DNA of 32,000 nucleotides from the NCBI RefSeq assembly GCF_000020025.1, contig NC_010630.1, positions 91,029 through 123,028 of the forward strand, in the 5' to 3' direction. This stretch comes from Nostoc punctiforme PCC 73102 (GTDB taxonomy: Bacteria; Cyanobacteriota; Cyanobacteriia; Cyanobacteriales; Nostocaceae). Positions 1 through 32,000 of the stretch are shown here, one piece after another. A program made the position numbers and the translations under genes. The notes below the pieces were generated by a model. That model saw nothing but the letters and a program-made list of their open reading frames with translations. It did not search any database and was not told the origin of the DNA. Position 1 is the stretch's first letter. The number at the start of each line of letters is the position of its first letter.

Positions 1-3000
1 TTCCATTCCACCAACAACTGATTTCGCTCGGGCTTACTCAACAGGGGTAACTCTGATAACTGTTGCTGGGGATTAGCCACAATTCCTTCGAGCAGTAATT
101 GAAAATGCCCCGCCATCCGAGTAATCGTAGCAGCATCAAATAAATCGGTGTCGTATTCCCATACCCCTACCAACTCCAGATCTGTTTCTAGTATTGATAA
201 AGTTAAATCAAACTTGGTCGTGTCAGTTTCTACTGTCAACGAGCTCATACTCAACCCAGTCATATCTAAAGCACTCATCGGCACATTTTGCAGGTCGAAC
301 ATCACCTGAAATAGGGGTGTATGGCTTAAAGAACGCTCTGGTTGTAATGCTTCTACCAACTGCTCGAAGGGGATGTCTTGATGTGTATAGGCTTCTAGGG
401 CTACCGATCTTACTCGCGACAGTAATTCGGCAAAACTGGGGTTGCCTGATAAATCGGTTCGCATTACCAGGGTGTTGACGAAAAAGCCAATCAATCCTTC
501 AATTTCCTGGTGCTGGCGGTTAGCTATCGGCGTCCCTACACAAATGTCATCGCTGCTAGTATAGCGGTAGAGCAAGGTATCAAATGCCGCCAATAAGGTC
601 ATGAACAGAGTTACACCTTGCTGCCGACTCAATAACCGCAGTGCTTGCGATAGTTCCACTGGAATTGTGATCTGTTGATGAGATCCTCGGAAAGATTGGA
701 ATGCTGGTCGCGGGCGATCTGTTGGCAGTGCCAATAATGTGGACACCCCAGCTAGTTTTTTTTGCCAGTAATTAAGTTGAGATTCTAGGACTTCACCCTG
801 CAACCACTTGCGCTGCCAAGCGGCAAAATCTACATACTGAACCGATAGTTTTGGTAATGGTGAAGGTTGACCTTGAGAATAAGCATTATACAGTGCGGCT
901 AACTCTCGGACAAACACTCCCATTGACCAACCATCGGAGATGATGTGGTGCATGGTCAGCAACAAGACGTGTTCTGTCTGATGAACTTGCACCAGTTTCG
1001 TCCGCACTAACGGCTCTTGCGCTAGGTCAAAGGGTTGCTGGGCTGAATCGGTTCCTAAGCGAGTCGTTTCTAGTTCTCGTGCTGCTTCTGGTAGAGATTG
1101 TAAGTCGATCACCTCCAGCGTCAAATTGTGGGTGGCAGCGATGACTTGCACTGGAATACCATCTGTGGCGGTAAAGTTGGTGCGTAAGGCTTCGTGGCGA
1201 CGGATGATCTCATTGATACTCTCTTGCAGAGCCACCACATCGAGTTGACCGGCCATACGTAGGAATACCGGAATGTTGTAAAAGGCGCTGTGGGGCTGTA
1301 ATTGGTTTAAAAACCACAATCTCGCTTGAGCAAATGACAAGGGTAGTTCCCCATCTCTGGCAATTGGTCTTAACGGTGGTGCGGTTAATTGCTCATCTGG
1401 CTGGATGGCTAGTTGAATAATTTGTGCTAACTTGGCGACTGTGGGATGTTGAAATAAACTCCTTAATGGGATTTCTAACGAAATGGTGGAACGCACTTGC
1501 GCGATCACTTGGGTTGCTAGTAACGAATTTCCGCCTAATTCAAAGAAATTGTCGTGGATACCTATTTGCTCAACTTTGAGGATGTTTGCCCAGATGAAGG
1601 TTAGCATTTCCTCAATCGGAGTTCGCCCAGCTTCAAACTCTAGCTTCTGGTCGGAACGCATTTCTGGTGCAGGCAGTGCTTTGCGATCAACTTTGCCATT
1701 TGGTGTCAGTGGGAGTGCTTCCAAGATGACGAAGTGTGATGGCACCATATAGGCGGGTAATTGCTCTTGCAAGAATTCACGCAGATGAGCGATCCTTATC
1801 TGTTGCCATCCCGGTTGTGATAGCTTGAACTCAATGGGGTCATGGACTTCCGATGGACTGGCAGGATAGTGCTCAATAGTAGGCACGACATAGGCTACTA
1901 ATTGCCGATTGGCTGACTCACCAACAGAGGTGACTAAGGTTTGCTGGACAGATGGATGCTGACCGAGCACGGACTCGATCTCACCCAGCTCGATGCGAAA
2001 ACCGCGAATCTTTATCTGATGGTCAAGGCGCCCCAGAAACTCAATGTTGCCATTGGGGAGGTAGCGGCCTAAGTCCCCGGTCTTGTAGAGTCGCTCTCCA
2101 GTGACAGGATGGGTGATAAAACTAGTGGCGGTGCGCTCCTCATCCTGCCAGTATCCCCGAGCTAATCCAATGCCACCGATGTAGAGTTCCCCAGGCACCC
2201 ACACTGGACGGGCGTTTAACCGATCATCGAACACAACAAAGGTTTGATTGACCAGTGGCTTACCGTAGGGAATACTGCTCCAGCTTGGGTCTACCTCATC
2301 AATAGGATAGCAGATTGACCAGATGGAGGCTTCGGTTGCTCCTCCCAAACTGACAATCTCCATCTGTGACCACAGTTGTCGCAACTGTGCTGGTAAGCTT
2401 AACGGGAGCCAATCACCGCTCAGGAGAGCTAAGCGCAGACCCTGTGGTGGCGTCATCCGCTCCCTGCTGAGATAGTCAGCTAGCATTTGCCCCAACGCTG
2501 GTACTGTATTCCAGAGGGTGACATGATGTTGTCTCATCAACTCCACCCAATGGGCAGGTTCCTTCACTTCAGTTACCCCCGGCATGACAATCGTGCCTCC
2601 GGCCGCTAACACGCCAAAGATGTCATAGACGGACAGGTCAAAGTTGAGGGCTGAAAGAGCTAACACCCGATCTGCTGGGCTCACACAGAAGCGGGAATTG
2701 ATATCTAGCAGAGTATTGACAGCACTGCAATGGTCGATAGCCACGCCCTTGGGAATCCCGGTAGAGCCAGAAGTGTAGATGACATAAGCCAAATCCTCTG
2801 GTGTCTGCACCCAGGCTAAGGGCAGAGTTGGCTCCTGAGATTGCATCCTCTCATCTATTAGCATCACTGGGATTAACCCAACCCAGGCGCTGGTTGCCAC
2901 TAAGGGATCATCCGTGACAATGACACGGGCTTGACTTTGCTCCAATAGTTGCTGCTGACGTTGGGATGGTAACTGGGGATCTATTGGCACATAGGCGGCT

Positions 3001-4820
3001 CCCGACATCAACACTCCCAACACCGCAGCTACCTGTTTCCAACCCTTGGATATGACTACTGCTACCAATGAGTTGGGTTTTGCCCCTAACTGCTGTAAAC
3101 GATGACCAACCTGATTGGCTAGTCTCCATAATTCTTCATATGTCAATACTCGCTCTGGTGAAATCACGGCGGGTGAGTGCTTTCTGAGTTCTGCTTGTTT
3201 GGCGAATAACGTATGTAGCAACTCACCGCTATTGGGTGCGGGCGTTTGATTGACCCCTGCCCTTTGCTCTAGTTGGTAAGCTGGCACTAATTGTCGTTGG
3301 GGTTGCTGCCAAACGGCTTCTTTTGTTGCTAACTCGACCAATAATTGACAATATGTTTCAAACATATCGTCTATCATTTCCTCTGGGAATAAGTCTGCCA
3401 CCACATCCCAATTAAACACTAATCTCTCTTCTTCCTCTGATACTTGATGATCTAGCCACACCTGCGGGGTTTGGCTGACACCATAAACTATTTCACCTAG
3501 TTGATTTAATCCGTTGGCGGTGTTGGTCAAAAAATTATGTGTTAAAGCGCTAGTGAAAACTACTGGCATCATGGCTCGGTGCGTACCGCCTTGTCGTCGC
3601 GCTAATTCTCGCATTACCTCGACACCACTAACATAGCGATGGTCTAAATCCTGCCACAATTGTTGCTGTAGTCGGAGGGCACGGTTGCCAAATGTTTCTG
3701 AGGTGGAGTTATTTACTTCCAGTAACGTTACTGATGTGAAGTCGCCCACAATCTCATTCACTTGGGGATGCAACGGTAGGCGATTAAACAGGGTGAGATT
3801 GATAGTAAATTTTGGACTCTTACTCCACGCCGTCAGCACCTCGGCAAATGCTGCTAGCAATACTCCAGATGGGGTTAATCCCACTGCCTGGGCACGCTGT
3901 TTTAATTGTTGCCACTTCTGTTGGTCTAATTGAGCACTGTGACGCACAAATGTTGGCTGTTTGAGGACACTCTTTGCTAAGGGTAATTCCGGTGCTGGGG
4001 GTAAAGTATCTAATCGGTTCCACCAGTAGCTTTGTGCCCGTTGATATAATTGTGTTTCTTTTACCTGTCTCTCTGCTAGAACATAGTCCCGGAATGATAG
4101 TTCTAATGGCGGCAGTTGAGTTTCTGGGTTCTGGTAAAGTTGATTCAACTCTTTTAACAACTGCTGTAAACTCCCTAAATCTGCCATTAGCAGATCGAAA
4201 CTCACGTGAAGTCGATATCGCTTTTGGTCAAAACGAGTGGCTCGGATCTCAAATAGTGGCCATTTATCAGGTGGCAGCACCTGGTGAGACATTTGCTCGC
4301 GAATCTCTTCACATTTAACGACTGCAACTTCAGGTTCGAATTCTTGTAAATTTAATATTTCAATCTCATAGGGCGGAACCGCCTTTAAAATTTGTTGCTC
4401 GCCACTGGGTAGCACAACCGCCCGTAGCATATCGTGACGTAAAATTAACTTTTGCCAAGCCTCTTTGAAAAGTTTTATATCTAAATTATTACTGTCAATT
4501 TCTATGTAAGCATGGGTAGCAACATTACCCAACTCGAAGGTACTACTGCGACCCAGCCAGTAAGCCTGCTGGATATCTGTTAGAGGAAAAGGTTGATAGT
4601 GCTGCTCTGGCCTCGCTTTAATAGGGGGTAAGGAAGAATCATAACCACCTATTGTGTTCTGGCGTAGCAACTCAATAACATCTGCCTTATGAGTGGTAAG
4701 TGTATCAAGTAATTCTTGTGTCAGTACTCCCTTATGAGCACGAATACGCAGTTGATCTCCTTCCACCCAAAGCTTTACTTTTCGATTAAAAAGCTCAATT
4801 ATAAGTTCATTTTTGTTCAT
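1..4820 (-). CDS. Non-ribosomal peptide synthetase, partial. The start is in the window and the 3' part runs off the left edge. Domains: docking-like N-terminus, heterocyclization (Cy), A (Cys-like), PCP, C, then the start of the next A domain.
   Basis: ATG at 4820-4818 lies 5 nt after the PKS stop. The minus-strand frame stays open to the window edge; I checked it at the start, at the HHxxxDG codons (~953) and at the edge (~59). It is absent from the ORF track only because it has no in-window stop. The translation starts MNKNELIIELFNRKVKLWVEGDQLRIRAHKG (TubC-type docking-like). It then shows FPLTDIQQAYWLGR (Cy), ALNFDLSVYDIFGVLAAGGTIVMP (A4 region with D-L-Y as in Cys codes), ELGGNSLLATQV (PCP), MHHIISDGWS (C domain) and ERNQLLVEWN at the edge. 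Confidence 0.88.
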   Translation of the reverse strand, partial: MNKNELIIELFNRKVKLWVEGDQLRIRAHKGVLTQELLDTLTTHKADVIELLRQNTIGGYDSSLPPIKARPEQHYQPFPLTDIQQAYWLGRSSTFELGNVATHAYIEIDSNNLDIKLFKEAWQKLILRHDMLRAVVLPSGEQQILKAVPPYEIEILNLQEFEPEVAVVKCEEIREQMSHQVLPPDKWPLFEIRATRFDQKRYRLHVSFDLLMADLGSLQQLLKELNQLYQNPETQLPPLELSFRDYVLAERQVKETQLYQRAQSYWWNRLDTLPPAPELPLAKSVLKQPTFVRHSAQLDQQKWQQLKQRAQAVGLTPSGVLLAAFAEVLTAWSKSPKFTINLTLFNRLPLHPQVNEIVGDFTSVTLLEVNNSTSETFGNRALRLQQQLWQDLDHRYVSGVEVMRELARRQGGTHRAMMPVVFTSALTHNFLTNTANGLNQLGEIVYGVSQTPQVWLDHQVSEEEERLVFNWDVVADLFPEEMIDDMFETYCQLLVELATKEAVWQQPQRQLVPAYQLEQRAGVNQTPAPNSGELLHTLFAKQAELRKHSPAVISPERVLTYEELWRLANQVGHRLQQLGAKPNSLVAVVISKGWKQVAAVLGVLMSGAAYVPIDPQLPSQRQQQLLEQSQARVIVTDDPLVATSAWVGLIPVMLIDERMQSQEPTLPLAWVQTPEDLAYVIYTSGSTGIPKGVAIDHCSAVNTLLDINSRFCVSPADRVLALSALNFDLSVYDIFGVLAAGGTIVMPGVTEVKEPAHWVELMRQHHVTLWNTVPALGQMLADYLSRERMTPPQGLRLALLSGDWLPLSLPAQLRQLWSQMEIVSLGGATEASIWSICYPIDEVDPSWSSIPYGKPLVNQTFVVFDDRLNARPVWVPGELYIGGIGLARGYWQDEERTATSFITHPVTGERLYKTGDLGRYLPNGNIEFLGRLDHQIKIRGFRIELGEIESVLGQHPSVQQTLVTSVGESANRQLVAYVVPTIEHYPASPSEVHDPIEFKLSQPGWQQIRIAHLREFLQEQLPAYMVPSHFVILEALPLTPNGKVDRKALPAPEMRSDQKLEFEAGRTPIEEMLTFIWANILKVEQIGIHDNFFELGGNSLLATQVIAQVRSTISLEIPLRSLFQHPTVAKLAQIIQLAIQPDEQLTAPPLRPIARDGELPLSFAQARLWFLNQLQPHSAFYNIPVFLRMAGQLDVVALQESINEIIRRHEALRTNFTATDGIPVQVIAATHNLTLEVIDLQSLPEAARELETTRLGTDSAQQPFDLAQEPLVRTKLVQVHQTEHVLLLTMHHIISDGWSMGVFVRELAALYNAYSQGQPSPLPKLSVQYVDFAAWQRKWLQGEVLESQLNYWQKKLAGVSTLLALPTDRPRPAFQSFRGSHQQITIPVELSQALRLLSRQQGVTLFMTLLAAFDTLLYRYTSSDDICVGTPIANRQHQEIEGLIGFFVNTLVMRTDLSGNPSFAELLSRVRSVALEAYTHQDIPFEQLVEALQPERSLSHTPLFQVMFDLQNVPMSALDMTGLSMSSLTVETDTTKFDLTLSILETDLELVGVWEYDTDLFDAATITRMAGHFQLLLEGIVANPQQQLSELPLLSKPERNQLLVEW

Positions 4821-4825
4821 AAAAT

Positions 4826-7800
4826 TTATAAAATTATTTCTTCTAAATTGTCAGTTAATTCGTTGGATGGCTGTTCTGATTGGATTAGGCTTGTCAATGC
4901 TAATTGCTCAATTAGAGCTAAAGCTAATTGAACGACGCTAGAGCTCTCAGCAATTTTTCGTATCGGCAGTTCTATCCCCAGTTCATTTTTGATTTTGTTC
5001 TTAAAATCAATGCTCATCAAAGAATCAAATCCTAATTCATTTAATGATTGGTTTGGATCTATCTGTTGGGATGAGCTAATTCCAAGAACTTTAGCTACCC
5101 CATCTTGAAGATAAGCAACTAAAAGTTCCAAACGTTCGTTTGCAGAAGCTTCTTTTAAACGACGTATCAATTCGATTTGCTTAACTTGTGATTGGCCATC
5201 TTTTACTTGTTGCTGCAATTGGTAAACAAACTCAGAGAAGAAGGGGGGTTCACCACCGGGCGGGAATTGCTGTAGAAATTTTGACCATTTTACAGGTAAA
5301 ACTCCAACTTGAACTGAGGATTGCAATAGCAAATAATCTAATACCTGCAATCCCTCCTTAGAATTTATGAACTCCATCCCTTTCCTCCCAAGAAGCCGCT
5401 CACCTTCCCGGCGATCAGGTTCGGGTGTCGATTCTTTTAGCGACCAAACCCCCCAGTTGATGCTTAATCCTGCTAGTCCCCGATTTCGACGATAATGAGC
5501 TAAGGCATCTAGAAAAGCATTAGCAGCCGCATAGTTGGCTTGACCTGAATTACCCAGTAGAGAACTAAGCGAAGAAAACAACACAAAGAACTCCAAGGGA
5601 GTGTCTTGGGTCAAAGTGTGTAGATTCCATGCTCCTTCGACCTTGGAAGCCATTACCTGGCTAAAGCGCTCCCAAGAAAGTTGCAGCAGCGTGCTGTCAT
5701 CGATGACTCCAGCAGCGTGAATGACCCCTCGCAAAGGTGGCAGGGATTGCTTGATTTCTGCTAGTACCTGGGCGATTTGTCCTTCCTGGGATACATCTGC
5801 CATCCGCACTACCACTTGAGTGCCCATCTGTTCTAGTTCCCTTAGCTGACTGTTAGCAGCAAAACTAGCACTGTTACGCCCTAATATAACTAGGTACTTT
5901 GCTCCACATTCCACCAACCAACGAGCCACTAGCAAACCTAGATATCCCAACCCTCCTGTAATTAAGTAAGTACTATCGCCACGACAATTAAGCTTATTGT
6001 GAACTACAGGAGCCTGAAACTGCCTAGACACCAGCCTCGGCACCAGACGGTTGCCCTTGCAAAAAGCCACTTGATCTTCTGAACTTTTTGACCAGATTTC
6101 CTCAAATAAAGTTTGTGCATTATCATCTGGTGCATTCGGATCCAAATCCACCCGCACGCAGTTAAATTCTGGATATTCCAAGGCGATAACTTTCCCCATT
6201 CCCCATAGGGGAGATTGAGCAACTCCTGAAACAGCAGACTCTACCCCCACTAAAATAGCACCTCGGGTAACTAACCACAGAGTAGGAGGCTGCTTCAATT
6301 CCGCCTTGACCAAGGCTTGAACTAAGTACAAGGTACTACCACATGCTTTATGTGAGGCTGCTTCTAAATCAGTTACAGTCAAATCTTGTGCCTCTGGTGC
6401 CTCTAAGCTCCAAAGATGCACTACCCCCCGTATACCAGTCCCCACTGTTTCTTTGAGCAGCTGTTGAAAGTCTGCGAAACTGGCAAGGTCGATCCTGAAC
6501 TCTTGTTCTGCTAACTGTTCGTAATTTTCTCCTGAGAATATTAAAGTACAGGTCTGGCCTCTAGCCCTCAAAAATGTTGCCAATTGTTGACCAATCCCCA
6601 AACTATCAGCCAAAATTAGCCAATTTTTATACTGATCTCCGATCGCTTCATTTACCTGGGGCAATATGCGCTCGCTAATTGCAGAGGGAGTAAGCAAATT
6701 TTCGGCTGGTGATAGTGGGAATAGACGTGCCTGCGATCGCCACTCTACTTCATATAAAGAATTAAGCAGAAGCTGGGGTGCTGTACCCACCAGAGCTTCA
6801 CTGCTTACTTGCTTAAGCACTAAACCTTCCACAGTTATTATCACCCGTCCATCTGGACTAACTAGTTGCAAGTCAGCAGTCAAGGTCTGTTGATTTGTTT
6901 CTTTAACCGGACGCATTTGAGCGTAACTCCATAAGGTAGAGTCTGGATAACCGAACACAGCAAGGCGTTCTAAACCCACCAAAACATATGTATCTTCCGT
7001 GTTGGTATCGTGGATACCAGCCTTTAAAACCTGAAAGCAGGCATCTAGCAGCGAGGGATGTAACTTATAATTCACAGCTTCTAAATGCAATGCCTCTGGC
7101 AAACGAATCTGACCTAAAACTTCTCCATTCTGTCGCCAAAGTCGTTCAATCCCTTGGAAGCTAGCTCCATAGTCAATTCCCTGATCGCAACACTTCTGGT
7201 AATAGTCTTCAGGTGATATTTCTTCACTACGCTGGGTTAATTGTTCTAAGTTAACATGAGGAATTTCCAAGCCTTTCTCTGACAGCAGTAATTTAGCGGA
7301 TGCATGGAGTATCCATAAATCAGCTGATTGTTCTGCCACTTGATTAAAGCTAAAAATCTGGAATGAATACTCTAAATTCCCTGTAGGGGTCAAAATTAAC
7401 TGAAGTGTTTTTTCTTGATTCGGTGGCAATATCAGAACTTGATGGATGACAAATTCTTCTAAAATTAACTTGTCTGATTTGAAAACTTCAGCTCCAGCAA
7501 ACAAAGCCATTTCTAAGTAACCTGACGCTGGAAAAATAGTTTGTTGGTAGATCCGATGGTGTTCTAAAAAAGCAGGAAAATTTTCGCTAATTTTGGATTC
7601 AAATTGAATCTCGTTATTTTTAAGCGCTGCCGATTGCAATCTTTGACCGAGTAAGGGGTGAATTACCTGGTTTCGGATGCCATTTAGTGCTAGGTGGGAC
7701 TTAGTATCAATTAAAATTCCAGGTTTATCGATCCAATAGCGCTGTCGTTGGAAAGGATAAGTCGGCAGTTCTAACCTGGAACGCAGATAGTTTTGGTCAA

Positions 7801-10387
7801 AGCCAAACCAGTCTACTTGCACACCACGAACATATAGCGCTGCTAAACTCTGAAGTAGTTGTTGCCAATCTGAATACCTTTGGCGCAAACTGGGTATGAA
7901 AACTCCCACTTCATCCAAACACTGATGCCCCATATCCAATAATGTTGGGTTCGGGCCTATTTCCACAAAAACTTCACAACCCCGATCGTGAAGTGTCTTC
8001 ATGCCCTCAGCAAATCTTACTGGCTGCTTGATATGGCGACACCAGTATTCTGGCGTTGCTATTTCACTACCAATCAGTTTTCCAGTAACATTTGAACTCA
8101 ATTCAATTTTAGGAGCAGAATATGCAATAGAGGCGGCAACCTTTTCAAAATCCGCCAAGATTGGTTCCATCATCGGTGAGTGGAAGGCATGGGAAACCTT
8201 TAATTTTTTCGTCTTGATTCCTTCTGCTTCCAAAACAGCACATACTGCTTCTACCGCTTTATTGCCACCCGAAATTACCGTATTTTGCGGACTATTGATA
8301 GCAGCGATCGCCACTTCCGACGAGACAGCTACAGCTTGAATAGCCTCGCGAACTTTGCTTTCAGAGGCAAACACCGCCACCATTTTGCCATTTTGAGTCA
8401 AGGCTTGCATTAAACGTCCGCGTTCACTAATCAGCTTTAAGGCATCCTCTAAGCTGAAAATTTCTGCTACAGTTGCAGCGACATATTCCCCTATACTATG
8501 ACCTATGACTATATCTGGTTTAATACCCCAAGACTTCCATAACTCATATAGGGAATACTCTAAAGCAAATAAAGCGGGTTGTGTATAAGCGGTTTCATCT
8601 ATTAGTGAAGTTTCCTCAGATTCTGGATACAAGATACTGAGTAGGGATTTTTCTAAATAGGGACGTAGAATGTCATTGCAACGATCAAGAGTTTGACGAA
8701 AAATAGGGGCTTCTTCGTAGAGTTGGCGTCCCATACCTATGTATTGGGATCCCTGACCAGTGAATAAAAATGCTATTTTAGGACTTTCTGCTTCATTTAC
8801 CTGTCCGCTTACCAGTCCAGCAGCCTCTACCCCAGCAACGAAAGTACCTAATTGCTCTCTCATCTGTGCAATGGATTCAGATACCACAGCAAGACGGCAA
8901 TCAAAATGCGTTCGTCCTGTATGAGCTGTAAAGCAAATATCTGGATGAGACGCTTCAGGATGAGACGCTAAGAAATTCTCATAGCGACTTGCCAGTTCTT
9001 GCAAAGCCTTTTGACTTTTTGCTGATAGGCTAAGAATGTGTAATGAGCGCTCAACTTGATTGGCTACTGGTATTAGTGCTGGCGCTTCTTCTAAAATCAC
9101 ATGAGCGTTAGTACCTCCCATGCCAAAAGAGCTGACTCCGGCACAGCGAGGTTTTCCATCCGTTTTCCATTCAGACAGCTTGGTATTGACGTAAAAAGGA
9201 CTGTTAGCAAAATCAATTTGGGGATTAGGTTCTTCAAAGTGCAGGCTAGGTGGCAACAACTTATATTTGAGCGCTAGAACCGTTTTGATCAGACCTGCAA
9301 CACCAGCAGCTGCATCTAAATGTCCAATGTTTGTTTTGACAGAACCAATAGCGCAGAAACCCTTTTTCTGCGTAGTAGTGCGAAAAACTTGTGTGAGGGC
9401 GGCAATTTCAATCGGGTCTCCTAGATTTGTTCCTGTACCATGTGCCTCTATATAAGAAATTGTCTCAGCATCAATCCCAGCCATAGCATGAGCCATAGCA
9501 ATTACCTCGGACTGACCATCCACGCTGGGAGCAGTATAGCCAACTTTCAGTGCACCATCGTTGTTAATAGCTGTCCCCTTGATAATTGCATGGATGCAGT
9601 CTCGATCGGTGATAGCATCTGCCAACCGTTTTAAAACTACAATTCCTACGCCACTGCCATATATAGTTCCCCCTGCTTTAGCATCGAAAGAACGGCAGTG
9701 TCCGTCAGGAGATAGGATACTTCCTTCTTCGTAAATATAGCCAATTTCTTGCGGAACTCTGACTGTAATGCCACCAGCTAAAGCTAGATCGCATTGATAA
9801 CTCAATAAGCTATCGCAGCCCATGATTACAGATACTAAAGATGTGGAACAAGCTGTTTGAATGGTAACGCTCAAACCTTTGAGGTTTAATTTGTAAGATG
9901 TATGCGTAGCTAAATAATCTTTATCATTTCCAATCAAATTCTGGAGATAATTTGTTGCTTTTGTTAAGTCCAAAGTATGCAAAAGATTAAACAACAGGTA
10001 GTTGCTAATGCTTTTTCCTGCAAAAACCCCAGTGGAGCAGTTAGATTTTTTAGGATTGTAACCTGCATTTTCCAGAGCTTCCCAGGCACACTCCATAAAA
10101 ATGCGGTGCTGGGGATCTGTGATTTCAGCTTCCCTAGGGCTGAAACCGAAGAATGGAGCATCAAACAAATCTATGTCTTTTAGGACAGAGCTAGCTTTAA
10201 CATAGTTTGGATGACCCAACACTGATGGAGATACTCCTGAACCCAATATTCTATCATCATTAAGAAATGAAATTGACTCTACACCATTTTTTAAATTCTG
10301 CCAAAATTCTTCAAGATTTTTGGCTCCAGGAAATCGACCACTCATGCCAATGATAGCAATATCTCCTGACCGATCATATTCACTCAT
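4826..10387 (-). CDS. Type I polyketide synthase module: KS-AT(malonyl-type)-DH-KR(B-type)-ACP
   Basis: 1853-aa ORF. KS: DIAIIGMSGRFPGA, TACSTSLV (Cys180, codon at 9848-9850), EAHGTGT, NIGH. AT: GHSIGEY and HAFHS (malonyl-type motif). DH: HPLLG, HRIYQQTIFP, GIDYGASF, LLDACFQ. KR: YLITGGLGYLG, VIDD (LDD-like, B-type), NYAAANAF. ACP: LGFDSLMSI. ATGA start/stop overlap with the upstream gene. Confidence 0.95.
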   Translation of the reverse strand: MSEYDRSGDIAIIGMSGRFPGAKNLEEFWQNLKNGVESISFLNDDRILGSGVSPSVLGHPNYVKASSVLKDIDLFDAPFFGFSPREAEITDPQHRIFMECAWEALENAGYNPKKSNCSTGVFAGKSISNYLLFNLLHTLDLTKATNYLQNLIGNDKDYLATHTSYKLNLKGLSVTIQTACSTSLVSVIMGCDSLLSYQCDLALAGGITVRVPQEIGYIYEEGSILSPDGHCRSFDAKAGGTIYGSGVGIVVLKRLADAITDRDCIHAIIKGTAINNDGALKVGYTAPSVDGQSEVIAMAHAMAGIDAETISYIEAHGTGTNLGDPIEIAALTQVFRTTTQKKGFCAIGSVKTNIGHLDAAAGVAGLIKTVLALKYKLLPPSLHFEEPNPQIDFANSPFYVNTKLSEWKTDGKPRCAGVSSFGMGGTNAHVILEEAPALIPVANQVERSLHILSLSAKSQKALQELASRYENFLASHPEASHPDICFTAHTGRTHFDCRLAVVSESIAQMREQLGTFVAGVEAAGLVSGQVNEAESPKIAFLFTGQGSQYIGMGRQLYEEAPIFRQTLDRCNDILRPYLEKSLLSILYPESEETSLIDETAYTQPALFALEYSLYELWKSWGIKPDIVIGHSIGEYVAATVAEIFSLEDALKLISERGRLMQALTQNGKMVAVFASESKVREAIQAVAVSSEVAIAAINSPQNTVISGGNKAVEAVCAVLEAEGIKTKKLKVSHAFHSPMMEPILADFEKVAASIAYSAPKIELSSNVTGKLIGSEIATPEYWCRHIKQPVRFAEGMKTLHDRGCEVFVEIGPNPTLLDMGHQCLDEVGVFIPSLRQRYSDWQQLLQSLAALYVRGVQVDWFGFDQNYLRSRLELPTYPFQRQRYWIDKPGILIDTKSHLALNGIRNQVIHPLLGQRLQSAALKNNEIQFESKISENFPAFLEHHRIYQQTIFPASGYLEMALFAGAEVFKSDKLILEEFVIHQVLILPPNQEKTLQLILTPTGNLEYSFQIFSFNQVAEQSADLWILHASAKLLLSEKGLEIPHVNLEQLTQRSEEISPEDYYQKCCDQGIDYGASFQGIERLWRQNGEVLGQIRLPEALHLEAVNYKLHPSLLDACFQVLKAGIHDTNTEDTYVLVGLERLAVFGYPDSTLWSYAQMRPVKETNQQTLTADLQLVSPDGRVIITVEGLVLKQVSSEALVGTAPQLLLNSLYEVEWRSQARLFPLSPAENLLTPSAISERILPQVNEAIGDQYKNWLILADSLGIGQQLATFLRARGQTCTLIFSGENYEQLAEQEFRIDLASFADFQQLLKETVGTGIRGVVHLWSLEAPEAQDLTVTDLEAASHKACGSTLYLVQALVKAELKQPPTLWLVTRGAILVGVESAVSGVAQSPLWGMGKVIALEYPEFNCVRVDLDPNAPDDNAQTLFEEIWSKSSEDQVAFCKGNRLVPRLVSRQFQAPVVHNKLNCRGDSTYLITGGLGYLGLLVARWLVECGAKYLVILGRNSASFAANSQLRELEQMGTQVVVRMADVSQEGQIAQVLAEIKQSLPPLRGVIHAAGVIDDSTLLQLSWERFSQVMASKVEGAWNLHTLTQDTPLEFFVLFSSLSSLLGNSGQANYAAANAFLDALAHYRRNRGLAGLSINWGVWSLKESTPEPDRREGERLLGRKGMEFINSKEGLQVLDYLLLQSSVQVGVLPVKWSKFLQQFPPGGEPPFFSEFVYQLQQQVKDGQSQVKQIELIRRLKEASANERLELLVAYLQDGVAKVLGISSSQQIDPNQSLNELGFDSLMSIDFKNKIKNELGIELPIRKIAESSSVVQLALALIEQLALTSLIQSEQPSNELTDNLEEIIL

Positions 10388-13300
10388 GATTTACCTCTTT
10401 TCATCCCTCGTTTTTGCTGTGCTATTTTCCTTTTTTCTGCCCGCTCGGCAACAGCTTGAAAAGATTTATTCTCTCCTTTATGCTGGCTGAAAAATTTAGC
10501 CAAATAGCTAATACTTGGATTTTGAAAAATTTCTACCATTTGTACTTCTATTCCCATTAAGATTTTGATATTTTTATTAATTTGAACCAAATGTATTGAA
10601 TTTGCACCTAAATCAAAAAAATTATCATAAACGCCTATTTTCTCTATTTGAAGCACCTCTCGCACAATTTTTGCTAAAGTTTGCTCTATTTCAGTTTTTG
10701 GTGGAACAGCACCCGTTTCAGGTTTCAATACATTTTTATTAAGCTTGGGTAACAACTTGCGGTCTACCTTGCCATTGCGATTCAAGGGCAAGGCATTTAG
10801 TATTACACAGTCAGAAGGTACCATGTAGCTGGGCAGTTTCTGCTCCAAGTAATTAAGTAACTTCTTGGAAATTGAATTTGACTCCTGAACGGGCTCTAAG
10901 GAGTTTAGTAGCACTCCTTTTAGTTGATGGTGCTGTTGTGAACTTTGCTTTTGGTTTGAGTTAAGGACTACATAAGCTACTAGCGATTGATGTTCCTTCT
11001 CGGTTGAGGTTACTACCACTTCTTTTACAGATTCATCCTGTAGGAGAGTGGCTTCAATCTCCCCTAGCTCAATCCGGTAGCCATTTATTTTTACTTGAAA
11101 ATCTTCTCTTCCCAGAATTTCAATATTGCCATCAGGCAAAAATCGCCCCGAGTCACCAGTTTTATATAAGCGCTGTTGAGTGCGAGGATGAATGATAAAG
11201 CTTTCTTCGGTCTTTTTTTCATCTCGCCAATAGCCTTTGGCTAAACCAATTCCTTCAGCATAAAGCATTCCTGGTACCCATACCGGACAGGGTTCTAAAA
11301 ATTTATTAAGAACGTGATAGCGTTGGTTAGTTATTGGTTTTCCATAAGGAATGCTCTTCCATTGCTCGTCTATTTTCTCAATAGGATAGCAAATATTCCA
11401 GATTGAAGTTTCGGTGGGTCCTCCGACACTAACAACTTTTACATCCTCCCATATTGCTTTAATCTGCTGGGGTAAATTCACTGGAATCCTATCGCCACTC
11501 ATTAGAATCAATCCCAGAGACGCTGGTACTTTTTCCAGCCCTGCCGACAGATATTCTACTAACATCTGCATAAAGGTAGGAACTGAGTTCCAGAGAGTAA
11601 CTTTGTGTTGCTTCATGAGTTCTACCCAGTGAGCCGGGTCTTTTGTTCTTTCTGCCTCTGGAATTACTAAAGTTCCCCCAGCAGCTAAGGTGCCAAAGAT
11701 ATCATATACTGACAAATCAAAGTTTAAAGCTGACAAAGCTAATACTCGGTCTTGATGGGTAATTCCAAAACGTTGGTTGATGTCAAGGATGGTATTGACA
11801 GGACCCCGATGGGTAAGCATGACTCCTTTAGGCACGCCAGTCGAGCCGGATGTATAGATAACATAGGCTAAATCATCCGGGCTTTGTACCAAATCCAAAG
11901 GACTGCTGTCTTCTCCCACTAACTCGTCGCAATCTAGGCATATCCGTGGAATTCCCTCAATCCAAGTCAGGCGTTCATTCAGCCATGACTGAGTTAAAAT
12001 CAGTTTTACTTCTCCTTGCTTAAGCAAATATTGCACCCGCTCATCAGGCAATTCTGGATCGATGGGCATATAAGCTGCACCCGACATGAGTATTCCTAAA
12101 ACGGCAACTATTTGCTCCCAACCTTTTTCCATGACTACAGCAACCAGAGTGTTGGGAGATGTCTTTAATTTTCGTAGTCGATGACCAACCTGATTTGCTA
12201 GTTGGAATAATTCTAAATAAGTTAGAGTTCGCTGAGAAGAAATAACAGCACAATCCTGTTCTCGTGCTTCTACTTGCGCCGCAAATAATGTGTGCAACAT
12301 CCACCCAGAAATGGGTGCATCCGTGGAATTGACTGTTGCTCTTTGTAAGAGTTGGGCTTTGGGTACTAATTCATAAGTTATTTCCCTCCAAACTGCATCC
12401 GAGGTGGCTAGGAGCATTAAAAATTCGCAGTAAGCTTCAAACATATCGTCCAGCAAGCCCTCTGGAAATAGATCTTCTACTGCATCCCAGTTGAAAACCA
12501 ATTTTCCATCTTCTTCCATGACTTGATGATCTAACCAAACTTGAGAGGTTTGACTGATGCTATAAATGACCTCACCAAAAACATTTAACGCCGATCTATC
12601 CTGAATAAATGAACCATTATTTAAAATGCTGGTAAATACAATCGGCATTAGCGCTTTTTGGTGGCTTCCTTGCCTCCGGGCTAGTTCCCGCAGCACATGT
12701 ACTCCACTCATATAACTGTGGTCTAAATCTTGCCATAGTTGGCGCTGTAGGTTTTGAGCGCGAACAGTAAAGGAAGCTGGTGTTGAGTTATTCACCTCCA
12801 AAAGAATCAAAGATATAGTATTGCCAATGATTTCATTTACTTGGGGATGAAGCGGTAGACGATTATATAGTGTGAGATTAAGTGTAAACTCAGTACTGTT
12901 GCTCCAAATAGCTAAGACTTCGGCAAAAGCCGTAAGTAAAATACCGGAGGGAGTCAGACCAGCTTGACTAGCTCGCTGTTTTAACTGCTGCCAAGTCTCT
13001 GATTTTAGTTGAGAACAGCGACGCTTAAACTGAGGCTGTTTTAACAAATAGGGATTTTGAGCTAAGGGCAATTGTGGCGATTGAGGCAATGTATCTAGAC
13101 GCTTGAACCAATACTCTTGCGCTCGCTTATATAATTCTGTATGTACGAGTTGCTTCTCGGTTATAACATAGTCCCGAAATGAAATTTCCAATGGCTTCAA
13201 AGTAGTATCGGGATGCTGGTAAATTTGACTCCATTCTTGACATAAGCGTAACAAACTGCCATAATCTGCCAATAATAAATCTATACTAATATGAAGTCGA

Positions 13301-15789
13301 AATCGTTGCTCGTCAAAACGAGTAGCACGAATTTCAAACAAAGGCCACTGGTCAGTTTGTAGTATTTGGTGAGACATTTGTTGACGAATTTCTTCGCTTT
13401 TAGGAATAGCGAATTTTGGTTCGAGCTTCTGTAAATCTAATACTTCAATCTCATAAAATGGCACCACCTCTAATATCTGTTGTTCGCCACCAGACAGCAC
13501 TACTGTCCGCAGCATATCGTGACGTTCAATGATTTTTTGCCAAGCGTTTGTAAGCCGTTTTATGTTTAAATTAATACTTTCAATCTCTATATAAACATGA
13601 GTGGCAACATTACTCAATTCAAAAGAATTACTGCGCCCCACCCAGTAAGCCTGTTGAATATCTGTAAGAGGGAAAGGCTGATAGCGCTGGTCTGGTGCAG
13701 AGATAATTTGTGACAGCGATAGCGCCGAATCCTTATTTTTCTGCTCTTGCAGTATGGTTTCTATATGTTCAGTTAAATCACCTATAGTTGCCGAATCAAA
13801 AAAGCTTTGTATTGGCAAATCTACTTTTAATTGCTCGCGTATCCGATAAGCAATTTGAGTTGCTAATAAAGAATCAATTCCTAAGACTGTCAAGGGTTCA
13901 CGTATATTCAATTTTGATGGATATATTTTTAACATCCTGGCGATCAGTTTTTGAAGATAAGATTCCAGTTGCCGCGTTCTATCTTCTGCTGGGGTGGCTA
14001 ACAGCTCTTCGACATTTATTAATTCGATTCCTTCAAAGGAATCGAATTTTTCCAGAATACTACTGCCGATCGCATCCAGAGTATTTGCCAAGAACCCTGC
14101 CTTACAGGCATAATGCTGAACTTTACCGCTAGAAGTCTTCAGAATACCTCCAGGTTTGAGCAATACCACAGCATAAACTTGTAATTCATGTTCTTCTGAC
14201 ACAGCAGAACGAATAGCTCCAACTACCTCTTCCACCTCTAAATTCCGGTAGTAAGCACGCTCGACCTCTTGAATAACGACTAACCGCTCTTCTCCGTCTA
14301 TTTCTACTGAAAAAGCCGCTCCACAGTTCGCTCGCAGAGACAAATGACTTTTTTGCACCGTAGATTCAATATCCTGGGGATAATAATTGCGACCTCGAAT
14401 AATAATTAAATCCTTCAGCCGACCCGTGACGAACAACTCGCCATCTTTTAAAAATCCCAAGTCCCCCGTCCTCAAAAATGGACCTGCTCCTGTATCTTGG
14501 AGGTAGGCTTGGAAAGTACGTTGGGTTGAGTCGATCTGGTTCCAGTAGCCTTGAGTTACACTTGCACTTGATACCCAAATTTCACCTATCTCATCGGAAT
14601 TGCAGCGAGTCATTCGCTCTGGATGGACAATGACCACCCGCATATCCTGCAACGGTTGACCGCACCCCACCAGTGTTTGGGTGGCATCATCTGAATTACT
14701 AGCTGGAACTACCAGATGTTGCTCTAGCGCCGCTTTTTGGAAGGTTTGCAATACTGGTGGGGGCGCCACTAGACCCCCAGAAACAATGAGAGTTGTTTCT
14801 GCCATACCGTAACAGGGGTAAAATGCTTCCCGGCGAAAGCCGCAATCAGCAAATGTGCTTGCAAACCGCTCTATAGTTTCCGCTCGGATGGGTTCAGCTC
14901 CATTAAAAGCCACTTGCCAGGTACTTAGGTCGAGAGTTGACCGCTCTTCGGAAGTTATTTTGCTTGCACATAGGTCGTAGGCAAAATTAGGACCGCCACT
15001 AGTAGTAGCTTTGTACTTGGAAATAGCCATCAGCCATTGCAGGGGGCGCATCAGAAAGGCTGTTGGAGACATGAAGATGCACGGGATGCCTAAGTACAGG
15101 GGCTGAAGTGTATTCCCGATCAAGCCCATGTCATGGAAAAGAGGCAACCAGCCGACAAAGATCGTTTGTTCTGTATGCTCGAATGCCGTCTGGATCAGTC
15201 GTTGGTTGTGCAACAGATTGCCATGATTCAACATCACCCCCTTTGGCGTTCCTGTAGAACCTGAAGTGTATTGGAGAAAAGCCAAGGTGTCTGGGGTTGC
15301 TCGATAAGGAATAAAGTCCTCAATCGGAATAAGATTATCAGTCGCGACGCACTTCAGCCCAAGGAAACCTGGATTCTCAGCCTGACTATTTATATTGCCT
15401 AATACTGATGTGGTGCTCACCACCAGGGTTGCTTGAGCATCTATGGCGATCGCCTGCAATCTAAGCATCTTCTGATTCCGTCGGGGTGGGTAAGCAGGAA
15501 CTGCGACAACCCCAGCATATAAGCAGCCAACAAAGGCAGCAATAAACTCAAAACCAGAAGGGTAGAGCAATAGAACACGATCTCCAGGAGTTGTTAAAGT
15601 TTGAAGTTGAGCGGCGATCGCTTGCGCCTTCTGGTCTAATTCTCGATATGTAATTTTCGCTGCTTCTGTCTCTCCGTCTTGCAGAAATAAAAAAGCTGTT
15701 TTACCAGCTTGGCTTAAGGATCTAAAGCGAATAATTTCAATAAAGTTAGCAACTTCCAGTCCAAGCTCAGATATATAAAACGAAACCAT
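10384..15789 (-). CDS. Loading and first NRPS module: fatty acyl-AMP ligase (FAAL)-ACP-Cy-A(Cys-like)-PCP
   Basis: 1801-aa ORF. FAAL-type motif LQYTSGSTGTPKGVMLNHGNLLHN with no preceding C domain. Carrier LGIDSLLATQ. Cy domain FPLTDIQQAYWVGR and DLLLAD (DxxxxD). A domain YTSGSTGVPKGV. Specificity positions read by eye are D-L-Y-N-L-S-V-I-W-K, close to the published Cys code DLYNLSLIWK. PCP FFDLGANSIHLV. Confidence 0.95.
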   Translation of the reverse strand: MVSFYISELGLEVANFIEIIRFRSLSQAGKTAFLFLQDGETEAAKITYRELDQKAQAIAAQLQTLTTPGDRVLLLYPSGFEFIAAFVGCLYAGVVAVPAYPPRRNQKMLRLQAIAIDAQATLVVSTTSVLGNINSQAENPGFLGLKCVATDNLIPIEDFIPYRATPDTLAFLQYTSGSTGTPKGVMLNHGNLLHNQRLIQTAFEHTEQTIFVGWLPLFHDMGLIGNTLQPLYLGIPCIFMSPTAFLMRPLQWLMAISKYKATTSGGPNFAYDLCASKITSEERSTLDLSTWQVAFNGAEPIRAETIERFASTFADCGFRREAFYPCYGMAETTLIVSGGLVAPPPVLQTFQKAALEQHLVVPASNSDDATQTLVGCGQPLQDMRVVIVHPERMTRCNSDEIGEIWVSSASVTQGYWNQIDSTQRTFQAYLQDTGAGPFLRTGDLGFLKDGELFVTGRLKDLIIIRGRNYYPQDIESTVQKSHLSLRANCGAAFSVEIDGEERLVVIQEVERAYYRNLEVEEVVGAIRSAVSEEHELQVYAVVLLKPGGILKTSSGKVQHYACKAGFLANTLDAIGSSILEKFDSFEGIELINVEELLATPAEDRTRQLESYLQKLIARMLKIYPSKLNIREPLTVLGIDSLLATQIAYRIREQLKVDLPIQSFFDSATIGDLTEHIETILQEQKNKDSALSLSQIISAPDQRYQPFPLTDIQQAYWVGRSNSFELSNVATHVYIEIESINLNIKRLTNAWQKIIERHDMLRTVVLSGGEQQILEVVPFYEIEVLDLQKLEPKFAIPKSEEIRQQMSHQILQTDQWPLFEIRATRFDEQRFRLHISIDLLLADYGSLLRLCQEWSQIYQHPDTTLKPLEISFRDYVITEKQLVHTELYKRAQEYWFKRLDTLPQSPQLPLAQNPYLLKQPQFKRRCSQLKSETWQQLKQRASQAGLTPSGILLTAFAEVLAIWSNSTEFTLNLTLYNRLPLHPQVNEIIGNTISLILLEVNNSTPASFTVRAQNLQRQLWQDLDHSYMSGVHVLRELARRQGSHQKALMPIVFTSILNNGSFIQDRSALNVFGEVIYSISQTSQVWLDHQVMEEDGKLVFNWDAVEDLFPEGLLDDMFEAYCEFLMLLATSDAVWREITYELVPKAQLLQRATVNSTDAPISGWMLHTLFAAQVEAREQDCAVISSQRTLTYLELFQLANQVGHRLRKLKTSPNTLVAVVMEKGWEQIVAVLGILMSGAAYMPIDPELPDERVQYLLKQGEVKLILTQSWLNERLTWIEGIPRICLDCDELVGEDSSPLDLVQSPDDLAYVIYTSGSTGVPKGVMLTHRGPVNTILDINQRFGITHQDRVLALSALNFDLSVYDIFGTLAAGGTLVIPEAERTKDPAHWVELMKQHKVTLWNSVPTFMQMLVEYLSAGLEKVPASLGLILMSGDRIPVNLPQQIKAIWEDVKVVSVGGPTETSIWNICYPIEKIDEQWKSIPYGKPITNQRYHVLNKFLEPCPVWVPGMLYAEGIGLAKGYWRDEKKTEESFIIHPRTQQRLYKTGDSGRFLPDGNIEILGREDFQVKINGYRIELGEIEATLLQDESVKEVVVTSTEKEHQSLVAYVVLNSNQKQSSQQHHQLKGVLLNSLEPVQESNSISKKLLNYLEQKLPSYMVPSDCVILNALPLNRNGKVDRKLLPKLNKNVLKPETGAVPPKTEIEQTLAKIVREVLQIEKIGVYDNFFDLGANSIHLVQINKNIKILMGIEVQMVEIFQNPSISYLAKFFSQHKGENKSFQAVAERAEKRKIAQQKRGMKRGKS

Positions 15790-15824
15790 AAATTAGTCCT
15801 TTTGGCGTTACATAAATGCAGAAT

Positions 15825-15938
15825 CAATTTATTATTAATTCCTTCTACAGCACCACTCATAGTTTTTGCGTCAAAATAATCTACTATTTCTCCAAACCAT
15901 CTAAGCTCGACTTTATATCTGATTCGTAAAGAAAACAT
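15825..15938 (-). pseudogene. C-terminal remnant of an ISL3-family transposase, abutting or overlapping the 5' end of the NRPS gene
   Basis: The 74-aa ORF 15714..15938 begins ...ELRWFGEIVDYFDAKTMSGAVEGINNKL. This matches the conserved ISL3 C-terminal signature (W..I.NYF....T(S/N)G..EG.NNK.K). Similarity stops after NNKL, and an in-frame TGA lies 4 codons upstream of the Met. So only a ~38-codon fragment remains. Confidence 0.55.
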
Positions 15939-16118
15939 TAAGGATACTCAAACTATTACTAAGTCTAAGTCTAAGTTTCAGCAAATAAGTGCTTTATTAA
16001 CTCAAATTCCTGAAATCCTTATAAGGTAAGTATTTTACTTGAGTTTACAAATTAGTTCTTATCCAAGATTAAGAACTTGGTTATTTTGATGTGGCAAAAT
16101 CCTAGCTTTCTGGTAAAA

Positions 16119-16159
16119 ACTTTTTCTGTGTCACTGAGAATCAGTGACACAGAAAAAGT
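16119..16159 (-). terminator. Perfect 19-bp stem with a 3-nt loop; a candidate intrinsic terminator on the minus strand
   Basis: ACTTTTTCTGTGTCACTGA-GAA-TCAGTGACACAGAAAAAGT, every position paired by hand. On the minus strand it is followed by TTTTA. It lies 57 nt downstream of the stop of the 16216..16437 fragment. The stem is AT-rich (7 GC of 19). Confidence 0.4.
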
Positions 16160-16215
16160 AAAACTACTGTCCTACAAAGCTTTCAGCGTCAGCTTGAGCG
16201 TTGCCATAAAAATGG

Positions 16216-16437
16216 CTAAAGTTGAGCTGGTCGATATGTTTTTTTATACCGCAGACATGACTTGTTTCGACATCGACGAATTTTTAGCTGTAGTTTTACT
16301 ACCCCGTTTAACGTTCTTATATGTCGAGGATTATTGTATTCATTCCACATTGCTTGACCGCACGAGGGGCATTTTTTTTGAACACAATCGAGTACTTCAA
16401 ACGATGTTGCCTCTGGTTTTAAACTTTTTCTTGCCAA
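16216..16437 (-). pseudogene. N-terminal Zn-ribbon fragment of a transposase (family not assigned)
   Basis: The 73-aa ORF contains CPSCGQ...RRCRNKSC (a four-Cys ribbon) and ends ...YKKTYRPAQL*. The equivalent stretch (PPTYLEQEGSLALPQSEFGLDVIA...) opens the plus-strand fragment at 18849. Together they suggest two truncated copies of one transposase family. Confidence 0.45.
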
Positions 16438-16526
16438 GTTTTTGCACCATTATTTCGCTACAAGGTCAAGATTACAGGATTTCCGCTCTTCTCTAGTAAG
16501 TTTTGCCACGCTAGGATTTTACCGCT

Positions 16527-18036
16527 TTGTATCCCACTCATGGTCAACCAACAGTTAGACCTTGGCGACTGGCGTTAATCTGTGTGCTGCAATTTATTGA
16601 AGATTTGCCAGATCGACAAGCTGCCGAAGCTGTCCGCAGTAGAATTGATTGGAAATATGTTTTGGGGTTGGAACTGACTGATTCAGGTTTTGATTTTTCT
16701 GTGTTGTGTGAATTTCGCGCCCGATTGATGGTAGGTGGTGCAGAACAACAACTGCTAGACACGTTACTGAGGCAATTTAGAGAGCGCGGATGGCTCAAAG
16801 AAAGAGGAAAACAGCGCACTGACTCCACCCATGTGCTGGCTGCTATCCGTAACTTGAACCGACTCGAAGGGGTAGGTGAAACTCTACGTGCAGCCCTCAA
16901 TTCACTAGCTACAGTCGCGCCCGATTGGTTGCGTTCATGGGTACCTTCAGAATGGTACGAGCGTTACGGTCGGGCTGTAGAAGAATATCGCTTACCCAAG
17001 GGCATTGCCGCACGCACCTGAATATGCCGAGATGATTGGCACAGATGGTATGCAGTTACTGATAGCTGTATGGGCAGAAACTGCCCCAGATTGGCTTGCT
17101 CATGTGCCCATCGTCGAAATTCTGCGACAGACTTGGGTACATCAATATTATGTGGAGAATGACCAAGTAAGATTGCGGGCTGCCAGTGACTTAGCCCCTT
17201 CTGGTAGTCGTTTTGACTCTCCTTATGACATCGATGCTCGCTTTGGTAATAAACGCAGTGTGACTTGGACTGGGTATAAAGTGCATCTGACCGAAACTTG
17301 TGATGAGAACCAAGTCCATTTAATTACTCATGCCATTACCACCCAAGCTCAGGTTTCAGATGTTACACAAACTGCATCTATTCACGAGGCATTGGCTGCC
17401 AAAGACCTGCTCCCCAGTCAACACATTGTTGATGCTGGCTATGTCGATAGTAATCTTATCGTCACTAGCCGTAAACAGTATGGAATAGATTTAGTCGGCC
17501 CAGTCCGCCCGAATGTTAGTTGGCAAGCTAAAACGCCTGGCGGTTATGATATCAGCCAGTTTACAGTGAGCTGGAATACAAAACGGGTGACTTGTCCTCA
17601 AGGTAAAAAAAGTACCAAAAAGTGGGTTCCGACTCAGGACAAGTGGGGCAATGCAGTGATTAACGTGAGATTCCCCCGCAAAACTTGCCGACTTTGCAAC
17701 GCCCGTGCTTTATGCACCCGCTCGAAAACTGAGCCAAGAGAATTGACACTGCGCCCAAAGGCAGAATACCTTGCATTGCAAACCGTGCGACAACAACAGC
17801 TTTCCACGGATTGGAAAAAACTCTATGACGCAAGAGCAGGAGTTGAAGGAACGTTGTCTCAAGGAATTGGCAGCTTGGGGCTGCGACAAGCTCGCTACAT
17901 TGGTTTGGTTAAAGTTCGGCTCCAGCACTTGCTGACTGCCGTGGCTCTTAATGTGGTGCGGATGGTTGCTTGGTTACATGGCCGAACCCATGCGAAAACC
18001 AGAATTTCTCGATTTGCTGCTTTAGCTCCAGTGTGA
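16527..18036 (+). pseudogene. IS1182-family (IS5-like DDE) transposase, 5'-truncated and frameshifted
   Basis: ORF 16527..17021 (LYPTHGQPTVRPWRLALICVLQFIEDLPDRQAAEAVRSRIDWKYVLGLELTD...QRTDSTHVLA) and ORF 17005..18036 are consecutive parts of one IS1182-type protein split by a frameshift near 17005-17021. Full-length homologues, as I recall them, carry about 50 more N-terminal residues. In-frame stops lie just upstream at ~16491-16514. Confidence 0.8.
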
Positions 18037-18084
18037 AGCAAGAGCTTTCAATCCAGATTACCAATAATATCTATTAAGATCATC

Positions 18085-18156
18085 CTTCTCCATGTAATAC
18101 ACAGATAACCCTCTGCTACCTAATGAGCTAAAATAACGGTGTAATACATGGAGAAG
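18085..18156. promoter_or_regulatory. 18-bp inverted repeat (17/18) bracketing the upstream region and RBS of ORF 18162
   Basis: CTTCTCCATGTAATACAC (18085-18102) matches the reverse complement of GTGTAATACATGGAGAAG (18139-18156). The spacer is 36 nt. The right arm contains GGAG 8 nt upstream of the ATG at 18162. This could be an operator pair or an RBS-sequestering hairpin. Confidence 0.5.
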
Positions 18157-18161
18157 CGGTT

Positions 18162-18659
18162 ATGAAACGTGATATCCAGGGGAAGTTTGCCCTGAAAAAT
18201 GAAGATTATCGTTTAGTTCGCTCGTTAAGACTAACTGATTCCACGTGGGTAGCTTTGGGCATCACATCTGAATGCTTGGGTCTTACTAGGGCTGACTATT
18301 TAGAGCAGATCATTCGTGAAAAAGCTCTGCCAAGTACGGTTTCTCCAAGTAATACACGGGAGAAAGATTTCCTTTTTCCATGTATTACAAGGCAAAATAC
18401 GGATTCACCACCGCGTAATACACGGTTTCAGGAGGAAATAGAAGTACTCCTTGCTGAAATACAAAATCTCAGTCAAAAGAATGCTGCATTGATGCAACGA
18501 ACAGCAATTGCTTTCTCCCAAATAGAACTTGAGCTTTTACGCGATCGCATTTTGCTTGATTTGAAATTAGGCAAGCAAGCCCCTGGATACAAAGCTGTTC
18601 AAAAAGCTCTCAATCGTTTCATCGCTGAATTGACTTACCCAAACACAAGCGTTTTTTGA
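18162..18659 (+). CDS. Hypothetical protein with a ribbon-helix-helix-like N-terminus and a coiled-coil-like C-terminus
   Basis: 165-aa ORF with GGAG 8 nt upstream. RSLRLTDSTWVALGITSECLGLTRADYLEQII fits a strand-helix-helix (RHH/CopG-like) pattern, and the C-terminal half is heptad-like. The central part (PSNTREKDFLFPCITRQNTDSPPRNTRF) is encoded by three copies of the GTAATACAC DNA motif, so part of the ORF may be fortuitous. Confidence 0.55.
   Translation: MKRDIQGKFALKNEDYRLVRSLRLTDSTWVALGITSECLGLTRADYLEQIIREKALPSTVSPSNTREKDFLFPCITRQNTDSPPRNTRFQEEIEVLLAEIQNLSQKNAALMQRTAIAFSQIELELLRDRILLDLKLGKQAPGYKAVQKALNRFIAELTYPNTSVF
18348..18425 (+). repeat. Three further copies of the TGTAATACAC-type 12-mer inside ORF 18162..18659
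   Basis: AGTAATACACGG at 18348-18359, TGTATTACAAGG at 18381-18392 and CGTAATACACGG at 18414-18425. Spacing is 33 and 33 nt. The first copy is embedded in TTCTCCAAGTAATACAC, which matches 18086-18102 at 16/17. Confidence 0.6.
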
Positions 18660-18848
18660 CTTCGCCAACAGCATCATCCTCTTAAGTTGGCGTAAAAAAA
18701 ACCAAAGTATGTAAAGATAAGTAAATACATAAAATGCATCTACCGAGGTTACTAAGACATGGGCGCTCGTTAAAAAGGGAACTACAGTACAGAACGTGTA
18801 AAATTTGAATCTAATCGTTCTGGTCAAACTTTTGTTACATAGTTATAA

Positions 18849-19058
18849 ATTTTCCCGCCCACTTACTTAGAGCAAGAAGGGTCACTCGCTCTACCACAGA
18901 GCGAATTTGGTTTGGATGTGATTGCTTATATAGGAGCGTTACGATACCAGGAACATAGAAGTGTTCCCCAAATACACACTCACCTTGAATTAAAGGGTAT
19001 ATGTATAAGTCAAAGAACGGTCACGCACCTAATTGACAGATATGACGAATTACTTTCT
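18849..19058 (+). pseudogene. Internal fragment of a transposase gene (same family as 16216..16437), interrupted at 19058 by the Tn7-like element
   Basis: The open frame reads IFPPTYLEQEGSLALPQSEFGLDVIAYIGALRYQEHRSVPQIHTHLELKGICISQRTVTHLIDRYDELLS. It stops making sense exactly at the TGT terminus (19059) and resumes in frame at 31981 (LWLKDH...). There is a stop codon immediately upstream at 18846-18848 and no N-terminal part. Confidence 0.6.
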
Positions 19059-19076
19059 TGTGATTTGAATCATAAA
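19059..19076 (+). repeat. Outer element left terminal repeat
   Basis: TGTGATTTGAATCATAAA. It contains the TTTGAATCATAA motif, which recurs inverted at the other end. Confidence 0.85.
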
Positions 19077-19094
19077 ATAAACTTTTAGCTCACA

Positions 19095-19132
19095 ATATGC
19101 TTCAGAAAGCATTAACCATTTTATGCTTCAAA
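19095..19132. repeat. Two subterminal copies of the end motif in the outer left end
   Basis: ATATGCTTCAGA at 19095-19106 and TTATGCTTCAAA at 19121-19132. Both fit TTATG(A/C)TTCA(A/G)A. They are candidate TnsB-binding sites. Confidence 0.5.
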
Positions 19133-19157
19133 AATCGGCGAAAAAGTAGAAGACATG

Positions 19158-19174
19158 TTCCATGTAATACACAG
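19158..19174 (+). repeat. Sixth copy of the TCCATGTAATACACAG motif, inside the outer element's left end
   Basis: TTCCATGTAATACACAG (19158-19174). Its last 16 nt (TCCATGTAATACACAG, 19159-19174) are identical to 18089-18104. Confidence 0.6.
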
Positions 19175-19258
19175 TTAAGGGGTTAGATTTGGCAAAGCTG
19201 TCATGAAGTACAAACTAAACTGTTTAGTTTAAATATCAAGCATCACCATCTAAAGCCC

Positions 19259-19672
19259 TTAAATAGATACAGTTAAGATTTTAAACAACCAGTCTTCTAG
19301 AGGTACGCCGAATTCTTCTGGAATCTGTTGTTGTATCTTGGTGTATTGAACCTGATTCCAATATGCAGGATTAAATATACTGTGCGGAACTTCTACATCA
19401 ACTAATTGTGGATTTTCCATAACACGACACCACATTCTGGCTCGATAATCAATTGTGAGGTTCCCAAAAGGTAACTCAATCCAATAATGCGGTGACACTT
19501 GACCATGCCCAACCCATCGGAACGAACCGTACCAAATTAGATGTTCAATACCCTCATTAAATAAAATAGTAGAGAGAACTTTGCTATGCCCATCACACTC
19601 CGTTGGGGAATTATTCCAAACACCTAATTCTTCACGTAGCTGCTCAATAAAATCATTATTCATTCCAAGCAT
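19259..19672 (-). CDS. Hypothetical small protein with a papain/transglutaminase-like Cys-His-Asp pattern
   Basis: 137-aa ORF with GGAG 9 nt upstream of the ATG. The pattern TECDGHSKVLSTIL...GIEH...SPHYWIEL...LTIDY fits the order and spacing of the C..., HxWxE and D motifs of transglutaminase-like cysteine peptidase folds. This rests on the motifs alone. Confidence 0.55.
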   Translation of the reverse strand: MLGMNNDFIEQLREELGVWNNSPTECDGHSKVLSTILFNEGIEHLIWYGSFRWVGHGQVSPHYWIELPFGNLTIDYRARMWCRVMENPQLVDVEVPHSIFNPAYWNQVQYTKIQQQIPEEFGVPLEDWLFKILTVSI

Positions 19673-19784
19673 ATTTATTCTCCAATAGTACTTTCAATTT
19701 GCGAACTGTATTGATTGTCATATCAGCTTGTGTTGCTGTTTGACGCAATAATAATTTCTCATCAAGTGCTGCAATTACTCCTTG

Positions 19785-20753
19785 TTAAGCACGTTCTTCT
19801 TCAATTTCTTCAATTAACTGCTCAATCCAACTAGGTTTACCTGCTAGAATATCTACTTCAAACTCTGATAACTGCTTTTTTTTCATCCGCCGCAAATCTC
19901 GCAATGCAGCAGTCGCATCTTCCGGGTTGTCAAATTTGTAATATTCAGTCAAACTCCCAATAGAGCAATTGTAGTCAGCATATCTATATTTAAAATATTT
20001 CTCTACATTCCCTCGATGCGACCAGTGTCCTAAAACTTTGATTGAAACATGAGAAAAATGTTTGACCAAATCAGTTTGAACTTCAGCTACGCGTGCTTGT
20101 ATTTCCCGCCTAGTCACACCAATTTTATAAAATGTTTCTTTATCAGTATCAATTTGAAGGTAATACAGAGTATTCGATAAAATTTTCTTTAATTCGGCGC
20201 GATATATTTGCAGATCCCAAAGACATTCATGAAAATTTGATGCATCATCAAGATAAGCAACTTGAACTTTTTTCTCTAACTGCTGCAACTTCTCCCACAA
20301 TATTGATTCTTGCACTTGGTTGAACAGCATTAACGATAATGCACCAACAGGTATCTTACCTAGCTTGGTAAACTGGTATTCTCCATAGAGACGGTATTCA
20401 TTGTACTCTAACAATTTTTCTTTAATAAAAATTGAGTTAATTTTACTCTCATAAATACCTTTGTTCTTCCATCCGTATCGATTCCAAAGGGTCTTGATCT
20501 GTTGGAGTTCTTTACCTGTTAGACATATATTGAAGTTATTGTATAAAGGTAAAGTAGGAATTTCACGTTCACTGCGATTAGCTACTTCTCTGCAAGTAAA
20601 GTTAGTGTGTGCGAAGTGGTGTTCTTTACGATTTCCCTTTTTCGCCGTCAACTCACCACCACAGTAGGGACACTTTAACTGAGTTCTCCCTCGTAGAACA
20701 TCTTCAATCGGTACTAAGATCAAATCTAGGTCAACACCATACCTGAGCCACAT
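19785..20753 (-). CDS. Two-domain protein: CoiA-like Zn-ribbon N-terminus plus a T5orf172 (GIY-YIG-superfamily-like) C-terminal domain
   Basis: 322-aa ORF. The N-terminus LKCPYCGGELTAKKGNRKEHHFAH matches the CoiA-family signature C-x2-C...K.G....HFAH. The C-terminus FYKIGVTRREIQARVAEVQ...LGHW...GNVEKYFKYRY...EYYKF resembles the T5orf172/MUG113 pattern. Confidence 0.7.
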   Translation of the reverse strand: MWLRYGVDLDLILVPIEDVLRGRTQLKCPYCGGELTAKKGNRKEHHFAHTNFTCREVANRSEREIPTLPLYNNFNICLTGKELQQIKTLWNRYGWKNKGIYESKINSIFIKEKLLEYNEYRLYGEYQFTKLGKIPVGALSLMLFNQVQESILWEKLQQLEKKVQVAYLDDASNFHECLWDLQIYRAELKKILSNTLYYLQIDTDKETFYKIGVTRREIQARVAEVQTDLVKHFSHVSIKVLGHWSHRGNVEKYFKYRYADYNCSIGSLTEYYKFDNPEDATAALRDLRRMKKKQLSEFEVDILAGKPSWIEQLIEEIEEERA

Positions 20754-21065
20754 TTGGGAATACCTTTTATTTGATACACCAGGAAAGGTAGGCTTGAAAA
20801 GCGCGTAATGATATTTTACTGTATCAAAAAAAGCTGCTGTAAAATAAATAATTCTTAAGGAATTTATCTTAAAAAGAAATACGTTTAAATTCCCAAATTA
20901 ACATTGTCCAGTCATAACCATCAGAATCAACTACACTAATGTACCATCTAAAAGAGGCTGTATACCTCTTTAATGCCATTGACTTAACTAACATATTCTC
21001 TTCATCAGTAGCGTCGGAGCTATGACCTGCTTGAATTAAATCACCAACTCTAGTAATTTCATATA

Positions 21066-21344
21066 TTAATCAAGTGTTGAATAATCAGAAAGTTCTGTTG
21101 TTTCTAACTCACTTAAAAAGCCAGTTAATGCAAATGGACATTTACAACTAAGCTCTTTTTCTAAAAAATCAGCATTTAAGTGATATTCAAAACACACAGT
21201 ATCAAAAATATCCTCAGTAGTTAATTCTAGATTTTCATCTAATTCCACTATTCGTGCTTCTATTAAGTAAATTAGCTCTTTACTAGAGAAGTAAGTTTTG
21301 ATTGTAGAAGTAATTATTAGATGATTTATTTTAGTAACTATCAT
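21066..21344 (-). CDS. Hypothetical acidic small protein
   Basis: 92-aa ORF co-directional with tnsC, 31 nt downstream of the 138-aa ORF. I recognise no motif. It may be part of a longer frameshifted gene (see findings). Confidence 0.4.
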   Translation of the reverse strand: MIVTKINHLIITSTIKTYFSSKELIYLIEARIVELDENLELTTEDIFDTVCFEYHLNADFLEKELSCKCPFALTGFLSELETTELSDYSTLD

Positions 21345-21375
21345 TTTAACTCTCCGATGATTTTAAACATAATCT

Positions 21376-21792
21376 TCAAATTGGTAAATGCTGTTGTAAG
21401 ATTGGGTGCAAAGAAGCAGCAATTGCCTCAAACTTATCACCATCTGGATAGGGACGAAGAATTTCCTCACCGTCTTCGTTCAACCACTCTTGTCGTATTG
21501 GAGTGTACTCAAGCGATAGAATTGCAGTTCTCCACCAGCCAGATAATGCTAAATGTTCCCCAGACCAAAATAGCCGGAAATCAACCTTCTTATTTCGATA
21601 AACTTCACTAATAGGATTAGAATAAGGACGGTTTTTAGGATCAAAAGTCTCAGTAAAATAGCCTTGAAAATCAATTACTAAAAAATCTTTTTTAATTTCT
21701 GCTGTTAATTTAAAACGAGAGTGTAGATAATGAGCAGATAAAATTTTAGCGGCTGCTAATTCAAATTCTATAGGTAAAGTAGATAAACTCAT
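21376..21792 (-). CDS. Hypothetical protein in the position usually occupied by tniQ
   Basis: 138-aa ORF 90 nt downstream of tnsC on the same strand. It has no Cys-rich TniQ-like zinc motif and no family I recognise. Confidence 0.55.
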   Translation of the reverse strand: MSLSTLPIEFELAAAKILSAHYLHSRFKLTAEIKKDFLVIDFQGYFTETFDPKNRPYSNPISEVYRNKKVDFRLFWSGEHLALSGWWRTAILSLEYTPIRQEWLNEDGEEILRPYPDGDKFEAIAASLHPILQQHLPI

Positions 21793-21882
21793 TAATTAAT
21801 AATTTCCTTGAATACCGATGCGAACATTATTGAAAAATTGATACCCTTGATAAAAACTGTTTACTACTGAATTTTTTGATGT

Positions 21883-23355
21883 TCACTCAAGTCCAACAGT
21901 GTCTCGTTTGGGTTTGCGTTGCCCAACACGTTGGGAAGACTTTTTAGGCATTTTCTGTTTAGTTGCAGCTTCATCATCAATTGTCTTCTGTTCTATTATG
22001 GGACTGACAGTAATATTTGTTTCTAGTGGTGTCTCACTAATTGAAGAATCAGTTTGTTTTGTCTTCTTGCGAGTTTGTTTCTTCTTGGGGACTGGCTCTA
22101 TAGAAGTTTTGCCTGGTGTAGTAGAAGGCGTTTCATCTATCGTAGAACTGACGGGCTTTTTACGAGTCCGTTTCGCTTGAGATGGTGGTTTGTCAGATTT
22201 CGGAGGCGATGCTACCACATCTGCTGCGCCCTTTGATAAATCCACCGCAGTTTTTGGTACAGATGTAGAACCCATTCCCATCTGTAGCAAATGCCACAAA
22301 TGTTCACGGCGACTTTCCATATAAGAGAGTTTTTGTTCTCCCTCAGTGGTATCCAATGCCATACGTTCACATTGGGCTAGTGTTAGGGTATGTTCATGCA
22401 ATCTTTCTAAACTAAGAGTGTCGTGGCCATCATGTGCTACCGCTGCCACAGCCCGTATAAGCCAGTCTTTGAGTACCCCAACACAACCAATGCAACGTTC
22501 ATAGAAATAAAGCCAATGCTGCATTAGCTCTCTTACATCAACATTCATCGGTACTTGCATCAGGAGTGCCAATAATGCGGCTTGAAAATCCTGACGGTCA
22601 AGTTCATTTTGATACAGATAACGCGGAAAATGGATATCTAGTCCCCGCCGGGATGCTTGACCACTTAAATTGCGGAAATTTAGCAGTTCGTAAGTCCCAA
22701 TGAGAATGTGTAGCACACCCGTAACGTTGGTCATAGACTTAATCCAGTCCAACTGGTCTAAAAGCTTACCAGCACTTGCACCAGTCCCAATCTTCATTAA
22801 GTGCTGTGCTTCGTCCAAAATCACCGCCCGCACTCCGCGTTTGGTCATCGCTTCTTCTAATGCGTGGCGCAGTTCGGGAGAATCATTAAACTGCGCTGTT
22901 TTAGTCCGGGAGCGTCCTTTCTTCTCCCAAGTCTGCTCCGCATCAATATCTATCAGCATCCGCCGCTCATAGAATGGTTCTCCCAAAAGCTTTAGCGCAG
23001 TGCGGTAATAATCTGCGCGATTAAACACCCCACCGTCAGATGGTCGTGTTTCTAACAGCAATAACGGCATCAGGGGCTGACTGCCGTTACGATAGCTTAA
23101 GGAATTGGATACACCTGGTAACTGTTCGGGTACATTCTCATTTAACCGTTTAGCAATCTGCCGAATCATCGTTGTTTTACCCACACCGCTTGGCCCATAA
23201 ACCAACACATGAGCAAATCCGGCGGGTTCTCGAATCGCACGCATCAACAACATATCTACCCGTGCTAACTGGGGATGTAAAACTGCATACTCCTTAAACT
23301 GAGTTAGTTTGAGGTGCATTTGGTCGTTTTGATTAAGGCTCTCCAAATTGTCCAT
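21883..23355 (-). CDS. tnsC: TnsC/TniB-like AAA+ ATPase with a long low-complexity C-terminal extension
   Basis: 490-aa ORF. Walker A is VYGPSGVGKTT and Walker B is VILDEAQHL. The start overlaps the tnsAB stop (TAATG). The core is co-linear with the inner element's TnsC (…LDEAQHL…IGTYELLN…CVG(V/L)LK(D/N)WL…). Residues ~360-475 are K/P/T/S-rich. The terminal motif is RVGQRKPKRDTVG. Confidence 0.9.
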   Translation of the reverse strand: MDNLESLNQNDQMHLKLTQFKEYAVLHPQLARVDMLLMRAIREPAGFAHVLVYGPSGVGKTTMIRQIAKRLNENVPEQLPGVSNSLSYRNGSQPLMPLLLLETRPSDGGVFNRADYYRTALKLLGEPFYERRMLIDIDAEQTWEKKGRSRTKTAQFNDSPELRHALEEAMTKRGVRAVILDEAQHLMKIGTGASAGKLLDQLDWIKSMTNVTGVLHILIGTYELLNFRNLSGQASRRGLDIHFPRYLYQNELDRQDFQAALLALLMQVPMNVDVRELMQHWLYFYERCIGCVGVLKDWLIRAVAAVAHDGHDTLSLERLHEHTLTLAQCERMALDTTEGEQKLSYMESRREHLWHLLQMGMGSTSVPKTAVDLSKGAADVVASPPKSDKPPSQAKRTRKKPVSSTIDETPSTTPGKTSIEPVPKKKQTRKKTKQTDSSISETPLETNITVSPIIEQKTIDDEAATKQKMPKKSSQRVGQRKPKRDTVGLE

Positions 23356-26072
23356 TAACGGTATTCCCCTAGTATCGGCAGTCGTGTGAGATCCAACAGT
23401 TCAATGTTGTTTTGCAGTGCTGGCAATTGTTCGTCATCTTGACTGTGTGCTTCTATCTCCGGCTCAAGAGTGCTGACTGGGGGAAACTGGGGTACACCTT
23501 CCTTATTGAGTGTTAAATTCTCCAGTACCCCAACAGCTTCCAAATCCCGTAATCGTTGCATGAGTAAGATTTCATGTTCTTGCACCGCCGCGATGAAGTC
23601 TGCAAGGCGTTTGGCAGAGATATTTGTACTCACAGCATTACGCTTATCTTGCTGTCTGATTTCTTGGGCAGCTAATAGCACTTCTTTCTCCGTGCGTCCG
23701 GCAAAGGTGCTGTAATACTGGGAGATACATTTGACCCATCTTCCCTCTAAGTACGCATAAGCTACACCCATATCAAAAGGGTCATAGCGTACACTGACTT
23801 TGGTCTTTTCGACAACCGGATTGCGGAAAGCATCGTTCCAGTAATAAAGATAATTGACTTTAATTCCCTGTCCCGGCTGAACTTTAGCGTTGCCTTTGGG
23901 TGTACTAGGGCGTGTTGCCATGAGAAAGTCTTCGTTGTATGCAATACGTCGGTGTTCCCTCTCCCCTGTGGCAGCCATTGCGTCAGTATAAACTTGTAAT
24001 GGTGTCTCACCCAAGGAATCATGTACGCTTGTGTCATAAATGGTGTATGCCCACTCACTCAGGTAGGTATGTAAAGAAGCTAATGTCCAAACGGCAAGTT
24101 GTTTGGGGTCAACAGAAGAAGTGAGTTGACGCGGTTGTTTACTGGCTTGGGTGTTGCCCAGTAAGTTAAAGATAAATTCAGTATTAGTTGTTCCGAATAA
24201 TCGCTCAACTACTGAGCCAAAACGAGGTTTTGCACCAGGACGAGTCTTTTTGATGCAGTGGTAGCGTGCTAATAAGGTATCAAAGTAAACGCTATGAAAT
24301 TCCTTACCGCCATCTACAACTACAGATTGGGGAAAACGACCAAAACGCTGGACGCACAACCGTAGTGCCATCATGCAAGACCTGTAACTGGGTGGGTCAA
24401 AGGTGAGATAAACTGCTAAGATGCGTCGGGAGTAGGCATCAATCAGTAATGTCAGCCAAGGTCGTCCTAAGTTCCGACCAGTTACTTGGGAGCGTAATTC
24501 GATATCGAGTTGGGTGTGGTCAAGATGACAGATAGCAAAAGGTCTGTCTCCATGCCGGGGTGTAGTTCTAGCTAGTTCTAAGACAATCGGTTCTGTTGCG
24601 TATGCGGCTTTTGCTCCCTGACGTTTTAAAGTCTGCTCATGGATTGGACGCTTTTTTAGCCGAGTATAAAATGTGCGCTGACTCAGTGGAGGGATGTTGG
24701 CTGTACAGCAGGCTCTTGTATATGCCCGATAAACGGAAGCGGCTGGAGCTTGCCTTGGTGTCTCGAAGTGTTCTGTAATAAATTTATCTAGTAAAACGCT
24801 GGTATCTGTTGGTGCTTTGGATAGGCGATTTCCTCTATTATTTGTACGTGGGAGCAAACCAACATAACCGCAACCAAAAGTGGCTTCCGCTTCCCGAAAC
24901 TGTTTTACCCATCGAGATAAGGTGCTTTGAGGTATGTCCTTCCCTATATCTGTGTGATGCTGGAAATATGCTTGTACTAAATGAAATCTGCGATTGGCTC
25001 TTTGTAGATCCGCAGGCGAGGCGGCATCCATCAATTCACGCACTCCCTCATTGATGGTTGTTTGTTTTTCTGAGGTGAGAATATTGATAGTGCTACTGTC
25101 GAATAATTGCAGAAAAAATGCTGTGGGCAATTGCATTGGTTGCCCGACTGCGGGTAGCAGTGTGGTTGTAGTCTCGCCCAAGTTAACTAAAGTCCAAAGT
25201 TGTGAGTCCCAGACTAATAAGGTATTAGGCAAGAGTGTTGTGGGTGAGGTGATTTTTCGATGATCCCCAGTTGTCCCTATGGCTAAATATGTATGAGCAG
25301 TATGAGTTTGCTCATCTGCCCATAGCTGAACTCGCCAATGTTCCACTAGGGGAACTGCATACAAGTCCACGTAGAGTTGCTCTGTGGCAATCATGGCGTA
25401 AATATCGTTAGCACGCACTCCGGGAATGGTTGCAAGTGTGGCGGCTATAGTTATTCCTGGACTGGCTTTAACTGAAGACAGTATTTGTTCTGTAATGGAA
25501 AGGGGGACATTGGCGGTGAACCTAAAGTAGTCTTCTAAAAACATTAGGTTCTGGGTGAATATGGGATTTAGTTCGGTATCGGTGCGAACATGATATTTGA
25601 GTCCATAAGATTCGGCGTAAGCTTCTCCTGGTGGGCAATGCCAATGACCAGTTTCAGTTTTTTGGTAGCGTGAAGGGTATTTTTGGGCTAGTCGTTTTAA
25701 TTCGGTTTCGGTTTTCCATTCTTCCCAAGCTGCACCTGTCGTCCGCAGTACGAAGAAGTCTGGGGTATGGTAATGACCTATATTTCGTCCGTTTTGGTTT
25801 TGGTACTGAATTTTAAATGGAGGTGGTTGGTCGTAGAACTCTAACACCTGTGGGTCGTGTTCCATTTGGTAAATCGCCCATAGTTCTACTGTGTGGCTCT
25901 CAAATTGAATGGTTTGACCCATTTTGCGGCTAGGGTAAACTCCACTGACGTTCTTAGCGCGTCCTTGTACTCTGCGAGAAGGTGGGGCAGCGCGAATTGC
26001 GGCGATTATTAAGAGTATTTGTGCCGTTAGTTGCTGTTGCTTACACCAATGGTCAAATTCATCGTCTGTCAT
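23355..26072 (-). CDS. tnsB: TnsA-TnsB fusion transposase: N-terminal TnsA-like endonuclease module plus a DDE/rve TnsB-type transposase
   Basis: 905-aa ORF. The N-terminus QFESHTVEL...DPQVLEFYDQPPPFKIQY...YHTPDFFVLR...WEEWKTETEL gives E58/D105/K120. This pattern and spacing resemble Tn7 TnsA E63/D114/K132. The DDE core is HLDHTQLD, LLIDAYSRRILA and VVDGGKEFHS. There is no separate tnsA gene in the element. Confidence 0.85.
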   Translation of the reverse strand: MTDDEFDHWCKQQQLTAQILLIIAAIRAAPPSRRVQGRAKNVSGVYPSRKMGQTIQFESHTVELWAIYQMEHDPQVLEFYDQPPPFKIQYQNQNGRNIGHYHTPDFFVLRTTGAAWEEWKTETELKRLAQKYPSRYQKTETGHWHCPPGEAYAESYGLKYHVRTDTELNPIFTQNLMFLEDYFRFTANVPLSITEQILSSVKASPGITIAATLATIPGVRANDIYAMIATEQLYVDLYAVPLVEHWRVQLWADEQTHTAHTYLAIGTTGDHRKITSPTTLLPNTLLVWDSQLWTLVNLGETTTTLLPAVGQPMQLPTAFFLQLFDSSTINILTSEKQTTINEGVRELMDAASPADLQRANRRFHLVQAYFQHHTDIGKDIPQSTLSRWVKQFREAEATFGCGYVGLLPRTNNRGNRLSKAPTDTSVLLDKFITEHFETPRQAPAASVYRAYTRACCTANIPPLSQRTFYTRLKKRPIHEQTLKRQGAKAAYATEPIVLELARTTPRHGDRPFAICHLDHTQLDIELRSQVTGRNLGRPWLTLLIDAYSRRILAVYLTFDPPSYRSCMMALRLCVQRFGRFPQSVVVDGGKEFHSVYFDTLLARYHCIKKTRPGAKPRFGSVVERLFGTTNTEFIFNLLGNTQASKQPRQLTSSVDPKQLAVWTLASLHTYLSEWAYTIYDTSVHDSLGETPLQVYTDAMAATGEREHRRIAYNEDFLMATRPSTPKGNAKVQPGQGIKVNYLYYWNDAFRNPVVEKTKVSVRYDPFDMGVAYAYLEGRWVKCISQYYSTFAGRTEKEVLLAAQEIRQQDKRNAVSTNISAKRLADFIAAVQEHEILLMQRLRDLEAVGVLENLTLNKEGVPQFPPVSTLEPEIEAHSQDDEQLPALQNNIELLDLTRLPILGEYR

Positions 26073-26149
26073 GAGAATGCTTCTCTTTGCCAGGAGGCGG
26101 TTTTAGGCTTTCAGTACGCAATACCAAACTACAGAGGCATGGTTTTAAG

Positions 26150-26311
26150 TGAAGCATATCTTGGAATTTTGAACCATATTTTGAATTGAAAGTTTATAAG
26201 TGGGCAATTTTTTCAAAGATTTTTTGTGCAAGTTTCATTCAATTGTGTTTTTTCAACTCATTTTTTAATTATGCTTCAGAATTTTAACTCTCTCTCATGA
26301 TTTGATTCAAA
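26150..26311. repeat. Subterminal end-motif copies of the outer element's right end, between the tnsAB start and the nested insertion
   Basis: In the same orientation as the terminal site: TTATGCTTCAGA (26269-26280) and TTTGATTCAAA (26301-26311). In the opposite orientation: TGAAGCATAT (26150-26159) and TTTGAACCATA (26168-26178). Confidence 0.5.
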
Positions 26312-26357
26312 GTTTTATGTTGGGATTGGTGAGAAAGTCCGAAATTGCGTTAACTCT

Positions 26358-26408
26358 TGTCACTTAAAGGATATTGTGGCCGTTTTTAAACCATAAAGTG
26401 GCCGCAGT
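26358..26408 (+). repeat. Inner element terminal IR, tnsAB-proximal (right-end type)
   Basis: It contains two GTGGCCG-centred sub-repeats (ATTGTGGCCGTTTTT and AAAGTGGCCGCAGT), which are candidate TnsB-binding sites. Confidence 0.9.
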
Positions 26409-26518
26409 CATCTGAACTGGTAAGTATAAATATTTATATCAATAAAAGACTGTTTAACTGGCGAAAGCCTAGATTTGTGGTAAGAGCTTGTTGCGGCTTT
26501 AAAAGCTTGGGGGCCAAT

Positions 26519-29128
26519 ATGTTGAGCGACCAAGAGTTTAATGATTGGTGTCGCGGCGTAAATTTACCACAAGAGGCTAGGCAATTAATTTCCCAAATCC
26601 GTGCCTCTGAACCAATTCGGCGAGTCAAAAGCAGTGGTATAAATGTCCGGGGCGACTACGCCAGTCGCAAAATGGGAAAAACTATTCAATTTGAGTCCCA
26701 TAAAATTGAATTGCCAGGTGTAGAGGAGTACGAAGAAGACGCAGATGTACTCGAATACTACGACCAAGCATATCAAATTACTCTAGAATTCCCCTCAAGC
26801 AGTGGGGAAATAATCAAAGCTTCGCATATACCAGACTTTTTCGTAATTCGGAAGCGGAGTGCAGGTTTTGAAGAGTGGAAACCAGAATCAAGATTAGAAA
26901 AATTAGCAGCTAAACAATCACAACGTTATATGCGTTCAGAAGATGGGCAGTGGTTAAACCTGCCAGCAGTTGCTTATGCAGAAAAATTAGGACTGTATTA
27001 CCGAATTCGGTTAGATACAGAAATTGATTGGATTAAATACAGAAATCGACTATTTCTCAAAGCCTATACTACTGAAGATTACCAAATTGACCCAGAAATA
27101 GCTGAAAATTTGGTGAAGTTAATTAGCTTAAATCCGGGCATAAGTTATTGGGAAATGATTCATACTCAACAGAGCAATCCTGATGACATAAATGCTTTAA
27201 TAGCTACAAAAAAAATTTACATTAATTTGAGTGCCGCACCCTTAGCAGAGCCAGAAAAAGTACAGCTTTTCCGTGACCAAGAAATCGCGGTAGCTTATGT
27301 ACAAATGATAAAATCGCAACCGAATAATGGAACGATTCTGAATATTTTAGATGTTAAACCCAATCAACTGGAACCTAAAACTCATAATCAAGTAAAAATG
27401 TCTCCAAAAGCAATGGAGCGTTTTTTGAGAGCTAGTCCTGAAGACTTGGCAGAAGCTAACCGAAGATATGAAGTAATTGAACCTTATCTTAATGACAGTT
27501 ATAGAGATAAAGAAACTGTTCCACAACGTACTATTCGCAGATGGAAGGCTAAGTTTATAGCAGCACAAAAGGCGTACAAATGTGGTTATATTGGGCTGCT
27601 AAATAACTCTAATGCTAGAGGCAATCGCTTACCCAGAATTTCTCAATCGTCTCAAGATTTCATTGACAAAATAATTGAAGAATATTATGAAACTTTTCAA
27701 CAAAGAAGCAAACTAGCTGTTTATGGAATTCTAGCAAGAGAATGGGAGAAAGCAGGTCTAACAGATAAGCTGCCTAGCTACGCTACATTTTGTTCTAGAA
27801 TTCAACATCGTTCTGGTTATAGGCAAACAAAAAAACGTAAGGGAAACAGAGCAGCTTATCAACAATCTTTATTGTATTGGGAGTTGAAATTAACCACACC
27901 ATGTCATGGCGACCGTCCATTTGAGATAGCACACATTGACCATACGCAACTGGATATTGAGTTAGTATGCTCCCGAACAGGTTATCTTCTTGGTAGACCT
28001 TGGGCAACTCTGTTAATCGATGCTTACAGCCGACGTATTCTCGCAGTTTACCTAACTTTTGACGAGCCAAGCTACCGTAGTTGCATGATGGTATTAAGAA
28101 TCTGCGTACAGCGATTTGAGAAATTACCAGAGACAATAGTTGTTGACGGTGGGACAGAATTTAGTAGTACATACTTTGAGACCTTGTTAGCGGCTTTTGA
28201 ATGTACCAAAAAGCAGCGACCAGCTGCGAAAGCCAGATTTGGTTCAATTATTGAACGTATTTTTGGAACTACAAATACAGAGTTTTTTTATAATCTTAGA
28301 GGCAACACTCAAATTACTAAGAATGTCCGCCAAGTCACGAAATCAAATAATCCCAAAAATCAAGCTGTTTGGACACTAGATCAACTCTACGAAAACTTTT
28401 GTTCATATTGTTACGAATTCTATGATTGCAGAGAACATCCAACATTAGGACAAAGCCCACGTCAAACTTTTATGTCAGGGCTAAATTCAAGTGGTTATCG
28501 CCCTCAGAAACAGATTATTTATGATGATAATTTTAAGATTTTTACCTTACCTTCTACACCTAAAGGAACTGCAAAAGTTCAACCAAGTAGAGGCGTGAAA
28601 ATTAATTATCTCTACTATTGGTCAATTGATGATTCGTTCATAAGACCAGAAATTGAAGGAACTAATGTACCTATTCGTTACGACCCTTTTGATATGGGGA
28701 CTGCTTATGCTTACGTTAAGGGACGTTGGATACGCTGTATTTCTGAACATTACAAATCCTTCCAAAATCGTTCCGAAAAAGAAGTGAACATAGCCAGCAC
28801 ACAATTACGTCGAAAAAGGCAGAAACACGCTCAAAGAATTACTCTATCTGCCCAAGAAAAAGCTACATATTTAGAAGGAACTGAAGCCCAAGAAACTTTG
28901 TTATTACAACGCTTACATGATTTAGCACAACAAGATATTTGGGTTTTAATTGAAAAAAGCTCAGTTATTGAAAGTAAATTAAGTAAACACAATTATTCAG
29001 CTAATGTTCAAGATGTAGATAAAAATATTTTGGCAGGTTCAGAAAGCATTAAAAAGCCAAAATCATCAGCAAAAAAATTAATAGATTTAACCAAAATAGA
29101 AGCTTACAATACAGAGGAGCTATGGTAA
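26519..29128 (+). CDS. tnsB: TnsA-TnsB fusion transposase of the inner element
   Basis: The ORF track starts at GTG 26477. ATG 26519 gives MLSDQEFNDWC..., which is co-linear with the outer protein's MTDDEFDHWC..., so I prefer it (869 aa). TnsA-like module: QFESHKIEL...DADVLEYYDQ...HIPDFFVIR...FEEWKPESRL (E59/D106/K121). DDE core: HIDHTQLD, LLIDAYSRRILA, VVDGGTEFSS. By eye, long identical runs are shared with the outer protein across the catalytic core. Confidence 0.88.
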   Translation: MLSDQEFNDWCRGVNLPQEARQLISQIRASEPIRRVKSSGINVRGDYASRKMGKTIQFESHKIELPGVEEYEEDADVLEYYDQAYQITLEFPSSSGEIIKASHIPDFFVIRKRSAGFEEWKPESRLEKLAAKQSQRYMRSEDGQWLNLPAVAYAEKLGLYYRIRLDTEIDWIKYRNRLFLKAYTTEDYQIDPEIAENLVKLISLNPGISYWEMIHTQQSNPDDINALIATKKIYINLSAAPLAEPEKVQLFRDQEIAVAYVQMIKSQPNNGTILNILDVKPNQLEPKTHNQVKMSPKAMERFLRASPEDLAEANRRYEVIEPYLNDSYRDKETVPQRTIRRWKAKFIAAQKAYKCGYIGLLNNSNARGNRLPRISQSSQDFIDKIIEEYYETFQQRSKLAVYGILAREWEKAGLTDKLPSYATFCSRIQHRSGYRQTKKRKGNRAAYQQSLLYWELKLTTPCHGDRPFEIAHIDHTQLDIELVCSRTGYLLGRPWATLLIDAYSRRILAVYLTFDEPSYRSCMMVLRICVQRFEKLPETIVVDGGTEFSSTYFETLLAAFECTKKQRPAAKARFGSIIERIFGTTNTEFFYNLRGNTQITKNVRQVTKSNNPKNQAVWTLDQLYENFCSYCYEFYDCREHPTLGQSPRQTFMSGLNSSGYRPQKQIIYDDNFKIFTLPSTPKGTAKVQPSRGVKINYLYYWSIDDSFIRPEIEGTNVPIRYDPFDMGTAYAYVKGRWIRCISEHYKSFQNRSEKEVNIASTQLRRKRQKHAQRITLSAQEKATYLEGTEAQETLLLQRLHDLAQQDIWVLIEKSSVIESKLSKHNYSANVQDVDKNILAGSESIKKPKSSAKKLIDLTKIEAYNTEELW

Positions 29129-30261
29129 AAATTCAGTCGCACTCTTTTCCAGAAGAACTTCTCTTACAGCCGAACGAAATTAAAACTGATTATTTCAAAA
29201 GTATCACTATTCCACATCAAAGGCTCAAACAAGCCTTAGATACTTTATTAATTAATATTCTGGAGCCAGCTGACACTTTAGTATTTTTAGTTTTTGGTGT
29301 GACTGGTGTAGGAAAAACAACCTTACGCTTGCGTCTGGAAAATCTGCTAAATTACGAATTTCTCCCCTCATTACGCCAAAATCCTGGTCAAATTGCTGTT
29401 GCTGGTATTGAAGCTATTCCAACAGAACAAGGAAAGTTTAGCTATAAAGATTATTACACTCGCGCCCTAGAATCCCTTCAGGAAGTTTTGATTGAATACA
29501 AAATTGATTATGAAATTCCTCACGGTGAGGTAAAGGATTTGGGGTTGCTAAATCGGGCTTACCGCCAAGATTCGCCCGCATTACGCCGAGCAATGGAAAA
29601 AGCATTTCGTTATCGTCAGGTAAAAGCTTTTACTGTAGACGAGGCACAGCATTTATTTATGATGGCAGGCGGACACCAGATGTTACAGCAAATGAACTGG
29701 ATTAAGTCTATTGCTAATCTTACTGGTACAGTACATATTTTATTTGGAACTTATGAACTGCTTAACTGTCCTACCTTGAATGGGCAAATAGGGCGGCGTA
29801 GCGAAGATATTCACCTGTTACCTTACCAAGCTGATAACCCAGAAGATATTGCTGAATTTATTAGAGTAATTAGAACTTTTCAACGCCACATTCCGCTTGT
29901 ACAAGAACCAAAATTAGAACAACACTATGAGTATCTTTTTTCTGGCTCAGTTGGTTGTGTGGGGCTATTGAAGAATTGGTTAACTCGTTCTTTGAGAGTT
30001 GCCTATTCTGAAGAAGCTCGGACTCTTAATAGCAAACATCTTAAATTAGGTGCTTTTTCTGCATCTCGTATCAACAAAATTAAGGAAGAAGCACAACAGG
30101 GATTTAAACGCTTTCAAGAAGAATCCAGTTTTTTTGAGCGGCAATATTCAACAGAACATGGAATAAAAATGCCAGCCAAAAATTCCCTACTCAAAAAAGG
30201 TCGTGTTGGACAAAGAAAACCTAAAAGAGATGATGTAGGGGTAAATTCAGATGATGACTAA
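29122..30261 (+). CDS. tnsC: TnsC/TniB-like AAA+ ATPase
   Basis: 379-aa ORF. Walker A is VFGVTGVGKTT and Walker B is FTVDEAQHL. There is an ATGGTAA overlap with the tnsAB stop. The C-terminal motif RVGQRKPKRDDVG is shared with the outer TnsC. Confidence 0.9.
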   Translation: MVKIQSHSFPEELLLQPNEIKTDYFKSITIPHQRLKQALDTLLINILEPADTLVFLVFGVTGVGKTTLRLRLENLLNYEFLPSLRQNPGQIAVAGIEAIPTEQGKFSYKDYYTRALESLQEVLIEYKIDYEIPHGEVKDLGLLNRAYRQDSPALRRAMEKAFRYRQVKAFTVDEAQHLFMMAGGHQMLQQMNWIKSIANLTGTVHILFGTYELLNCPTLNGQIGRRSEDIHLLPYQADNPEDIAEFIRVIRTFQRHIPLVQEPKLEQHYEYLFSGSVGCVGLLKNWLTRSLRVAYSEEARTLNSKHLKLGAFSASRINKIKEEAQQGFKRFQEESSFFERQYSTEHGIKMPAKNSLLKKGRVGQRKPKRDDVGVNSDDD

Positions 30262-31837
30262 CATGGCGGTTAACGATGAATTGTGGCTCAAAGACCCAGA
30301 ATTTACTCCCAGTCCTAGCCGGTTGTTTCATCTGGAACCGATTGGACTTGGTACTTGTTATGTTGAAAGTCTGACTAGCTATGTTGCTCGTCTAGCCGCA
30401 GCTCATAGCGTATTGCCTGGAACTTTATTGGCTAGAGAGATAAAACCAATAGTTGGGCATAACCATACTACCAATCCCTTGAATTCTAAAAGTATCGTAA
30501 GTTTGTATGGACAAGCTTCTGTAAAAGCTTTAAACGGAACACAAATTGGAGCTAAACAACTGGTTTTTGCTCTAGAAATATTGACAAAACGTACTGACTT
30601 ACAGTTTTTGACAATGCTACCTTGGGCAAAAGTCTTCCCAGTTTTGGGATTGCTCAAGCATTCTCATGCTTGGTGTCCTTATTGCTATCAAGACTGGTTA
30701 AATAATCAACAAGTCATTTATTCACCTCTGCTGTGGGCTTTGAAACCAGCTAACATTTGTCCCATCCATTATCGATTTTTAGAATCAAAATGTCCTCACT
30801 GTGACCTTGAATTTTTACACCTGTGGCATAACTCACGACCTGGATTTTGTCTGAAATGTGGTGGTTGGTTGGGGATGAACTATGAAGTATCTTTGCCAGA
30901 TAAGAGATTGTTCGAGGAGATACCCAATTTACAGCAAGAGATTTGGATAGTTAAGACTTTAGGAGATTTAATTGCTCAAGCTCCTGAATTTCCTTGTCCA
31001 CCTCCAAGAGAGACTATTAAAACAATCCTAGAAGCTTACGTCTATCAATATACTCAAGGTAATGTTTCCGCTTTTGGTCGTTGGCTTGGGTTATCGAGAT
31101 ATGAAATTCTACATTGGTATTCAGGTGTAGCCATCCCAAATTTAGATAAACTTTTGAAAATCTGCTACGCCTTATCAACTAATCTTGTCGATTTTCTTCA
31201 ACTTAAAATACTACCTCTTACTCTTAAGCAGCTAGTTTCTCTACCTGCTCCTAAACAGAAAAAATTATCATCACAGTCTGCTTTAGTTACTTCAAATAGT
31301 AGTCCTAAGTGCGAACGAGTTATTCAGGCGATGCAACTAGCTCAAGAAGAAGAACCACCTCCTTCTTTAACTCAATTAGCTGTTCGTTTAGGATTCAAAA
31401 CTCCTAGTAGTTTAACTGCTTGCTCAAAATCTTTATCAGCATCTTTGGCTACTAGATATAGTGAATATCAACAGCAGCTAAGATTTTTACACATCAGAGA
31501 CATACTTGAATTAGCTTTGTTTAGCGACGAGTATCCACCACCTTCTCTAAGAAAAATAGCTAAGAGAACTGGTATTGGTTTGGCTACTTTCTACCACTAT
31601 TGCCCTATTGTGTGCCATGCTATTTCTTTACGCTATAAAGATTACCGCAAATTCGTCCATAAACTAGCTATTGAGCAAGGCTGTCGAGAAGTACGCCAAC
31701 TCGCTTCAGTACTTCATGCACAAGGCATTACCCCTACTGCTAAAAATCTCAGAAAATTTATGCCTCATCCCTCTTTGCTGTGGCAGGCTGAGGTAATTGA
31801 TGTTTTAAGGCAGATAAGACTGGATCTTTCACAGTAA
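30251..31837 (+). CDS. tniQ: Large TniQ/TnsD-like target-selector protein
   Basis: 528-aa ORF overlapping the tnsC end by 11 nt. TniQ-type N-terminus: LFHLEPIGLGTCYVESLTSYVARLAAAHSV. Cys-rich zinc module: WCPYCYQDW...CPIHYRFL...CPHCDLEF...CLKCGGW. C-terminal HTH-like segments include an internal repeat: PPPSLTQLAVRLGF and PPPSLRKIAKRTGI. Confidence 0.85.
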   Translation: MMTNMAVNDELWLKDPEFTPSPSRLFHLEPIGLGTCYVESLTSYVARLAAAHSVLPGTLLAREIKPIVGHNHTTNPLNSKSIVSLYGQASVKALNGTQIGAKQLVFALEILTKRTDLQFLTMLPWAKVFPVLGLLKHSHAWCPYCYQDWLNNQQVIYSPLLWALKPANICPIHYRFLESKCPHCDLEFLHLWHNSRPGFCLKCGGWLGMNYEVSLPDKRLFEEIPNLQQEIWIVKTLGDLIAQAPEFPCPPPRETIKTILEAYVYQYTQGNVSAFGRWLGLSRYEILHWYSGVAIPNLDKLLKICYALSTNLVDFLQLKILPLTLKQLVSLPAPKQKKLSSQSALVTSNSSPKCERVIQAMQLAQEEEPPPSLTQLAVRLGFKTPSSLTACSKSLSASLATRYSEYQQQLRFLHIRDILELALFSDEYPPPSLRKIAKRTGIGLATFYHYCPIVCHAISLRYKDYRKFVHKLAIEQGCREVRQLASVLHAQGITPTAKNLRKFMPHPSLLWQAEVIDVLRQIRLDLSQ

Positions 31838-31871
31838 ATCTTATTTATTCGCCTTTCTCTAAGGTTTTACT

Positions 31872-31922
31872 ACTGCGGCCACTTTATGCTTTAAAAACGG
31901 CCACAATATCCTTTAAGTGACA
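31872..31922 (-). repeat. Inner element terminal IR, tniQ-proximal (left-end type)
   Basis: Its reverse complement equals 26358-26408 except for one base. Confidence 0.9.
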
Positions 31923-31934
31923 ACTCTTCTCGAT

Positions 31935-31975
31935 TTATGATTCAAAATTTTTCCCACATTATGATTCAAAGCACA
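31935..31975 (-). repeat. Terminal 41 bp of the outer element's right end, now separated from the rest of that end by the nested element
   Basis: TTATGATTCAAA occurs at 31935-31946 and 31959-31970 (24-bp period). It ends ...GCACA at 31975, the inverted counterpart of 19059-19076. Confidence 0.85.
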
Positions 31976-31980
31976 TTTCT

Positions 31981-32000
31981 TTATGGCTAAAAGACCATAA
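31981..32000 (+). pseudogene. Continuation of the transposase fragment interrupted at 19058
   Basis: After the TTTCT duplication the frame continues TTA TGG CTA AAA GAC CAT (LWLKDH) with no stop up to the window edge. Confidence 0.5.

Follow-up and report, generated by a model that had tools for sequence, protein, structure and literature searches.

The 32,000-nt window analysed here, from a replicon of Nostoc punctiforme PCC 73102, raises the question of how two sets of Tn7-like genes and termini came to occupy a single interval, and whether the place where they meet is accidental. The original prediction, made from the letters alone, described two Tn7-like transposons, one inside the other, each with its own 5-bp target-site duplication (TSD). 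Every coordinate and string given for the outer element was reproduced on exact recomputation: it spans 19059-31975, is flanked by unstranded copies of TTTCT at 19054-19058 and 31976-31980, and ends in TGTGATTTGAATCATAA (19059-19075), which a repeat search of the window paired with TTATGATTCAAAGCACA (31959-31975) at 16 of 17 positions. The inner element was recovered just as exactly, as 5,565 bp from tip to tip (26358-31922) flanked by ACTCT at 26353-26357 (unstranded) and 31923-31927. Its 51-bp inverted repeat with one mismatch (tnsAB-proximal, 26358-26408, plus strand, starting TGTCACTTAAAGG; tnsAB-distal, 31872-31922, minus strand; 50/51 complementary, or 52 nt at 98% in the repeat search) is far above chance. 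Two GTGGCCG-type repeats, predicted to bind the transposase, lie in each copy, and public contigs are found that end exactly at the tnsAB-proximal tip. Without its guest the outer element measures 7,347 bp.

By itself, a 17-bp inverted repeat with one mismatch is insignificant in 32 kb, and pairs of similar quality are numerous in the window. Four further facts secure the outer boundaries: the matching TSD, the clustering of repeats, the restored reading frame with its uninterrupted copies and a second copy of the element in Trichormus variabilis. All 7 matches to the repeat TTTGAATCATAA in the window (at most 2 mismatches), which are predicted TnsB-binding sites, fall in the two outer ends, of which the 53-nt piece (31923-31975) forms part. 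The tnsAB-distal end (19059-19140, plus strand) comprises the tip TGTGATTTGAATCATAA and repeats in both orientations (19064-19075, plus; 19121-19132, minus), and its first 33 nt are identical to the T. variabilis copy. The tnsAB-proximal end is split. Its inner portion, from repeat 3 onward (26073-26357, minus strand; repeats at 26300-26311, 26269-26280 and 26168-26179), is severed by the inner element from its own tip (31923-31975, minus strand; repeats at 31935-31946 and 31959-31970), which consists of the second ACTCT plus 48 nt with repeats 1 and 2 and the terminal ...TTATGATTCAAAGCACA. The T. variabilis end is uninterrupted and colinear with 26073-26357, and there the severed tip is contiguous with the counterpart of position 26357.

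The outer element interrupts an ISNCY-type DDE transposase gene of an IS element, whose 5' part lies at 18660-19058 (plus strand) and which continues at 31981-32000. Deleting 19059-31980 in silico yields one unbroken DDE-transposase frame, ...RYDELLS being joined to LWLKDH.... The restored protein gives weak matches to IS66/IS481/IS256 transposases, and the restored 401-nt junction is matched from end to end, uninterrupted, in more than 10 Nostoc plasmids (93.8-97.5% identity; annotated ISNCY transposase). The uninterrupted outer-family copy is on plasmid A of T. variabilis ATCC 29413 (NC_007410, 75343-81837, 90% identity); it has the same two termini and a TSD of its own, CTTGC, and reads ...GCGTTAACTCTTTCTCGATT... 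unbroken where the inner element would be. Empty-site alleles, a check proposed with the original prediction, thus exist for both elements, as do independent copies with different flanks. Outer-type relatives of 77-90% DNA identity were found on Tolypothrix, Nostoc and Trichormus plasmids (32 plasmid records), and independent inner-type copies in other Nostoc genomes; copies with other flanks were seen at L018, L019 and L021, on a C057 plasmid and at metagenome loci.

The nesting of the inner element in the outer is a solid observation. One might instead see here a single element whose ends are compound, or the debris of rearrangements that only looks like nesting; at composite loci elsewhere, invaders do lie between two short terminal pieces and have no TSDs, and the outer inverted repeat alone is, as said, statistically unconvincing. 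We regard such a reading as extremely improbable, however: both TSDs are perfect, each element stands alone elsewhere with the same termini, and excising either in silico gives sequences for which other genomes have unbroken counterparts. The perfect TSDs and uninterrupted empty sites likewise bear out the earlier claim that each element arrived by clean transposition.

The outer element encodes a TnsA-TnsB fusion transposase of 905 aa (23355-26072, minus strand; PF08722, E 7e-11, with PF08721, rve and Mu-transpos_C), the exact protein being found in many public assemblies, and a 490-aa TnsC, an AAA+ ATPase (21883-23355, minus; AAA_22 and TniB), in which about 120 extra aa precede a C-terminal tail (RVGQRKPKRDxVG) found in both TnsC proteins. 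The region from tnsC to the distal end holds some 2.8 kb of cargo, all on the minus strand: a 138-aa ORF directly after tnsC (21376-21792), matched in size and place by an ORF of the T. variabilis copy, a 92-aa ORF (21066-21344) and a 137-aa ORF (19259-19672), both with no family match, and a 322-aa ORF (19785-20753) with a GIY-YIG-type nuclease domain (MUG113/T5orf172) and a CoiA_N-like zinc finger. The T. variabilis copy carries different cargo. A domain search of the ORFs found no TniQ within the outer boundaries, nor any in the T. variabilis copy. With rve and Mu-transpos_C in its TnsB, a fused TnsA, a TnsC, TGT...ACA tips and a 5-bp TSD, the element is Tn7-like, and its gene content places it in the published TniQ-less Tn5541 branch, defined by a TnsAB fusion, a C-terminally extended TnsC and the lack of TniQ (Hsieh & Peters 2022, PMC9881144). 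It shares with that branch the fusion, the added C-terminal length of TnsC and the absence of TniQ. The branch was described as cargo-less and known from plasmids only (PMC9881144), whereas the outer element, with its 2.8 kb of small ORFs including the GIY-YIG protein, is not cargo-less. The 77%-identical Tolypothrix copies are presumably Tn5541 itself.

The inner element carries only three genes, all on the plus strand, and no cargo. Its TnsA-TnsB fusion (26519-29128; rve and Mu-transpos_C) is 869 aa long from the ATG at 26519 and 883 aa in the longest ORF, from the GTG at 26477; the 883-aa protein has no PF08722 match and the 869-aa gene call a weak one. A TnsA part is recognised from the 43% identity to the outer TnsAB, which begins at residue 16 and includes the PDFFV/EEWK region. 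There follow a 379-aa TnsC (29122-30261; AAA_22, TniB) and a 528-aa TniQ (30251-31837; PF06527), a putative TnsD-like target selector that is homologous over its full length to a TnsD of solved structure (PDB 8v32_J, E 1e-79) and carries about 90 inserted aa at residues 322-411. The TnsB domains, the fused TnsA, TnsC, TGT...ACA tips and 5-bp TSD make this element Tn7-like as well. At 43% identity for TnsAB and 33% for TnsC, the two elements belong to distinct but related lineages of one family, as had been proposed. The accompanying claim that their end sequences are unrelated holds only in part: the ends do differ, but TGT opens both, and TTTGAATCATAA and TTTAAACCATAA, the repeat cores of the outer and the inner element respectively, agree at 10 of 12 positions.

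What is new is that the nesting site is non-random, which suggests that the inner family seeks the ends of other transposons. In the window the insertion lies in the outer tnsAB-proximal end, between predicted TnsB sites 2 and 3, 48 bp plus the TSD (nt 49-53) from the tip. Among 29 distinct inner-type flanks, 8 have the tip of another Tn7-like element at a distance of 50-53 nt (P ~7e-14), counted as the pattern TGT[GC][ACT][CT]T at that offset against a background rate of 0.34% at the same loci; counting only 6 independent target families, P is 6e-10. Full-length copies of the inner family and a sister family touch another Tn7-like end in 14 of 17 cases, at about 30, 53 or 76 nt. Comparison with uninterrupted references located same-register insertions in unrelated resident ends: in a Tn5541-like end, at 52 nt, and in a diverged outer-type end (L040), where the junction is identical to that in the window; a further one, recognised against an intact copy on p057_A, lies in the R end of a different element, X, on plasmid p057_G of C057 (junction at X nt 48/49). 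One clean event at 75 nt has the TSD ACGCG (L057). The invader occurs in both orientations relative to the resident tip, for example in C057/X and L054 as compared with the window. No single motif shared by every target emerged. Matching TSDs are absent at several composite loci (L032, L046, L049, L061 and L053), and later recombination or assembly artefacts of MAG contigs blur some of the loci lacking them. Three copies lie outside recognisable ends (L021, L034 and L047), and some of the events scored as independent in homologous ends (window, L040 and L046) may have a common ancestor. The nesting is unlikely to be a chance capture: insertions of the inner family recur at the same register in other Tn7-like ends. 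Transposon-end targeting by this family is well supported statistically, and its mechanism we infer as follows.

We consider it likely that the locus arose by two successive cut-and-paste insertions carried out by different Tn7-family machines, the second landing site reflecting a habit of the family. A Tn5541-branch element would have entered the ISNCY-type transposase gene, duplicating TTTCT; the 5,565-bp cargo-less element would then have entered the tnsAB-proximal end of this resident, duplicating ACTCT. Because their ends differ, the resident confers no target immunity on the newcomer. In other Tn7-like ends, the inner-type family and its sister would settle where the block of terminal repeats stops on its inner side, most often 50-53 nt from the tip and more rarely at about 30 or 76 nt. 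The TnsD-like TniQ may read the resident tip and then bring in TnsC and TnsAB. The window has ATGATTCAAAGCACA 39-53 bp past the inner tnsAB-distal end, a distance that matches tRNA- and CRISPR-repeat-targeting relatives, the geometry having been calibrated on the CRISPR-array-targeting one (PMC11837452). Simple one-sided recognition of the TnsD type does not predict both invader orientations. The newcomer may gain a landing pad where it does no harm and which is itself carried on mobile DNA. Events could also have followed another order, the inner element joining the outer one at an earlier site before the composite moved.

Two other accounts of the landing site deserve consideration. Insertion may be driven by the transposase or by a nucleoprotein complex rather than by TniQ reading, an account we hold to be possible but rather doubtful. 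Either the invader's TnsAB might weakly bind related repeats in the resident end, or the resident transposase, seated on two terminal repeats, might form a complex or bend that directs the TnsC-TnsAB of the invader to the margin of the repeat block. The distances do advance by about 22 nt (29-33, 50-53, 75-76), in register with the repeat spacing, and fall where the contiguous terminal block ends on its inner side; both orientations, the similarity of the outer and inner repeat cores and the tail common to the two TnsC proteins fit as well, and there are precedents in the targeting of inverted repeats by IS30 and IS911 and in the attraction of Tn7 TnsABC to distorted DNA. On the other hand, the repeats of element X (GAAATTGGACAGG) are not obviously similar to those of the inner element, and in Tn7 the binding of TnsB to target DNA keeps insertions away, the phenomenon of target immunity, instead of drawing them in. 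Chance nesting, in which an element without any target preference simply fell into the outer one and is frequent in transposons elsewhere as a survivor of harmless insertions, strikes us as unlikely. Tn5469, of the same gene architecture, is indeed entered under "only untargeted transposition" in Table 1 of PMC11406308 (see also the relevant passages of PMC9881144), some copies occupy ordinary chromosomal sites (L021, L047), and both orientations are seen. Survivorship, however, would enrich junk DNA in general and cannot give a fixed 50-53 nt register at unrelated tips (8/29 against 0.34%); nor can it explain why two invader families both used one identical junction in outer-type ends that have diverged.

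By its gene content, the inner element, favoured here as one that targets transposon ends, is a cargo-less TnsAB-TnsC-TnsD-like transposon of Tn5469-like architecture. Tn5469 of Fremyella diplosiphon, as portrayed in the passages of PMC9881144 and PMC11406308 that treat it, likewise has TnsAB, TnsC, a single TniQ, no cargo and insertion-sequence-like behaviour; the likeness is one of described features, and those passages call Tn5469 untargeted. The inner family strongly prefers certain positions, being enriched in Tn7-like ends. A functional analogy exists with the "res hunters" Tn5053/Tn402, members of the Tn7 superfamily with a single TniQ whose insertions hit a functional site within other mobile elements, which provides a safe site and a vehicle (PMC11406308). 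Tn5053, however, lacks TnsA, uses the TniR resolvase and targets a resolvase-occupied res site, not a transposon tip; the domain search of the inner element found no resolvase gene, and a TnsA domain is present. Elements of the IS30/IS911 type also insert beside or into the terminal inverted repeats of residents. These insertion sequences have a single transposase, lack an AAA+ regulator and TniQ, and are not known to use a constant spacing of about 50 bp.

Over its N-terminal 320 and C-terminal 100 aa, the inner TniQ can be aligned with TnsD of the type I-B2 CAST of the Peltigera membranacea cyanobiont (PDB 8v32), which uses a tRNA attachment site; in contrast to that system, the inner element has no CRISPR-Cas and no second TniQ, and its TniQ bears the 90-aa insertion. 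No tRNA gene was found in the window, and the inner flanks are transposon-end sequence rather than a tRNA-adjacent site or a CRISPR array. Also comparable are the minimal TnsAB-TnsC-TnsD elements that target CRISPR arrays, which are cargo-less, cyanobacterial and of the same clade, with TnsD retargeted to a short repeated sequence (PMC11837452); their motif lies 40-50 bp past one end, and targets occur on chromosomes and plasmids (Chacon Machado & Peters 2025, PMC11837452). They differ in that the inner target is a transposon end and not a CRISPR repeat, with variable orientation, and in that the inner TniQ is longer (528 aa) and lacks their C-terminal shortening. The A. franciscana example of this group was re-derived with the TSD CCTTC, and its TniQ is about 37% identical to that of the inner element.

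Every sequence and coordinate behind the original prediction, that two Tn7-like transposons lie nested one inside the other, was recovered exactly on recomputation. The tips of the outer element (19059-31975), TGTGATTTGAATCATAA at 19059-19075 and TTATGATTCAAAGCACA at 31959-31975, form an inverted repeat matching at 16 of 17 positions and are bordered by TTTCT target-site duplications (TSDs) at 19054-19058 and 31976-31980. The inner element (26358-31922) has 51-nt arms complementary at 50 of 51 positions, which is far beyond chance, and lies between two copies of ACTCT (26353-26357 and 31923-31927). The 17-bp repeat of the outer element does not by itself exceed chance, as many similar pairs appear in a repeat listing of the 32-kb window; the outer boundaries therefore rest on the TSD, on repeat matches and on a restored reading frame. 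All seven window matches to the repeat TTTGAATCATAA (two mismatches at most) fall inside the two proposed outer ends, two of them in the 53 nt that follow the inner element, and deletion of 19059-31980 in silico rejoins a single reading frame (...RYDELLS/LWLKDH...). The inner element is inserted between repeats 2 and 3 of the outer element's tnsAB-proximal end, its TSD corresponding to nt 49-53 from the outer tip.

More than 10 plasmids of Nostoc and Calothrix carry the 401-nt junction restored by removing the outer element, intact from end to end (93.8-97.5% identity). There it belongs to a gene annotated as an ISNCY-family or unnamed transposase and present in several copies, indicating that the outer element sits in an IS. 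An independent outer copy on plasmid A of T. variabilis ATCC 29413 (NC_007410, 75343-81837; 90% identity) shares both tips, lies between ilvD and a LysR gene with a TSD of its own (CTTGC), and is uninterrupted where the window carries the inner element (...AAAATTGCGTTAACTCTTTCTCGATTTATGG...). Outer relatives occur on 32 plasmid records. Independent copies of the inner element, with flanks differing among them, were found in Nostoc sp. ChiQUE01b (TniQ identity 97%), TH1S01 (94%) and P3034 (97%), on plasmid p057_G of Nostoc sp. C057 (98.5%; truncated by IS5) and on several metagenome contigs; a search of genome contigs for inner-type relatives gave 5 loci only, mostly short, and one scan of viral contigs gave none. 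Logan contigs stopping exactly at the inner tips were initially read as a sign of multiple copies, an argument that was dropped because an inverted repeat of 51 bp is enough to break assembly graphs at k=31. Empty sites and independent copies thus support two nested, related but distinct Tn7-like elements that arrived by clean transpositions: the nested pair is real, and its interpretation was correct. By itself, it is a new example of element types already known. The order of the insertions is not provable from the window, and the composite could have moved as a unit.

All genes of the outer element are on the minus strand. They encode a TnsA-TnsB fusion (905 aa; PF08722, PF08721, rve and Mu-transpos_C), an AAA+ TnsC (490 aa), three small ORFs (138, 92 and 137 aa) and a GIY-YIG/CoiA_N protein (322 aa); no TniQ is encoded within the element's boundaries, and PADLOC detected no defence family in its cargo. 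The TnsAB fusion, the extended TnsC and the lack of a TniQ are features of the Tn5541 branch, so far found on plasmids only, whose members have fused TnsA and TnsB and a C-terminally extended TnsC but neither TniQ nor cargo (Hsieh & Peters, PMC9881144). The outer element differs from that branch by its small variable cargo; its DNA is 77-90% identical to plasmid copies in Tolypothrix, Nostoc and Trichormus. The inner element carries plus-strand genes for TnsAB (869 aa if started at the ATG at 26519, 883 aa with a GTG further upstream as start), TnsC (379 aa) and TniQ (528 aa), and nothing else. As had been predicted, the TnsAB and TnsC proteins of the two elements are related, with 43% identity across 850 residues and 33% identity, respectively. 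The outer TnsC (21883-23355) has an extra segment of ~120 aa, of low complexity, just ahead of its C-terminal tail. Despite the low overall identity, it ends in the same basic tail as the inner TnsC (29122-30261), RVGQRKPKRD-T/D-VG, a shared feature through which the two machineries might engage in cross-talk. Along its full length the inner TniQ is homologous to a TnsD of solved structure, that of the Peltigera cyanobiont I-B2 element (PDB 8v32_J, E 1e-79; PMC12585508), from which it differs by a ~90-aa insertion at residues 322-411. The inner element has the architecture published for Tn5469, with TnsAB, TnsC and one TniQ and no cargo; Tn5469 itself is described as showing "only untargeted transposition" (PMC9881144, PMC11406308).

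The nesting site of the inner element is not random. Relatives with tips of its type (TGTCACTTAAAGGATA..GTGGCCG), at loci of other genomes, plasmids and metagenomes (designated L018, L040 and so on), repeat this geometry in resident ends that are unrelated. At L018 the inner-type copy lies in a Tn5541-like end, TGTGATTTGAACGATAA, 52 nt from its tip, and the 52-55 nt flank is matched at 100%, uninterrupted, on many Nostoc plasmids. On p057_G the junction falls at nt 48/49 of the R end of element X, a four-gene Tn7-like element distinct from both inner and outer elements, an intact copy of which lies in a dnaB-like gene of p057_A with TSD TGAAG. The junction at L031 is 53 nt inside a third kind of tip, and that at L040, in an outer-type end only ~65-70% identical to the window's, is identical to the window's. 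At L032, L043, L044 and L046, ~200-bp inner-type miniatures lie 50-53 nt inside various tips. The tip motif TGT[GC][ACT][CT]T is found at offset 50-53 in 8 of 29 distinct flanks of inner-type tips, and elsewhere within 130 nt only three times. Given its frequency at any position in the same loci (0.34%), this corresponds to P = 7e-14, or to P = 6e-10 when only six independent target families are counted. Events in homologous ends are perhaps not all independent. Several of the loci are of MAG or metagenome origin, with possible chimerism across the 51-bp repeat, and the TSDs of several composite loci do not match; L019, with X-like interior sequence on both sides, may itself be a chimeric MAG assembly and was counted with caution.

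The miniatures are non-coding derivatives (~190-240 bp) with inner-type terminal repeats, found on Nostoc and Aulosira plasmids and in metagenomes (L032, 1367-1558; L044, 7001-7212; L046, 7001-7202; L045, ~7003-7243), and are MITE-like offspring of the inner family. At L040 (4237-8039 and 8254-12805) an inner-type variant has no tnsC, its TnsAB being followed directly by a 317-aa TniQ remnant, and adjoins a CBASS-like set (DncV-like nucleotidyltransferase, E2/ThiF, JAB and SAVED). At L021 (993-1060) an inner-type copy ends 5 bp beyond the stop codon of a kinase-GGDEF-EAL gene. Within that gene, from 35 nt out, TGTAACCTTGAGCATAA resembles an inner-type tip at 13 of 17 positions, pointing away from the element; the insertion may have been drawn to it as a pseudo-end, or the likeness may be a coincidence.

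A second invader family, with the same three genes, a TniQ 46-49% identical to the inner one and tips starting with TGTGACTTAAAG (pattern TGTGACTTAAAG..TTGCCGC), was found in comparable positions. Members of this sister family abut the interior of an outer-type end at the window's junction (L053 and L054), or lie 33 nt inside another tip (L052), 76 and 29 nt (L049) or 52 and 51 nt (L061) inside tips of another family, and, at L057, 75 nt into the end of a miniature of the inner type, where the TSD (ACGCG) is perfect. The copy at L047 is an ordinary chromosomal insertion (TSD TTAAG). With both families combined, one flank or both lie within the end of another Tn7-like element in 14 of 17 full-length copies. 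The distances to the resident tip cluster at 29-33, 50-53 and 75-76 nt, in steps of about two helical turns (~22 nt) in keeping with the repeat spacing, and the insertion point is the inner edge of the resident's contiguous terminal repeat block. At four loci (L032, 1314-1610; L046, 6948-7255; L049, 2684-8517; L061, 106-5735) the invader or miniature lies between two outward-pointing terminal pieces of another Tn7-like family, of 29-76 nt each, summing to 103-106 nt. No matching pair of 5-bp TSDs was found at their inner junctions; the L032 composite as a whole has its own TSD, GTCTG. It seems conceivable that both resident ends were hit and that recombination between the invader copies then deleted the resident's interior.

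Several simpler target rules were considered and dropped. A fixed attachment site is at odds with the varying flanks and with the lack of a tRNA gene in the window; homing to outer-type R ends only does not account for the other target families and for use of the distal end. A single orientation rule, in which the tnsAB-distal end faces the resident tip, is obeyed by the window, L018, L031, L037 and L061 and broken by C057/X, L019 and L054. GAAATTG ~12 nt from the TSD, a tRNA T-arm-like sequence (GGATTCGAACC against ATGATTCAAAGC) and TTGGAC beside the junction each suit some targets and not others, and no universal motif emerged across the targets compared.

The window holds two insertions with 5-bp TSDs by TnsAB/TnsC machines, and there is a strong positional bias. 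Recurrent phased insertion is statistically well supported as a candidate new Tn7-family target class, for which we infer a mechanism. On balance, the inner and sister families are probably "end hunters", minimal Tn7-like elements that select the tips of other Tn7-like elements and insert where the resident's terminal block of transposase-binding sites ends on its inner side (~30, 53 or 76 nt from the tip). Reading of the resident tip would most likely fall to the TnsD-like TniQ, whose recognition would have shifted from tRNA-like motifs to the tips of transposons. Measured from the tnsAB-distal end of the inner element, the window's outer tip ATGATTCAAAGCACA is 39-53 bp further out, the same geometry as in related elements targeting tRNA genes and CRISPR arrays, which have a conserved motif 40-50 bp beyond one end (PMC11837452); in the A. 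franciscana CRISPR-array example, re-derived here, the TSD is CCTTC and the intact downstream repeat starts 13 bp past the tnsAB-distal end. Alternatively, the site could be set by the invader's transposase, or by the resident transposase bound to its two terminal repeats. We rank this second, even if it would better account for the ~22-nt phasing and for the occurrence of both orientations. Heterologous resident ends would, from established Tn7 biology, confer no target immunity. The likely pay-off would be a harmless landing site on DNA that is itself mobile, functionally analogous to that of the Tn5053 "res hunters".

No description of such transposon-end targeting was found in the literature searched, an absence that is no proof of novelty. 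Precise target choice is what makes Tn7-family elements a subject of study and, as CAST tools, of engineering; the selectors known so far recognise glmS, tRNA genes, comM, res sites, CRISPR repeats or guide-RNA matches. A lineage reading the ends of other family members would, if confirmed, add a new target class. It would amount to transposon-on-transposon parasitism within one superfamily, with the family's classic target immunity reversed. A cargo-less element would gain a harmless, mobile and often plasmid-borne landing site; the resident could be disabled or hollowed out, some invaders being flanked by two ~50-nt resident tips only. The finding bears on how TnsB-bound ends repel insertion in one setting (immunity) and may attract it in another. 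The positional preference of the inner family also revises the published "untargeted" view of the Tn5469-type architecture, and accounts for the frequent interrupted or doubled ends of cyanobacterial Tn7-like elements, which confound automatic boundary calling.

Related loci were noted in passing. Element X is present on three plasmids of Nostoc sp. C057; its copy on p057_A (L028, 5953-11308) encodes TnsA, TnsB, TnsC and a short TniQ, has tips TGTGACTTGAAGAAG... and splits the plasmid's DnaB-like helicase gene. A two-gene version of the outer family (TnsAB and TnsC only, ~4.7 kb) occurs on at least five plasmids of Nostoc sp. ATCC 53789 (pNsp_a and four others); neither its tnsAB-proximal tip nor a TSD was found at the pNsp_a locus (L027, 645-5045). 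The inner ~190 bp of the outer tnsAB-proximal end (window 26168-26357; query 7110-7299) is found alone, at 83-88% identity and with no annotated genes, on many plasmids of Nostoc, Calothrix, Aulosira and Tolypothrix, as solo end remnants or outer-family miniatures. Elsewhere in the window, adjacent minus-strand genes for a type I polyketide synthase (1853 aa) and a non-ribosomal peptide synthetase-like protein (1801 aa) at 4826-15789 make up a hybrid natural-product cluster, with no close match among plasmids. Upstream of the nested pair, 15700-18660 is a transposon graveyard. It includes an ISL3-like fragment near 15828-15904 and an IS1182-family transposase split into two ORFs (16527-17021 and 17005-18036), whose insertion appears to interrupt a transposase remnant with a zinc-finger N-terminus (16216-16437, minus strand).

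Follow-up and report, generated by a model that had tools for sequence, protein, structure and literature searches.

How does a Tn7-like transposon choose its target when it encodes no recognisable target selector? Tn7-like systems are valued since their insertion is gated by a dedicated selector, and the licensing of TnsC is central both to the engineering of CASTs and to cutting off-target insertion. The question is raised by a stretch of 32,000 nucleotides of Nostoc punctiforme PCC 73102 (hereafter, the window), where one Tn7-like element is nested in another. A preliminary description of the outer element reported unknown open reading frames (ORFs) in the slot of tniQ, and offered three explanations: a novel selector among these ORFs, insertion driven by TnsC without any selector, or dependence in trans on the TniQ of a related element, such as the nested one.

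The outer element and the transposon nested in it

The outer element extends from TGTGATTTGAATCATAAA, which begins at 19059, to ...TTATGATTCAAAGCACA, which ends at 31975, and it is flanked by a duplication of TTTCT (Table 1). Element ends were accepted only with a matching 5-bp target site duplication (TSD) and terminal inverted repeats. Furthermore, the empty site could be seen directly, since the intact ISNCY transposase gene in pCC7120alpha of Nostoc PCC 7120 (L083) reads ...gagttacTTTCTttatggctaaaagaccataa, with a single TTTCT between the left and right flanks. The intact ends and perfect TSD first described are therefore confirmed, with slightly refined limits.

The TnsB-site-like repeats of the L end lie at 19065-19075 and 19121-19131; also found there is one arm of the GTGTATTACATGG motif, which in minimal siblings stands ahead of a small ORF. 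At the R end, the nested element has inserted 53 bp from the tip. In the inner part of this end one TnsB-site-like repeat was detected (26269-26279), and its terminal 48 bp contain two TTATGATTCAA repeats (31935-31945 and 31959-31969) and the ...GCACA tip. The outer element thus shows the TGT...ACA termini, the repeated sites of transposase-binding type and the 5-bp TSD of a Tn7-like element.

Table 1. Features of the outer element and its flanks, in positions of the window
Feature	Positions	Strand	Remarks
Left TSD copy TTTCT	19054..19058		Present once in the uninterrupted ISNCY gene
Outer-element L end	19059..19258	-	Terminal TGTGATTTGAATCATAAA, TnsB-site-like repeats, one arm of GTGTATTACATGG motif
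ORF137	19259..19672	-	137 aa; orphan gene, apparent cargo, partner of ORF322
ORF322	19785..20753	-	322 aa; apparent cargo, CoiA_N-type zinc ribbon and MUG113/T5orf172 domain
ORF92	21066..21344	-	92 aa; small ORF, apparent cargo, travelling with ORF138
ORF138	21376..21792	-	138 aa; small alpha/beta protein in tniQ position, apparent mobile-element accessory gene
tnsC	21883..23355	-	490 aa; AAA_22/TniB; AAA+ core, linker, terminal peptide
tnsAB fusion	23355..26072	-	905 aa; Pfam TnsA_N, rve, Mu-transpos_C
Inner part of outer R end	26073..26357	-	Split from tip by nested element
Nested Tn5469-type element	26358..31922	+	tnsAB 883 aa, tnsC 379 aa, tniQ 528 aa, no cargo
Terminal 48 bp of outer R end	31928..31975	-	Beyond the right TSD copy of the nested element
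Right TSD copy TTTCT	31976..31980		ISNCY transposase gene then continues to window end

The core machinery of the outer element is intact. Both the TnsA and the TnsB domain sets are found in a single ORF, which contains a TnsA-type endonuclease domain at aa 37-248 (PF08722, 7.2e-11; NF033179, 1.8e-10) and a TnsB part with the rve and Mu-transposase C-terminal domains (PF00665 and PF09299), together with the catalytic-type motifs FESH (aa 57), TPDFF (103), EEWK (117), HLDHTQLD (516), VVDGG (585) and VVERLFG (621). TnsC is an AAA+ regulator (PF13401 and PF05621) whose Walker A (G54-T61) and Walker B (D181/E182) motifs are both intact, and the closest solved TnsC is that of PmcCAST (PDB 8fcu_Q, 6.6e-69 over aa 16-386). 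Its P/S/T-rich linker of 122 aa in the outer protein (346-467) has two basic patches (393-400 and 423-430) and precedes the conserved terminal peptide RVGQRKPKRD (aa 476-485).

Regarding the nested element, it has its own TSD (ACTCT, at 26353-26357 and 31923-31927) and inverted repeats (52 nt, 98%), and its end sequences differ from those of the outer one. It encodes a true TniQ, as obvious as first described (Pfam, 1.4e-15; PDB TnsD 8v32_J, 1.1e-79), which was our positive control for the selector searches.

The four ORFs downstream of tnsC

Downstream of tnsAB-tnsC, about 2.8 kb separate tnsC from the L end and contain 2.6 kb of apparent cargo, four co-directional ORFs, all of them on the minus strand and located where the preliminary description had placed them. 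None of the four matched TniQ, TnsD or TnsE in Pfam or NCBIfam at E<=1, nor did these databases reveal at this threshold any TnsE or tyrosine-recombinase-like (TnsF-type) domain, and searches against PDB with sequences and profiles gave nothing at E<=10. When all the six-frame segments of the window were searched with the TniQ HMM (--max), the inner TniQ was the sole match. No cas domain was found (Pfam, PADLOC), so that the element does not classify as a CAST, and there was no CRISPR-like or tandem array and no credible Rfam match. Therefore, the absence of a recognisable selector, of cas genes and of a repeat array still holds after the domain, profile, array and Rfam searches. We also tried to assign the four ORFs to defence systems or phage families, and rejected this because PADLOC and PHROGs gave nothing meaningful.

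ORF138 is full-length in 10 sibling loci, where 89-94 bp separate it from the tnsC upstream and both genes point the same way; short remnants were found in 2 more, and it also follows tnsC on Anabaena variabilis plasmids. Within the closest clade, only about half of the loci have ORF138 and ORF92. Specifically, ORF138 is missing from about 10 of the 22 loci of the clade with at least 85% TnsC identity, including the TSD-flanked L003, L010 and L017; none of the remoter clades has it, and nor do the 4.75-kb elements that moved recently. Its family (16 clusters at 90% identity, 40 at 50% identity) has no Pfam match, and homologues also occur outside transposons (L073/L074 and L079): one (74%) belongs to a cluster of plasmid genes and another (58%) is flanked by a UvrD helicase and a tyrosine integrase, in both cases without tnsABC. 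The possibility of a divergent TniQ, raised in the preliminary description, was ruled out for ORF138 by Pfam, NCBIfam, the PDB profile search, an hhalign comparison of its family with a 34-member TniQ alignment (probability 0.1%) and Foldseek, which found nothing at E<=0.001 in PDB and BFVD for its model (pLDDT 81); the TniQ HMM gave the same answer. ORF92 was matched by tblastn in 9 of the 72 sibling loci (60-65% identity) and had no family match in Pfam, NCBIfam, PADLOC, PHROGs or PDB.

The zinc ribbon noted previously in the 322-aa protein is really there (aa 20-54), but it is of the CoiA_N type and joined to a MUG113/T5orf172 domain (aa 196-286; Pfam, 5.6e-07 and 5.7e-08), and as a TniQ-like module it had to be rejected. 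Plasmids of Nostoc UHCC 0926 and Crinalium carry homologues annotated as 'GIY-YIG nuclease family protein' (H26, H27). ORF322 was seen in a single sibling locus out of the 72 (L064), on the opposite strand. In a separately fetched sibling (L084) the pair of ORF322 and ORF137 is inverted, and there ORF137 overlaps the ORF322 homologue. ORF137 has only 4 homologues among 5.8 billion proteins and no match in Pfam, NCBIfam, PADLOC, PHROGs or PDB; its AF2 model (pLDDT 40) was too poor for a structure search. Together, these two genes make up a nuclease-like module.

The patchy presence of the ORFs, their homologues without tnsABC, the inverted pair and the lower GC content (33-36% in the ORF block versus 46% in tnsAB and tnsC) make the four ORFs look like variable, exchangeable cargo in two modules, ORF138 with ORF92 and ORF322 with ORF137. 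The proposal that ORF138 or ORF322 might be a novel selector is thus disfavoured, as they are absent from most members of the family and found outside transposons.

TniQ, TnsC and mobility across the family

The outer TnsC was used to fetch 72 sibling loci, which come mostly from cyanobacteria and include one Ktedonobacteria genome. The inner TniQ matched none of them in a tblastn search, and no TniQ-like stretch was found within 10 kb. Furthermore, the TniQ HMM, run over 10,028 six-frame segments, recovered only the inner TniQ of the window (2.5e-217; the next best was 0.03). No sibling locus has a co-directional ORF of TniQ size after tnsC, a Pfam scan of ten downstream sibling ORFs gave no TniQ domain, and in many siblings the L end lies just 94-590 bp past tnsC. 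We did not find tniQ in 5 plasmid copies either, and a pseudogene remnant, in 19059-21882 or in the siblings, was rejected because the TniQ HMM (--max, six frames) gave nothing. The preliminary description had considered that siblings might carry tniQ between tnsC and the ORFs, and this was found in none of the 72 loci. Therefore, the absence of tniQ is a family trait and not a local deletion.

In TnsC, these elements differ from TniQ-associated relatives. The outer protein has 490 aa, versus 379 aa in the inner one and 383 aa in PmcCAST, and across the family (40 out of 40) TnsC measures 438-563 aa, of which the linker, with 1-5 conserved basic patches, takes up 105-201 aa. The inner TnsC, which is associated with TniQ, has a linker of 27 aa without a basic patch, and the outer and inner cores are only 33% identical. 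The K/R patches are kept across clades down to 57% TnsC identity, and the spacers between them drift. A strongly basic tail was rejected, as the charge of the whole linker is only about 0 to +7 and the signal consists of short conserved patches. The linkers of the family contained no beta-clamp-type motif.

Many siblings of the closest clade carry cargo. In addition, 4.75-kb elements with tnsAB and tnsC only were found in Nostoc ATCC 53789 and in Tolypothrix PCC 7601, which we take to be the source organism of Tn5541. Compared with these two-gene elements on Tolypothrix PCC 7601 plasmids, which served as the reference, the outer TnsC shows 71% protein identity and the core 73% DNA identity. 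The two-gene relatives are multicopy and some of them have recently moved: L090 and L091 share 100% identity across 4,749 bp and lie on two plasmids of Nostoc ATCC 53789 with the TSDs GCTCC and ACATT. The TSDs of other two-gene elements are CAGTC (L081) and GAAAG (L089).

We found 16 TSD-flanked insertion sites, which have no common consensus, and in the 12 that were analysed there is neither a shared flank nor an AT bias (59.7% versus 59.0% in the background). An attachment-site consensus and an AT-rich preference were therefore both rejected on these sites, and the comparison of sibling insertion sites suggested in the preliminary description yielded no conserved att sequence. A weak 'A' appears at position 4 of the TSD in 10 of the 16 sites. 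Among the siblings in complete records 8 are on plasmids and 3 on chromosomes, small counts that are not normalised for replicon size, and the 63 PLSDB matches are all plasmid-borne; the window itself is absent from PLSDB. At least one chromosomal copy has a TSD (L027, on the chromosome of Anabaena azotica). TniQ-bearing Tn7-like relatives were also found in both Tolypothrix PCC 7601 and Nostoc ATCC 53789, on plasmids.

Known systems and the choice of target

The preliminary description did not recognise that the outer element belongs with the Tn5541 branch. This branch, with a TnsAB fusion, a TnsC with a C-terminal extension and no TniQ, is marked as TniQ-less in Figure 7 of Hsieh and Peters (2022, PMC9881144), who remarked that it occurs on plasmids only and might have a novel targeting preference. 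As the branch, the missing TniQ and the extended TnsC have already been published, there is no new kind of system here. We add the breadth of the branch, its cargo-carrying and chromosomal members and the lack of an insertion-site consensus; we also find that the extension of TnsC is a linker with conserved basic patches and that the ORFs in the tniQ slot look like exchangeable cargo. The outer element shares with the branch the TnsA-TnsB fusion, the extended TnsC, the lack of TniQ, the TGT/ACA ends, the 5-bp TSD and relatives that are mostly plasmid-borne. However, Tn5541 was described as cargo-free, whereas the outer copy carries four cargo ORFs and a second transposon, and its siblings include at least one on a chromosome.

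Tn5469 (TnsAB, TnsC and one TniQ, no cargo), whose insertion was reported without a fixed attachment site, is of the same TnsAB-fusion clade and has the same TnsC terminal peptide; nevertheless, elements of this type keep TniQ and differ in the short linker without a basic patch and in the end sequences. Wild-type Tn7 requires TnsD or TnsE. Gain-of-function mutants of its TnsC, such as A225V, which is cited as transposing without either of them, resemble our family in this independence, in low sequence specificity and in the 5-bp TSD, but these are point mutants made in the laboratory, with a preference for AT-rich DNA, whereas the outer family is natural and shows a family-wide linker expansion and no AT bias at the 12 sites. 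Mu (MuA/MuB) and the TnsBC elements, which also exist without TniQ (Hsieh et al. 2024 preprint, 10.1101/2024.11.13.623437), likewise combine a DDE transposase with an AAA+ loader of target DNA and have no dedicated selector protein; however, they lack TnsA and transpose replicatively. As the outer family retains a TnsA domain with catalytic-type motifs, cut-and-paste movement is predicted. The TnsC of PmcCAST (type I-B2, PDB 8fcu) ends in the same KVGKRKPKRDPIGV-type peptide, but PmcCAST operates with TniQ, TnsD and Cascade, and its TnsC lacks a long linker.

We consider it probable (roughly 0.65) that the outer element is a cargo-carrying, TniQ-less member of the Tn5541 branch whose TnsC picks the targets itself. 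Among the explanations offered previously, TnsC-driven insertion fits best because elements with only tnsAB and tnsC have perfect TSDs and identical copies at different sites. TnsC would load on DNA with little sequence preference, so choosing the target itself, and would then recruit and activate TnsAB, as MuB does with MuA or as in the Tn7 TnsC mutants. The flexible linker between the AAA+ core and the terminal RVGQRKP(K/Q)RD peptide, with its K/R patches, may be an adaptation that replaces TniQ-assisted loading, and it may also underlie the apparent plasmid bias. Against this explanation, activation by TnsC only is not trivial in related systems (Tn7, ShCAST and type I-E CAST): TnsBC of the type I-E CAST is inactive in E. 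coli unless the Walker B motif of TnsC is mutated, and untargeted insertion of ShCAST is still strongly dependent on TniQ. Moreover, where the closest clade has ORF138 it keeps its place directly behind tnsC, perhaps because it acts in transposition. This TnsA/TnsB/TnsC lineage, which occurs naturally, is widespread, evidently moves and does without TniQ, is at any rate a ready-made case for finding the minimal features that let TnsC act alone.

A local deletion or decay, which would make this copy a dead remnant that lost a normal tniQ, deserves practically no credence. The interruption of the R end by the nested element speaks for it, and the present copy may therefore be impaired; however, the sibling survey, which found no sibling with tniQ, refutes a deletion, tnsAB and tnsC are full-length with their catalytic motifs, every frame of 19059-21882 lacks a TniQ-like remnant, and the TSD and ends are intact. 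Also very improbable is a role of ORF138, alone or together with ORF92, as a new small target selector or as a co-factor of TnsC in its sub-clade. Its constant distance and orientation after tnsC, on the Anabaena variabilis plasmids also, and its well-folded model without a structural match point in that direction, but the many loci of the closest clade, the distant clades and the 4.75-kb elements that do without it, its homologues in loci without tnsABC and the failure of every method to relate it to TniQ, TnsD or TnsE point away from it. Borrowing of TniQ in trans from a co-resident element, of the Tn5469 type or another of the TnsAB family, for example the nested one, seems unlikely to us, though clearly less so than these two. 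The inner element sits within the outer one, Tn5469 and Tn5541 appear together, as a single transposon family, in the title of Schaefer and Kahn (1998), and the TniQ-bearing relatives are found on plasmids in the same genomes as the two-gene elements, which would allow help in trans. However, Nostocales are very rich in Tn7-like elements and this co-occurrence therefore says little; the TnsC cores have diverged, no TniQ lies within 10 kb of any of the 72 sibling loci, and the family-wide remodelling of TnsC suggests an adaptation to life without TniQ. The RVGQRKPKRD tail shared by both TnsCs, previously taken to favour cross-talk, is a clade-wide motif also found in the PmcCAST TnsC (8fcu_Q), therefore it indicates nothing specific about the outer and inner elements.

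Somewhat more credible, but still doubtful, is that the elongated linker is a targeting module which senses a structural feature, or one linked to replication or conjugation, and directs insertion to plasmids, as a TnsE-like function fused into TnsC. This would agree with the conservation of the patches among drifting spacers, with the plasmid location of 8 of the 11 complete-record loci and all the PLSDB matches, and with the plasmid-only occurrence noted, and the novel preference suggested, by Hsieh and Peters (PMC9881144). Nevertheless, the chromosomal, TSD-flanked copy of Anabaena azotica and the linkers without a beta-clamp-type motif argue against it, and the plasmid enrichment is corrected neither for replicon size nor for selection against chromosomal insertions. 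Equally doubtful is that a selector built into TnsC took the place of TniQ in the family, the linker with its KKKQTRKK-like patches either permitting unaided loading or steering the protein to plasmid-specific or replication-associated structures. If this were true, the family would offer a 'TnsABC-only' Tn7 system from nature, in which the choice of target is intrinsic to the protein in a new way. In a less likely variant of this built-in selector, ORF138 would modulate targeting in the sub-clade that carries it.

The outer element and its relatives

The outer element begins at its L end with TGTGATTTGAATCATAAA and finishes at its R end with ...TTATGATTCAAAGCACA. Its empty site was found in the ISNCY transposase gene of the Nostoc PCC 7120 plasmid pCC7120alpha, which reads ...gagttacTTTCTttatggctaaaagaccataa; the ISNCY sequence of this plasmid equals the left flank in the window plus a single TTTCT plus the window's final 20 bases. 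The core machinery was shown to be intact, and all four ORFs of the preliminary description (ORF138, ORF92, ORF322 and ORF137, between tnsC and the L end) were found on the minus strand of the element. TnsB-site-like 11-mers (TTGAATCATAA or TTGAAGCATAA) at 19065-19131, 26269-26279 and 31935-31969 are unusually arranged: the terminal L-end copy is inverted with respect to the R-end copies, as expected, and the inner L-end copy (19121-19131) has the orientation of the R-end copies. The transposase-site arrangement of elements with a TnsAB fusion has been called unique (Hsieh and Peters, PMC9881144).

Features of the window and their coordinates
Feature	Coordinates	Strand	Characteristics
Outer element	19059-31975		TTTCT flanking both ends
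TnsA-TnsB fusion	outer element	minus	905 aa; TnsA_N, rve, Mu-transpos_C; catalytic-type motifs present
Outer TnsC		minus	490 aa; Walker A and B motifs intact
Nested element	26358-31922		5,565 bp; 52-nt inverted repeats; TSD ACTCT at 26353-26357 / 31923-31927
Hybrid NRPS-PKS, two giant ORFs	4826-15789	minus	identified by domain content
165-aa ORF (MKRDIQGKFALKNEDYRLVRSLRLTD...)	18162-18659	plus	inverted repeat 18085-18107 / 18134-18156

Using the outer TnsC as query and one genome per species, we obtained 72 sibling loci, nearly all of them cyanobacterial and mostly from Nostocales, with one Ktedonobacteria genome. A normal tniQ between tnsC and the ORFs in the siblings, which would mean a simple deletion here, had been considered before; none of the 72 loci has one, nor do they contain any TniQ-like sequence within 10 kb or any co-directional TniQ-sized ORF 3' of tnsC. 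In many of them the L end lies just 94-590 bp past tnsC. The absence of tniQ is a trait of the family and not a deletion in the window copy. A further 63 plasmids in PLSDB have matches; among them, Anabaena variabilis plasmids carry copies that are 90% identical, and also ORF138.

Other PLSDB matches are 4.75-kb elements of Tolypothrix PCC 7601 and Nostoc ATCC 53789 that code solely for tnsAB and tnsC. Two of these copies (L090 and L091) are 100% identical across 4,749 bp and lie on two plasmids with different perfect TSDs, GCTCC and ACATT, therefore this two-gene element has moved recently; other copies have the TSDs CAGTC and GAAAG. The TnsC of the elements of Tolypothrix PCC 7601, which we take to be the same organism as Fremyella diplosiphon, the source of Tn5469 and Tn5541, is 71% identical to the outer TnsC.

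The window copy is a cargo-bearing member of the Tn5541 branch, a published family with a TnsAB fusion, an extended TnsC and no TniQ (PMC9881144), and it has been invaded by another element. The phenomenon of a TniQ-less family is already in the literature, and the window copy itself is new. The title of a 1998 paper, as cited in PMC9881144, links Tn5469 with Tn5541.

Two siblings deserve a separate mention. The element of Nostoc sp. FACHB-152 (L010, about 6959-11860) has a TnsC 89% identical to the outer one and quite different ends, TATGGTTTTACCCAAAAAATGGCC / TGTGCTTTTACCTAAAACTTGGAC with the TSD ATTCT, which resemble the ends of the Tolypothrix elements and may point to end exchange or recombination between sub-clades. 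The only non-cyanobacterial sibling, in Ktedonobacteria bacterium brp13 (L057, AP024096.1 8858604-8879644 of 8879929), has a TnsC with 58% identity over aa 16-359, and no more than about 300 bp separate it from the end of the chromosome record; its position may be of interest, given that telomeric Tn7-like elements have been published.

Cargo ORFs and the search for a selector

The preliminary description had proposed that ORF138 or ORF322 could be a novel selector. However, ORF138 is patchy among the siblings and has homologues outside transposons, which makes this unlikely. Ten of the 72 loci contain it at full length and two others hold short remnants, and ORF92 was found in 9 of the 72; all the positive loci belong to the clade with at least 85% TnsC identity, where about ten other loci have neither ORF, among them the TSD-flanked siblings L003, L010 and L017. 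The ORF138 family is small, comprising 16 clusters at the 90% identity level and 40 in a set of 1.84 billion representatives, and has no Pfam match. One homologue (74%) is part of a plasmid gene cluster that also encodes FtsK/SpoIIIE and an M23 peptidase; another (58%) is flanked by genes for a UvrD helicase and tyrosine integrase, and neither has tnsABC in its vicinity.

ORF322 consists of a CoiA_N zinc ribbon and a MUG113/T5orf172 domain, and on other plasmids its homologues occur singly, under the annotation 'GIY-YIG nuclease family protein'; for ORF137 there are just four homologues. All four genes are present in a truncated sibling of Nostoc sp. ChiQUE02 (L084, 7546-10723) that keeps only aa 326-488 of TnsC and adjoins an IS. 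Compared with ORF138+ORF92, the ORF322+ORF137 pair is flipped there, and its ORF322 homologue has a greater length (401 aa) and an overlap with ORF137. This suggests that the nuclease-like genes form a module that can move on its own or be inverted. At 33-36% GC, the ORF block differs from tnsAB and tnsC (46%). All four ORFs belong to the cargo, which falls into two modules, ORF138+ORF92 and ORF322+ORF137.

The preliminary observation was right: no recognisable selector is hidden in the outer element. The four ORFs had no match to TniQ, TnsD, TnsE, integrase or Cas families in Pfam and NCBIfam (E<=1), nor to any PDB chain by sequence or profile search (E<=10), whereas the nested TniQ, used as positive control, matched Pfam TniQ, the PDB TnsD 8v32_J (1.1e-79) and the TniQ 8fcu_P. 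ORF138, the protein in the tniQ position, fared no better as a divergent TniQ: its hhalign comparison with a TniQ alignment of 34 sequences returned a probability of 0.1%, and its confident AF2 model from the family alignment (pLDDT 81; a six-stranded sheet with a helix before and after it) had no Foldseek match in PDB or BFVD at E<=0.001. When every six-frame segment from the window and from 86 loci was searched with an unfiltered TniQ HMM, the nested TniQ alone came up (2.5e-217; next best 0.03), therefore there is no tniQ pseudogene remnant. The window has neither a repeat array nor a credible Rfam match.

TnsC and the choice of target

We assembled 16 insertions with perfect 5-bp TSDs, which in gene orientation are AGAAA (window), CTGAC, CTCAT, CTGAA, GGAAC, ATTAG, ATTCC, GACGG, ATTCT, ATAAT, TCTAG, GCAAG, CAGTC, GAAAG, GCTCC and ACATT. 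The comparison of 12 of these sites revealed neither a consensus in the flanks nor AT enrichment (59.7% against a locus background of 59.0%), and the sole hint is that 10 of the 16 TSDs have A as their fourth base (manual count). The insertions are intragenic, and the target in the window is the transposase gene of another IS. Of the loci in complete records, 8 are plasmid-borne and 3 chromosomal, including the TSD-flanked L027, so the plasmid-only occurrence noted by Hsieh and Peters is a bias and not a rule.

The core of the outer TnsC (aa 16-386) matches the TnsC of the type I-B2 PmcCAST (6.6e-69) and is 33% identical to the core of the nested TnsC. Its extension is an inserted linker that separates the core from a conserved peptide at the C-terminus, RVGQRKP(K/Q)RD.VG. 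The preliminary description had taken this shared tail as a possible sign of cross-talk between the outer and inner elements; the same peptide is present in the PmcCAST TnsC (KVGKRKPKRDPIGV), and it is clade-wide and marks no specific link between the two. In Tn7 the C-terminus of TnsC binds TnsA and, by analogy, the peptide is probably a docking site for the transposase. The linker measures 105-201 aa in all 40 full-length TnsCs of the family, is rich in P, S and T, and is poorly conserved apart from 1-5 basic patches, such as (A/T)KRTRKK or PKKKQTRK, spaced about 30-45 aa, whereas that of the nested TnsC has 27 aa and no patch. In the longest TnsCs (520-563 aa; loci L022, L024, L028, L029 and L040) a unit of PKK(K/R)QTRK patch plus spacer occurs 3-5 times over; the linker seems to grow through internal duplication. 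The C-terminal region of a closely related type I-B TnsC has been described as a helical domain with a disordered tail behind it (PMC11915506).

The explanation that best accounts for the recent movement of two-gene copies and the lack of a target consensus is selector-independent, TnsC-driven insertion. TnsC would load unaided on target DNA and, once bound, would recruit TnsAB, in the manner of MuB with MuA or of Tn7 TnsC(A225V), and the patch-bearing linker would compensate for the family's loss of TniQ. Nevertheless, the untargeted pathway of ShCAST still requires TniQ, a TnsBC system was silent in E. coli unless TnsC was mutated, and TniQ-bearing relatives co-reside in the same genomes as the TniQ-less elements. 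Because of these points some weight has to be left for two other readings: a targeting mode encoded by the TnsC linker itself, which we consider unlikely, and help in trans from a TniQ, which is more improbable still.

The nested element and the surroundings

The cargo-free nested element encodes tnsAB, tnsC and a 528-aa TniQ, a gene set that matches Tn5469, whose type is defined by TnsAB, TnsC and one TniQ without cargo (PMC9881144). It is inserted 53 bp inside the outer R-end tip, between transposase-binding-like repeats, and probably impairs the outer element. Since TniQ is absent from the 72 sibling loci, none of them harbours a comparable nested element. The tniQ half of the window's nested element has a 99.3% copy on a plasmid of Nostoc sp. 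C057.

A stack of mobile elements makes up the window's right half and adjoins the NRPS-PKS gene pair, whose 1801-aa protein has adenylation, PCP, condensation, adenylation and PCP domains and whose 1853-aa protein has KS, AT, DH, KR and ACP domains. On Nostoc carneum plasmid3 a sibling element likewise adjoins an 'amino acid adenylation' gene. An insertion-sequence nest occupies 16227-19058 and 31976-32000, where the ISNCY copy that the outer element interrupted is rearranged: its initial ~290 bp are inverted at 16227-16514, and an IS1182-like segment (about 16515-18868, with a frameshifted transposase and the 165-aa ORF) separates the two ISNCY pieces.

The 165-aa ORF has no match in Pfam or PDB and adjoins an IS1182-family transposase both in the window and on pCC7120alpha. 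Its homologues (37-52% identity, about 140 aa) are absent from the outer element and the 4.75-kb elements; they are found in many minimal tnsAB-tnsC siblings, on the opposite strand between tnsC and the L end, and minimal elements of the close clade keep remnants of 57-77 aa. The outer element retains a single arm of the 'GTGTATTACATGG' motif that lies upstream of these homologues. The 165-aa ORF may be a regulator common to different transposons.

Follow-up and report, generated by a model that had tools for sequence, protein, structure and literature searches.

The stretch of DNA analysed here, referred to as the window, comprises 32,000 nucleotides of Nostoc punctiforme PCC 73102 (contig NC_010630.1, positions 91,029 to 123,028); all positions below are those of the window. 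It contains two Tn7-like elements, one nested in the other. Each has a large transposase in which a TnsA-type nuclease domain is fused in frame to the N-terminal side of a DDE transposase, TnsB. TnsA is thus not a separate subunit of a heteromeric transposase in either element.

Two nested Tn7-like elements

The features of the two elements are as follows.

19059..31975, no strand: outer Tn7-like element, 12,917 bp, or 7,347 bp once the inner element is subtracted
19259..21792, minus strand: outer cargo, four small ORFs (21376-21792, 21066-21344, 19785-20753 and 19259-19672)
21883..23355, minus strand: outer tnsC, AAA+ ATPase of 490 aa, Pfam AAA_22 and TniB
23355..26072, minus strand: outer tnsAB, uninterrupted ORF of 905 aa; the TnsA-like part, residues 1-250, lies at 25323-26072
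26073..26357, no strand: interior part of the tnsAB-proximal end of the outer element, split by the inner element from the terminal 48 bp
26358..31922, no strand: inner Tn7-like element, 5,565 bp, without cargo, nested in the outer element
26519..29128, plus strand: inner tnsAB, uninterrupted ORF of 869 aa; the TnsA-like part, residues 1-250, lies at 26519-27268
29122..30261, plus strand: inner tnsC, AAA+ ATPase of 379 aa, Pfam AAA_22 and TniB
30251..31837, plus strand: inner tniQ, TnsD-like, 528 aa, Pfam PF06527 at 58.6 bits, with the TniQ domain in residues 30-177

The outer element begins with TGTG and ends with CACA, and repeat analysis matched segment [19059-19075] to [31959-31975] in inverted orientation. 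Reading of the sequence showed that it is flanked by an exact 5-bp target site duplication (TSD), TTTCT, at [19054-19058] and [31976-31980]. Its terminal 48 bp [31928-31975], which consist of two 24-bp repeats, are cut off from segment [26073-26357] by the inner element; a third repeat lies at about 26297-26320. When the inner element and one copy of its TSD are removed, the outer element aligns as a single HSP to a copy on plasmid A of Anabaena variabilis, with 90.3% identity over 5103 columns. This HSP runs across the insertion point of the inner element and represents its empty site. Gene order is the same in the A. variabilis homologue, and similar copies are found on plasmids of A. variabilis (90% nucleotide identity) and of Tolypothrix PCC 7601 (77%). 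No tniQ gene follows the outer tnsC, and Pfam found no TniQ match among the ORFs of the outer element. Among the four cargo ORFs, the one of 322 aa has MUG113/T5orf172 and CoiA_N matches, and none is TnsA-, TniQ- or Cas-like.

The inner element has TGTCAC and GTGACA at its ends, which form 52-nt inverted repeats with 98% complementarity, and an exact 5-bp TSD, ACTCT, at [26353-26357] and [31923-31927]. Its three genes and its ends account for the whole element. The start of inner tnsAB was set at the ATG at 26519, the mechanical ORF beginning at a GTG at 26477. Residues 277-317 of its TniQ have a weak HTH_26 match (17.6 bits, below the 22-bit cut-off). Near-identical full copies occur in other Nostoc assemblies, one at 97% and one at 98%. 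Both elements thus have a single ORF for TnsA and DDE TnsB, an adjacent AAA+ TnsC gene downstream of tnsAB, TGT...ACA termini, repeated TnsB-site motifs and a 5-bp TSD. The outer TnsC exceeds the inner one by about 110 aa. Searches with Pfam revealed no further ORF with a TnsA domain in either element, in agreement with the preliminary description, which had reported no stand-alone tnsA. The same searches found no cas genes or Cas domains in the ORFs of either element; there was no Rfam match, and no CRISPR array was present among the detected repeats.

The TnsA-like module and its catalytic residues

The preliminary description had read a TnsA-type nuclease at the N-terminus of both large transposases from sequence motifs, and had proposed a profile search and structure prediction as checks. 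Both bear the reading out. The Pfam profile PF08722 (Tn7_TnsA-like_N), with a gathering score of 26.5 bits, matches the outer protein at 42.9 bits and residues 74-163 of the inner protein at 30.0 bits when residues 1-250 are the query. The outer protein also has rve and Mu-transpos_C matches. The two proteins are collinear, with 43% identity over 850 residues. Their N-terminal 250 residues match the TnsAB of PDB entry 9BW1 with E-values of 5e-77 (outer) and 8e-63 (inner), and the whole outer protein is collinear with the 898-aa chain of that entry over residues 4-850 (E=4e-268). Entry 9BW1, the cryo-EM structure of TnsAB from PmcCAST (Tn7744), is said to come from Wang et al., Cell 2024. The AF2 models have pLDDT values of 90.9 (outer) and 91.3 (inner). 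With these models, Foldseek retrieved 9bw1_M with TM values of 0.84-0.87 for the two proteins, and the crystal structures of Tn7 TnsA with a probability of 1.00 (1t0f_A for the outer model, 1t0f and 1f1z for the inner); other PD-(D/E)xK nucleases, such as RecU, Bax1 and PfoI, came after the TnsA structures.

Segment [1-250] can be described as a complete TnsA module, in which a helical extension at the N-terminus precedes the PD-(D/E)xK nuclease core, with a helical subdomain on the C-terminal side. Beyond this module lie a linker and DNA-binding region and the catalytic DDE core, and after these a β-barrel of the Mu-transposase type and a C-terminal tail. The C-terminal subdomain had been thought to be missing, which would make the fusions compact. 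In the AF2 models, residues 170-229 form a helical subdomain, and the Foldseek alignments cover 267-288 columns against TnsA chains of 260-264 residues, that is, the whole TnsA chain. The profile PF08721 (TnsA_C) is matched by 16 of 25 family members; the outer protein reaches 17.8 bits, below the cut-off of 23.4, and the inner protein has no match. Judged from the predicted folds and from these family members, both fusions appear to retain the C-terminal helical subdomain of TnsA, and would thus be neither compact nor truncated. The Tn7 TnsA structures (PDB 1F1Z and 1T0F) share the fold and both subdomains with the window proteins, at a sequence identity of 14-17%. The TnsA of Tn7 is recruited as a subunit of its own via the C-terminus of TnsC, whereas TnsA of the window proteins is covalently joined to TnsB.

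The codons of the predicted catalytic residues are located as follows.

Outer TnsA, minus strand: E63 25884-25886, D105 25758-25760, E118 25719-25721, K120 25713-25715
Outer TnsB DDE, minus strand: D518 24519-24521, D587 24312-24314, E623 24204-24206
Inner TnsA, plus strand: E64 26708-26710, D106 26834-26836, E119 26873-26875, K121 26879-26881
Inner TnsB DDE, plus strand: D474 27938-27940, D543 28145-28147, E579 28253-28255

The outer protein has the motifs FES [57-59], which includes E58, LEFYDQ [77-82], PDFF [104-107], which includes D105, and EEWK [117-120], which ends with K120. The inner protein has E59, LEYYDQ [78-83], D106 and K121. As a sequence pattern, this combination of motifs is far beyond chance, as the PF08722 and 9BW1 matches above show. 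The triads initially proposed were E58/D105/K120 and E59/D106/K121; their Asp and Lys stand, but the Glu lies five residues upstream of the predicted catalytic one, E63 in the outer and E64 in the inner protein, within a V/I-E-L motif. The alignment with hhalign paired E63, D105 and K120 of the outer protein with E63, D114 and K132 of Tn7 TnsA. Across 25 homologues, E63, D105 and E118 are invariant, K120 is conserved in at least 90%, and E58 is nearly invariant. In the outer AF2 model, E63 is the first residue of helix [63-72]. The nuclease core would thus consist of E63, D105 and E118-x-K120 in the outer protein, and of E64, D106 and E119-x-K121 in the inner one. The (L/V)E(F/Y)YDQ motif, which had been placed after the E/D/K residues, is present but lies between the Glu and the Asp rather than past the Lys; the DDE cores do follow.

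PmcTnsAB is a natural fusion with its nuclease domain at residues 73-172. Like the outer protein, it is a single polypeptide of TnsA nuclease, helical subdomain and TnsB, and its positions E62/D104/K119 and D519/D588/E624 correspond to the catalytic positions of the outer protein. A preprint gives E62/D104/K119 as its TnsA catalytic site. The deposited chain of 9BW1 has Ala at both E62 and the TnsB catalytic residue D519. We considered whether Ala62 means that PmcTnsAB has naturally lost its catalytic Glu, which would explain the cointegrates of PmcCAST, and rejected this reading, since D519 is also Ala and E62 is listed as catalytic; for the same reasons the deposit looks like an engineered double mutant.

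Two readings would remove the nuclease or the fusion altogether. Residues 1-170 could form a non-nuclease DNA-binding domain with a coincidental E/D/K pattern, and it is true that a HMMER profile built from 25 family members reached only 9BW1 in the PDB and not Tn7 TnsA, so that the link to Tn7 TnsA needed Pfam, hhalign and the fold search. The above-threshold PF08722 matches and the Foldseek hits to TnsA crystal structures, and then to RecU, Bax1 and PfoI, refute this reading, which we regard as extremely improbable. It is just as hard to credit that the fusion is an artefact, in which a frameshift in sequencing or assembly, or a recent and private loss of a stop codon, linked tnsA and tnsB genes that are otherwise separate; nothing in its favour was found. 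The two genes of the window are independent and share the architecture at 43% identity, the annotation of A. variabilis plasmids includes an orthologue of 905 aa, and the solved PmcTnsAB is one chain of 898 aa. Full-length matches were obtained in Nostoc, Rhizonema, Pseudanabaena, Floridaenema and Leptolyngbyaceae, with identities of 50-98%. The fused architecture is conserved across genomes, and the artefact is thereby refuted.

Known relatives and mode of transposition

Both large genes very probably encode TnsAB fusions that belong to a cyanobacterial TnsAB clade of Tn7-like transposons known from the literature. The relatives all come from Nostocales and other cyanobacteria. The architecture had been called unusual; a fused TnsAB in fact defines a whole, large cyanobacterial clade of Tn7-like elements, which includes PmcCAST, McCAST, Tn5469 and Tn5541 (Hsieh & Peters 2022), and, as the preliminary description had remarked, natural TnsA-TnsB fusions have indeed been reported in CAST/Tn7 lineages. 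In PmcCAST there are type I-B2 cas genes, a TnsD that targets tRNA and a second TniQ, whereas the window elements lack cas genes and the outer one lacks any TniQ. The TnsAB of McCAST (Tn7575; Hsieh & Peters, NAR 2022) belongs to the same fused clade as the window proteins; its D106 shares the residue number of the inner D106, a correspondence of numbering and not of alignment. As a type I-D CAST, McCAST uses a tRNA attachment site and differs from the window elements, which have no cas genes.

The outer element is Tn5541-like: next to TnsAB it has a TnsC extended at the C-terminus (490 aa), and it lacks TniQ, the combination that characterizes the Tn5541 branch (Hsieh & Peters 2022). That branch is described as found only on plasmids, and the relatives of the outer element are on plasmids; Tn5541 is described as cargo-free, whereas the outer element has about 2.7 kb of small cargo ORFs. 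Tn5541 itself was reportedly described by Schaefer & Kahn 1998. Assignment of the outer element to telomeric transposons, suggested by the long TnsC and missing TniQ, was rejected because cyanobacterial telomeric elements lack TnsA according to the literature. In the absence of TniQ, targeting by the outer element may rely on the extension of its long TnsC. The inner element resembles Tn5469 in gene content (TnsAB, TnsC, one TniQ and no cargo) and in its compact size, and it is by these two properties that they are likened. Its target choice would be made via the single TnsD-like TniQ.

By homology, the TnsA module would cut the 5' strands at the element ends, while the DDE module would cut the 3' strands and join them to the target, and the outcome would be cut-and-paste insertion with a 5-bp duplication under the control of the adjacent AAA+ TnsC. 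We infer nuclease activity and this outcome for both proteins by analogy with characterized relatives. In McCAST, cointegrates made up 0/150 with the wild type and 149/150 with TnsAB(D106A), so that the mutation turns simple insertions into cointegrates (Hsieh & Peters 2022); this is the mutant experiment that the preliminary description had proposed; within the fused-TnsAB clade, the literature shows TnsA-dependent cut-and-paste for McCAST only. An intact motif does not guarantee clean cut-and-paste, because PmcCAST, the nearest relative with a solved structure, is reported to give appreciable cointegrates in spite of its TnsA domain. The TnsA-like module could instead be kept for structure, packing on TnsB and TnsC with a weak or inactive nuclease, and the elements would then move largely replicatively via cointegrates. 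Cointegrates of PmcCAST, reported at rates similar to those of the TnsA-less type V-K systems, speak for this, as does an engineered PmcCAST derivative with 15.7% cointegrates, called comparable to native PmcCAST (2026 preprint). However, none of the catalytic positions is altered and all are invariant across the family, McCAST of the same clade is strictly cut-and-paste in a D106-dependent manner, and neither element carries a resolvase, so that a purely structural role is unlikely. Cut-and-paste by an active nuclease remains the preferred reading. Identical proteins recur on numerous short contigs limited by repeats (107 and 60 index blocks), which is consistent with recent mobility.

Insertion of inner-type elements in transposon ends

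In ten loci, an inner-type element is separated from the tip of another element of the TnsAB clade by precisely two terminal repeats, or about 48 bp. This fixed distance from the host tip suggests that inner-type elements target transposon ends. Inner-type copies recur at one position in the ends of other elements, which sets them apart from Tn5469, described as untargeted. It is possible, and we propose it tentatively, that the inner-type family, marked by a fused TnsAB, TnsC, one TnsD-like TniQ and a lack of cargo, uses the ends of other TnsAB-clade Tn7-like elements as its attachment site, entering in one orientation, exactly inside the two ~24-bp terminal repeats and ~48 bp from the tip; it would home in on the host end and probably cripple it. 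We found no description of transposon-end targeting by such elements in the searchable literature. A metagenome scan with a 16-mer from the inner element end gave mostly chance matches; only 13 of them, in 12 of the loci returned, continued into a genuine inner-type end. The possibility that the inner element and the 53-bp host tip move as a composite unit was rejected, as the flanks of locus L007 have no duplication matching such a unit.

The fused TnsAB of both elements is a real feature, but one already known in close relatives from published descriptions, mutants and a cryo-EM structure. Little is at stake in the fusion itself: routine annotation and the published clade definition hold for the window, and what is corrected is which glutamate is catalytic. 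More useful is the nesting, a natural case of one fused-TnsAB element at a fixed position in the end of another. If this insertion is targeted, transposon ends would be a new class of Tn7 attachment site beside tRNA genes, glmS, res sites and CRISPR repeats, and a compact TnsD-like module for targeting would become available for study.

Gene layout and anatomy of the nested elements

The region 25697-26893 comprises a 446-bp spacer and, on either side of it, the 5' portions of two genes that are transcribed divergently. The genes encode the TnsAB proteins of two Tn7-like transposons, for which the terms outer and inner of the preliminary description are correct.

Features of the two elements

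19059-31975: outer element, flanked by TTTCT
26358-31922: inner element, 5,565 bp; inverted repeats of 52 nt, 98% complementary; ACTCT at 26353-26357 and 31923-31927
26072 down to 23355, minus strand: outer tnsAB, a 905-aa ORF
From ATG 26519, plus strand: inner tnsAB, 869 aa; start placed by homology (the mechanical ORF begins at GTG 26477)
21883-23355, minus strand: outer TnsC, about 110 aa longer than inner TnsC
19785-20753, minus strand: cargo ORF of 322 aa; MUG113/T5orf172 (GIY-YIG-like) domain and, at the N-terminus, a zinc-ribbon-like CoiA_N match

The outer and inner proteins are collinear, with 43% identity over 850 residues. Downstream of each tnsAB lies a gene for an AAA+ TnsC, while a TniQ gene (528 aa) is found only in the plus-strand operon of the inner element. 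A domain search found no TnsA, TniQ or Cas domain among the other ORFs of the two elements; neither has a stand-alone tnsA, as had been noticed. The inner element, consisting of tnsAB, tnsC and tniQ only, has the gene content of Tn5469. The outer element shares the published trait of the Tn5541 branch, a long TnsC (490 aa) and no TniQ, and plasmid copies in Tolypothrix PCC 7601, the strain where Tn5541 was found, are 77% identical to it. The outer element differs from the published description of Tn5541 in having four small cargo ORFs. The TnsC extension has no Pfam domain. Relative to the copy in Anabaena variabilis, the differing parts include the cargo region with the 322-aa ORF.

After removal of the inner element and one copy of its duplication, a single unbroken HSP aligns the outer element with its A. 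variabilis counterpart up to the very tip. The outer element in turn splits a DDE-transposase-like ORF (18860-19058 and 31981-32000, continuing in locus L141), which has weak IS66, IS481 and IS256 matches. This ORF reads through (...RTVTHLIDRYDELLS, then LWLKDHKRLK...) once the outer element and one TTTCT copy are removed.

Four copies of a 17-20-nt motif, TTCTCCATGTAATACAC, lie within 18086-18390 and 19156-19178, with inverted pairs at 18085-18156. One of the copies falls inside the outer element's tnsAB-distal end, and the motif may represent either a MITE end or a dispersed repeat of small size. The transposon cluster also borders a natural-product locus at 4826-15789 (minus strand), whose NRPS (1801 aa) and PKS (1853 aa) genes form a hybrid pair. 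This pair adjoins an IS at 16527-18036 (plus strand), with its transposase divided between two overlapping ORFs, DUF772 and then DDE_Tnp_1_6.

The TnsA module of the fused proteins

The motif residues named in the preliminary description are all at their positions, FES E58, PDFF D105 and EEWK K120 in the outer protein, and recur one residue later in the inner protein. The (L/V)E(F/Y)YDQ motif, which had been placed after the lysine, consists of residues 77-83 and lies between Glu and Asp. The Pfam family Tn7_TnsA-like_N (gathering score 26.5 bits) matched the outer protein with 42.9 bits, residues 1-250 of the inner protein with 30.0 bits, and 25 of 25 aligned homologues. We also compared both proteins with chain M of 9BW1, the TnsABCD transpososome of the type I-B2 CAST of the Peltigera membranacea cyanobiont. 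Its PmcTnsAB is reported to be a natural fusion in which the PD-(D/E)xK nuclease occupies residues 73-172 and the DDE domain 509-634. Residues 1-250 matched chain M with E=5e-77 (outer) and 8e-63 (inner), and the full outer sequence matched over residues 4-850 with E=4e-268. Statistically, the nuclease assignment is solid for both proteins.

Residues 1-250 of each protein were modelled with AlphaFold2 from a 25-sequence alignment, with a mean pLDDT of 90.9 (outer) and 91.3 (inner). In Foldseek searches of the PDB, the best match was 9bw1_M, with TM of 0.87 (outer) and 0.84 (inner), followed by the Tn7 TnsA crystal structures 1T0F and 1F1Z (probability 1.00, E 6e-7 to 3e-5) and, further down, by weak matches to other restriction-endonuclease-like nucleases, among them RecU, Bax1 and PfoI. 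Because of these matches, the proposed restriction-endonuclease-like N-terminal fold holds, and a non-nuclease fold was not found.

The module had been considered compact and lacking the TnsA C-terminal domain, but fold and family evidence point to this subdomain in both proteins. The Foldseek alignments (267-288 columns) span TnsA chains of 260-264 residues, and both models show residues 170-229 as a helical subdomain. PF08721 matched 16 of the 25 homologues and, below its threshold, residues 168-237 of the outer protein, and hhalign pairs TDTELNPIFTQNLMFLE with TDKEINPVVKENIEWLY of Tn7 TnsA.

The catalytic glutamate is not that of the FES motif (E58/E59), as first proposed, but E63 (outer) or E64 (inner), in the motif V/I-E-L. 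An hhalign alignment of the family profile to the verified Tn7 TnsA sequence pairs outer E63, D105 and K120 with TnsA E63, D114 and K132, respectively. In the family, E63 is invariant and E58 only nearly so. The catalytic Glu of PD-(D/E)xK enzymes lies on the first core helix, and E63 starts the helix 63-72 of the AlphaFold2 model. For PmcTnsAB, a 2026 preprint gives E62, D104 and K119 as the TnsA catalytic site and D519, D588 and E624 as that of TnsB. Taken together, these data give the full motif as E63 ... P-D105 ... E118-x-K120. Chain M of 9BW1 as deposited has Ala at TnsA Glu position 62 and at the first TnsB Asp position 519. Both catalytic sites appear to have been mutated on purpose, which should be borne in mind when the chain serves as an active-site reference.

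The fused TnsAB clade and the probable transposition mechanism

Hsieh and Peters (NAR 2022, PMC9881144) sorted over 800 Tn7-like elements of cyanobacteria into three groups. One lacks TnsA, one encodes TnsA and TnsB separately, and the third is a clade in which the two are fused; it takes in the CASTs of types I-B2 and I-D, numerous tRNA-targeting elements, Tn5469 and Tn5541. The suggested point-mutant test for cointegrates is already published in that study for a relative, McCAST, with 0/150 cointegrates for the wild type and 149/150 for TnsAB(D106A). Reviews and later papers describe one clade with TnsA-TnsB as a single transposase and sporadic fusions in type I-F3, in agreement with the natural fusions mentioned in the preliminary description. 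The 905-aa orthologue on plasmid A of A. variabilis ATCC 29413 (92% amino-acid identity) is named 'TnsA endonuclease N-terminal domain-containing protein' in RefSeq. The architecture is therefore already known, and both proteins are ordinary members of the fused TnsAB clade. The original observation is confirmed, and its interpretation is partly supported: the fusion and the nuclease fold are borne out, while the catalytic Glu, the missing C-terminal domain and the unusualness, given a whole published cyanobacterial clade, did not stand.

Both fused genes are intact and retain every catalytic residue of the TnsA and DDE parts. The elements have precise TGT/ACA ends and 5-bp duplications, and proteins identical to each occur on many repeat-limited contigs of public assemblies. 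By analogy with McCAST, PmcCAST and Tn7, the TnsA module would cut the 5' strands and the DDE module would cut and join the 3' strands, and TnsC would gate the cut-and-paste insertion that results. The main uncertainty of this mechanism is the efficiency of the TnsA nuclease, as PmcCAST is reported to form cointegrates in an appreciable fraction of cases.

Inner-type insertions at transposon ends

By analogy with Tn7, the tnsAB-proximal end is called the right end (RE) and the tniQ-side end the left end (LE), although the convention of the clade may differ. The inner element lies 53 bp from the tip of the outer RE, a distance that corresponds to the 5-bp duplication and exactly two 24-bp terminal repeats. 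This geometry is matched in nine further loci (L005, L006, L007, L012, L030, L118, L119, L128 and L150), from Nostoc, Rhizonema, Nostocaceae, Aulosira and several metagenomes. The end-inserted set consists of inner-type elements and miniature, MITE-like derivatives. In all ten loci, 5 bp separate an inner-type end from the host tip, which consists of 47-49 bp of two repeats and ends in ...CACA in nine loci and in GCATA in L150. The inner-type LE faces the host tip in all five loci with genes present. L006 is the second locus with an intact duplication, here ACTGC, on both sides. Pairwise identity is 46-85% among host tips and 76-98% among inserted ends. The inner elements of the window and L005 are 98% identical while the adjoining host tips are 62% identical, which speaks for separate insertion events and against inheritance of a single composite.

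In L150 (6425-6485) and L030 (minus strand), the 5-mer after the host tip (CTCTT and AAAAT, respectively) equals the one that precedes the tip on the side of the inner-type end; a differing history of insertion or a compositional preference for the target could account for this. Some loci deviate from the end-inserted geometry: the flank motif of L004 and L002 is a different one, L009 adjoins a response-regulator gene, and no host tip is present in L018, which is more distantly related. More than 20 outer-type tips on plasmids have no insertion. A 214-bp miniature derivative (L115, 2647-2860) has both inner-type ends and a GTTCT duplication, which shows mobilisation of non-autonomous copies.

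Among the papers searched, none described Tn7-like elements targeting the ends of other elements. The recurrent position, the orientation of the LE and the diversity of the host tips suggest that inner-type elements may target transposon ends, a behaviour that is possibly new.

Follow-up and report, generated by a model that had tools for sequence, protein, structure and literature searches.

A cargo-less Tn7-like transposon family that appears to home to the terminal repeats of other Tn7-like transposons

Transposons of the family described here appear to insert preferentially into the terminal repeat modules of other elements in their clade. The member from which we start is the inner of two nested Tn7-like elements in a 32,000-nt stretch of Nostoc punctiforme PCC 73102 DNA (contig NC_010630.1, positions 91,029 to 123,028 of the forward strand), called the window below and numbered from its first letter. 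The initial annotation of this stretch had raised the possibility that the inner element seeks out transposon ends. Independent copies, derivatives and several types of host end now support landing at a constant distance inside other Tn7-like ends, and we regard it as well supported, with high confidence, that the family homes to transposon ends.

The nested insertion

The two elements and their parts are as follows.

19059-31975, minus strand: outer element, a TnsAB-fusion Tn7-like transposon, 7.35 kb without the inner element
19059-19135, plus strand: outer left end, a terminal site followed by two sites in the opposite orientation
21883-23355, minus strand: outer tnsC, 490 aa; Pfam AAA_22 and TniB
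23355-26072, minus strand: outer tnsAB fusion gene, 905 aa; Pfam TnsA_N, rve and Mu-transpos_C
26073-26357, plus strand: inner portion of the outer right end; one site each at 26269-26280 and 26300-26311, others of opposite orientation near 26170-26190
26353-26357: left copy of the ACTCT target-site duplication; the empty site is known from L015
26358-31922, plus strand: inner element, a 5,565-bp cargo-less Tn7-like transposon (tnsAB-tnsC-tniQ) with inverted repeats and an ACTCT duplication
26358-26408, plus strand: inner right terminal module (tnsAB-proximal), with two TnsB-type sites, ..ATATTGTGGCC and ..CCATAAAGTGGCC
26519-29128, plus strand: inner tnsAB fusion gene, 869 aa from the ATG, or 883 aa from a GTG at 26477
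29122-30261, plus strand: inner tnsC, 379 aa, AAA+; Pfam AAA_22 at 54 bits and TniB at 29.6 bits
30251-31837, plus strand: inner tniQ, TnsD-like, 528 aa; a TniQ zinc ribbon and two tandem C-terminal HTH-like modules
31872-31922, minus strand: inner left terminal module (tniQ-proximal)
31923-31927: right copy of the ACTCT target-site duplication
31928-31975, plus strand: outer terminal module, severed from the right end, with TnsB-type sites at 31935-31946 and 31959-31970

The termini of the outer element have the form TGTG(A/C)TTTGAATCATAA, the two ends reading TGTGATTTGAATCATAA and TGTGCTTTGAATCATAA, and a TTTCT duplication borders the element at 19054-19058 and 31976-31980. It interrupts an IS-type transposase gene, the continuation of which is visible in L001. 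The end motif TTATGMTTCARA gives eight matches at no more than one mismatch against 1.22 expected, a number reached in none of 100 shuffles, and these matches are concentrated at both outer ends, which they mark. Three of the four motif copies reported earlier are exact (26269-26280, 31935-31946 and 31959-31970), and the fourth, placed at 26301-26311, is degenerate, with two mismatches over 26300-26311.

As had been proposed, the inner element sits inside the repeat array of the outer right end, 48 bp from the outer terminus (53 bp when the duplication is included), between the second and third TnsB-type sites of that end. Intact outer-type relatives are present in plasmids. One of them, on plasmid A of Trichormus variabilis, is an uninterrupted element 88-90% identical to the outer one (L015, 1502-7997, duplication CTTGC) and runs ...GCGTTAACTCTTTCTCGATTTATGG... 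unbroken across the insertion site. Because of this empty site and the ACTCT duplication, the inner element is a simple, clean insertion. The insertion splits the host end, and that it cripples the outer element is plausible. Since 48 bp of the host end are left outside, the inner element becomes cargo if its host is still mobile.

The inner element encodes three proteins only within its 5,565 bp. Its terminal inverted repeats, TGTCACTTAAAGGATATTGTGGCCGTTTTTAAA(C/G)CATAAAGTGGCCGCAGT, measure 51/52 nt and are 98% complementary, and the boundaries first assigned to it hold overall, the right one being off by one base. TnsAB scores above the Pfam cut-off for Mu-transpos_C, with rve at 28.8 bits, under its cut-off of 32.6, and a TnsA_N domain is detected on a protein identical to it. 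The TniQ protein contains PF06527 (58.6 bits), and its residues 9-321 and 412-512 align with the solved 462-aa TnsD of PDB 8v32_J/9bw1 (E=1e-79), a close homologue. In the TniQ alignment it has two tandem HTH-like modules ('PPPSL..A.RLG'), as does TnsD of the tRNA-Ala type, whereas the sister clade with a 464-465 aa TniQ has one and the array-targeting TnsD proteins are without the last one. Judged by these modules and the TnsD match, the inner TniQ carries the complete DNA-binding equipment of a sequence-reading TnsD.

A fused TnsA-TnsB with a downstream TnsC and TniQ-family protein places the element in the Tn7-like TnsAB-fusion clade, and TGT...ACA termini, repeated TnsB-type sites and a 5-bp duplication are all present. 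An identical element occurs as a stand-alone contig of about 5.5 kb, ending exactly at the termini, in dozens of Nostoc read sets; contigs that stop there indicate multiple copies with several different flanks per genome. A look-up of the exact TnsAB product returned 14 contigs, all of which begin at the terminus and are hence flankless. Within the cyanobacterial TnsAB-fusion clade, the inner element is an intact and recently active member that is IS-like in being cargo-less and multicopy.

The inner and outer elements are related: TnsAB identity between them is 43% over 850 aa, from residue 1-2 onward and across the Pfam-confirmed TnsA_N of the outer protein. When the 53-bp terminal modules are aligned, 32-34 of the 53 positions agree (z about 3.9), and the modules have a two-site layout in common, TGT..ATA.TGTGG...TTTT.AA.CATAAA. 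The TnsB-binding repeats of the two elements, which had been called unrelated, therefore belong to homologous modules, served by transposases that are 43% identical. In this alignment, the end of the inner perfect repeat coincides with the point in the outer module at which the inner element is inserted. The internal site of the inner element (TTATGGTTTAAA) resembles the core of the target, so cross-recognition by TnsB may be possible. Absence of cross-immunity between the two elements, also suggested at the outset, is a plausible reading of the nested arrangement.

A recurrent offset in other copies

Flanks of other copies were drawn from GTDB genomes, JGI metagenomes, PLSDB plasmids and the contigs of TniQ homologues. 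The regularity that emerges is an inner-type terminus lying 50-53 bp inside another Tn7-like terminus, both pointing the same way, in the following copies and derivatives.

Inner element in the outer right end: full-length, 53 bp
L010: full-length, TniQ 97% identical, 52 bp; host end TGTGATTTGAACGATAA...
L032: full-length, TniQ 63% identical, 51 bp
L022: non-autonomous end, 53 bp
L023: non-autonomous miniature, 53 and 52 bp, on both sides
L025: non-autonomous end, 53 bp
L026: plasmid miniature, 53 bp
L027: plasmid miniature, on both sides; one host end is an Aulosira outer-type right end, entered at the same base as by the inner element
L061: plasmid miniature, 50 bp

Flanks were scored against seven termini, each defined independently by inverted repeats and duplications, with at most 6 mismatches in 20 and the right polarity required. 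With the window's own flanks left out, 10 of 27 flanks have a host terminus at 50-53 bp. Against a null rate of about 0.0016 (0.00155) per flank, the binomial probability is about 7e-22, a figure to be read with the partial dependence of the ten matches, since one host type is common to L023, L026 and L061, and another to the inner element and L027. Junctions nevertheless differ within a single host type (53 bp in L026, 50 bp in L061), and because of this difference these two are separate events. The host ends comprise at least six sequence types, one of which is a left end. Those confirmed as termini of autonomous elements are the outer type (L015), the types of L017-L019, the clade-2 type (L039-L044) and type X (L062).

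The initial annotation had asked whether the flanks of other copies are again right ends of outer-type elements at the same offset and orientation. Tn7-like ends at the same offset were found; they are of various types, and about half of the flanks are without a host terminus. Flanks with nothing in common, or a host gene or tRNA as the site, are not the rule, and some copies do lie elsewhere. No tRNA gene was found by tRNA scans in the window or in the loci with inner-type or clade-2 copies, the control loci L046-L049 being positive; on these empty scans a tRNA attachment site was rejected.

In the half of inner-type flanks without a host terminus, a position weight matrix (PWM) of the terminal site gives no significant match, with the single exception of L013, which lies at the 3' end of a gene and has a motif mimic of opposite orientation in its flank. 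Neither host terminus nor motif is present in the flanks of L024. L011 and L016 are in repeat-rich sequence (ATACTTATAACTTCGTTAAGG), 50 bp outside the right terminus of a third element that points away. The inverted-repeat flanks of L011 could have arisen if two copies recombined through their 52-bp terminal repeats. An inversion between inverted copies was rejected as their origin, as it swaps flanks and never joins like with like. Distant plasmid relatives (L017-L020 and L014; 33-36% TniQ identity) have ends of their own (TGTCGGTGGAAGGATAATATTGCC...); no other Tn7-like end is visible around them, and they served as bona fide terminus templates. A scan of viral contigs with a degenerate end pattern gave no match.

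Clean target duplications are limited to the inner element in the window and L039. None was found at L030, L032, L035, L041-L044 or L061. For L030, L032, L035 and L041-L044, flanks of the proper type come from different host elements, which is explained most simply by recombination among copies. The flanks of L061 are collinear with an uninterrupted host end, yet zero bases are duplicated. Miniatures L023 and L027 have host terminal modules on both sides, an arrangement that a single insertion cannot produce. A second offset class, 29-33 bp, comprises L030, L041 and L042. Of the roughly 31 outer-type right ends present in PLSDB plasmids, about 29 are uninterrupted and one holds an inner-type miniature (L027), so occupancy of the target is low. 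In L051, an unrelated miniature element lies a few bp from the target site in an outer-type right end.

The sister clade (clade 2; TniQ of 464-465 aa, 46-49% identical by BLASTP) is likewise cargo-less, with elements of about 5.7 kb. L043 and L044 occupy this same position within outer-family right ends, in one orientation or the other, and L041 and L042 lie 29-33 bp inside other termini. The PWM, a 12-nt core built from host termini, finds this core at +36..38 of one flank in four of five clade-2 elements (p 0.0001-0.025 each). One of these four, L039, sits in the 3' end of a P450 gene, flanked by a clean TTAAG duplication. Use of this non-transposon site, with the core in place, suggests recognition of a motif at a set distance, and not of transposon ends in themselves. 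By eye, the core resembles the tRNA T-loop and the CRISPR motif (GATTCAAAGC versus GATTCGAACC, 8/10; GATTCAAA versus GATGGAAA, 6/8), sites that score poorly with the PWM (-9.2 and -5.8 bits). An evolutionary link of the target core to either may be offered as a suggestion only.

The selector and the side that it would read

The best mechanism that we can offer is that the TnsD-like TniQ reads the host terminal site on the tniQ-proximal side, a statement that we consider, as a whole, rather more probable than its negation. TniQ as the reader and the terminal site as what is read are both inferred. The 528-aa TniQ would bind the host terminal TnsB-type site, with its core TTATGATTCAAA, here at 31959-31970 and thus +37 to +48 from the insertion. 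TnsC would then assemble beside the bound TniQ, and TnsAB would insert the element some 45 bp deeper, where the two-site module of the host ends on its inner side, 50-53 bp from the host terminus. A 5-bp duplication would result, with the tniQ-proximal (left) end facing the host terminus.

The main rival to TniQ reading is that the host module is marked by TnsB, either by the inner TnsAB or by the resident TnsB on its own end, and that integration is attracted to its inner edge. Insertion exactly at the edge of the two-site module, which is also the extent of the inner perfect inverted repeat, fits such marking, as does the similarity of the target core to the element's own internal TnsB-type site; the two offset classes also track the periodicity of the sites, 29-33 bp falling after site 1 and 50-53 bp after site 2. 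In the Tn7-like systems studied, however, target-bound TnsB inhibits insertion rather than attracting it (PMC11014353), and L039 of clade 2 used a non-transposon site with the motif only. TnsD homology together with the match in distance is the simpler account, and we consider marking by TnsB improbable.

The side on which TniQ would read is indicated by relatives. The initial annotation placed the recognition region at about 26295-26335, beyond the tnsAB-proximal end, because it applied the Tn7 rule that the tnsA-proximal end lies beside the TnsD site. This rule is reversed in the present clade, in which tRNA-Ala-targeting and CRISPR-array-targeting relatives read beyond the tniQ-proximal end, so the region assigned lies on the wrong side. 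In the array-targeting element of A. franciscana (L038, 2247-7354, duplication CCTTC), the CRISPR repeat occupies +14..50 beyond the tnsD-proximal end, in agreement with the published motif 40-50 bp from the left end of CRISPR-array-targeting elements (PMC11837452). In a tRNA-Ala-targeting relative with two TniQs (L046-L049), the 3' end of the tRNA lies 31-32 bp past the tniQ-proximal terminus and the T-loop occupies +43..53. Full-length inner-type copies have a host terminus only on the tniQ-proximal side, at 51-53 bp in three of eight left flanks and in none of five right flanks; L030, additional to these three, has one at 32 bp in its left flank.

Reading on the tnsAB-proximal side, with the outer-type right end as a specific attachment site, has in its favor that the right flank consists of outer-family right-end interior, with the junction at one common aligned position, in the inner element, L032, L035 and L043 of clade 2. 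Because of this common position, the outer-family right end is a favored target. These flanks are homologous by descent, however, and since both sides of the junction are conserved by homology, the right flanks cannot separate the two sides. Other host ends are of unrelated types, and the host end of L010 is the left end of an outer-family element, entered 52 bp inside, with an interior unrelated to 26295-26335. The uninterrupted version of this left end is at L035 3805, about 430 bp from right-end interior, and the L010 target has only the terminal ~20 bp in common with the target of the inner element. The motif was not found in the required orientation in the right flank of the inner element (PWM p=0.43). 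Along with the geometry of the relatives, these observations make tnsAB-proximal reading distinctly unlikely. The common determinant is likely the terminal site, 33-53 bp from the junction, which in the window would be TTATGATTCAAA at 31959-31970.

Host modules might instead have been carried along or captured by recombination, a few ancestral events having spread by mobilisation and recombination. The missing duplications, the miniatures with host termini on both sides and the one host-end type common to L023, L026 and L061 are what such a history would leave. The clean, duplicated insertion in the window, into an element with uninterrupted relatives, speaks against it, as do the same offset in at least six unrelated host-end types and the separate events of L026 (53 bp) and L061 (50 bp) in one type, and we judge it very unlikely as the explanation of the pattern. 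Incidental insertion, that is, non-specific integration with survival in neutral mobile-element DNA, accords with L013 and L024 in unrelated places and with the ~29 unoccupied plasmid right ends, but is scarcely credible, as neutral tolerance gives neither a fixed 50-53 bp offset nor a fixed polarity.

Relation to known systems

In the broadest reading, a TnsD-type lineage has switched from host landmarks (tRNA, CRISPR repeats) to the terminal sites of its rivals, yielding a hyperparasitic 'end-hunter' family; we give this reading an even chance. If true, end-hunters would ride on their hosts and disable them, unblocked by the target immunity of those hosts, and would seed nested composite ends and miniatures across Nostocales chromosomes and plasmids. 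Terminal sites would then form a third class of natural attachment site for this TnsD clade, beside tRNA and the CRISPR repeat, and a selector would be able to evolve towards reading a rival's transposase-binding site. The cargo-less, multicopy state would also be explained, as the targets are repeated and plasmid-borne and a single pathway would supply both a safe site and a vehicle. With its 43%-identical transposases and homologous end modules, the nested pair makes heterologous target immunity in Tn7-like systems directly testable. For engineering, the predicted gain is a compact TnsABC+D system whose recognition sequence is short and portable. Full-text searches of the searchable literature, along with the main Tn7 surveys, turned up no account of one Tn7-like element homing to the ends of another.

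The likeness to canonical Tn7 extends to TnsA, TnsB, TnsC and a TniQ-family selector, TGT/ACA termini, multiple TnsB sites, a 5-bp duplication and a fixed offset. The end that faces the selector site differs, being the tnsA-proximal right end in Tn7 and the tniQ-proximal end in the clade of the inner element. Moreover, Tn7 ends in a target confer immunity, whereas here related ends are the target.

Two other systems are behavioral analogues. The 'res hunters' Tn5053/Tn402 (TniABQR), with Tn7-related TniA, TniB and TniQ, prefer a functional site of other mobile elements, which they use as vehicles. They have no TnsA, encode the resolvase TniR and target res/par sites bound by resolvase; the inner element has a TnsA-TnsB fusion, no resolvase gene and a transposase-binding end as its target, and the likeness is behavioral only. 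IS30 inserts beside the terminal inverted repeats of related elements; its single-protein DDE transposase is unrelated, targets its own repeats and works with neither a separate target selector nor an AAA+ adaptor, so that its inverted-repeat targeting is again an analogue of the inner family in behavior only. Marking by TnsB would be the analogue of this IS30 targeting and the reverse of Tn7 target immunity.

The tRNA-targeting TnsD elements (type I-B2 PmcCAST and type I-D McCAST; PMC9881144; PDB 8v32/9bw1) have a homologous TnsD and a 5-bp duplication, with the attachment sequence beside the tniQ-proximal end, as confirmed on the tRNA-Ala relative L046. The inner element shares with them a TniQ with C-terminal HTH modules; it differs in having no adjacent tRNA, second TniQ, CRISPR-Cas or cargo, and so does not lie at a fixed distance downstream of a tRNA.

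Closest among described systems, ahead of the tRNA-targeting TnsD elements, are the minimal CRISPR-array-targeting elements of cyanobacteria, which belong to the same TnsAB-fusion clade, have the same tnsAB-tnsC-tnsD set and are cargo-less, multicopy and IS-like (PMC11837452). Their end architecture is very similar to that of the inner element (TGTCACTTGAACCATA...). Their selector reads a short motif ~40-50 bp past the tnsD-proximal end, within a repeated non-coding feature of chromosomes and plasmids, and members of that family are defined by a TnsD without the C-terminal ~60-aa HTH region and with 50-90% identity to AfTnsD (PMC11837452). The inner TniQ falls outside this definition on both counts: at 528 aa, it keeps its C-terminal HTH modules and is ~37% identical to the TnsD of A. 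franciscana. The targets differ as well, a CRISPR repeat for the array-targeting elements and the terminal repeat module of other transposons for the inner element, the flanks of which are here an outer end. The inner element is outside its nearest relatives by target and TnsD architecture, the features that define them, but works like them.

Nesting and gene content of the outer element

An IS-type transposase is split within its reading frame by the outer element, which is bounded by a TTTCT duplication (window 18840-19058 and 31976-32000; compared with L001 5563-6152, a locus in which the gene continues). The continuation of the interrupted transposase in L001 gives a faint MULE match. Because the outer element lies within this frame, three levels of nesting are present: the IS, the outer element within it, and the inner element within the outer one. 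Two of the ORFs in the outer element are as follows.

Window 21376-21792, minus strand (L015 2960-3376, in the uninterrupted outer-type element of Trichormus variabilis plasmid A): 138-aa ORF downstream of tnsC, the sole ORF there
Window 19785-20753, minus strand: 322-aa cargo ORF with CoiA_N-like and T5orf172/MUG113 (GIY-YIG-related) domains

A TniQ is not recognisable in the outer-type element. The 138-aa ORF has no match in Pfam or NCBIfam; it is conserved, is retained in the Trichormus plasmid copies, and may encode an unrecognised target selector or an accessory protein. The region of the 322-aa ORF is not the same in the Trichormus copies, to which just 70% of the outer element can be aligned.

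Copies of the outer-type right end, approximately 255 bp long and without an annotated gene, occur on more than 20 Nostocales plasmids. Such copies, which probably represent either solo ends or miniature elements of the outer type, constitute a plentiful plasmid-borne reservoir of potential targets.

Elsewhere in the window are two large biosynthetic genes and an additional IS, the latter probably a frameshifted or programmed-frameshift element of the IS5/IS1182 type.

Within window 4826-15789, minus strand: NRPS-type protein, 1,801 aa (adenylation-type AMP-binding/carrier protein/condensation/AMP-binding)
Within window 4826-15789, minus strand: type I PKS module, 1,853 aa (KS-AT-DH-KR-ACP)
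Window 16527-18036: IS with its transposase in two ORFs (DUF772 and DDE_Tnp_1_6)

Miniature derivatives of the inner-type element

Non-autonomous miniatures of the inner-type element, 192-250 bp in length, are scattered across Nostocales plasmids and metagenomes, and in some of them an additional short repeat, GATAACTTCGTTAAGC, replaces a GCGATCGC site. Five are located as follows.

L023 1367-1558: inner-type miniature
L026 4001-4212: inner-type miniature
L027 4001-4202: inner-type miniature
L028 4001-4249: inner-type miniature
L061 6327-6526: inner-type miniature

The miniature in L061 separates position 50 from position 51 in the right end of its host, another Tn7-like element (L061 6278-6660 versus L062 5501-5680), and the third and fourth sites of that end resume beyond the miniature. 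Zero bases are duplicated at this insertion, which is unexpected for TnsAB-type integration. The miniatures in L023 (1314-1610) and L027 (3948-4255) are flanked on both sides by inward-pointing terminal modules of other elements, each 52-53 bp long; in L027, each of the two modules represents a different family. One insertion event alone cannot account for modules on both sides. One possible origin of these flanks is that two copies recombined at their 52-bp terminal repeats.

Inner-type relatives and the X-type end

In two genomes, the same element of the sister clade (clade-2), its TniQ identical in both, adjoins the same right-end interior of the outer family (L043 1-78 and L044 8493-8570). 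The element is joined by opposite ends in the two loci, with a 2-bp shift (junction after ...ACTCT versus after ...ACTCTCC), indicating that clade-2 orientation is not fixed. In L035, an inner-type copy that has lost tnsC is followed, immediately past its left end, by a CBASS operon (8254-12805) encoding a DncV-like nucleotidyltransferase, E1/E2, JAB, and a SAVED effector. In L037 (53-4366), the tnsAB of a relative with a 77% identical TniQ is cut off by three tyrosine recombinase genes, which look like a mobile element of the recombinase-in-trio type.

At L062 4352-5506, the autonomous X-type element of Tolypothrix PCC 7601 is itself inserted in tnsB of yet another Tn7-like element, which features a TnsD-family protein, an ATPase, and a Mu-transposase C-terminal domain. 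The homology search for TniQ also returned Bacillus homologues. The 48-nt terminal module of the cyanobacterial X-type end is 81-83% identical to sequences on plasmids of the Bacillus cereus group, a similarity that points to a very widely conserved end architecture.
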